Virus record (IMG/VR): IMGVR_UViG_2917587430_000001
Coordinates: 89,228 to 113,599 of that record
Length of the DNA: 24,372 bases
Reading direction: 5' to 3' (one strand)
From: a virus
Positions 1 to 24,372 of the stretch are shown here, piece by piece; the first letter of the stretch is position 1, and each line of letters begins with the position of its first letter. A program made the translations under genes and the position numbers. The notes below the pieces were generated by a model. It did no database searches, was not told where the DNA came from, and saw nothing but the letters and a program-made list of their open reading frames with translations.

Positions 1-227
1 AACCAGAAAGAACTTGAAGGCCAATCTACGGTAGCAACATATCCATCAAAGATTATTGACCAATCAATTCTCTCACCACGAGACGCAGCACACCAAAGAG
101 GAATATGTTCTGGATGGGAGAATACCTCGCTCATGTGATAGCAAGGCTTGCCAAGAAGACGTTCAAGTGCAAATTTGAGTGACTTTGTTCCAGTTCGACC
201 GAGTCCAGCCCCTACTACTTTCAGCAT
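1..227 (-). CDS. Sulfotransferase-family (Sulfotransfer_4-like) P-loop protein, 5' part only; continues beyond window; gene cassette
   Basis: Not in ORF track. Manual translation from ATG at 227: MLKVVGAGLGRTGTKSLKFALERLLGKPCYHMSEVFSHPEHIPLW...DWSIIFDGYVATVDWPSSSFW. The GAGLGRTGTxSL, CYHM and VDWP motifs are characteristic of this family. Starts about 35 bp after an attC core site. Confidence 0.85.
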   Translation of the reverse strand, partial: MLKVVGAGLGRTGTKSLKFALERLLGKPCYHMSEVFSHPEHIPLWCAASRGERIDWSIIFDGYVATVDWPSSSFW

Positions 228-260
228 CAACAGAAATCCATCACAAAAAATTCTTTAGCA

Positions 261-346
261 GACTAACGTTTCCACTCACTGGATGCAGATTAACTTTGCA
301 ATCTAGACGAACAATCCTGTACGTTCCAATGCAGCGGTTGTTAGAC
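261..346 (-). mobile_element. attC site (slightly degenerate)
   Basis: Minus strand: GTCTAAC-AACC-GCTGCATTGGA...TCCAGTGAGT-GGAAAC-GTTAGTC; 86 bp imperfect palindrome between two co-oriented genes. Its R'' context AGCAGTCTAAC is complementary (1 mismatch) to the R' context of the upstream site at 1298-1308. Confidence 0.8.
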
Positions 347-377
347 TGCTCAACACAACACCACGAAGTAATCAAAC

Positions 378-557
378 TTAAAGCGGTTTTCCGCATGTAG
401 GACAGGAGTTAGAACGCTCCCCTGGTGCTGGTCCAGCGTAATATCCGTCGAAGTTAGCTGTTGTTTGTCTGTCGCAGATATAACGAGCTATTTCAACTTT
501 CTGTTTAGGCGTAAGCTGATTAAACCACGCTACGAAATTATCTAGAACTTGGCTCAT
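378..557 (-). CDS. 59-aa hypothetical protein with C-terminal CPTCG motif
   Basis: Not in ORF track. GAGGAG RBS 6 nt before ATG. MSQVLDNFVAWFNQLTPKQKVEIARYICDRQTTANFDGYYAGPAPGERSNSCPTCGKPL*. Fills the gap between the CxxCx(11)CxxC gene and the attC. Confidence 0.7.
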   Translation of the reverse strand: MSQVLDNFVAWFNQLTPKQKVEIARYICDRQTTANFDGYYAGPAPGERSNSCPTCGKPL

Positions 558-617
558 GTTTTGCTCCTCAATGCTTGTCTAGTTTTATGAGCACCCGGAT
601 GTATGCCTTTATAGCAC

Positions 618-1208
618 TCAATTAGTTCTTCGTTGGGCTGGAGTACCACCGCAAGCCTCACAGCTTCCCGGAGTAAATTGCCAAGGATCAGCTCTGCAAA
701 TAGGACAAGGAGTGGAAGTGGTGGGGCTAAACTGCTTAAGAGCATCTCTGTAAGCTTTCTGCCTATTCCCTTCTTTCACACCAAGCAATAAAGCTTCGTC
801 CTCAGCATCAACATCTTTAACACGCCTTAGAAACTGCTCTACAGCTTCACTAGTAGCAGTTTGGCTTTGCAAAAGTCGATCTGCCTCGTAAGCAGTATCT
901 GCATTGCGCCGCGACATAATTGCATGTTTAATCTCATCATCTTGCCATTTGTTGACGAGTTTTAAGATTGCTAGTACCAACAAAATTGCAGCTAGGACTT
1001 CACCCAAACTATCAATGAGATTTGCAAGTAATGTGCCTTTTGCTAGTAACCGAGGGGTGAGATAAAAAGCTGGCACTGCTATTGAGAGAAACTCAATAAA
1101 CCGATTTCTTTGTTGAAGATTACGAATTTGCCTTCTGTGCAGTTGAATGGCGACTAGTGCATCAAGCTTCTGCTGTCGGATCTTGTTTGCGTCTTCCTGG
1201 TTAAGCAT
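618..1208 (-). CDS. Mobilome CxxCx(11)CxxC protein (two hydrophobic helices, SLATT-like architecture, C-terminal zinc ribbon)
   Basis: Two hydrophobic segments (FIEFLSIAVPAFYL; LGEVLAAILLVLAILKLV) and CPIC-RADPWQFTPGS-CEAC with exactly 11-residue spacing. Confidence 0.75.
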   Translation of the reverse strand: MLNQEDANKIRQQKLDALVAIQLHRRQIRNLQQRNRFIEFLSIAVPAFYLTPRLLAKGTLLANLIDSLGEVLAAILLVLAILKLVNKWQDDEIKHAIMSRRNADTAYEADRLLQSQTATSEAVEQFLRRVKDVDAEDEALLLGVKEGNRQKAYRDALKQFSPTTSTPCPICRADPWQFTPGSCEACGGTPAQRRTN

Positions 1209-1301
1209 TCAACCTTCTAGCTGAGTAGCCTTACACTAACTTATAGAATACTGTCTTCTTATCAATATGCTTCCAAGAGCACCTTTGCAAGTAACTCAGC
1301 A

Positions 1302-1380
1302 GTCTACCGGTGCACTTGAGCGGCTGCAAACAACCTTGACCAAGATCTTCCGGCAGCCTGCTCCAAGCGAATTGTTAGAC
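1302..1380 (-). mobile_element. attC site with core triplet changed GTT>GGT
   Basis: Minus strand: GTCTAAC-AATTCG-CTTGGAGC-AGGCTGC...GCAGCC-GCTCAAG-TGCACC-GGTAGAC. The 8-nt L'' and 7-nt L' boxes pair with one extra base; 79 bp. Confidence 0.85.
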
Positions 1381-1429
1381 TGTTTTAGTTTCTATACCTC
1401 TGCTTAGAAACAACAGCATTGCAAATTGA

Positions 1430-2131
1430 TTACTCGTCATTTGCTGCAATACTCCGCCGTAACTTTAAGAATGTTTTATATTTAAGCCCGCACAACATCT
1501 TTAATCGAATTTCGTACATCAAATCTATCACCAACTTCTTAAATCTGTCATAGACTTTCTGATCAACCTTTTCCTCTGATGTTAAATCACCTCCATGAGC
1601 TACAGCATTGCGTAACCTTAGAAATAGCTCTAAGGATTCCTTTAAATTAGGCTTCGGATGTGTATAGTCTTTCCAATGTTCTGGAAACTTTTCAAGTGCA
1701 AAACTTTTGAGCAGTTTGTTTAAGACATTGAAGCCAACATTGCTCTCAGTATTAACAACTCTTGAAATAGGGCAGTTACTACTAGTGTGGAATACTCTGA
1801 GCGAGGCAAAAAACTTTACCTTCCTATTATCATTTCCGGGATATTCCTTAAACTGTTTGAAAGAGTTTTCCATATGGTGAATAACTATTTCATCGCAAAA
1901 ATCATGGAAATTTATACTGACTTTATTAAGTTCATCAATGTAGAGGTTGAAAGATTTTTGGATGAAGCTTTCCCATAGAGAATAAATCATCGATATTGAT
2001 TGAGTTGAGAAAATGTCTTGATGCTTTGAAGATAGAGAATATCTATTCGTAAAAATTGCCCTCTCAATTTCAAAAAGAACAGATATTCGCTCTTCAATAA
2101 TTTCTTGCAATGCCAAATCAAAATCATGCAT
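1430..2131 (-). CDS. HEPN domain protein (MAE_28990/MAE_18760-like), putative RNase toxin
   Basis: YSLWESFI motif, TESNV motif and HEPN RxxxxH motif (RNAVAH); immediately downstream of a DUF262 gene. Confidence 0.75.
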   Translation of the reverse strand: MHDFDLALQEIIEERISVLFEIERAIFTNRYSLSSKHQDIFSTQSISMIYSLWESFIQKSFNLYIDELNKVSINFHDFCDEIVIHHMENSFKQFKEYPGNDNRKVKFFASLRVFHTSSNCPISRVVNTESNVGFNVLNKLLKSFALEKFPEHWKDYTHPKPNLKESLELFLRLRNAVAHGGDLTSEEKVDQKVYDRFKKLVIDLMYEIRLKMLCGLKYKTFLKLRRSIAANDE

Positions 2132-2149
2132 AGCCGATTGCTAAGTTTA

Positions 2150-3313
2150 TTATTGAAAAATTTCATCTACTCTTCTAAGACGATTTCTAATCCGGCTTCT
2201 ACTGTTAGAAGCGCTTCCGGAGTATCTCTTGAAATCTTCATCACTTTTTAATTCTGTTATTTTTAATTTCAAAAGTTCAAGATCTCCAGTATACTTATCA
2301 ATATTTTGAGCAACTCCGATTAATATACCTTCAAAATAAGCTGGAACGAATAAGTTACTCTCGTTTCTAAATGTCTTGGCATCTCCTATCTGGTTAATTA
2401 ATTCTAAAACTCTCATAATGAGAGATTCATAAGCATCGTAGTCAAAATCAGCATTTTGAACAGTTGCCTCCATAAAGTTATTTAAAAATTTCTCCATATT
2501 TTCATTGATATTTTTAGCATTTCTATAGAAAGCAAAAAATCTAAGAACTAGTTCTTGATCATATAACTCATTAAGTCTGCGAGGACTTAATTGGGTAAGA
2601 CATCCGAAAACATCACTTTGACTAATTTTTAGCAAAAGCTCGTTAAACCTAGGATCTACCCCTCGATAAATTGCATTTCTTATTTCCTGCGGAGTTAGTT
2701 TTGATCCCCCAGAGTTGAGTCGTTTGAACAACTCATACTTCATAGAAGTACTACTTTCTCCTCTCAAAATTTCGACTCTACAAACAGCTCTTTTTAGATT
2801 TATTTTTAGATTTGTTGGAAGACTGTCAATGTTAAAACCTTGTAAACTTTCAACTAATCCTCCTTCTTGCAAAGTCCATTTATTTATGGTTTTTCCCTCT
2901 TCGGTTCCTTCCCCATCTTCCTCTACAATTTCTTCTTCCTCTTCGACTAATGAGCTAACATCCTCTTCCTGATTATCGATTTTCCACCCATCCCCTTTTA
3001 GTTCACCAAAGAAACTTATGAAAGTAGAAACACGTTGTAGTCCATCAACTAACTCCCATACACCGTTTCTATCTTCAGCTACAAATATAGGAGGAATCGG
3101 AATCGAGAGTAAAATAGATTCTATGAGTGCAGTTTTTTGTACTTCTGACCATCGAAACAATCTTTGATATTCTGGTCTAATTATTAATTCATCATTTTTG
3201 TATAGGTTGATCAACTCACCAAAAGAAATGTCGAGCCTATCTGACGAAAGTCTTCTTCTCTCATCTGAGACTGCTTTTTCGAGCAAGGCTACTTTTTCTT
3301 TAAGGTTTTCCAT
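2150..3313 (-). CDS. DUF262 (ParB/Srx-like, GmrS-type) domain protein
   Basis: Motifs PEYQRLFRW, LIESILLSIPIPPIF, VDGLQR, FKRLNSGG..LTPQEIRNA. First ATG at 3313 preferred over the non-ATG start at 3358. Confidence 0.85.
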   Translation of the reverse strand: MENLKEKVALLEKAVSDERRRLSSDRLDISFGELINLYKNDELIIRPEYQRLFRWSEVQKTALIESILLSIPIPPIFVAEDRNGVWELVDGLQRVSTFISFFGELKGDGWKIDNQEEDVSSLVEEEEEIVEEDGEGTEEGKTINKWTLQEGGLVESLQGFNIDSLPTNLKINLKRAVCRVEILRGESSTSMKYELFKRLNSGGSKLTPQEIRNAIYRGVDPRFNELLLKISQSDVFGCLTQLSPRRLNELYDQELVLRFFAFYRNAKNINENMEKFLNNFMEATVQNADFDYDAYESLIMRVLELINQIGDAKTFRNESNLFVPAYFEGILIGVAQNIDKYTGDLELLKLKITELKSDEDFKRYSGSASNSRSRIRNRLRRVDEIFQ

Positions 3314-3425
3314 ATTACTCAGGCTTAGTAAGCTTTTCCAAGTATAACGAGCTGGCAATAAAATGAATACTCAGATGTCTTCATTGATGACCGACCATGT
3401 AAAAGAAAGAACTTAGTGTCTAGCA

Positions 3426-3510
3426 GTCTAACAGCGAAGTTGAGCCGTGAACGCTACTTAGTTGCGTCATCAGGCTAACGGTGTTCATCAGCTCCAACGT
3501 CGAGTTAGGT
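3426..3510 (-). mobile_element. attC site (canonical architecture)
   Basis: Minus strand: ACCTAAC-TCGAC-GTTGGAGC-TGATGAAC...GTTCACG-GCTCAAC-TTCGCT-GTTAGAC = RYYYAAC, 5-nt spacer, 8-nt L'', stem, 7-nt L', 6-nt spacer, GTTRRRY; two extrahelical positions; 85 bp. Confidence 0.92.
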
Positions 3511-3620
3511 CCCCTTTTTTGGCAGCTATACGGCATACTTGCGAGATGATACCCAATTTTCAGTAACTAAACAGCAAGTTTGCAGGATGACTTCCTAGTT
3601 TCAGGGCGCTGTTTATCAAG

Positions 3621-3778
3621 TCTGATGGATAATCTTGAAGATTAGGAGAGTTATCCGTCAAACATGCAGGATAACTTCCTCAGTTCCGGTATCACCGAGC
3701 ATCTAACCTTGAATGGCACAACCTCCTTCCCCTCGCCCATTAGATCAGGTACGGCAGTCTATTTGACTCAAGCATTTC
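3621..3778 (+). repeat. Diverged direct repeat (copy 1) of intI upstream region and 5' coding end; copy 2 at 17569-17725
   Basis: Colinear shared blocks TCTGATGG, CTTGAAG, GTTATCYGTCAAACATGCAGGATA, CAGTTCCGGTA, ATGGCACAA, ATTAGATCAGGTAC, ACTCAAGCATTTC. Confidence 0.9.
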
Positions 3779-3877
3779 AGCTTGAAGATCAAGAAATCTT
3801 ACACCGGCTACATTCGCGATTTCATCCTGCTTCGTCACAAACGGCACCTTAAAGAAATGAGGACAGATGAAATTTAA
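3713..3877 (+). pseudogene. intI: Integron integrase N-terminal (SAM-like) fragment, in-frame stops, catalytic domain absent
   Basis: MAQPPSPRPLDQVRQSI*LKHFSLKIKKSYTGYIRDFILLRHKRHLKEMRTDEI* matches the IntI N-terminal pattern LLDQVRxxIRxKHxSxxTExxYxxxIxxFIxFHxKRHPxEMG. Divergent from the attC array as in canonical integrons. Confidence 0.85.
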
Positions 3878-4047
3878 GTCTACTGGGAACTAGCTAGAAG
3901 GTTTGAATACTTTTGAGGTTTAACATCAAGTTCATCTCATTAGGTAGTCGCTTCAACACATCAGCGAACGTAAAGTTCATCCAACCCAGCAGGAGGGCGA
4001 TCGCCCAACTTAAAGTTTGCTCAAGGCGAGATTGGAACAGTATATTT

Positions 4048-4061
4048 AGTACAAACGTTCT
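4048..4061 (+). promoter_or_regulatory. Putative cyanobacterial LexA (SOS) box
   Basis: AGTAC-AAAC-GTTCT, 12 bp upstream of lexA ATG; one mismatch to the cyanobacterial consensus RGTACNNNDGTWCB. Confidence 0.6.
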
Positions 4062-4073
4062 AACTAATCCGTT

Positions 4074-4712
4074 ATGCAAGCTCTTACTCGTGTTCAACAA
4101 CAGCTTTACGACTGGTTGGTTAGCTATTTTGAACAAAACCAATGCCCTCCAACGATTCGAGAAATGCAGGAGGCAATGGGGCTAAAATCTCCTGCTCCCA
4201 TCCAGAGCCGCTTAGACGCATTGGAATTGAAGGGATATATTGAGCGGTCTAGTTATGGTCGTTCTCGCAACATTCGGCTTGTACAAGAGCGGATGCCTGC
4301 ACCCAAAGGCATCCCTATTATGGGAGCGATCGCTGCTGGCGGGTTAGTTGAAACATTCGCTGATGGCGAAGTTGAATATGTTCCAGAAGCTTTTCTTGCA
4401 GCAAAAACGTCTAGCCATGAGATGTCAAAGCATTTTGCTGTTCGTGTTCGGGGGGATAGCATGATCGACGCTTCAATCACCTCAGGTGATGTAGTTTTTT
4501 TGAAAAAACCTGATGATCCAAAAGCTATTAAGAACGGCACGATTGTGGCGGCAAGGGTGGAAGGTCAAACAACGCTCAAATACTTGCAGCGTGTAGACGA
4601 GGAGACTATCAGACTTGAACCTGCAAACTCTAATTTTTTACCTATAGATGTCAACGCTGAAGAGATAAACATTCAGGGAGTATATGTTGGGAGTGTGCGA
4701 GGTTTAATTTAA
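4074..4712 (+). CDS. lexA: LexA-family repressor (cyanobacterial type)
   Basis: N-terminal PPTIREMQEAMGLKSPAPIQSRL wHTH typical of cyanobacterial LexA; Ala-Gly cleavage site (IAAG), catalytic Ser (GDSM) and Lys (TTLK), LEPAN motif. Confidence 0.88.
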   Translation: MQALTRVQQQLYDWLVSYFEQNQCPPTIREMQEAMGLKSPAPIQSRLDALELKGYIERSSYGRSRNIRLVQERMPAPKGIPIMGAIAAGGLVETFADGEVEYVPEAFLAAKTSSHEMSKHFAVRVRGDSMIDASITSGDVVFLKKPDDPKAIKNGTIVAARVEGQTTLKYLQRVDEETIRLEPANSNFLPIDVNAEEINIQGVYVGSVRGLI

Positions 4713-4794
4713 GTCGCTTGAAAGTTTTTTAAGAACAACGGTGCCATGAGAAAACGCTTTAATTTGTTGGCAGCGTTCCCCCTCAAGGCAACGG

Positions 4795-5535
4795 TCACCT
4801 CGCCAAACGAGTTAAAGCCGACTGCATCTGTTTGCGGAACTGCGCTCCATTCAAATGCAATTCCTTTGCCAAAGTTTTGCGAGGCACACGGCTGAAGTAA
4901 GCTGCCTCGATTAGCTCACGGTCTGCCGCTGGCATCTCGCTCAGTCGTTGCTGAAGTTGCTGTTGGGCGATCGCTAGTCGTGACGTAGCTACCACTTCGG
5001 TGCGGCAGGTCTGTTCTGGCATCAACCCCTCCTCGATGCTGGTGTGAAAGTCCTCGTCGAGTGAACTTGTTTTTTGGTTGGCGATCGCCCCCCGAACTTC
5101 CCGCAGCTTTACAACTTTCGTGCCTAGCTCAATGGCTAATTCCTGTTCGTTTGGGAACCTACCGTGCCGAGCCGACCAAGCCAACTCAACCCGATTAGCC
5201 TCAGCATTGAACTCGCGCCAGCGCCGGGGAATCTTGACCGTACTGCCGTGGTCACGCAGGTGGTGAAGGATTGCGCCTCTAATGTAGGGGACGGCAAAAC
5301 TGCTGAAAGCAATGCCCTTTGTAGGGTCGAAGCGTTCGATTGCCTTGTTCAGTCCCAAATAGCCAATCTGCTCTAGATCTTCGTAAGCAGTGGCGCAGCG
5401 TTCTGCCCATCGGTGAGCAATCTCTCGCACTAGGTTCAGATTCTCAACTGCGACCCGATTTCTTAATCGCACCGTGTTCTGCTGTGAAACGGTTTTGGTG
5501 CGGTAGTAATTCCAAATTGATTCTGCGGCTGCCAT
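4795..5535 (-). CDS. Sigma-70 family group 3 sigma factor (SigF/SigB/FliA-like)
   Basis: Region 2 motifs NLNLVREIAHR, YEDLEQIGYLGLNKAIERFDP, FSSFAVPYIRGAILHHLRD, VKIPRRW; region 3 PNEQELA; divergent region 4. Confidence 0.88.
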   Translation of the reverse strand: MAAAESIWNYYRTKTVSQQNTVRLRNRVAVENLNLVREIAHRWAERCATAYEDLEQIGYLGLNKAIERFDPTKGIAFSSFAVPYIRGAILHHLRDHGSTVKIPRRWREFNAEANRVELAWSARHGRFPNEQELAIELGTKVVKLREVRGAIANQKTSSLDEDFHTSIEEGLMPEQTCRTEVVATSRLAIAQQQLQQRLSEMPAADRELIEAAYFSRVPRKTLAKELHLNGAQFRKQMQSALTRLAR

Positions 5536-5698
5536 CTAATACCTACCTTTGTTAATAAGTGGCAGGTAGAAGAAAACTCTGTTGACGCTGCCGTAACTCG
5601 ATTACAGCACCTTAGACACCTTGGACAGATTGCGGCGAATACTGAAAAATTTGGTGTTTGCCGCAGATTGATACAAAAGCTCCTGAGAATTACGGATA

Positions 5699-7147
5699 TT
5701 AGTAGCCCCATCCCGCTTCGCTTACGACCCAAACAGTCTGATGAGACTCCAGCCAGTTGATTGCTTGGGTGCAGGCATCGACCTGATCATCGTAAACTCC
5801 ATTAGGGAACTGAGAAAATTCCAGAATGAAATCGTGAATCCAGGGAGCAATACTGGAGTCTGGCAAAAAGATATTTCCAGCCTCGACATAAGGGGCGATC
5901 GCCACTGCTCTGACGACCTTACCTCCCTCCGGCTCGATTGGAATCAGTCCTGAGACCTCCCGTTTCAGCAAATCAACAACGGCTGAGCCGTTTGCCTTGT
6001 CCTCAATCAGCTTTGCGTGAGCATCAGGATAACGGGCTGCCAGAATGCGAATTGCCTGGAGAGTGCTGTTAATATCCATGCGATCGCGAATTTGGTCGAG
6101 CAAATAATATCGACCGCCCAGCTTGCCCCAAACCTGTCCCACTACGAAGTCTGATGATTTGGTTTCTTTAAAGGCGCAGTCCCACGACAGCACCACCTCA
6201 TCAAATCGGTCTGGCAGTTCCCTGTAAAACTGCCACCAGCTCCGCTTAAAGTAATCTCCCTCCAGCGGCGACGGGCGCTGCTGATAGAGGGCACTCCAAA
6301 ACAGCGTGCCGACCTTGCCCTTGATGCGCTTAAGTTTCTTCAGGTCAAACCGTTCAGGATTCAGCGCCTCTCCTGCCTGCCTCCAGTCCGGCTCAATAGT
6401 ACAGCTCGCTGGAAAATCCTGCGCTGTCTCTTCTTTAATTGCCTCAAAGTTAACGACGTGCCAGTTTTCTGGGTCTTCTCCAGACCGCTCCTGCCCAATC
6501 AGCCAGCCTGACAGGTCATCTTCGTGCCATCGGGTTTGTACCACGACGATTGCCGCGTCTGGCTCGGCGCGGGTGTAGAAGGTTGAGCCATACCAATCCT
6601 TCTGTTTAGAGCGAATGCGATCGCTCATCGCCTCCTCAGCATTTTTGAGCGGGTCATCAATGATTCCACATGACCCAAATCCTTTTCCTGTAATTGGGCC
6701 ACCGACCCCAGCCGCCCAGCAACCACCGCCCTCCGGAGTCTCCCAGTTCTTCACCGCCGAAGCATCCTCGCGCAACACCCCACCAATGTCGCGGTAGGCA
6801 TCACGAGAGGCACGGCTGAATGTGTAGGCAAGCTCCGCGGCATAGGAGTTGATACCAACCCACTTCTGAGGATGCTTGTAGAGCAAATAGGCAGGAAATA
6901 GCTTAGAGGCAAGCTGGGACTTCCCGCCTCTGGGGGGCATAAACACCAAAACTCGCTTCAGATTGCCATCGGCGACTCGTTGCAAAACATTCGCTAAGAC
7001 TTCGCAGTGGCGATACCACTGGTAGCGAGGATAAACACGATTAACAAACTCTCGGAACGAGAGCGATCGCCGTTCCTCTTCCCTGCGTCGGCGTAACTCC
7101 AGTTCTACCGCTGCTCTAATCCGAACCTCATCAAGCTGCGACAACAT
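5699..7147 (-). CDS. terL: Phage terminase large subunit
   Basis: Walker A MPPRGGKS, Walker B IIDDP, QTRWHEDDL, WSALYQQRP, nuclease motifs SWDCAFK..SDF, IEDKANG, FPNGVYDDQVDA. Confidence 0.93.
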   Translation of the reverse strand: MLSQLDEVRIRAAVELELRRRREEERRSLSFREFVNRVYPRYQWYRHCEVLANVLQRVADGNLKRVLVFMPPRGGKSQLASKLFPAYLLYKHPQKWVGINSYAAELAYTFSRASRDAYRDIGGVLREDASAVKNWETPEGGGCWAAGVGGPITGKGFGSCGIIDDPLKNAEEAMSDRIRSKQKDWYGSTFYTRAEPDAAIVVVQTRWHEDDLSGWLIGQERSGEDPENWHVVNFEAIKEETAQDFPASCTIEPDWRQAGEALNPERFDLKKLKRIKGKVGTLFWSALYQQRPSPLEGDYFKRSWWQFYRELPDRFDEVVLSWDCAFKETKSSDFVVGQVWGKLGGRYYLLDQIRDRMDINSTLQAIRILAARYPDAHAKLIEDKANGSAVVDLLKREVSGLIPIEPEGGKVVRAVAIAPYVEAGNIFLPDSSIAPWIHDFILEFSQFPNGVYDDQVDACTQAINWLESHQTVWVVSEAGWGY

Positions 7148-7646
7148 GACACGGGTTTTCCCCGGCTGCTAGCCGCTGAAGTTGCTCATCTGAGAGATTT
7201 GAATAATCAATCTTGACGTTGAGATGGGTCTCCTCTTTCTCACCTAGAGCAGTTCTGCCGATTTGCTGGAAGCGCTGTAGAGCTTTACCTAGCTCATCTA
7301 ATTGCTTTGAAGATAAAGGATCACCGCTCCTTCTAGTTCCTTCAATTGCCTCGTTAATTTGCTGAAAGATTAGGTTCAATCCGCCTTTGGCAAGGTTGAA
7401 GCATTGAGTATCCCACCCTGCCAGGTCGCCAGCCAGAGCGGTTAATTTGTGCTCCTGCCGCTTATCCGAAACCATCTGAACGAAGCGCTCAGCCTCAATC
7501 TTCCAGTTCTCCTTAGCTACCTTCTCCTGTAAATAAGAAGGCGAACATTTATACTTTGCAGACAATTGCTCTAAGGTCGGGCGAGACTTCTCATCCGGAG
7601 CCTGGACGTATTCGTCCTTGATGACTTGCCAATTATGCTTTGCCAC
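7131..7646 (-). CDS. Putative terminase small subunit
   Basis: Overlaps terL start. N-terminal NWQVIKDEY..PTLEQLSAKY..ENW HTH-like segment and C-terminal DYSNLSDEQL motif, both common in TerS. Confidence 0.7.
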   Translation of the reverse strand: MAKHNWQVIKDEYVQAPDEKSRPTLEQLSAKYKCSPSYLQEKVAKENWKIEAERFVQMVSDKRQEHKLTALAGDLAGWDTQCFNLAKGGLNLIFQQINEAIEGTRRSGDPLSSKQLDELGKALQRFQQIGRTALGEKEETHLNVKIDYSNLSDEQLQRLAAGENPCHVVAA

Positions 7647-7847
7647 TTTCCCTCAGCTTCCTGCAATTTCCAACTTTCTGTCGGATCGTTCCCACGCCTT
7701 GCATAGTAGAGTTTTCACGGTCGTGGAGGCAGGAGGCGACCGCCAATTCAATCGGCTCACGTCGGAAAAGTGGTGGTCTTGTTGGAAAAATTCCGTTTTC
7801 TACCGACAGCTACTCCAAAATTTGGTCAACATAAGACCGCACTTTGC

Positions 7848-8118
7848 TTAAGCTTGGGCGTTTAAGAGATAGTCGGTTTTACCGCTGTTGCACTCATTGC
7901 AGGCTTGTAATTAGGTTGTCTTCCGAATCGCTACCACCTTTCGCTCTAGGATGAATGTAGTCAACAACCAGTTCTACATTTTCACCACTGGTAAGTAGGC
8001 TTCTGCTACAGTAGCGACATTTGAACCCGTCCCTCTGCAAGATTCGAAACCTGGTTGATAGCAAACCTGGACGAGATGAAGCACTCTTCAACACAGGATT
8101 TAGAATTCGCTCCTGCAT
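7848..8118 (-). pseudogene. HNH endonuclease, frameshifted
   Basis: RFRILQRDGFKCRYC...VDYIHPRAKGGSDSEDNLIT, then removing one A near 7905 restores ACNECNSGKTDYLLNAQA*. The catalytic DH is DY. Confidence 0.8.
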
Positions 8119-8346
8119 CTCTATAACCTCAAGGTTGTCCGCTAACTGTCGAGCAATTTTGATTAGGTCAGCTTTGGAGTGCGATCGCCACCATCAGTCT
8201 GGTATGAAACGACAACCAGAAGGCAGGATATTCTAAAAATCCATTTCTAGGAACGGCGATGGCATAACCGAACTCTCAAACCAAGCAGATGTCAGTAGTA
8301 TAGCCCTTTCCTATTTCTCAAATTCTCAGGTTGTCTTAGGCTTGTC

Positions 8347-8379
8347 TTATCCCAGATATTGGTCAAATATCTGGGATAA
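8347..8379. repeat. Perfect 14-bp inverted repeat, 5-nt spacer
   Basis: TTATCCCAGATATT-ggtca-AATATCTGGGATAA. Confidence 0.9.
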
Positions 8380-8507
8380 AGACTTAAGGAGGTAAGTATA
8401 ATTGCTTATTCACGATCGGTTGAAATAGAGCATTTTCGTTCTCCTCCTCTCACGCTTTAATCGAAAGAGCAGGGATTCCAATCTGCCCAAATGGACGGCA
8501 TTATGCA

Positions 8508-8605
8508 GAATCATTCGCCGATCCATCTAAAACAGCTGGATCGGCGGAATGATTCCCTCTAATAATAGTTGAGGTGCCTAATATCAACTGTTATTAGAGG
8601 GAATC
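8508..8605. repeat. Two overlapping long inverted repeats
   Basis: GAATCATTCGCCGATCCA..TGGATCGGCGGAATGATTC (8508-8555, one bulge) and GATTCCCTCTAATAATAGTTGA..TCAACTGTTATTAGAGGGAATC (8551-8605, 21/22 match, 11-nt spacer). Confidence 0.9.
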
Positions 8606-8781
8606 CTATAGCTCATTACACCAAAGTGATTGCTAAAGCGTATAAGCTGTATGAGGCTTCCAGCAAAATTCGGACTGCCTACGATGCTGGAGAACTGAAC
8701 TGGAGTGGACTCTATAACCTGGCATTTAGCTTCAAGAAGGCAGACACCGTAGAGACTGCTGAAGCTCGGATGTCCGCTTAA
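8606..8781 (+). pseudogene. Probable gene fragment of unknown function
   Basis: Open frame ...LYEASSKIRTAYDAGELNWSGLYNLA... with protein-like composition and no convincing start; weak resemblance to ParB-type helical regions. Confidence 0.3.
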
Positions 8782-8787
8782 CAAATT

Positions 8788-8821
8788 TGGCGATCTCACA
8801 GAGATACCCGCAAGGGGTCGC
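8788..8821 (+). repeat. HIP1 site split by 24-nt insertion (small dispersed repeat-like), copy 1
   Basis: TG-GCGA-[TCTCACAGAGATACCCGCAAGGGG]-TCGC; 33/34 identical to 9019-9052. Confidence 0.8.
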
Positions 8822-9229
8822 AAAGATTCGCGGCTAGAGACAGTGTGTGATCCATGCCTGGGCACTGGTCGGCTGCTGCTGACTGCCTCCAACTACTCGC
8901 TGAGGCTGTATGGGCAAGACATCAACGACACGGTGATCAAAGCTGCCTTAGTCAACGGCTATCTCTACGCTCCCTGGCTGGTCAAGCCGTTGCCATTTCT
9001 AGATTCTGAACTGCTCTATGGCGATCTCGCAGAGATACCCGCAAGGGGTCGCTCAGCTTCTATCTCAGACTCCATGACGGCGACAGCCGACCAAAATCCT
9101 GCCGCTGCTCAATACCTCGCAGAGACAGAACACGACGCAGAAAACCAGTGGAAGTTTGAACCCATCAAGAAGCGTAAGCGCAAGGGAAAGAACGACTCCG
9201 AGGAAGTTTGGCAGGGTTCAATCTTCTAA
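8822..9229 (+). pseudogene. C-terminal fragment of an N6-DNA-methylase-like SAM-dependent methyltransferase
   Basis: SAM-binding motif VCDPCLGTGRLL and LYGQDIN. No NPPY/DPPY motif, and no N-terminus (frame begins at the HIP1 insertion). Confidence 0.6.
9019..9052 (+). repeat. HIP1 site split by 24-nt in-frame insertion, copy 2
   Basis: TG-GCGA-[TCTCGCAGAGATACCCGCAAGGGG]-TCGC inside the methyltransferase frame (GD-LAEIPARG-R). Confidence 0.8.
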
Positions 9230-9240
9230 TTTGAATAATG

Positions 9241-9269
9241 TTGACACTAATCAAGTTAAAGCTGATAAT
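9241..9269 (+). promoter_or_regulatory. Sigma70-type promoter
   Basis: TTGACA-17 nt-GATAAT. Followed by GGAG RBS and ATG at 9330 whose frame has a stop at codon 8. Confidence 0.6.
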
Positions 9270-9433
9270 TTAATTGTCTAAGCTGTTTTAGGCACCTCAA
9301 CACACGACACTAATCGACTTGGAGCAATCATGTCTCAACAACTTACTGGCTGAACGAATTTCGACCTTGAAGCGGCGACTCGCTACGACGAAGGATTTGT
9401 TGGGTTTCCTTCATCAACCCAACCGACGAATGA

Positions 9434-9789
9434 GCGATCGCACTTCTCAATGTGGGTTTGCAGTTTTCGAAGGTTGCAGTAATTCTTACTCTTCAACCAG
9501 TTAATGACCGATTGCCATTGTTCTGGTTTAAGACATCCAACCGAGTCAGCGTAGCCTTACTTCAACCCCAGAGTTCCGAACTGTTCGTACCGTCCCACTA
9601 ACTTCTATGACTGCTTCAATCTCCTAGTGTTTGTATCCTTTGAGGTCTATATGAACCGCCAAGGCTCGTTTCAGTTCACGGGCAGCCGGATTTGAGTCAA
9701 TTAATTCAGCAAGGCTGTCTGATATCGGAGGCTTTCAAAGCAACTTTGGTTCCTTCAATCTCTCAACATATCATTTAGAACTGCTATAG
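9434..9789 (-). mobile_element. IS630-family remnant: left end and degraded transposase N-terminus
   Basis: End sequence CTATAGCAGTTCTAAATGA (9789-9771, TA-flanked). Translation LAELIDSNPAARELKRALAVHIDLKGYKH*EIEAVIEVSG / YEQFGTLGLK*GYADSVGCLKPEQWQSVINWLKSKNYCNLRKLQTHIEK resembles cyanobacterial IS630 HTH regions. Truncated at a HIP1 site. Confidence 0.72.
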
Positions 9790-9805
9790 CAAGAACTGCT
9801 TCTTC

Positions 9806-12800
9806 TCAGATTGATTTAGGAGAGATCAAATCTTGGAAGTATTCATTACTATGCAAGTCTAACCATGCTACATCCTGACGCGCCCAAATTACGGCTTGAC
9901 GCTTCAAGGATATAGACTGCTCTAAGTAATTCAAAGCAGCATCAATATTTCCGGTTACTGCTTCCAGACCTCCCAAACCATAAAGGGCTGTGCCACGAGA
10001 TTTTGTATAAAGCAAAGAGGTAAGGGTTGGTCGAACCGCTTCGATTTGAAGATAAGCATCAGTTACTCCTCGCAATCGAACAGTAGCAATAGCGATATTA
10101 TAAAGATCGCTAAAGGCATTAGGGTTTCGCTTAAGTGACTCTCTATAATTCTGAATTGCCTCAGAATAACGCCCAAGATAAGTAAGTACTAACCCTTGAT
10201 TTCCCCAGCAATCGCGTCCTGAAGACATTGCTGTATCAAAGTCAGTAAGAGCCTCGTCATATAATCTCATTAATCGATACGTATCAGCCCTATTTTCAAC
10301 AGCCCAAGCATCTTGTGGGTCAAGTTCAATAGCTCTGTCAAGGTCTTCTAGAGATTTCTCATACTGTTCTAACTCACGATAAGTTATGCCACGATGAGCA
10401 ATTGCCCAAGCATCTTGTGGGTCAAGTTCAATAGCTCTGTCAAGGTCTTCTAGAGATTTCTCATACTGTTCTAACTCACGATAGGTTATGCCGCGATGAG
10501 CAATTGCCCAAGCACCTTGTGGGTTAAGTTCAATAGCTCTGTCAAGGTCTTCTAGAGATTTCTCATACTGTTCTAACTCACGATAGGTTATGCCGCGATG
10601 AGCAATTGCTGGAATATAAGATGAGTCTGAATCAATTGCCTCAGAAAAATCTACTATGGCATAATCCTTATATCCTGCTTTGCTCATTGCTCGAGCACGG
10701 CAATAGCGTACCACTGCTCTTTCTAATTGTGGTATTGGTGCTTCTGTAATTAACCGAGGAATTTCAAGGCGAGGATACACCAATTGATGTATCCTAACTA
10801 ACGAGAGCCAACATTCAGGGCAAGCTGGCTCTGCCGATAATGATTTAAGAAACGAATCAATAGCCTTTTCAGGCAGTCCCATACTTTGGAATGTTAAACC
10901 TATTTCTTTTCGCCCCACATGCTCAAAATCTGGCTCCGATGCGATCGCCTTCTGAAGATCAGTTAAACTTGCTTCATAACGCTCCATCAAACGATAGGTT
11001 ATACCGCGCTGCGCAATTGCCCGACTATATTTTGGGTCGAGTTCGATAGCTTTATCAAAGTCTTTAAGCGCCTCTTCATAACGCTCCATTAAACGATGGA
11101 TTAGACCGCGCTGCGCAATTGCCCAACTATATTTTGGGTCGAGTTTGATAGCTTTATCAAAGTCTTTAAGCGCCTCTTCATAACGCTCCATTAAACGATG
11201 GATTAGACCGCGCTGCGCAATTGCCCAACTATATTTTGGGTCGAGTTCGATAACTTTATTAAAGTCTTCGAGCGCCTCTCTATAACGGTCTATATCTTGA
11301 TAAGTTAGACCGCGTTGCGCAATCTTCCAACTAGATTTTGGGTCGAGTTCGATAGCTTTATCAAAGTCTTTGAGCGCCTCCTCATAACGCTCCATGTCTT
11401 GATAAGTTTCACCACGACTAGCAATTGCCCAAGCATAAGCTGGATCTAATTCAATGGCTCTATCAAAATCTATTAACGCCTCTTCATAATATTCCATCAG
11501 ACGATACACTTCGCCTCGCCAAGCCAAACCAATAGGTTTCCACTGTGCCTCAATCGTAGAATGTCCAATAAGAGCAGTAAACATTTCAGCAGCAACTTCG
11601 TAGCGTTCCTCCTCATACGCCTTTAATCCTTCAATCAGTTGCTCACTCCAACGCAAAATTTCGGTTGCATCTCTATCTTGGGCTGCCCGCATCATTGTTT
11701 CCGCCCAACGTAACGCAAACTTGCGTTGATTCTTTAGAGCAGCTAGAAACTCGTTTAAAGCAATTGCAAGATTCTTTTGTGGAGCTTGGCATAGTCGATG
11801 ATATAACACATTCAATGTATAGCTTTGCCAAGCTAAATCTCTTCGTTGCACTTCTTCGCTCAACTGCAGTTCGTTGCGAAGTCGCTCAAAGTAATCTGCT
11901 AGTTTTCCATGTAATTCAGCCCAGCTCTGAGGATAAGCGAGCCGTTTATGACGTAACATTTGAGATCTGACGATTTCGTGATACATCCAGCCATCAGTTC
12001 TTTCCTCAACAAAAGGCATTTCCTTCAACCAATCAAATAATTCATCTGCTTCATTCCATTCTCTAAGTTGGGCTAAAACGTCTCTGTTTAAGTACTGTGG
12101 AATAGCAGCATCTAAAGCCACCTGTCGTCGTTTTGAGTCATCTACCCAGCTCAAGAAACGTTCAACTGCTGTTCCGCTAGGATCACCAACCTCATCAGGC
12201 GTGTGTGGAATCTCTGTAGCCAATGTGGCAACTAGCAGAGGTAACCGTCCAGAAAGCCGTAAAATAACATCAACGACCGTTTTACTAGTGATTCCTTTTT
12301 GAGCAAGAAACTGTTGGGCTTCCTCTTCCGTAAATGGCTCTAGAGGCATTCGCGTTATTAATCCTTCATAGGATGCCCAACGATTTTTGTCTAGTTCGTG
12401 TCGTCCGGCAATCACGAACAATACATTCAAAGGTATTTCACCATACCGACCTTCTATAACGTCCTGGAGCCAGTTATCTAAAAAATTTCCTGTCCGCTCG
12501 TAAGTATCAAAAAACAAAATTATTCCAGACTTCTCAGCAATCTTCTTAATTTCTTCTAAGAATAGAGGCGTTAAAACTTCAATTGGTTCTTGAACTAAAC
12601 GAACTTCATCTTTATTAGTTAACTTCTTCGCGACGTAAGATGCCCATTCTCCTGCCTGTGCTGCTGCCACATCCTCATCTACCAAATCAAAGACAGCTCC
12701 TCCAACTGGAATTCGTCGCGCCAATTTTACGCTAGCTTTAACAGCCGTTTTACTAACAAAAGCAGAAAAGCCTTGTGGAGCTTCTGCATCAGTCTCTAAT

Positions 12801-13159
12801 TCTTGGCGTTTCTGACGAAAAACTTTGTAGCGTTCGCTAAATTGCCCCAGTTTATAGTGCTTCTCCAGATGTTCTCCAAATCTTCCCAGGACTTCTGGCA
12901 CACTTTTTTCTGCCTCGTCAATATGAGCGGTGATTACTCCTCTCTCCTCTGCAATCTTACGAAACTGCTTGAGTAAAGTACTTTTACCAATTCCTCCTTG
13001 CCCTGAAGCATTAAATATGAACCAACGCCTGTAGTCTTCCAAGGGCAGTTCCAAGTTCTGTCGAAACTGAGCAACCTGCTCTGTCCGTCCCACAAAGCCA
13101 GACTGTTGGCGCTGTTTGAGAACGTCTTGGATACTTCTGACTCTATTTAATGAATTCAT
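9806..13159 (-). CDS. P-loop NTPase (STAND/AAA-like) with C-terminal TPR array
   Basis: FVGR motif, Walker A GQGGIGKST, Walker B LFFDTYE, IAGR sensor, LEPF, SGRLPL (GxP) motifs; >10 34-aa TPR units. Confidence 0.88.
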   Translation of the reverse strand: MNSLNRVRSIQDVLKQRQQSGFVGRTEQVAQFRQNLELPLEDYRRWFIFNASGQGGIGKSTLLKQFRKIAEERGVITAHIDEAEKSVPEVLGRFGEHLEKHYKLGQFSERYKVFRQKRQELETDAEAPQGFSAFVSKTAVKASVKLARRIPVGGAVFDLVDEDVAAAQAGEWASYVAKKLTNKDEVRLVQEPIEVLTPLFLEEIKKIAEKSGIILFFDTYERTGNFLDNWLQDVIEGRYGEIPLNVLFVIAGRHELDKNRWASYEGLITRMPLEPFTEEEAQQFLAQKGITSKTVVDVILRLSGRLPLLVATLATEIPHTPDEVGDPSGTAVERFLSWVDDSKRRQVALDAAIPQYLNRDVLAQLREWNEADELFDWLKEMPFVEERTDGWMYHEIVRSQMLRHKRLAYPQSWAELHGKLADYFERLRNELQLSEEVQRRDLAWQSYTLNVLYHRLCQAPQKNLAIALNEFLAALKNQRKFALRWAETMMRAAQDRDATEILRWSEQLIEGLKAYEEERYEVAAEMFTALIGHSTIEAQWKPIGLAWRGEVYRLMEYYEEALIDFDRAIELDPAYAWAIASRGETYQDMERYEEALKDFDKAIELDPKSSWKIAQRGLTYQDIDRYREALEDFNKVIELDPKYSWAIAQRGLIHRLMERYEEALKDFDKAIKLDPKYSWAIAQRGLIHRLMERYEEALKDFDKAIELDPKYSRAIAQRGITYRLMERYEASLTDLQKAIASEPDFEHVGRKEIGLTFQSMGLPEKAIDSFLKSLSAEPACPECWLSLVRIHQLVYPRLEIPRLITEAPIPQLERAVVRYCRARAMSKAGYKDYAIVDFSEAIDSDSSYIPAIAHRGITYRELEQYEKSLEDLDRAIELNPQGAWAIAHRGITYRELEQYEKSLEDLDRAIELDPQDAWAIAHRGITYRELEQYEKSLEDLDRAIELDPQDAWAVENRADTYRLMRLYDEALTDFDTAMSSGRDCWGNQGLVLTYLGRYSEAIQNYRESLKRNPNAFSDLYNIAIATVRLRGVTDAYLQIEAVRPTLTSLLYTKSRGTALYGLGGLEAVTGNIDAALNYLEQSISLKRQAVIWARQDVAWLDLHSNEYFQDLISPKSI
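10302..10609 (-). repeat. Three near-identical 102-bp tandem repeats (TPR units)
   Basis: Unit starts at 10302, 10404, 10506; encodes AIAHRGITYRELEQYEKSLEDLDRAIELDPQDAW. Confidence 0.95.
10972..11520 (-). repeat. About five 102-bp tandem repeats (second TPR unit type)
   Basis: Units in register at 10972, 11074, 11176, 11278, 11380; encode AIAQRGLIHRLMERYEEALKDFDKAIELDPKYSW. Confidence 0.9.
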
Positions 13160-13294
13160 AGGTGTCTTAACACGAAGTGTCTGAAGTTCTTAAGTAGCTG
13201 GGTGCAATTAGATGTAGGACGTGTTAGTGCCAGTGGAAGACATCAAGCCATCCTAACCCTGTAGAATTGAAAAGCCATTTAATGCCCCCAATCA

Positions 13295-13371
13295 GCTTAA
13301 CAATCGTCTTCAGCGGCGGTGTAGGGGCTGGGGAAGAAAACTCCCCTGGCTACCCGATAGCTCGGTTAGGG
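13295..13371 (-). mobile_element. Disrupted attC-like site
   Basis: Minus strand: CCCTAAC 2 nt after the stop codon of the helicase gene, and an intact right half GCTGAAG-ACGATT-GTTAAGC. The interior is replaced by an intron-like hairpin. Confidence 0.6.
13314..13358 (+). ncRNA. Group IIC intron 3'-end remnant (3' strand of domain V and domain VI)
   Basis: CGGCGGTGTAGGGGCTGGGGAAGAAAACTCCCCTGGCTACCCGAT resembles the IIC terminus CGGTGGTGTGGGGGCTGG...CCGGCTACCCGAT with bulged A and AY end. Antisense to the cassette genes. Confidence 0.65.
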
Positions 13372-13373
13372 TG

Positions 13374-16300
13374 CTAGAGTCGCACCTTAATTTGGGAGAT
13401 ATCAACCTCCTCTGATTTGATTGCTCGAATATATCTGAACTTCCAGACTTCAGTATTTTCAATTATTCTAAAACCGGCAGTTTCAAGACCTCTAACAAAC
13501 CCTTGAAGATCTTTAATACGGGACGTTACTTCATAAATCCAGAGTTGCCCATCAAGTTTTAGGGTGCGGGATGCTTCTCGAATGTAATCAGCAATGTTCA
13601 AACCCATCAGTGACAAATTGAACATAGCAACGTCCAGACAGCCATCCTCCAAAGGTACACGAACCATGTCACACTCAATGACTGAGTCATTGATAGCAAT
13701 GAAATCAAAGCTATGAACCGTATGCTTGCCGACAAGAGCTTTAGCTATCAATGCTTCCCCACAACCCAAATCAGCGACAACTAAATCAGAACGCTTTTGA
13801 AGCCACTTAATAGCCTCCTCATAGGGAATAACTGTCCAAGTTTTTCGAGCGTCTTGATAAAGTGTATGGTATTGCATCCACTCTTCCGGATTGCCTTGTA
13901 AGCGTTTATAGGTAGTGTGACTGTAGCTATTACTCCAACGGGCATTCATCCGGCTAAAGTCACCGTATTGAACATTACGGCGTCGAACATCTGATGGATC
14001 AATATCTGGAAGTGGGACAAAGATTTTAGGACGAATAGCTAGTTTCTGTTCACCTGTCTTCAACCTTTCTAACCATTTACGCAGATCTCGAAATGCTTGG
14101 GATTCAGTCCTTAGCTGACCTTCAGGCATTACACCATCAACCGCAGCATCGGCAACCGTTTGCTTGTTTTGTAGTCGCGCTAATCGCCCCTCATCCCAAC
14201 TCCATCGTTCTCCATCATCTAAGCCGTAAGTTACAGGCATGAGGATTGTGAGAGTGTCATGAACTTGCCCCTGACGATTTAATCGTCCTTCTAGTTGCTC
14301 TAGTTCGGCACTTGTCCAAGGTGGAATATTTAAAATCAAGCGATCGCAGACTCGTTGAAAGCCATCAACACCGGTAGCCATAGCACTACTGGCAATCAGA
14401 ATGTCAGTAGAACCGTCAATGAAATTGTTACGCCCACTTTTATCACCTCCCATGTGAAAACCAACAGTCCATCCGTCTGCCTCGATTGCCTCTTTTAGCT
14501 GATCGACGATGCCCTCAACATAGTGGGTATAAACAATAGTTTTGGGACGGAGTTCCTTGAGAATGGTTGGAATTCTAGCACGGGTAAGGATCTGCTCCAT
14601 CTTCAAAATAGAGGTGCCTTCTTCGCGAATTTTATCAACTAAATGAGTGCAGTCAATTGGAAGCCTAACTCTATTGATTCTAATTTTGGGTTTGACTCTA
14701 GAACGAATTCCCAGAGTCACAAACGCCTGATGCAATCGCATACAGTTATTAAGGGTGGCTTTCTCATTTAATTCAGGTCGTTCTACACCTGTCACTAATT
14801 CAACCAAGCTTTTACCTTCTTTTAGGTTGTTAATAACGGGAGTTGCACTCATTCCAAGCACATGAAGATTAGGATTCTTCTCTGCTGCGTTAGTAATCAA
14901 GGCAAGAACCATCTGCCGTCGTTTAGACGGATCATCACCACGTTGCTTGCAACGATGAATCTCATCCACAATGATGAAGTCAATTTGATATCGCTCTAGC
15001 AGGTGCCTAATGTGAGCAGGCGTTGAAGGTTGTTGGAACATCTCGTGATTTAAGAGGATGTAATGATGCCCCTCTTCAATATCTATCCAGTGAGGATTAA
15101 AGTTTTTGATTGTAACTCGGCTATCTGGAAAAACATGTTTAATTTCTCCATGCCAGTTTGGCACCGTATCTAATGGACAGATGATGATAGTGAGATGGGC
15201 ATCAATGATGCGACTGCTAAGAATGCCACCAATCGTTTTACCTGTTCCTGTCAATGAGAGGTTTAACATTCGCTGCTGGTTACGTAAATTCACCGCAGCT
15301 AATTTTTGCATTAAGTTTGGAGGTGTGACTTTGCCATCAACTCGGAATGCCCAACCTGATGGAATTGCCATATCGTGCGCTTGGTTATATTCGTCAAGAA
15401 ATTGATCTCTTACTTGACGACCATAGCCATCATCCGTAAAAGCTTCAATTGCTTCAACGGCAGATTCATCCTCAAAGACTTCTGCCCAGATCCGATTGCG
15501 TCTAGAAGCAATAAAAAAATCAATTGCTTCTTGATCAGCTGAAGCAACAATTTCGCTGCTTAAAAATTCTAGACTTTTTCTAACCTTGACTTTTGGTAAC
15601 TCATTGAGCTCATTAAGTTGCTCTTGAGAAGCACCAGTTGTTTCAAAGGTTTCAGATTCCTCAGATATGCTAAGTGATGGAATAGTATCGACAATCTGTA
15701 GCTCGGTATCAGCTTTAATAACATCAACTGAATCAGTTTCAGGTTCAGACGTTTTGACTCCCTTACCTTGAATTACATCTCGAAGTTTTTGACCTGCCAG
15801 TTTACCCTTAATAATCTCTTTAACAATCTTAAGTCCTTCAAGGTTTGTCGTATCTAAAACACCCGATTGCTCAAATATTTTATATAATTCAGCCTGAGTC
15901 AGGTTTGGAATATGAACTTCTAAACTAGCAACGAACTGGCGAATAGCCTCTATAGTCCAACCCGAACCACAACGAGCACATCCACTATTGCCTTGACTCC
16001 AAGAAGCTCTAGTAATGCTAGTTATTCTAGCTTTCCATTCATATCCATCAATAGGACATTTAAACCAAGCGTCTTGGCTTGAACCTCTAGTTAATTTATC
16101 AGGATTTAAACCAAGACTAGTATTTTTGCCATAATCCCAATACTGAGCTACGTAATTAGGGTAAAGTCCAATCAAGGATGTAGTTTCAGTAGCGATTAAA
16201 CCTCTGCAAGCTGGACAACCGCTGTTACCCTTTTGCCAAGCTGATCTGGCAACTGAAGTAATAGATGCGACCCACTCATGCCCATCAACAGGGCACTTGA

Positions 16301-17429
16301 AGAAAGCTTCTTTACTTGATCCGCTAGTCAGTTTCGTTGGATCGAGTTCTAGTTCATTATTAGCTTTGTATAACCAATACTTAGCGACTTCATCAGGAAA
16401 TTCAATTGCGATTGGCTCTCTACGCTGCCATTCACCACGCTTACGTTCAGCAGTTCCATTGCAAACCCGACAGCCAGCATTGCCTTTTGACCATTGCTGA
16501 TTGATCGTTGCAGTAATACTTGCTTGCCACTCATTGCCGTCGTAAGTGCATTTGAACCAAACCTTCTTGTTGCTTGCAAGAGTCAGTTTTTCTGGATCTA
16601 AGTTAATTTCACTATTTTTTCCATAATCCCAGTATTGTTTGACAAGTTCTGGATATCCCTCCATCAAAGTAGATTGTTTCTCAGGCTTCTTCTTTTTCCC
16701 TGCACACACTGGGCATCCACTTGTACCATACCTATCCCAACTGTTTGTGATATCATTTGACTTCTTCTTCCAAGAATGACCATCAACCGGACATTTAAGC
16801 CAGAAAAACGGTGTGGAACTCCCAGCAGAAACTTCTCCAGGATTGAGATCTCCATTTCTCTCGTAATCCCATAATTCTGCAACTCGTTCTGGATAAAGGG
16901 CGGCTAAGCTTCTTGAATAAAGTTCTTGCTTGGCACTTTCTTTTTTTTCTTCTTCAGCTGCCGCCTCTGCTTCTTCACACTCCTTTAAATACTCATGAAA
17001 TGCAGGATTTGCATTAAGGATTTGTCTAACTCTTTCTCTACTAATTCCATACTGATTACCTATTTGCTGCCTATTAAATCCTTGTTTGTAAAGTTCCAGA
17101 AGCTGATTGCTTTTCTCAAGTTTTGCTTGTCTTAATTTGTTTGGTTTAGGTAACTCTTTTGTTCCTTCACCATCTAATTCAAGCAAACGGCTCGATTGGT
17201 CATTCTTTTGTTCTTGCCAAGATTCGCAAACAGCCTGGCCTAAGCTTGTAAGAAAAACTCGATTATCTTCTAGTTTAATAAGTCCCCTATCTTGAAGATT
17301 CAGCACTGTGTCTTTGACAGAACTAAACTGTTCAACTGGTTGAGGAGATAGATATAGTGATCTAAGAATGAGCGTCTGGTTCTTGCCAAATCCTTTTGTA
17401 GCTTCCCGGAGCTTGTCTGCATTATCCAT
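13374..17429 (-). CDS. Multidomain protein: HTH + 4x DUF4379-like zinc ribbons + SF2 helicase/ATPase + Rrp8-like (Methyltransf_8) SAM methyltransferase
   Basis: HTH QQIGNQYGISRERVRQI; four YP...WDY.KN...P..L..GS...W.KC..DG..W...GCxxC repeats; helicase motifs TGTGKT, DEIH, SATP, TGVDG, QLEGRLNRQGQ; C-terminal VVADLGCGEA, HSFDFIA, CDM..VPLED..LDVA.F.LSLMG.N..DY.REA.R.LK..G.L.I.EV.SR. Confidence 0.82.
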   Translation of the reverse strand: MDNADKLREATKGFGKNQTLILRSLYLSPQPVEQFSSVKDTVLNLQDRGLIKLEDNRVFLTSLGQAVCESWQEQKNDQSSRLLELDGEGTKELPKPNKLRQAKLEKSNQLLELYKQGFNRQQIGNQYGISRERVRQILNANPAFHEYLKECEEAEAAAEEEKKESAKQELYSRSLAALYPERVAELWDYERNGDLNPGEVSAGSSTPFFWLKCPVDGHSWKKKSNDITNSWDRYGTSGCPVCAGKKKKPEKQSTLMEGYPELVKQYWDYGKNSEINLDPEKLTLASNKKVWFKCTYDGNEWQASITATINQQWSKGNAGCRVCNGTAERKRGEWQRREPIAIEFPDEVAKYWLYKANNELELDPTKLTSGSSKEAFFKCPVDGHEWVASITSVARSAWQKGNSGCPACRGLIATETTSLIGLYPNYVAQYWDYGKNTSLGLNPDKLTRGSSQDAWFKCPIDGYEWKARITSITRASWSQGNSGCARCGSGWTIEAIRQFVASLEVHIPNLTQAELYKIFEQSGVLDTTNLEGLKIVKEIIKGKLAGQKLRDVIQGKGVKTSEPETDSVDVIKADTELQIVDTIPSLSISEESETFETTGASQEQLNELNELPKVKVRKSLEFLSSEIVASADQEAIDFFIASRRNRIWAEVFEDESAVEAIEAFTDDGYGRQVRDQFLDEYNQAHDMAIPSGWAFRVDGKVTPPNLMQKLAAVNLRNQQRMLNLSLTGTGKTIGGILSSRIIDAHLTIIICPLDTVPNWHGEIKHVFPDSRVTIKNFNPHWIDIEEGHHYILLNHEMFQQPSTPAHIRHLLERYQIDFIIVDEIHRCKQRGDDPSKRRQMVLALITNAAEKNPNLHVLGMSATPVINNLKEGKSLVELVTGVERPELNEKATLNNCMRLHQAFVTLGIRSRVKPKIRINRVRLPIDCTHLVDKIREEGTSILKMEQILTRARIPTILKELRPKTIVYTHYVEGIVDQLKEAIEADGWTVGFHMGGDKSGRNNFIDGSTDILIASSAMATGVDGFQRVCDRLILNIPPWTSAELEQLEGRLNRQGQVHDTLTILMPVTYGLDDGERWSWDEGRLARLQNKQTVADAAVDGVMPEGQLRTESQAFRDLRKWLERLKTGEQKLAIRPKIFVPLPDIDPSDVRRRNVQYGDFSRMNARWSNSYSHTTYKRLQGNPEEWMQYHTLYQDARKTWTVIPYEEAIKWLQKRSDLVVADLGCGEALIAKALVGKHTVHSFDFIAINDSVIECDMVRVPLEDGCLDVAMFNLSLMGLNIADYIREASRTLKLDGQLWIYEVTSRIKDLQGFVRGLETAGFRIIENTEVWKFRYIRAIKSEEVDISQIKVRL

Positions 17430-17568
17430 AGCTGAACCTGAACAATTAGAGTTGCCTATGTAATAGTTTTAGGCTTCACACATCAGTTTGCCCTTCTACT
17501 ACTCAAAATTCACCAAACCTTAAAGCTTTCGGGCATTTCAGGCAACCGATTTTACATTTCTTGCCAAT

Positions 17569-17725
17569 TCTGATGGTTAACCTTGAAGGTCAGGGATGTT
17601 ATCTGTCAAACATGCAGGATAGCTCCCCCAGTTCCGGTACTACCCGGCGTTTACCCTTGATGGCACAATACCCTTCCCCTTGCCTATTAGATCAGGTACA
17701 GCAATCTATTCAACTCAAGCATTTC
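17569..17725 (+). pseudogene. intI: Second integron-integrase 5' remnant with upstream region
   Basis: Homologous to 3621-3778. Encodes (MQDSSPSSGTTRRLPL)MAQYPSPCLLDQVQQSIQLKHF, then switches to unrelated sequence. Confidence 0.75.
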
Positions 17726-17787
17726 CTTTGGTTGAATCCTCAGCAGGTTCACAAACGGCAGTACCGTCAGGCGGAGGCATACGCAAA

Positions 17788-17819
17788 CCTTGTCGAATTG
17801 CTGGGGGAATTCGACAAGG
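17788..17819. repeat. 12-bp perfect inverted repeat, possible terminator for the leftward operon
   Basis: CCTTGTCGAATT-gctggggg-AATTCGACAAGG, about 60 bp past the stop of 17877..18452. Confidence 0.5.
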
Positions 17820-17876
17820 CTCTGTTTTGAGCGGGCTTGATTGCGCCACACGCCCGTAAAGTCGAGTTGATCTTAA

Positions 17877-18452
17877 TCAGACAGGTGTTAGCTCTTCAAT
17901 CTGCTTCTCGGCTGGTGACTCTTCTCTCCTGCACCAACAAAGAACGATTTGCTCAAAGCCTTGTGGGGTGATTCGTCCAACTGGATCAAAGGACTGGCAG
18001 TATTTGAATTCCCAATCTTCAAACGGTTCGTTAAAGGGAATATTTACAACATTGTCCACAAGTCCAAACCGATTGGTTCCGTCGTCGTTCAATGCCAGCT
18101 TCCCATTGGTCAACGCTGGAATATAGAGAATCACTGGGTTGCTGTCATACCATTCTCGACGCTCTGGCACCGATCCATCCTGACTGCACACGGCAGTAAA
18201 AACGGTCTGCACTGGACCGGGTGTAGTATGGCTGACCTGATAAGAATGAATCTGCGCTACAGACCATTGATTACTATTCAAGCTGTGCTTATCTCCCACA
18301 ACTGGAGGTGCATCCGAAAACCAGAAAACATAGTCCTCGAAGTGCATACTTGCTTCGTCCATCTTCACGTCATCGGGAATGTCTTCCGGTCTGACATCAG
18401 GTGGAAGTTGCCCAGGCGGATAGACCAAAACAAAATTTGTCAAAAATTTCAT
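17877..18452 (-). CDS. Hypothetical protein
   Basis: 191-aa ORF, ATG 3 nt after the previous stop with GGAG RBS; last gene of a tightly packed leftward operon. Confidence 0.7.
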   Translation of the reverse strand: MKFLTNFVLVYPPGQLPPDVRPEDIPDDVKMDEASMHFEDYVFWFSDAPPVVGDKHSLNSNQWSVAQIHSYQVSHTTPGPVQTVFTAVCSQDGSVPERREWYDSNPVILYIPALTNGKLALNDDGTNRFGLVDNVVNIPFNEPFEDWEFKYCQSFDPVGRITPQGFEQIVLCWCRREESPAEKQIEELTPV

Positions 18453-18455
18453 AGC

Positions 18456-18860
18456 TTAACTCCGATAGGTACGCACTTTACAACGCCAAGCTCTACCGCT
18501 CATCTGCTCAACACCCCGGTAAATAACCTGATTGGCGATCGCAAACTCTCTGCAACGCCTTACCGCTTCATTTGGATTTCCAGCCCAGATGCGCTCTTCC
18601 CAATCCTCGGTTGTGCCCTCTGGCTCTTCTAGATATTCTCCCTCCTCTACTGGGAAATGTTGAGTTTGCCCATCTTGCGTAACAGCCCAATAGGAAAGAC
18701 CGCCAATAACGACAACTACCACTGTGCAATAAGCATTTGTTAGGCAGGTTTGAACTGCGGCAGGAGCAGCGGCTTGAGCTTGCACCTTTTGAGGCAGTAA
18801 GGAGGCAATGAGCAGTGTACTTAAGGCGATCGCCGTTGGCTTGCTAGTTCGCTTGATCAT
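18456..18860 (-). CDS. Hypothetical exported/membrane protein
   Basis: Signal-peptide-like N-terminus (MIKRTSKPTAIALSTLLIASLLPQKVQA), hydrophobic VVVVVIGGLSYWAV segment, two Cys pairs. Confidence 0.7.
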   Translation of the reverse strand: MIKRTSKPTAIALSTLLIASLLPQKVQAQAAAPAAVQTCLTNAYCTVVVVVIGGLSYWAVTQDGQTQHFPVEEGEYLEEPEGTTEDWEERIWAGNPNEAVRRCREFAIANQVIYRGVEQMSGRAWRCKVRTYRS

Positions 18861-18865
18861 AGTAT

Positions 18866-19189
18866 TTATTGCTCTTTCAGTAACTCAACGTTTTCTTCCC
18901 AGGCAAAAATGTGCGCGCCTGCGGGGTTAGGGTTTGCGGCTTCCTCTGTCTTGATTCGATACGTCCAGCCTTCCTGTTCAAAGTCTTCAATCTTGCGAGC
19001 GTCGGGCGTGACGTACTCCATGCCAACGATTTCACCCATTAGCTTGCAGTTAGGGCAATCGTCAAATTGAACCCGTTGAAATAATCGGAATCTGGGTAGT
19101 GGAATGTTAGATGGAAATTCCGTTGTGAGCAGTGTTCGATAGTGAGGATCTTTGCTAGTCCTCCACCGCTTCAAGCTCGAACTCAGCAA
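18866..19189 (-). CDS. Hypothetical protein, paralogue of 19155..19466
   Basis: IPLPRFRLFQRV...GEIVGMEY...GWTYRI motif. Start uncertain (possibly GTG overlapping the previous stop). Confidence 0.65.
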   Translation of the reverse strand: MLSSSLKRWRTSKDPHYRTLLTTEFPSNIPLPRFRLFQRVQFDDCPNCKLMGEIVGMEYVTPDARKIEDFEQEGWTYRIKTEEAANPNPAGAHIFAWEENVELLKEQ

Positions 19190-19466
19190 TACTCAAAGTT
19201 GGCTCGTGCTTAGCTTTGAGCATCTCAGCAGTAGTGCAACCGTGGAGAGTGTTCACGGTGTAGAACCAGCCGTGCGTGTCTAGCAAATCTATTAGGGCAA
19301 CATGGGTGTCAATGTATTCCATGCCCGTTATGTGCCCACAGCGGTCTTTCGCTCGAACCTTCTGCCAGAAGCGGAACTTGGGAGGTGGAACTTGAGGAGG
19401 GAGATTGGCATTTGAGCATAGCGAATTAGGGCAGAGCTTTGATCTGCCCTCTTGCAACAAATTCAT
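19155..19466 (-). CDS. Hypothetical protein, paralogue of 18866..19189
   Basis: VPPPKFRFWQKV...GHITGMEY...GWFYTV motif; GAGG RBS. Confidence 0.7.
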   Translation of the reverse strand: MNLLQEGRSKLCPNSLCSNANLPPQVPPPKFRFWQKVRAKDRCGHITGMEYIDTHVALIDLLDTHGWFYTVNTLHGCTTAEMLKAKHEPTLSIAEFELEAVED

Positions 19467-19489
19467 AGAACTGCCTCTTGTTTTAGGAA

Positions 19490-19768
19490 CTACTCTTCAA
19501 TCTTGAGAATGTCGTTTGGCACAACAGCCTGACCAGACCAGTTGGCGCAAAGCCTGGTCAGTTTGACCAAGTTGGAGAAATAGCCCCTATCTAGCGTCCC
19601 ATCTAGAGCTAAACGCAAAGTGTTGCGCCCAACCTCGTTGGACGTTCCTTTGATTTCCTCGTAAATAGAATTTACAGTTCTAGGCTCGTCATTGCCGTCG
19701 CTGGGCCAATAACGAGAGATGTCAACGTAAACGCGCAAGCCTTCTTCCGTCTCTAAACACACATTCAA
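19490..19768 (-). CDS. Putative XRE/Cro-like HTH regulator
   Basis: 92 aa with VGRNTLRLALDG..RGYFSNLVKLTRLC...V.PNDIL pattern seen in small cyanobacterial XRE proteins; first gene after a divergent promoter region. Confidence 0.55.
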   Translation of the reverse strand: MNVCLETEEGLRVYVDISRYWPSDGNDEPRTVNSIYEEIKGTSNEVGRNTLRLALDGTLDRGYFSNLVKLTRLCANWSGQAVVPNDILKIEE

Positions 19769-19798
19769 AATCTTACCCCTTGAAACTCAACTGTCTAA

Positions 19799-19878
19799 AT
19801 TCTGCAATTCAAAATGCTAAAGTGTCAACAACCCAAAATTTCAAAATGTTGACATGTTGAAAGTCAACTTGCAATAAT
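19799..19878. promoter_or_regulatory. Back-to-back promoters with overlapping inverted repeats (phage switch-like)
   Basis: Rightward TTGACA (19849-54)-18-AATAAT with TG extension; leftward TTGACA (19828-23)-18-CAGAAT; TGTCAACA-16-TGTTGACA and GTTGAC-9-GTCAAC palindromes. Confidence 0.6.
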
Positions 19879-19961
19879 AAACAAAGAGAGAGGGCGATCG
19901 CCTCCGTCCAAAGAAACGACAGCCCCCTCTCAAAGTTCAACCCTAGTTAAGGATTTCTCTA

Positions 19962-20087
19962 ATGATTGCACAAACTTCTGCTTCCAAAAAATCTGCTGTT
20001 CAGATCATTCCTGGTGTCGGCAAGCGTCCTTCCGTTGCAGTTCTGAACTGCAAAGATGGCAAAACCCTTCGACTCTCTATCGACTAA
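19962..20087 (+). CDS. 41-aa hypothetical protein
   Basis: Not in ORF track. AAGGA RBS; MIAQTSASKKSAVQIIPGVGKRPSVAVLNCKDGKTLRLSID*; first ORF after the rightward promoter. Confidence 0.5.
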   Translation: MIAQTSASKKSAVQIIPGVGKRPSVAVLNCKDGKTLRLSID

Positions 20088-20095
20088 CCGTTCTT

Positions 20096-20119
20096 CCCCT
20101 GCCCGCCCACGGGTAGGGG
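20096..20119 (+). terminator. GC-rich hairpin, possible terminator/processing site
   Basis: CCCCTGCCCG-ccca-CGGGTAGGGG; only a weak T-tail (TTCAACTT). Confidence 0.4.
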
Positions 20120-20143
20120 TTCAACTTATCTAGATGGAGAGTT

Positions 20144-20572
20144 ATGGAGCCTCAAAACTGTTCACAATGCCCGTTCTGGCAAGAGTCAAACCGTACTCCA
20201 AACGTTGGCTACTGTCCGCTATATGACCAGACAACGCTAGGTCACGACCTGCCTTCTGACCTCTGCCTTCTCAAGTTCTGGGAGTTTGCTCAGTCTCCTG
20301 TTCCAGCTTGTAATCTTCCAGTCGATTTTTACCGAGGTTGGCAAGTTGAAGTGGAGCAAGAGCAAGAGGGGTTTAGACCGCTCTGTCGTTCTCCAGAAGG
20401 CGATCGCTGCGGTGATTGGAGGTTCTATCAGGACTACCAATCGGCTCTAATTGCGGGACGGCAATACGTTGACTTAGACGCTACCCGAATGCTTTTAAGT
20501 GACGCTTTAGCGGACTTCTTGGAGGCAGGTTTGATTGATGTTCACGAGTATTTCAACTTAACAACGGTGTAA
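20144..20572 (+). CDS. Hypothetical protein with Cys-rich N-terminus
   Basis: GGAG RBS; CSQCPFW...GYCP...C pattern; 142 aa. Confidence 0.7.
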   Translation: MEPQNCSQCPFWQESNRTPNVGYCPLYDQTTLGHDLPSDLCLLKFWEFAQSPVPACNLPVDFYRGWQVEVEQEQEGFRPLCRSPEGDRCGDWRFYQDYQSALIAGRQYVDLDATRMLLSDALADFLEAGLIDVHEYFNLTTV

Positions 20573-20641
20573 CGATGCAGCTTGCCTATCAGCACCGCTT
20601 ACTACAGACCTGATAAATGAGCGATCGCTCAGACCAAACAA

Positions 20642-21196
20642 ATGAGCGATCGCCCTCTTATTTCAACTGCCATGCAAACCCAAAGTACATCCAAAGTTTT
20701 ACCTGTCATTCCTGAAACCCGATCTGACCTACGACGGCTAACTACTCAAGGGCAAACATTAAGCTTCCGTCGCCCATTCATTGATATTTTGGCTGACTTG
20801 TCGAAGCCCTTGCCTTGGGCTTTTATTAACTGGCTTGAGAAGAAGGATAAGAAGTCAGGGAAGCTCAATTACATTCCATACCTGCATTGGTATGACTGCA
20901 ATCTAATTTTGGATTACATCAGTCCTGGCTGGACTGGGCAACTGATTCACATGCCGCAAGGTAGCCGCTATGTGCTGGGCTATGAGATCACACTGCTCTG
21001 TGAGGAAGGCCCAATCTCTCGCGCTAGCACTGGCGATGAGGCGTTGGAGGGAACGCAGTTTGGTAGCAGCAATACCAATAGCGAATCGCAAGCGTTTCGC
21101 CGTGCTTGCTGTCGATTTGGGCTAGGGCTATACCTCTATGACCCCAGTGTTAAAAGGGCACTAATTTCTAGGCATGTAAAGGAGAAGGGGAGTTGA
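20642..21196 (+). CDS. Rad52/22-family single-strand annealing protein (Sak-like)
   Basis: YIPYLHW..LDYISPGW, ISRASTG.E, NSESQAFRRACCRFGLGLYLY motifs. Confidence 0.8.
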   Translation: MSDRPLISTAMQTQSTSKVLPVIPETRSDLRRLTTQGQTLSFRRPFIDILADLSKPLPWAFINWLEKKDKKSGKLNYIPYLHWYDCNLILDYISPGWTGQLIHMPQGSRYVLGYEITLLCEEGPISRASTGDEALEGTQFGSSNTNSESQAFRRACCRFGLGLYLYDPSVKRALISRHVKEKGS

Positions 21197-21276
21197 GAGG
21201 GCGGTCTTGAAAAGACACTCGTAAGCGATCGCCTTTTCCTGATTTAGAAGTATTTCAACTTAACTAGGTTTCAGCA

Positions 21277-21465
21277 ATGACTACCAACTACACGATTGAA
21301 CAACTCGAAGCAATGAGCATCGAAGATTTGACCAACTTAGTTGCGGAAATAGGGCTAGCAGTGAACGACGATCGCCGCTTCTTGATTGAGAATGTTTTGC
21401 TGGCTCAGCGATTCCCTGACTTCATTCGAGAACTGCAAGCTCAGCGCCAATTCACTGCCAGCTAG
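21277..21465 (+). CDS. Small hypothetical protein (Rho-N/HeH-like helical start), possibly the 5' part of a degraded gene
   Basis: YTIEQLEAMSIEDLTNLVAEIGL...LIENVL pattern. A downstream shifted frame with two TGA stops continues to the IsrB insertion point. Confidence 0.5.
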   Translation: MTTNYTIEQLEAMSIEDLTNLVAEIGLAVNDDRRFLIENVLLAQRFPDFIRELQAQRQFTAS

Positions 21466-21641
21466 CAAGAATCAGGGTAGACCGTCCAAACCAAAGGAAA
21501 TCTTTGAAGAAGCTGCCAGAAACTGATATTCAGTTTGAACTCTGGAATTTGGAGTAATCCGACTCTTTGGAAGGATTGTTAGCTGGCAGCCGTACACCAA
21601 AACCGCTGCACCACGAATTTTGAAGGGACTTGCGACCAAGA

Positions 21642-21850
21642 GTCAACTACCCGAAGCTGACTGCTAGGCGGTACAGCGCGGGCTTGGGGGAGCCAGTCCT
21701 CAACTAAGAGATGACTAGATCAAGAGGCGTTGCATGGCACATACTACCGACCGTTTTCCTAAGTCGGGCTATGTAGAAACTCTCTGGCTGAGAGTGCTTG
21801 CAGAAAGGACATCTTTGCAGCGCTGATCGAAGGAACAAGTTGTTTTTGGA
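21642..21850 (+). ncRNA. omegaRNA (HEARO-like) scaffold; guide predicted from the ~20 nt upstream (21622-21641)
   Basis: Starts GTCAACTACCC; CCCG..GCTG/CAGC..CGGG stem, CCGAC/GTCGG stem with TTCCT loop complementary to downstream AGGAA; non-coding and directly upstream of isrB. 3' boundary approximate. Confidence 0.75.
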
Positions 21851-21858
21851 TTATCTCC

Positions 21859-22950
21859 ATGAACCGAAACACAAGAATTCCAACCCTTGCCCCCGATGGC
21901 ACCCGCCTTATGCCAACAAAGTATTGGCGGGCAGAGGCGATGGTCGAAAAGGAAGAAGCAGAGTGGGTAAGCAATGACCTCAACATCAAAGCCATCCGCC
22001 TGTTGCGAGAACCGTCAGGCTATGCAGTACAACCCGTTACTTTGGGCGTTGACCCTGGTAAAAAGTTTTCAGGCATAGCGGTGCAGTCCAGCCAATTTAC
22101 TCTATTCACCGCCCACCTGGTTTTACCCTTTCCTAATGTCACCAAAAAGATGACAGGTCGGCGCATTCTCAGGCGGACAAGGCGAGGGCGGCGGATTAAC
22201 CGCAAAGTTGCCTTTAAGCTCAGAGCGCATCGTCAGGAACGGTTTTACAACCGCAGGCAGAAGAAGCTAGTCCCCTCAATTCGGGCAAATCGGGAATTTG
22301 AGCTACGCATTGCCCGTGAGCTGATGCAACTATTTCCTATCTCATCTATTGTTTATGAATACATTGAGGCAAAGGGCAGCAAAGCTTTCAGCCCCGTAAT
22401 GGTGGGTCAAAAAGTGATGTTGGAATGGTTGCGTCAACTTACTCCAGTCAAAACGCAATTTGGTTGGCAAACTGCCACATTGCGAAATCATCTGGGGCTA
22501 GTTAAGCAAAAGCATGACAAGTCTGAGCAGTCTCCACAAACCCACGCCGTGGATGGAGTTGCACTGGCATCCAGTCAGTTTGTGCACTATAAAGCATTTC
22601 AATCCGGGCGAGAGCACGGGCATTGCTGGACTGGCTCTGTGCGGCTCACGCCTTCCCCGTTCCGGGTGATTACTCGCCCCAACATATATCGCCGCCAGTT
22701 GCACTTTGAGAACTTCAGTAAAGGCGGGATTCGCAAGCGCAAAGGTGGAACCGTTACCCCCTGGGGACTGCGTTCTGGTGACTTTGTGCAGGCAGAGAAA
22801 GCAGGCAGAGTTTACCGGGGCTGGATTGGTGGTTTCAGTCAGGTCAACAATGTTGTATCCGTTTATGACCACAACTGGAAGCGGATTGAGCAGTTCAGGG
22901 TTTCTAAAGTTCAACTCATCAAGAGGAGTACAAAACTGTGTGTAGCGTAG
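21859..22950 (+). CDS. isrB: IsrB RNA-guided nickase (RRXRR/PLMP domain, split RuvC, no HNH)
   Basis: PLMP-like GTRLMPT, RuvC-I LGVDPG, Arg-rich bridge helix RRILRRTRRGRR, RuvC-II IVYE, RuvC-III THAVDG; 363 aa with no CxxC/HNH insertion. Confidence 0.88.
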   Translation: MNRNTRIPTLAPDGTRLMPTKYWRAEAMVEKEEAEWVSNDLNIKAIRLLREPSGYAVQPVTLGVDPGKKFSGIAVQSSQFTLFTAHLVLPFPNVTKKMTGRRILRRTRRGRRINRKVAFKLRAHRQERFYNRRQKKLVPSIRANREFELRIARELMQLFPISSIVYEYIEAKGSKAFSPVMVGQKVMLEWLRQLTPVKTQFGWQTATLRNHLGLVKQKHDKSEQSPQTHAVDGVALASSQFVHYKAFQSGREHGHCWTGSVRLTPSPFRVITRPNIYRRQLHFENFSKGGIRKRKGGTVTPWGLRSGDFVQAEKAGRVYRGWIGGFSQVNNVVSVYDHNWKRIEQFRVSKVQLIKRSTKLCVA

Positions 22951-22976
22951 ACTCTCTGCTCATCGCTTCGATGGGC

Positions 22977-23032
22977 GCACTATCCCTCCCGATGTTGTAT
23001 CCTGCAGGATACAACATCGGGAGGGATAGTGC
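22977..23032. repeat. Perfect 56-bp palindrome with no spacer
   Basis: GCACTATCCCTCCCGATGTTGTATCCTG|CAGGATACAACATCGGGAGGGATAGTGC, checked base by base. Preceded by a small hairpin GCTCATCG-ctt-CGATGGGC (22958-22976). Confidence 0.97.
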
Positions 23033-23098
23033 TTTGGTTGAAGTTCAACGGAAGGTGGCAGCATAACTATGAGGGCAAACCGCCAACAATTATAATCA

Positions 23099-23356
23099 AT
23101 GCTCCAAACGGTTGAGAAAGTAGAGATTGCTGTAAGGTCTTTGCGATCGCCTGAAGGTTGGAAGCGATTTGAGCAGCTTCAGGCGATCATTAACGAAACG
23201 ATTGAGCGCATTGACCGCAAGATGAATTATTTGATGCAACGACTTGATGAGAGAGGCGATCGCGGCGTGGCTTGTTACTGTCAGGACTACCGAGATCAAG
23301 TGAGAGAGCTTGAGAGCTTGGGCGTGGCGTTTGCAAGCATGGCTATCATGTCCTAG
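23099..23356 (+). CDS. Hypothetical helical protein
   Basis: 85-aa ORF, coiled-coil-like composition, co-oriented in the operon. Confidence 0.6.
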   Translation: MLQTVEKVEIAVRSLRSPEGWKRFEQLQAIINETIERIDRKMNYLMQRLDERGDRGVACYCQDYRDQVRELESLGVAFASMAIMS

Positions 23357-23492
23357 AGCAGTGGTTTGGGATAGGTAGCTTGCGAGAATATCTCGATGCT
23401 CAACAGAAGGTTGCAGCCTGAATTGCTGGACAACCAGAAATTACAATCAATGCTTATATTGATGCGGCGACTTGATGAGAGGGGCGATCGCC

Positions 23493-23663
23493 ATGACTGA
23501 TGAAGAGTTATCCAAAGTAGCTATTGGAACTGTTCTGAGAAATAAAGGCAGTGGACAAGCCTATGTGGTAATTCAAGGCGCACCTGTCCCTGTTGCAGTT
23601 CGAGCTATAGCAGTCACACATGCTAACGAATGGGAAGTTGTTGAGATAGGGGGCGATCGCTAG
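23493..23663 (+). CDS. 56-aa hypothetical protein
   Basis: ATG just after a HIP1 site; MTDEELSKVAIGTVLRNKGSGQAYVV...EWEVVEIGGDR*; stop 2 nt before the next ATG. Confidence 0.6.
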   Translation: MTDEELSKVAIGTVLRNKGSGQAYVVIQGAPVPVAVRAIAVTHANEWEVVEIGGDR

Positions 23664-23665
23664 CT

Positions 23666-24235
23666 ATGACTGAAGATTCTTGCGACGCACTTAAAACAGA
23701 AAAAGTTATTTTTCAAACCAAGTGGATTGCGGTCAAAGAAACGCCTAGAGGTTTCCAGTTTTTGGAGCGCAAGGGAAGGGATTCTGTAGCCGTGTTTTTG
23801 GTAAGAGGGAATCCGATCTCCCAGTTTGAGGTCTTGGTCAGGTTCCAGCCTTTATGTGTTCACAATGCTGCTCTAGACGAAGAGATGAAGCTTTATGCCT
23901 GCCCTATCACGGGTGGCATGGAAGAAGGTGAGGGCTACACCGAATGCGCTATTCGTGAAACCCTAGAGGAAGCTGGCTATACTCTTGACCTTGAACAAAT
24001 TAAAAAACTTGGAAGCTACATCACGGGCACTCAGAGTAACGAAACAGTTGTAATGTTTTGGGCAGACGTGACTGGCATGGAGCCAGGGTTTGCTGCTCAA
24101 GACGGCAGTGTTCATGAAGCCGCCAGTAAAAACGAGTGGCGATCGCTGTCTGAGCTAAAAGACTATGAGTATGGAGCCTGTCAACTTGGTTATTACAAAC
24201 TCATGGGCAAATTGATGGGCGATCGCCATGCCTGA
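23666..24235 (+). CDS. Nudix hydrolase
   Basis: Complete Nudix box GGMEEGEGYTECAIRETLEEAGY (GX5EX7REUXEEXGU). Confidence 0.9.
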   Translation: MTEDSCDALKTEKVIFQTKWIAVKETPRGFQFLERKGRDSVAVFLVRGNPISQFEVLVRFQPLCVHNAALDEEMKLYACPITGGMEEGEGYTECAIRETLEEAGYTLDLEQIKKLGSYITGTQSNETVVMFWADVTGMEPGFAAQDGSVHEAASKNEWRSLSELKDYEYGACQLGYYKLMGKLMGDRHA

Positions 24236-24372
24236 ATTAAATGAAATCGTAGCCGAAATGGGATTGTAAATTGAAGTGTGTCAAAGGTCAGAAGTTGAGA
24301 TCTAATGAACTACTGAACCAGAGATAGAAACACATGACCTTTCAACCTGAACTGCTTGACCAACTGCTACAA

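What the first reader, a model, noticed from the sequence alone, without database searches (positions are those of the whole stretch)
1..3877. Cyanobacterial integron cassette array with dead integrase, abutting a prophage and loaded with defence-like cassettes
Seen: three attC sites (261-346, 1302-1380, 3426-3510) separate co-oriented genes. Each cassette's R'' flank is complementary to the R' flank of the site upstream (CAGTCTAAC/GTTAGACTG; AGCAGTCTAAC/GGTAGACTGCT), as expected for cassettes integrated from circles. A divergent intI 5' pseudogene (not in the ORF track) sits at 3713-3877. Known: integron cassettes often encode toxin-antitoxin and anti-phage functions, and cyanobacterial integrons are sparsely characterised. 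Inference: a phage-associated, integrase-less array fixed as a defence/accessory island; it continues left of the window.
Basis: partly seen in the sequence, partly recalled or inferred. Interest (0 to 1): 0.85.

Follow-up and report, generated by a model that had tools for sequence, protein, structure and literature searches.

The report
Decapitated integron inside a cyanobacterial prophage
A phage-like cyanobacterial sequence carries a real gene-cassette array whose recombinase gene and docking site are both broken, and sister copies with the same break hold different cassettes, so the host's enzyme likely kept swapping cassettes there, including a predicted anti-phage pair.

Summary
A model built from other cyanobacterial attC sites hits exactly 261-346, 1302-1380 and 3426-3510 (51, 61, 30 bits). 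3713-3883 is codons 1-57 of an integron integrase (70% identical to a full 322-aa IntI), with two stops.

Corrections:
- The array lies inside a 113.6-kb phage-like record, between a tape-measure gene and lexA.
- It ends one gene and one worn attC left of the window.
- Only one of three cassettes is clearly defence-like (DUF262+HEPN, PD-T4-2-like).
- The attI crossover is deleted, and one attC core is mutated.

New: the record holds four related intI stubs and 19 attC hits. Three stubs share one breakpoint but share no cassette. Cassettes therefore likely turned over after the integrase died, probably through host IntI in trans (~60%); homologous capture of host arrays is the main rival.

Phage-borne integrase-less arrays (Qi 2023) and defence cassettes (Kieffer preprint) are known. 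I found no cyanobacterial phage case in my searches. This scan noted dispersed arrays and integrase-less attI heads on this record, and similar prophage arrays in other genomes. Verdict: new variant of a known kind; interest 0.5.

The parts
1..230 (-). 5' part of cassette 3 gene, a sulfotransferase (whole gene 198 aa). It ends left of the window at G000:C1:88861 and is followed by a degenerate fourth attC at C1:88767-88849 and the tape-measure stop at C1:88660.
   Evidence: Pfam Sulfotransfer_4 E 3.9e-53; fourth attC 13.5 bits; sequence; related cassettes in other flanks
261..346 (-). attC closing cassette 2; core triplets intact
   Evidence: R1 51.4 bits
378..557 (-). 59-aa ORF of cassette 2, no family, C-terminal CxxC
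   Evidence: ORF; no Pfam, NCBIfam, PADLOC or PHROG hit; Atlas best score 0.87, a lead only
618..1208 (-). Mobilome CxxCx(11)CxxC protein (TIGR04402) of cassette 2; weak link to SLATT/2TM effectors
   Evidence: NCBIfam 127 bits, cut-off 70; Atlas 0.95-0.97; PADLOC 2TM effector only E 0.003
1302..1380 (-). attC closing cassette 1; crossover triplet mutated (bottom strand ACC for AAC, position 1307), so likely a poor substrate
   Evidence: R1 61.0 bits with the mismatch marked; identical in independent contig
1430..2131 (-). HEPN protein (RiboL-PSP / MAE_28990 type, RNAVAH motif), predicted RNase effector of cassette 1
   Evidence: Pfam PF18735 E 3.8e-19, PF18737 E 2.8e-18; motif read
2150..3313 (-). 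DUF262 (GmrSD N-terminal) protein, predicted sensor/NTPase of cassette 1; PD-T4-2 A-like
   Evidence: Pfam PF03235 E 3.6e-27; PADLOC NsnA E 1.4e-59, PD-T4-2_A E 1.8e-52; 83-91% identical relatives across cyanobacteria; pair conserved in G223
3426..3510 (-). First attC; its cassette body is lost and its R'' box is joined directly to the attI platform
   Evidence: R1 29.7 bits; platform alignment; sibling site with a body at G000:C1:66985 and in contigs of X1 and X2
3511..3712 (.). Cyanobacterial intI-attI platform with repeated TTATCC..GGATAA palindromes, lacking its first 25-32 bases including the attI crossover
   Evidence: nhmmer profile of 15 relatives, E 1.1e-39, match begins at profile position 26; part identical in X1
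3713..3886 (+). intI 5' stub, codons 1-58 of about 322, two in-frame stops
3887..4004 (.). Non-intI tail of about 120 bases shared by stubs A, B and C, ending at a HIP1 octamer (3997-4004)
   Evidence: 86-92% identity among the three copies; HIP1 positions; seen with other flanks in X2 and X5 contigs
4074..4712 (+). Phage-borne lexA, the right-hand border of the slot; 92% identical to the lexA beside sister stub A
   Evidence: TIGR00498 173.5 bits; identity
17563..17725 (+). Fourth, shorter copy (D) of the platform plus intI codons 1-22, divergent from the 1351-aa helicase/methyltransferase gene; no attC near it

Best explanation
This is a real integron cassette array inside a cyanobacterial prophage-like element, with its integrase cut to a 58-codon stub and its attI crossover deleted, and it was likely filled and reshuffled by a host integrase acting in trans before the head was locked. 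Shown: attC sites, stub, missing attI core, position between tape-measure gene and lexA, three sister stubs of one clade, no intact IntI on the record, and no cassette shared among the A, B and C arrays. Inferred history: (1) An ancestral integron head was captured by the phage. (2) One deletion removed intI from codon 58 onward, and the stub was joined at HIP1 to phage DNA. (3) The head was copied along with phage modules. (4) Each copy then gained or lost whole cassettes with clean junctions, which after step 2 would need IntI from elsewhere, most simply the host chromosome. (5) Separate deletions later removed the attI core (copies B, C, D) or the platform (copy A) and froze the heads. Today this copy cannot take new cassettes at attI. 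Its two intact attC sites (3426 and 261) could still let a host IntI excise cassettes 1+2 as one 3,165-base circle (predicted). The likely payoff is moron-type: the DUF262+HEPN pair is predicted to work as a sensor plus RNase abortive-infection system that protects the lysogen from other phages.
For: attC model hits at the exact coordinates. The stub matches IntI best. The platform lacks the crossover. Four stubs form one side of a branch, 99/96 support. Stubs A, B and C share the break and a 120-base tail at 86-92%. Self-comparison finds no homology among their cassettes, yet attC sites flank them. In copy A the cassette start and its R'' flank are complementary over 10 of 10 bases next to a retained AAC|TAT crossover. 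No full IntI on the record. Heads with a broken intI are common in these hosts: of 29 genome loci, 5 intact, 22 broken, 2 cut by contig ends. Three genomes hold both an intact and a broken copy (L013/L030, L015/L024, L031/L032). At least 12 of 401 sampled genomes of the phylum have a stop-free full-length IntI at over 50% identity (listed rows). The array is foreign-looking: 39% GC and 0 HIP1 in 3,971 bases, against 47% and 147 in the record. CALIN cassettes serving an integrase elsewhere is proposed in PMC4889954.
Against: The host genome is not held, so a donor IntI is not shown. The host-like MAG G005 has 40 attC hits but no IntI over the family cut-off. No contig joint skipping a cassette was seen in 4 runs of low-depth contigs. 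No close relative of this phage was found to show the same slot with other cassettes, so the turnover argument rests on paralogues within one record. Four terminase-related virus records carry 1 attC in all and no platform in their fetched loci, so this is not a family-wide trait. No sigma-70-like promoter faces the cassettes. The record is linear, has duplicated modules, and no portal was recognised; it may be a decayed prophage cluster. PADLOC gave no PD-T4-2 B hit for the HEPN gene, and the one close homologous pair examined (G223) has no attC nearby.
Confidence: 0.6

Rival explanations
1. Homologous capture. The stub and platform served only as homology arms, so whole ready-made arrays were swapped in from chromosomal integrons by general recombination, with a second crossover at an attC or by illegitimate joining. 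No IntI ever acted on the phage.
For: Up to 370 bases of platform plus intI homology are available. The tail after the break is more conserved (86-92%) than the intI part (83-85%), as expected if the intI side was exchanged. Last sites in arrays A and C end in non-canonical R' boxes. Qi et al. raise off-target and illegitimate recombination for phage CALINs.
Against: The four stubs are a clade including their upstream bases, so donors would all have to be near-identical intI alleles. The far end next to the tape-measure gene needs a second event each time.
Confidence: 0.2
2. One long ancestral array was duplicated with the phage modules and then whittled down by deletions. The locus has been passive baggage since the integrase died.
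For: Every head shows a different secondary deletion. One attC core is mutated and terminal sites are worn. Integrase loss freezing arrays is described for Xanthomonas (abstract).
Against: No cassette is shared among A, B and C, which needs fully complementary losses from at least 8 cassettes. Internal junctions are clean cassette junctions, and clean loss itself needs IntI. All cassette ORFs in the window are intact while the stub has two stops.
Confidence: 0.12
3. The record is a misassembly, or a chromosomal island of prophage debris, so the link between array and phage is accidental.
For: The record is linear with two tape-measure, two lexA and two small-terminase-like genes. No single independent contig spans the locus. 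Dispersed small arrays are normal in host-like chromosomes.
Against: Independent soil runs hold near-identical pieces across several joints: tape-measure end (X2, 1 difference), the 1302 attC and platform-to-stub (X1, 0 differences), and the B-type tail joint (X1). The same tape-measure / cassette / stub / lexA order occurs twice. Capsid, scaffold, terminase, tail tube and integrase genes are present.
Confidence: 0.08

Closest known systems
Phage-borne CALINs and integrons of Qi et al. 2023 (PMC9892861), especially Shewanella prophage M16-3 (complete integron plus a CALIN with its own attI)
   Same: Co-oriented attC-bounded cassettes inside phage modules, no working integrase beside the array, an attI-type head away from an intact intI.
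   Different: Cyanobacterial host type (no 'cyano' term in the held supplement). No intact intI anywhere on the record. Four related intI stubs and 17-19 attC sites on one record. Sister heads with one shared break carry different cassettes.
Chromosomal integrons with inactivated intI (Xanthomonas; bioRxiv 10.1101/2025.06.18.660453, abstract) and CALINs (Cury 2016, PMC4889954)
   Same: A broken intI beside a retained array; stabilised cassette content.
   Different: Here the head is multiplied within a phage-like element. The remnant is the 5' end, which the Cury pseudogene search (C-terminal and catalytic profiles, over 50% coverage) would not count.
Cyanobacterial integrons of Leptolyngbyaceae, Nodosilineaceae and kin (loci L013-L041)
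   Same: Same IntI clade (70% aa), same ~235-base platform, same 85-89-base attC type; broken heads are common.
   Different: 15 of the 16 relatives checked keep the attI crossover, and this copy has lost it. None of the 29 loci shows phage genes of this record nearby.
PD-T4-2 anti-phage system (DUF262 + HEPN PF18735, as tabulated in PMC10952713); anti-phage integron cassettes (BRiCs, bioRxiv 10.1101/2024.07.02.601719, abstract)
   Same: Two-gene DUF262 + PF18735 layout; PADLOC PD-T4-2_A hit; defence genes carried as an integron cassette.
   Different: The HEPN gene hits no PD-T4-2 B model. The DUF262 scores slightly higher to Menshen NsnA, but the partners differ. Activity is untested, and the carrier is itself a phage.

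Membership tests
Complete integron | Intact intI with catalytic domain | tested here: not met
   Only codons 1-58, two stops; no full IntI on the 113.6-kb record
Complete integron | attI recombination site between intI and first cassette | tested here: not met
   Platform present, but the first 25-32 bases with the AAC|TAT crossover are missing
Complete integron | Cassette promoter Pc | tested here: inconclusive
   No sigma-70 consensus on the cassette strand in 3300-4100; 1 hit on the other strand against 1.2 expected. The cyanobacterial Pc is not defined.
CALIN | Two or more co-oriented attC sites within 4 kb | tested here: met
   Three sites at 30-61 bits plus one weak, same strand, 0.7-2.1 kb apart
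CALIN | No neighbouring functional intI | tested here: met
CALIN | Call by IntegronFinder's own attC model | not testable with these tools
   That model is not held here and Rfam gave no relevant hit; a home-built model was used
attC site | R''/R' and L''/L' inverted repeats with extrahelical bases on a bottom-strand hairpin | tested here: met
   Model alignments; folds
attC site | Invariant AAC/GTT crossover triplets | tested here: inconclusive
   Met at 261-346 and 3426-3510; not met at 1302-1380 (ACC)
attC site | Recombined by IntI | not testable with these tools
   Needs an attC x attI assay
Integron integrase (IntI) relic | N-terminus closer to IntI than to Xer or phage integrases | tested here: met
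   TIGR02249 E 1.2e-6 and NF011946 were the only hits; 70% identity to full IntI
PD-T4-2 | DUF262 gene followed by PF18735 HEPN gene | tested here: met
   composition from the table in PMC10952713
PD-T4-2 | Both genes hit the system's own profiles | tested here: not met
   A hit at E 1.8e-52; no B hit at E up to 5
PD-T4-2 | Anti-phage activity | not testable with these tools
   Needs plaque assays
Menshen | DUF262 gene with OLD-type nuclease partner | tested here: not met
   NsnA hit, but the neighbour is HEPN and no OLD/TOPRIM gene lies in the cassette
Temperate tailed phage | Capsid, scaffold, terminase, tail tube, tape measure, integrase, lysin | tested here: met
   PHROG and Pfam hits
Temperate tailed phage | Complete, inducible genome (portal, ends, virions) | tested here: inconclusive
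   No portal among the 39 proteins scanned; record linear with duplicated modules

The most novel reading that the evidence does not exclude
A temperate cyanophage lineage has domesticated integron heads as reusable cargo docks. It keeps integrase-less attI platforms at module borders, lets the host's IntI load defence cassettes into them, and locks useful loads by deleting the attI core. The phage would then be a cassette shuttle between cyanobacteria, with about 19 attC sites in 114 kb.
Probability: 0.25. Interest if true: 0.8.

Novelty: new variant of a known kind. Interest (0 to 1): 0.5.

Why it matters
If true, it is a natural footprint of integron cassettes moving in and out of an array after its own integrase was lost, a route proposed for CALINs in PMC4889954 that I did not find demonstrated for phages in my searches. 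It would show cyanobacterial prophages recruiting anti-phage genes through the host integron system. As a by-product, the comparison defines a candidate attI crossover and platform for a poorly studied cyanobacterial IntI clade, which makes attI x attC assays and cassette mining for new defence systems directly testable. The ingredients taken singly (phage CALINs, broken intI, defence cassettes) are known, which caps the score.

Tried and rejected
- Rfam: no relevant family.
- My own heuristic attC scans were too loose: 40 cassette-strand against 57 opposite-strand hits in relatives; the first version missed the 261 site. They were used only to pick 12 training sites by eye.
- Stub kept as a functional N-terminal protein: rejected. 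Copy C has two stops, B a frameshift, A lacks codons 1-18 and D stops at codon 22.
- Stub kept as a Pc promoter module: no consensus promoter found, left open.
- Protein-database search with the 46-aa stub found nothing; plasmid blastn found nothing.
- Search for close relatives of the phage: viral scans with lexA (3 distant loci), stub (0), tape-measure end (0), tail motif (0) and TIGR04402 protein (0); metagenome scan with lexA (8 distant loci); 401 genomes with lexA (best 57%) and with the head DNA (3 weak hits). None shows the same slot.
- G005 contig C55, rich in attC, shows no structural genes of this phage and no platform in the 60 kb fetched.
- DUF262 has no PDB sequence match. The close G223 pair has no attC nearby.
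- No RNA holder listed, so expression is untested. No excision joint was seen in low-depth contigs, which is not evidence of absence.
- The open frame on the minus strand of the tail in all three copies was not pursued; it has no plausible start.
- IntegronFinder could not be run.
Full report
SETTING. The window is the right end (C1:89228-113599) of G000, a linear 113,599-base virus record. The record has capsid, scaffold, terminase, tail-tube, two tape-measure, XerC-like integrase and amidase genes and 147 HIP1 octamers. HIP1 abundance as a cyanobacterial mark is recalled knowledge. Modules are duplicated: tape measure (78-85%), lexA (92%), a small-terminase-like gene and early genes.

OBSERVATION. 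To avoid circularity I fetched 29 cyanobacterial genome loci with the stub alignment. From them I picked 12 clean attC sites by eye out of 40 heuristic hits and built model R1. The structure has two-sided changes at 12 of 19 pairs, beyond all 500 shuffles and all slid controls. R1 finds 15 further sites in those loci (27 hits). In the window it hits 1302-1380, 261-346 and 3426-3510 at 61.0, 51.4 and 29.7 bits, with nothing else above 11.6 bits. The frame at 3713 is IntI: TIGR02249 is the best model, and residues 1-57 are 70% identical to the 322-aa IntI of L013, with two stops. Across the record the signature is clearer: the upstream neighbour beats the site's own flank in 9 of 14 neighbour pairs, ties in 2 and loses in 3.

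ANATOMY, read along the cassette (minus) strand. Platform (3712-3511); first attC with no body; cassette 1, DUF262 + HEPN; attC with a mutated crossover triplet; cassette 2, TIGR04402 protein + 59-aa ORF; attC; cassette 3, sulfotransferase; a worn attC (13.5 bits); then 106 bases to the tape-measure stop. The array is 39% GC with no HIP1, against about 50% GC in both flanks. Relatives show a conserved ~235-base spacer that starts with a crossover AAC|TAT, to whose left the sequence varies. It was found by pattern in 15 of 16 loci that I chose from the 29 because they had the upstream DNA. The window matches this profile from position 26 on (E 1e-39), so the crossover and whatever body the first cassette had are deleted. 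A sibling of that first attC with its own body occurs elsewhere on the record and in two independent runs. The head is therefore dead twice over. That IntI cuts within the AAC triplet of the bottom strand is recalled; on that basis the 1302 site is likely impaired.

SISTER LOCI. The record has four intI stubs: A (C1:15969), B (80313), C (this one) and D (window 17563-17725). They form one side of a branch at 99/96 among 17 rows. A, B and C break at the same codon and share a 120-base non-intI tail ending at HIP1 (86-92%). A and C both lie between a tape-measure gene and lexA. A holds one cassette, a PDC-S59-like ATPase, whose start is complementary to its R'' flank over 10 of 10 bases beside a retained AAC|TAT. 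B heads three ORFs and 3-4 attC sites. Self-blast finds no homology among the cassettes of A, B and C. In all, R1 gives 19 distinct sites on the record, 17 above 20 bits (26 rows less 7 overlaps). Since the break is older than the split of the copies, their different cassette contents arose after IntI was lost. That step is an inference, and it is the most interesting point.

HOSTS. Of the 29 loci, 5 have an intact IntI, 22 are broken and 2 are cut by contig ends. Three genomes have both an intact and a broken copy. Among 401 sampled genomes of the phylum, at least 12 show a stop-free full-length match above 50% identity, and fragments are frequent (listed rows). One host-like MAG has 40 attC hits and no IntI over the family cut-off. 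Integrase-less heads are thus ordinary in these cyanobacteria, and donors in trans are available in some genomes but not all. Four terminase-related virus records carry one attC in total and no stub or platform in the fetched loci. No close relative of this phage was found.

INDEPENDENT DATA. Ten DNA runs hold parts of the stretch, none half of it, and no RNA holder is listed. Short contigs from soil runs match the tape-measure end, the mutated attC and the platform-to-stub joint with 0-1 differences. They also show related sulfotransferase cassettes leaving the alignment at the attC boundaries. No contig spans the locus and no excision joint was seen. One depth-3 contig shows the tail with a different left flank at the break, with a short shared motif, a weak hint of microhomology deletion.

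CARGO. DUF262 hits PADLOC NsnA and PD-T4-2_A. Its partner is a PF18735/PF18737 HEPN with an RNAVAH motif (the R-x4-H RNase motif is recalled). A review table lists DUF262 and PF18735 as PD-T4-2 domains (passages). No B-model hit was found, so it works like PD-T4-2 but membership is unproven. The best 120 relatives are 83-100% identical (first row is the protein itself) and include Synechocystis, Anabaena, Nostoc and Microcystis entries. The one genomic pair examined lacks an attC. The other two cassettes have no firm defence link.

MECHANISM AND RIVALS. Best (0.6): captured head, single truncation, duplication, cassette turnover by host IntI in trans, then locking by loss of the attI core, with cargo kept as morons. 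Rivals: homologous capture of whole arrays (0.2), passive erosion of one long array (0.12), misassembly or an accidental island (0.08).

LITERATURE. PMC9892861 (main text parts 1-4 of 7, i.e. the body; one supplement searched for five terms) reports 3 complete integrons, 1 In0 and 17 CALINs in 10,705 phage genomes, with 5 of 6 tested attC sites recombined by IntI1; no cyanobacterial term occurs in the held supplement, and its Dryad files were not seen. PMC4889954 (passages) defines CALINs, finds intI pseudogenes near 15 of 279, and proposes use by integrases elsewhere. PMC9024848 (passages) has no mention of cyanobacteria. Two preprints were seen as abstracts only. Searches returned no paper describing a cyanophage integron or duplicated intI stubs in a phage, judged from the listings; the library lacks most subscription journals. 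Earlier notes of this scan describe dispersed arrays and integrase-less attI heads on this same record, and borrowed-integrase arrays in other prophages.

VERDICT. Observation confirmed, interpretation partly supported. New variant of a known kind. Interest 0.5; novel case 0.25 likely, worth 0.8 if true.

Noticed in passing
window 17563-17725: Fourth intI stub (codons 1-22) with half a platform, cut off by a ~130-155-base repeat also present at G000:C1:2788 and 53210; it faces away from the 1351-aa helicase/methyltransferase gene and has no attC.
   Followed up: partly
window 3511-3712; L013-L036 upstream of intI: The platform contains four repeated TTATCC...GGATAA palindromic units conserved across genera. 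Their binding protein (IntI accessory sites or a regulator) is unexplained; internal deletions between the units occur in several loci.
   Followed up: partly
window 4074-4712 and G000:C1:16275-16913: The phage carries two full LexA genes above the TIGR00498 cut-off (one scored), at most 57% identical to host LexA; a near-match to the recalled cyanobacterial LexA box lies just upstream (about 4048-4061).
   Followed up: partly
window 1239-1306: The 68-base leader of cassette 2 is matched by one contig at depth 180-376 in three soil runs, with unrelated flanks, suggesting an abundant element sharing this cassette start.
   Followed up: no
G000:C1:42537-44962, 58375-63894, 66985-75613: Further cassette arrays in both orientations; some are headed by a second, stub-free platform type whose crossover resembles that upstream of Microcystis intI fragments (L039-L041). 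Cargo includes TIR, caspase-like, Mrr and GUN4 genes.
   Followed up: partly
G000:C1:66906-67069: An attC closely similar to the window's first attC, with a short body joined to phage DNA at a HIP1 site; possibly a gene-less cassette family that often heads arrays (L022 also has a first cassette too short for a gene).
   Followed up: partly
window 3887-4004: The tail shared by three stubs reads as an open 36-codon frame on the minus strand in all three, likely the 3' end of an unidentified gene; an X5 contig holds it in another context.
   Followed up: partly
window 9806-13159 and 13374-17429: Large TPR/AAA protein and zinc-finger/SF2 helicase/methyltransferase fusion, both defence-like cargo without attC sites.
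   Followed up: no
L112:10074-10131 (G001:C1:40073-40130): A single short 58-base attC (50 bits) in a terminase-related provirus.
   Followed up: partly
G005, contig C55 35-63 kb and others: A cyanobacterial MAG with 40 attC hits in many small arrays and only broken intI copies.
   Followed up: partly

Follow-up and report, generated by a model that had tools for sequence, protein, structure and literature searches.

A gene in the analysed stretch of viral DNA (the window; 24,372 nucleotides) encodes a single chain of 1351 amino acids, in which a Swi2/Snf2-like motor is fused to a methyltransferase of the Rrp8 type. We tentatively propose that this chain translocates on dsDNA, likely writing an m1A-type mark, as a weapon in conflicts of mobile elements with their hosts. 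Snf2-Rrp8 fusions form a large, so far uncharacterised family, in which the DNA-binding array at the N-terminus can be swapped. The open reading frame (P0001; 13374..17429, minus strand) starts with ATG, is open throughout and ends with the stop codon at 13374-13376. An initial annotation had described an intact frame joining a helix-turn-helix, four zinc ribbons, an SF2 helicase and an Rrp8-like methyltransferase, and had called the product a candidate undescribed defence enzyme. This composition was borne out by Pfam and the open frame, and all of the motifs quoted there were present at their residues in a motif scan. "Undescribed" also held among the papers listed on DUF4379, Methyltransf_8/PF05148, Rrp8 and helicase-methyltransferases, none of which reports the fusion; a jumbo-phage review (PMC7824862) mentions no Rrp8-like enzyme in the passages displayed and contains 'Rrp8' 0 times.

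Architecture of the chain

All parts of the gene lie on the minus strand. The first 100 residues (17130..17429) are a variable region in alignment A2 and are duplicated in the Acidobacteria relatives; they gave no Pfam match, and their sequence pattern may resemble a winged helix. A helix-turn-helix of the Sigma70_r4/HTH_7 kind follows at aa 102-140 (17010..17126), with E values of 5.5e-5 and 1.1e-4, slightly below the Pfam cut-offs, and is conserved in A2. Four DUF4379 treble-clef zinc ribbons occupy aa 176-490 (15960..16904; Pfam E 2.7e-45, in four stretches) with CxxC at 239, 320, 405 and 484, and repeats of this type number from 3 to about 8 in relatives. Conserved helical domains of no assigned family, around a disordered acidic stretch (aa 556-608), span aa 491-700 (15330..15959), and the PHROG profile phrog_62, 'DNA helicase', matched aa 511-871 at E 1e-31. 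The Swi2/Snf2-like SF2 ATPase core at aa 701-1090 (14160..15329), recognised by Pfam, motifs, AlphaFold and Foldseek, is connected by a helical bridge (aa 1091-1150; 13980..14159), seen as long helices in the AlphaFold model, to a class I SAM methyltransferase of the Rrp8 type with an N-terminal helical extension (aa 1151-1351; 13377..13979). As annotated initially, no nuclease family was present among the Pfam matches at E <= 1, and Pfam recognised no integrase or transposase domain in the protein.

The motor carries motifs I (GTGKT, 728), II (DEIH, 822), III (SAT, 861) and VI (QLEGRLNR, 1045), which are near-invariant across 104 sequences. The Pfam families expected from the initial annotation all appeared: besides DUF4379 and Methyltransf_8, these were ResIII (1.5e-8), SNF2-rel_dom, which scored lower than ResIII (E 8e-6; 25.6 bits against a cut-off of 24.9, on aa 746-879 only), and Helicase_C, under its cut-off (E 3e-4; 21.5 against 23.5 bits). 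DEAD also matched, at 1.5e-6. An AlphaFold prediction from 28 close homologues was poor (pLDDT 52.8) and was discarded; the 104-sequence alignment gave a usable model (pLDDT 82.4, pTM 0.70) of the chain beyond its first 480 aa. Among the 48 PDB matches listed by Foldseek, 47 were entries of Swi2/Snf2 remodellers (E 1e-16 to 1e-13), and none was an RNA helicase. Weak PDB profile matches were obtained with RecG, Sulfolobus Snf2/Rad54, ISWI, Hel308, Rad25 and CHD1L, and a weak NCBIfam match (E 0.004) with RapA, an RNA-polymerase-associated Snf2 protein. As modelled, the motor fold is like that of Swi2/Snf2 dsDNA translocases and unlike that of RNA helicases, in agreement with the translocating ATPase postulated initially. 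Some relatives of the motor lack a methyltransferase altogether (L058, L059), including in small cyanobacterial genomes; the motor therefore has its own separate role.

The C-terminal domain matched Methyltransf_8 (PF05148) at E 2.6e-46 over aa 1154-1326 (158.7 bits against a cut-off of 27), with the motifs ADLGCGEA (1219), HSFDF (1239), VPLED (1258), LSLMGLN (1272) and EVTSR (1300). Human RRP8/nucleomethylin (2ZFU) was the sole PDB sequence match (E 2.8e-32; 1.7e-40 with a profile), and the structural alignment of the modelled fold on 2zfu_A gave a TM of 0.85, an rmsd of 2.5 and 34% identity to human RRP8. D1220, G1222, C1223, G1224, D1242, Y1187, H1188 and W1198 are near-invariant in the 104 sequences. 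The likeness to eukaryotic Rrp8 covers the C-terminal 200 aa, and the two have their SAM motifs and N-terminal helical extension in common. Rrp8 is a stand-alone nucleolar m1A methyltransferase of 25S/28S rRNA, whereas here, in bacteria and viruses, the domain ends a 1351-aa protein of the Snf2 type that also has DNA-binding repeats. Neither an N6_Mtase match (Pfam) nor a [DNS]PP[YFWH] motif was found in the protein, in line with the initial annotation. The sequence evidence supports a methyltransferase that is Rrp8-like in nature rather than of the N6A or C5 kind, and it did not turn out to be a generic small-molecule methyltransferase. The methylated atom is likely N1 of adenine, judging from the 34% identity and the common motifs.

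These results also bear on the nature of the substrate. The chain may instead act, like Rrp8, on rRNA or nascent RNA, altering translation or disabling transcripts, with the array and the Snf2 motor placing it at genes (e.g., rRNA operons) or at RNA polymerase. The conservation of the entire Rrp8 catalytic module, its N-terminal extension included, and the rRNA substrate of Rrp8 are in favour of such an enzyme, as are the Sigma70_r4 and RNA_pol_A_CTD modules of some family members, the RapA match and the many translation genes near relatives on large viral contigs (MetRS, MnmA, CCA/poly(A) polymerase and the deoxyhypusine-synthase-like gene of L049 and L052). However, the motor looks like a dsDNA translocase, the N-terminal repeats belong to DNA-binding types, and we know of no helix in bacterial 23S rRNA equivalent to that modified by Rrp8 in eukaryotes. 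We regard this reading as unlikely. If RNA is the substrate, viruses would be using a DNA-tethered RNA methyltransferase.

Spread, selection and neighbourhood of the family

The family numbers over a thousand proteins, spread across phages, giant viruses and bacteria, and the fusion is the norm in it: helicase and Methyltransf_8 stood together in 30 of the 30 top representatives. In 401 cyanobacterial genomes, open frames of 1293-1659 aa held 9 of the 12 Methyltransf_8 matches, and the intact fusion gene was present in 9 of the 401 sampled species (about 2%). The N-terminal arrays of relatives contain DUF4379 (one to seven copies), INT_rpt, Sigma70_r4, RNA_pol_A_CTD, CapR, HNH_repeat and DUF723. 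Near-identical copies of the fusion occur in Acidobacteria. The gene tree, in which Acidobacteria and Blackallbacteria fall among the cyanobacteria, is at odds with the species tree. At least four copies are broken. The distribution of the gene was shown to be sporadic, with horizontal spread; vertical inheritance at one place (FtsW...apc) is seen in five loci, of which four bear the label Microcoleus and one 'Phorm 6'. The whole-gene dN/dS was 0.10-0.15 against the seven homologues with computable dS. By part, it was 0.04-0.09 for the helicase, 0.06-0.10 for the methyltransferase and 0.06-0.27 for the helical bridge, and highest, 0.25-0.43, for aa 1-100. Purifying selection acts on every domain of the fusion protein.

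The virus record that holds the window contains terminase, capsid, tape-measure, integrase and LexA-like genes, and an AlkB-like gene is located on the same contig. The window stretch is a phage-like mosaic, and the fusion gene is its cargo. A conserved region of up to 140 nt (17430..17569, minus strand), a candidate 5' leader/promoter, moves along with the gene; a promoter scan found no consensus promoter in it, promoter and terminator scans around the gene scored no higher than the shuffle level, and no Rfam family or tRNA gene was found within the window. A profile scan detected 12 distant relatives on large uncultivated viral contigs, and a close-relative scan found no close ones on viral contigs; three plasmid records also carry a relative. 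A deoxyhypusine-synthase-like gene is located immediately downstream of the relative at L049 and L052. Among 50,697 GenBank phage records, neither the C-terminal 872 aa (E <= 1e-20) nor the methyltransferase domain (E <= 1e-3) had a match. Judged by the distant relatives on viral contigs and plasmids, the family is as much one of mobile elements as of hosts, if not more so.

No conserved partner gene was found among 149 neighbouring ORFs of 37 related loci, and the neighbours were mostly housekeeping genes. PADLOC matched 15 of the 149 at E <= 1e-10, and about five of them were judged to be true defence genes (raw counts). The defence-island enrichment expected from the initial annotation was not seen in this sample, and "defence" was not upheld by these neighbours; taken as a whole, the label has partial support at best. 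In the window, a STAND NTPase-TPR gene adjoins 13374..17429; it was considered as a partner and rejected, being missing from 39 of the 39 other loci.

Such surroundings would suit a cellular housekeeping remodeller of the Mot1/RapA kind, which would clear proteins from DNA and methylate a protein or a small ligand. The vertical inheritance at FtsW...apc, the strong purifying selection and the methyltransferase-less relatives of small cyanobacterial genomes point in the same direction. Against this role stand the rarity of the intact gene among the sampled cyanobacterial species, the conflict between the trees, the broken copies and the occurrence on viral contigs and plasmids, and we consider it very unlikely. 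Even more improbable, in our view, is a purely selfish mobile gene, whose homing-endonuclease-like arrays would serve its own spread with no benefit to the carrier. Homology across contexts does give out close to the ORF, within 36-320 nt on its upstream and 0-190 nt on its downstream side. At L033, a 592-bp direct repeat of the 3' part of the target gene (93.4% identity) brackets the fusion gene, and at L051 the fusion gene has a complete MnmA gene accompanied by a GIY-YIG endonuclease gene on one side and a 3' fragment of MnmA on the other. However, the protein has no recognised nuclease, integrase or transposase domain, the flank homology is short and variable in length without transposon-like ends, fixed ends or inverted repeats, and purifying selection is strong on both enzymatic domains.

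AlkB-family genes were present in 7 of 9 carrier genomes and in 97 of 392 others (p 0.0015, with kinship and genome size ignored), and within one family in 8 of 10 carriers versus 47 of 111 (p 0.024); the carriers were mostly of one lineage. None of 10 viral records with a relative, several of which are fragments, had such a gene. This weak and confounded co-occurrence in hosts fits m1A chemistry.

Proposed role

In the DNA-directed reading that we favour, the N-terminal array would pick the DNA target, as thought for the same repeats in homing endonucleases, ATP hydrolysis would drive the enzyme along the duplex, and the methyltransferase would modify flipped-out bases en route. The homology to Rrp8 points to N1 of adenine as the probable target; a methyl group at this atom would break Watson-Crick pairing, so that replication would be blocked. 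Because the gene is the cargo of a phage-like mosaic beside a STAND NTPase, its likely use here would be to keep incoming DNA out; the large viral relatives may direct the enzyme at the host or at rival elements. Self-damage may be limited by AlkB-type demethylases of the host. Several observations stand against this proposal. The known substrate of Rrp8 is rRNA, not DNA; the identity to human RRP8, from which the methylated atom is read along with the common motifs, is 34%; the neighbours give no defence-island signal; AlkB-family genes are missing from the viral records with a relative; some motor relatives have no methyltransferase; and the GenBank phage records gave no match. The lack of an immunity gene beside the solitary chromosomal copies is also awkward, unless a DNA-damaging enzyme is tightly targeted or held off. 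A broader form of the proposal, in which a virus- and plasmid-borne DNA m1A replication poison is checked by AlkB and the same lineage gave eukaryotes the rDNA-chromatin-associated Rrp8/nucleomethylin, appears to us quite unlikely.

If true, an Rrp8-type domain acting on DNA would add a novel family to the DNA methyltransferases, and its ring-nitrogen chemistry on the base-pairing face would be one unused by known restriction-modification or anti-restriction systems. DNA as the substrate would also give a biological reason for the AlkB-like genes in phages and cyanobacteria, and the family may hold a link to how eukaryotic Rrp8 originated. Since this is a single chain with clear active-site mutants, the question is directly testable.

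Comparison with known systems

Type ISP restriction-modification enzymes combine a helicase, a methyltransferase and a DNA-recognition module in a single chain acting on dsDNA. Their N-terminal Mrr-type nuclease, N6A methyltransferase and C-terminal TRD were missing here (Pfam, E <= 1). The best matches in defence libraries were the helicases DISARM DrmD, BREX BrxHII and Dpd DpdE, on parts of the motor: BrxHII at 2.5e-9 and DrmD at 5.9e-8 in PADLOC 2.0, covering 60-100 residues, and DrmD of NCBIfam at 31 bits against a cut-off of 610. Beyond such partial helicase matches, PADLOC 2.0 and NCBIfam gave no full-length match to a known defence-system protein, and no DISARM, BREX or Dpd partner gene was located nearby.

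Of the kinds described so far, the DarB-type dyad of methylase and Snf2 comes closest. In passages of Iyer et al. 2017 (PMC5512222), dyads of a DNA methylase and a SWI2/SNF2 helicase from phages and conjugative elements, with P1 DarB as the archetype, are found in polyvalent proteins and are read as self-marking or anti-restriction devices, and translocation-coupled DNA methylation is proposed. The fusion likewise has a SAM methyltransferase and a Snf2-like translocase in a single chain on mobile elements (the virus record, the 12 viral loci and the three plasmids), and many copies are chromosomal as well. According to the same passages, the DarB type has an EcoKI/TaqI-like N6-adenine methylase N-terminal to the helicase and preceded by LPD36, in a multi-effector protein. 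Here, the methyltransferase is Rrp8-like, C-terminal and without DPPY, and a zinc-ribbon/HTH array is N-terminal. The initial annotation knew of no characterised bacterial system with this architecture; the dyads match it loosely, with another methyltransferase family and the reversed domain order.

It is conceivable, though somewhat unlikely, that the Snf2 motor runs the methyltransferase along the element's own incoming or replicating DNA and leaves a harmless protective mark, the Rrp8-type domain having shifted to a groove-facing atom. In addition to the published dyads, the nearest clusters outside the family by language-model features are N6_Mtase+SNF2 and DUF6094+SNF2 fusions, and the BFVD fold matches include phage 'DNA methylase' fusions. 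The Rhodococcus plasmid copy adjoins FtsK/SpoIIIE and has SSB nearby, and a harmless mark would easily explain the solitary chromosomal copies. On the other hand, the fusion does not carry a methyltransferase of the N6A/N4C type, and the nearest relative of its methyltransferase modifies N1 of adenine; a methyl group on that base-pairing face is not benign. In addition, the domain order is the opposite of that in the DarB type, and the 37 loci showed no cognate restriction partner.

The N-terminal array has its own counterpart. Passages of PMC12350094 describe CapR/DUF4379/DUF723 arrays as likely DNA-binding specificity modules of phage homing endonucleases, and the same repeat types constitute the arrays here and in relatives. 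In those homing endonucleases the arrays are coupled to a nuclease, whereas in the Snf2-Rrp8 family their fusion partners are a motor and a methyltransferase.

Domain organization, fold and selection

The gene is a single open frame of 1351 codons from ATG, located at positions 13374–17429 on the minus strand of the window. By Pfam, its product contains a helix-turn-helix region at residues 102–140 (Sigma70_r4 and HTH_7 matches), four DUF4379 treble-clef zinc ribbons (E 2.7e-45), an ATPase region at residues 707–880 (ResIII, DEAD and SNF2-rel_dom), a weak Helicase_C match at residues 957–1054, and Methyltransf_8 at residues 1154–1326 (E 2.6e-46; 158.7 bits against a cut-off of 27). Disorder was predicted for residues 556–608. 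No nuclease family was present among the Pfam matches of the 1351-aa protein, and a motif search found no DPPY-type motif in it. The initial annotation had described this frame and domain set and had noted neither a nuclease nor a DPPY-type motif; both observations were borne out, and the motifs it quoted were all located where expected.

Human RRP8/nucleomethylin (2ZFU) was the only sequence match among solved structures (E 2.8e-32). The first model of residues 480–1351, built from 28 close homologues, was poor (pLDDT 52.8), while the second, from an alignment of 104 sequences with distant relatives included, reached pLDDT 82.4 and pTM 0.70. Among the 48 PDB fold matches listed for the latter, 47 were Swi2/Snf2 remodeller entries (E 1e-16 to 1e-13), including Mot1, CSB complexes, BAF/PBAF, INO80, Chd1, ISWI/SNF2h, ALC1, SMARCAD1 and DDM1, and the 48th was 2zfu_A (TM 0.85 on target, rmsd 2.5, 34% identity). 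In BFVD, the fold matches included SNF2/HepA helicases of phages and some fusions of a phage methylase with SNF2. Both profile and fold place the protein in Methyltransf_8, and the fold of the modelled motor is Snf2-like. A rival reading would make RNA the target, as might be supposed from the match to RRP8; no RNA helicase was found among the 48 PDB fold matches listed, and the weak motor matches from a profile search of PDB sequences were all DNA enzymes (RecG, Snf2/Rad54, ISWI, Hel308, Rad25 and CHD1L).

Residues nearly invariant in the 104 aligned sequences were those of helicase motifs I, II and VI, of the D-x-G-C-G motif that binds SAM, the acidic residue that follows strand 2 and, within the N-terminal extension of Rrp8 type, a Y-H pair. 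Seven homologues had a computable dS (the Blastocatellia pair was saturated); against these, dN/dS was 0.10–0.15 for the whole gene, 0.04–0.09 for the motor, 0.06–0.10 for the methyltransferase, 0.08–0.16 for the zinc ribbons and 0.25–0.43 for the first 100 residues. The dS was unequal between gene segments, which suggests recombination. The DNA-binding-type array, the Snf2-like motor and the Rrp8-like methyltransferase are held in one chain under selection.

The virus record and the neighbourhood of the gene

The window is the final 24 kb of a 113.6-kb IMG/VR virus record, which is a mosaic of repeated phage-like segments. Two tape-measure genes of about 2650 aa each (record 6505–14466 and 80723–88660) share 78–85% DNA identity, and two LexA-like genes (record 16275–16913 and window 4074–4712) are 90% identical. 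Despite a CheckV estimate of 100%, the record thus resembles a pair of related phage-like elements, or a mosaic, more than a single genome. A capsid gene, an integrase gene, and TIR, Mrr_cat and AlkB-like genes are found elsewhere on the record. In the window, no portal or capsid gene was detected, and immediately after the genes for the small and large terminase subunits a gene of the sigma-70 family takes the place of a portal gene (4795–7646, minus strand). HNH, Rad52/Mgm101-like annealing, RRXRR and NUDIX hydrolase proteins are also encoded near the gene.

Directly downstream of the gene, on the same strand, a STAND-type NTPase of 1117 aa (AAA_16, with a weak nSTAND match) with a long TPR array is encoded at window positions 9806–13159; it includes tandem TPR units that are near-identical (98% over 206 nt, record 99529–99836). 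PADLOC gave one weak partial match to this protein (E 0.0065), which is not meaningful, and its gene was absent from all 39 related loci. GmrSD_N (DUF262; 402 aa) and RiboL-PSP/MAE_28990-type HEPN (233 aa) genes, in this order at window 1430–3358 on the minus strand, resemble a pair for type IV restriction or abortive infection; this stretch is low in GC (0.33–0.38). The region immediately upstream of the gene cassette is pieced together from two short repeats (window 17565–17855 and 3617–3778; record 2788–2940, 53210–53339 and 80265–80378), which recur at three and two other sites on the record. They may be remnants of MITE-like elements or of IS ends, and the 3' end of a TnpB-like ORF (record 52951–54816) contains one of the copies.

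When the ORFs of the window and of the 39 loci were all clustered, no neighbour family was common to more than one lineage, and the most shared neighbour, FtsW, occurred in five related loci. Housekeeping genes made up most of the 149 nearest neighbours, among which IS, toxin-antitoxin, XisI and integrase genes were scattered, and the PADLOC matches at E ≤ 1e-10 (15 of the 149) came mostly through generic domains. The context does not favour the initial label of defence enzyme, which is unproven.

Distribution and horizontal movement

A word-indexed search yielded 443 related proteins. The 119 matches listed, excluding the query, shared 65–88% identity, in most cases along the whole protein, and came from many cyanobacterial genera and Acidobacteria, one being on a Phormidium/Leptolyngbya plasmid. 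The 39 loci, from one-genome-per-species contigs, were mostly cyanobacterial, with six from Acidobacteria, one from Blackallbacteria and a partial one from Thiomargarita. Searched exhaustively, the methyltransferase domain on its own retrieved 2703 representatives at E ≤ 1e-3, of which 202 reached E ≤ 1e-30, and a helicase family accompanied Methyltransf_8 in 30 of 30 representatives scanned. The N-terminal modules differ among relatives (one to seven DUF4379, INT_rpt, Sigma70_r4, RNA_pol_A_CTD, CapR and HNH_repeat). The ESM Atlas cluster of the protein has 1498 members (Methyltransf_8 in 99%, Helicase_C in 91%), with Uroviricota as the commonest recorded taxon, and a separate cluster of 89 members is labelled Nucleocytoviricota. 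A profile scan of IMG/VR detected 12 loci at 33–40% identity on low-GC contigs of 26–379 kb; all nine full proteins scanned had the same architecture, preceded by INT_rpt, DUF4379 or DUF723. No relative was matched among 50,697 GenBank phage records, and 3 of 72,556 plasmids carried one. Plasmid pCRI9333.01 of Crinalium epipsammum PCC 9333 bears a copy with 46% identity. Two relatives of the linker and motor (30–34% identity), of 1272 aa (L058, 2881–6696) and 1603 aa (L059, 4735–9543, minus strand), are encoded in two small cyanobacterial genomes of 1.7–1.9 Mb and end after Helicase_C, without the methyltransferase; in one of them these regions are preceded by RNA_pol_A_CTD and Sigma70_r4 modules.

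Even sampling of 401 cyanobacterial species gave Methyltransf_8 matches in 12, nine of them in open frames of 1293–1659 aa, and none of 14 control genomes had one. This sparse occurrence counts against a housekeeping remodeller, an unlikely rival reading.

DNA similarity of related loci to the window extends from 36–140 nt upstream of the ATG to at most 16 nt past the stop codon, and between other locus pairs in different contexts it reaches 36–320 nt upstream and 0–190 nt downstream. About 20–42 nt before the ATG (window 17449–17471, minus strand) is a conserved core of about 23 nt, with the consensus TAGTACATAGGCACCTCTAATTG in eight aligned loci, from which the window's copy deviates at two positions. 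This core is kept in different genomic contexts and may be an operator or promoter element; a consensus scan found no sigma-70 promoter there. The gene tree intermixes cyanobacterial orders, with Acidobacteria and Blackallbacteria nested among cyanobacteria. In L033, a locus of an uncultured cyanobacterium, the gene is split into two ORFs and has on either side one copy of a 592-bp direct repeat (8950–9541 and 13948–14538; 93.4% identical). The repeat is the 3' part of a gene of the MR_MLE/enolase superfamily, so that the gene looks as though inserted together with a copy of its target. On a 152-kb viral contig (L051, 6539–13226), a relative has on one side a complete MnmA gene together with a GIY-YIG homing-endonuclease gene and on the other a 3' fragment of MnmA that has diverged, an arrangement that suggests endonuclease-assisted insertion. 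These results show that the gene moves horizontally, often on mobile elements. At least four copies are broken, into two to five ORFs each. A purely selfish gene is a very unlikely rival reading, against which the low dN/dS of both enzymatic domains counts.

Proposed activity and comparison with known systems

In the mechanism that we propose, the N-terminal array would pick DNA, the motor would translocate along the duplex, and the methyltransferase would modify the nucleic acid during translocation, by homology at a nitrogen of the base ring, with N1 of adenine the most likely. N1-methyladenine in DNA is a replication-blocking lesion repaired by AlkB. This suits a weapon more than a protective mark, and the weapon is our leading reading, held tentatively as somewhat less likely than not. 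An AlkB-like 2OG-Fe(II) oxygenase gene on the same record (32096–32758, minus strand), 70 kb from the gene, and the co-occurrence of AlkB in hosts provide a lead in favour of the weapon: AlkB-family genes were found in 7 of 9 carrier genomes versus 97 of 392 others, and within one family in 8 of 10 carriers versus 47 of 111, both as raw counts ignoring kinship. Conversely, AlkB occurred in none of the 10 viral records with a relative, and this and the absent defence-island signal count against it. The less likely rivals are a protective role like that of DarB, and the RNA target, housekeeping remodeller and purely selfish gene named above.

The single-chain enzyme is real, intact, widespread and uncharacterised. 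The closest described kind is the dyad of a DNA methylase and a SWI2/SNF2 helicase in proteins of phages and conjugative elements (PMC5512222). The present protein lacks two features that define the DarB-type dyad, its N6A methyltransferase family and its order of domains; it is not a member, though it would work in a similar way. No published description of the HTH/zinc-ribbon/Snf2-motor/Rrp8-methyltransferase fusion was found in the literature searched. What is new within the methylase-translocase theme of mobile elements is the unexpected Rrp8-type catalytic domain.
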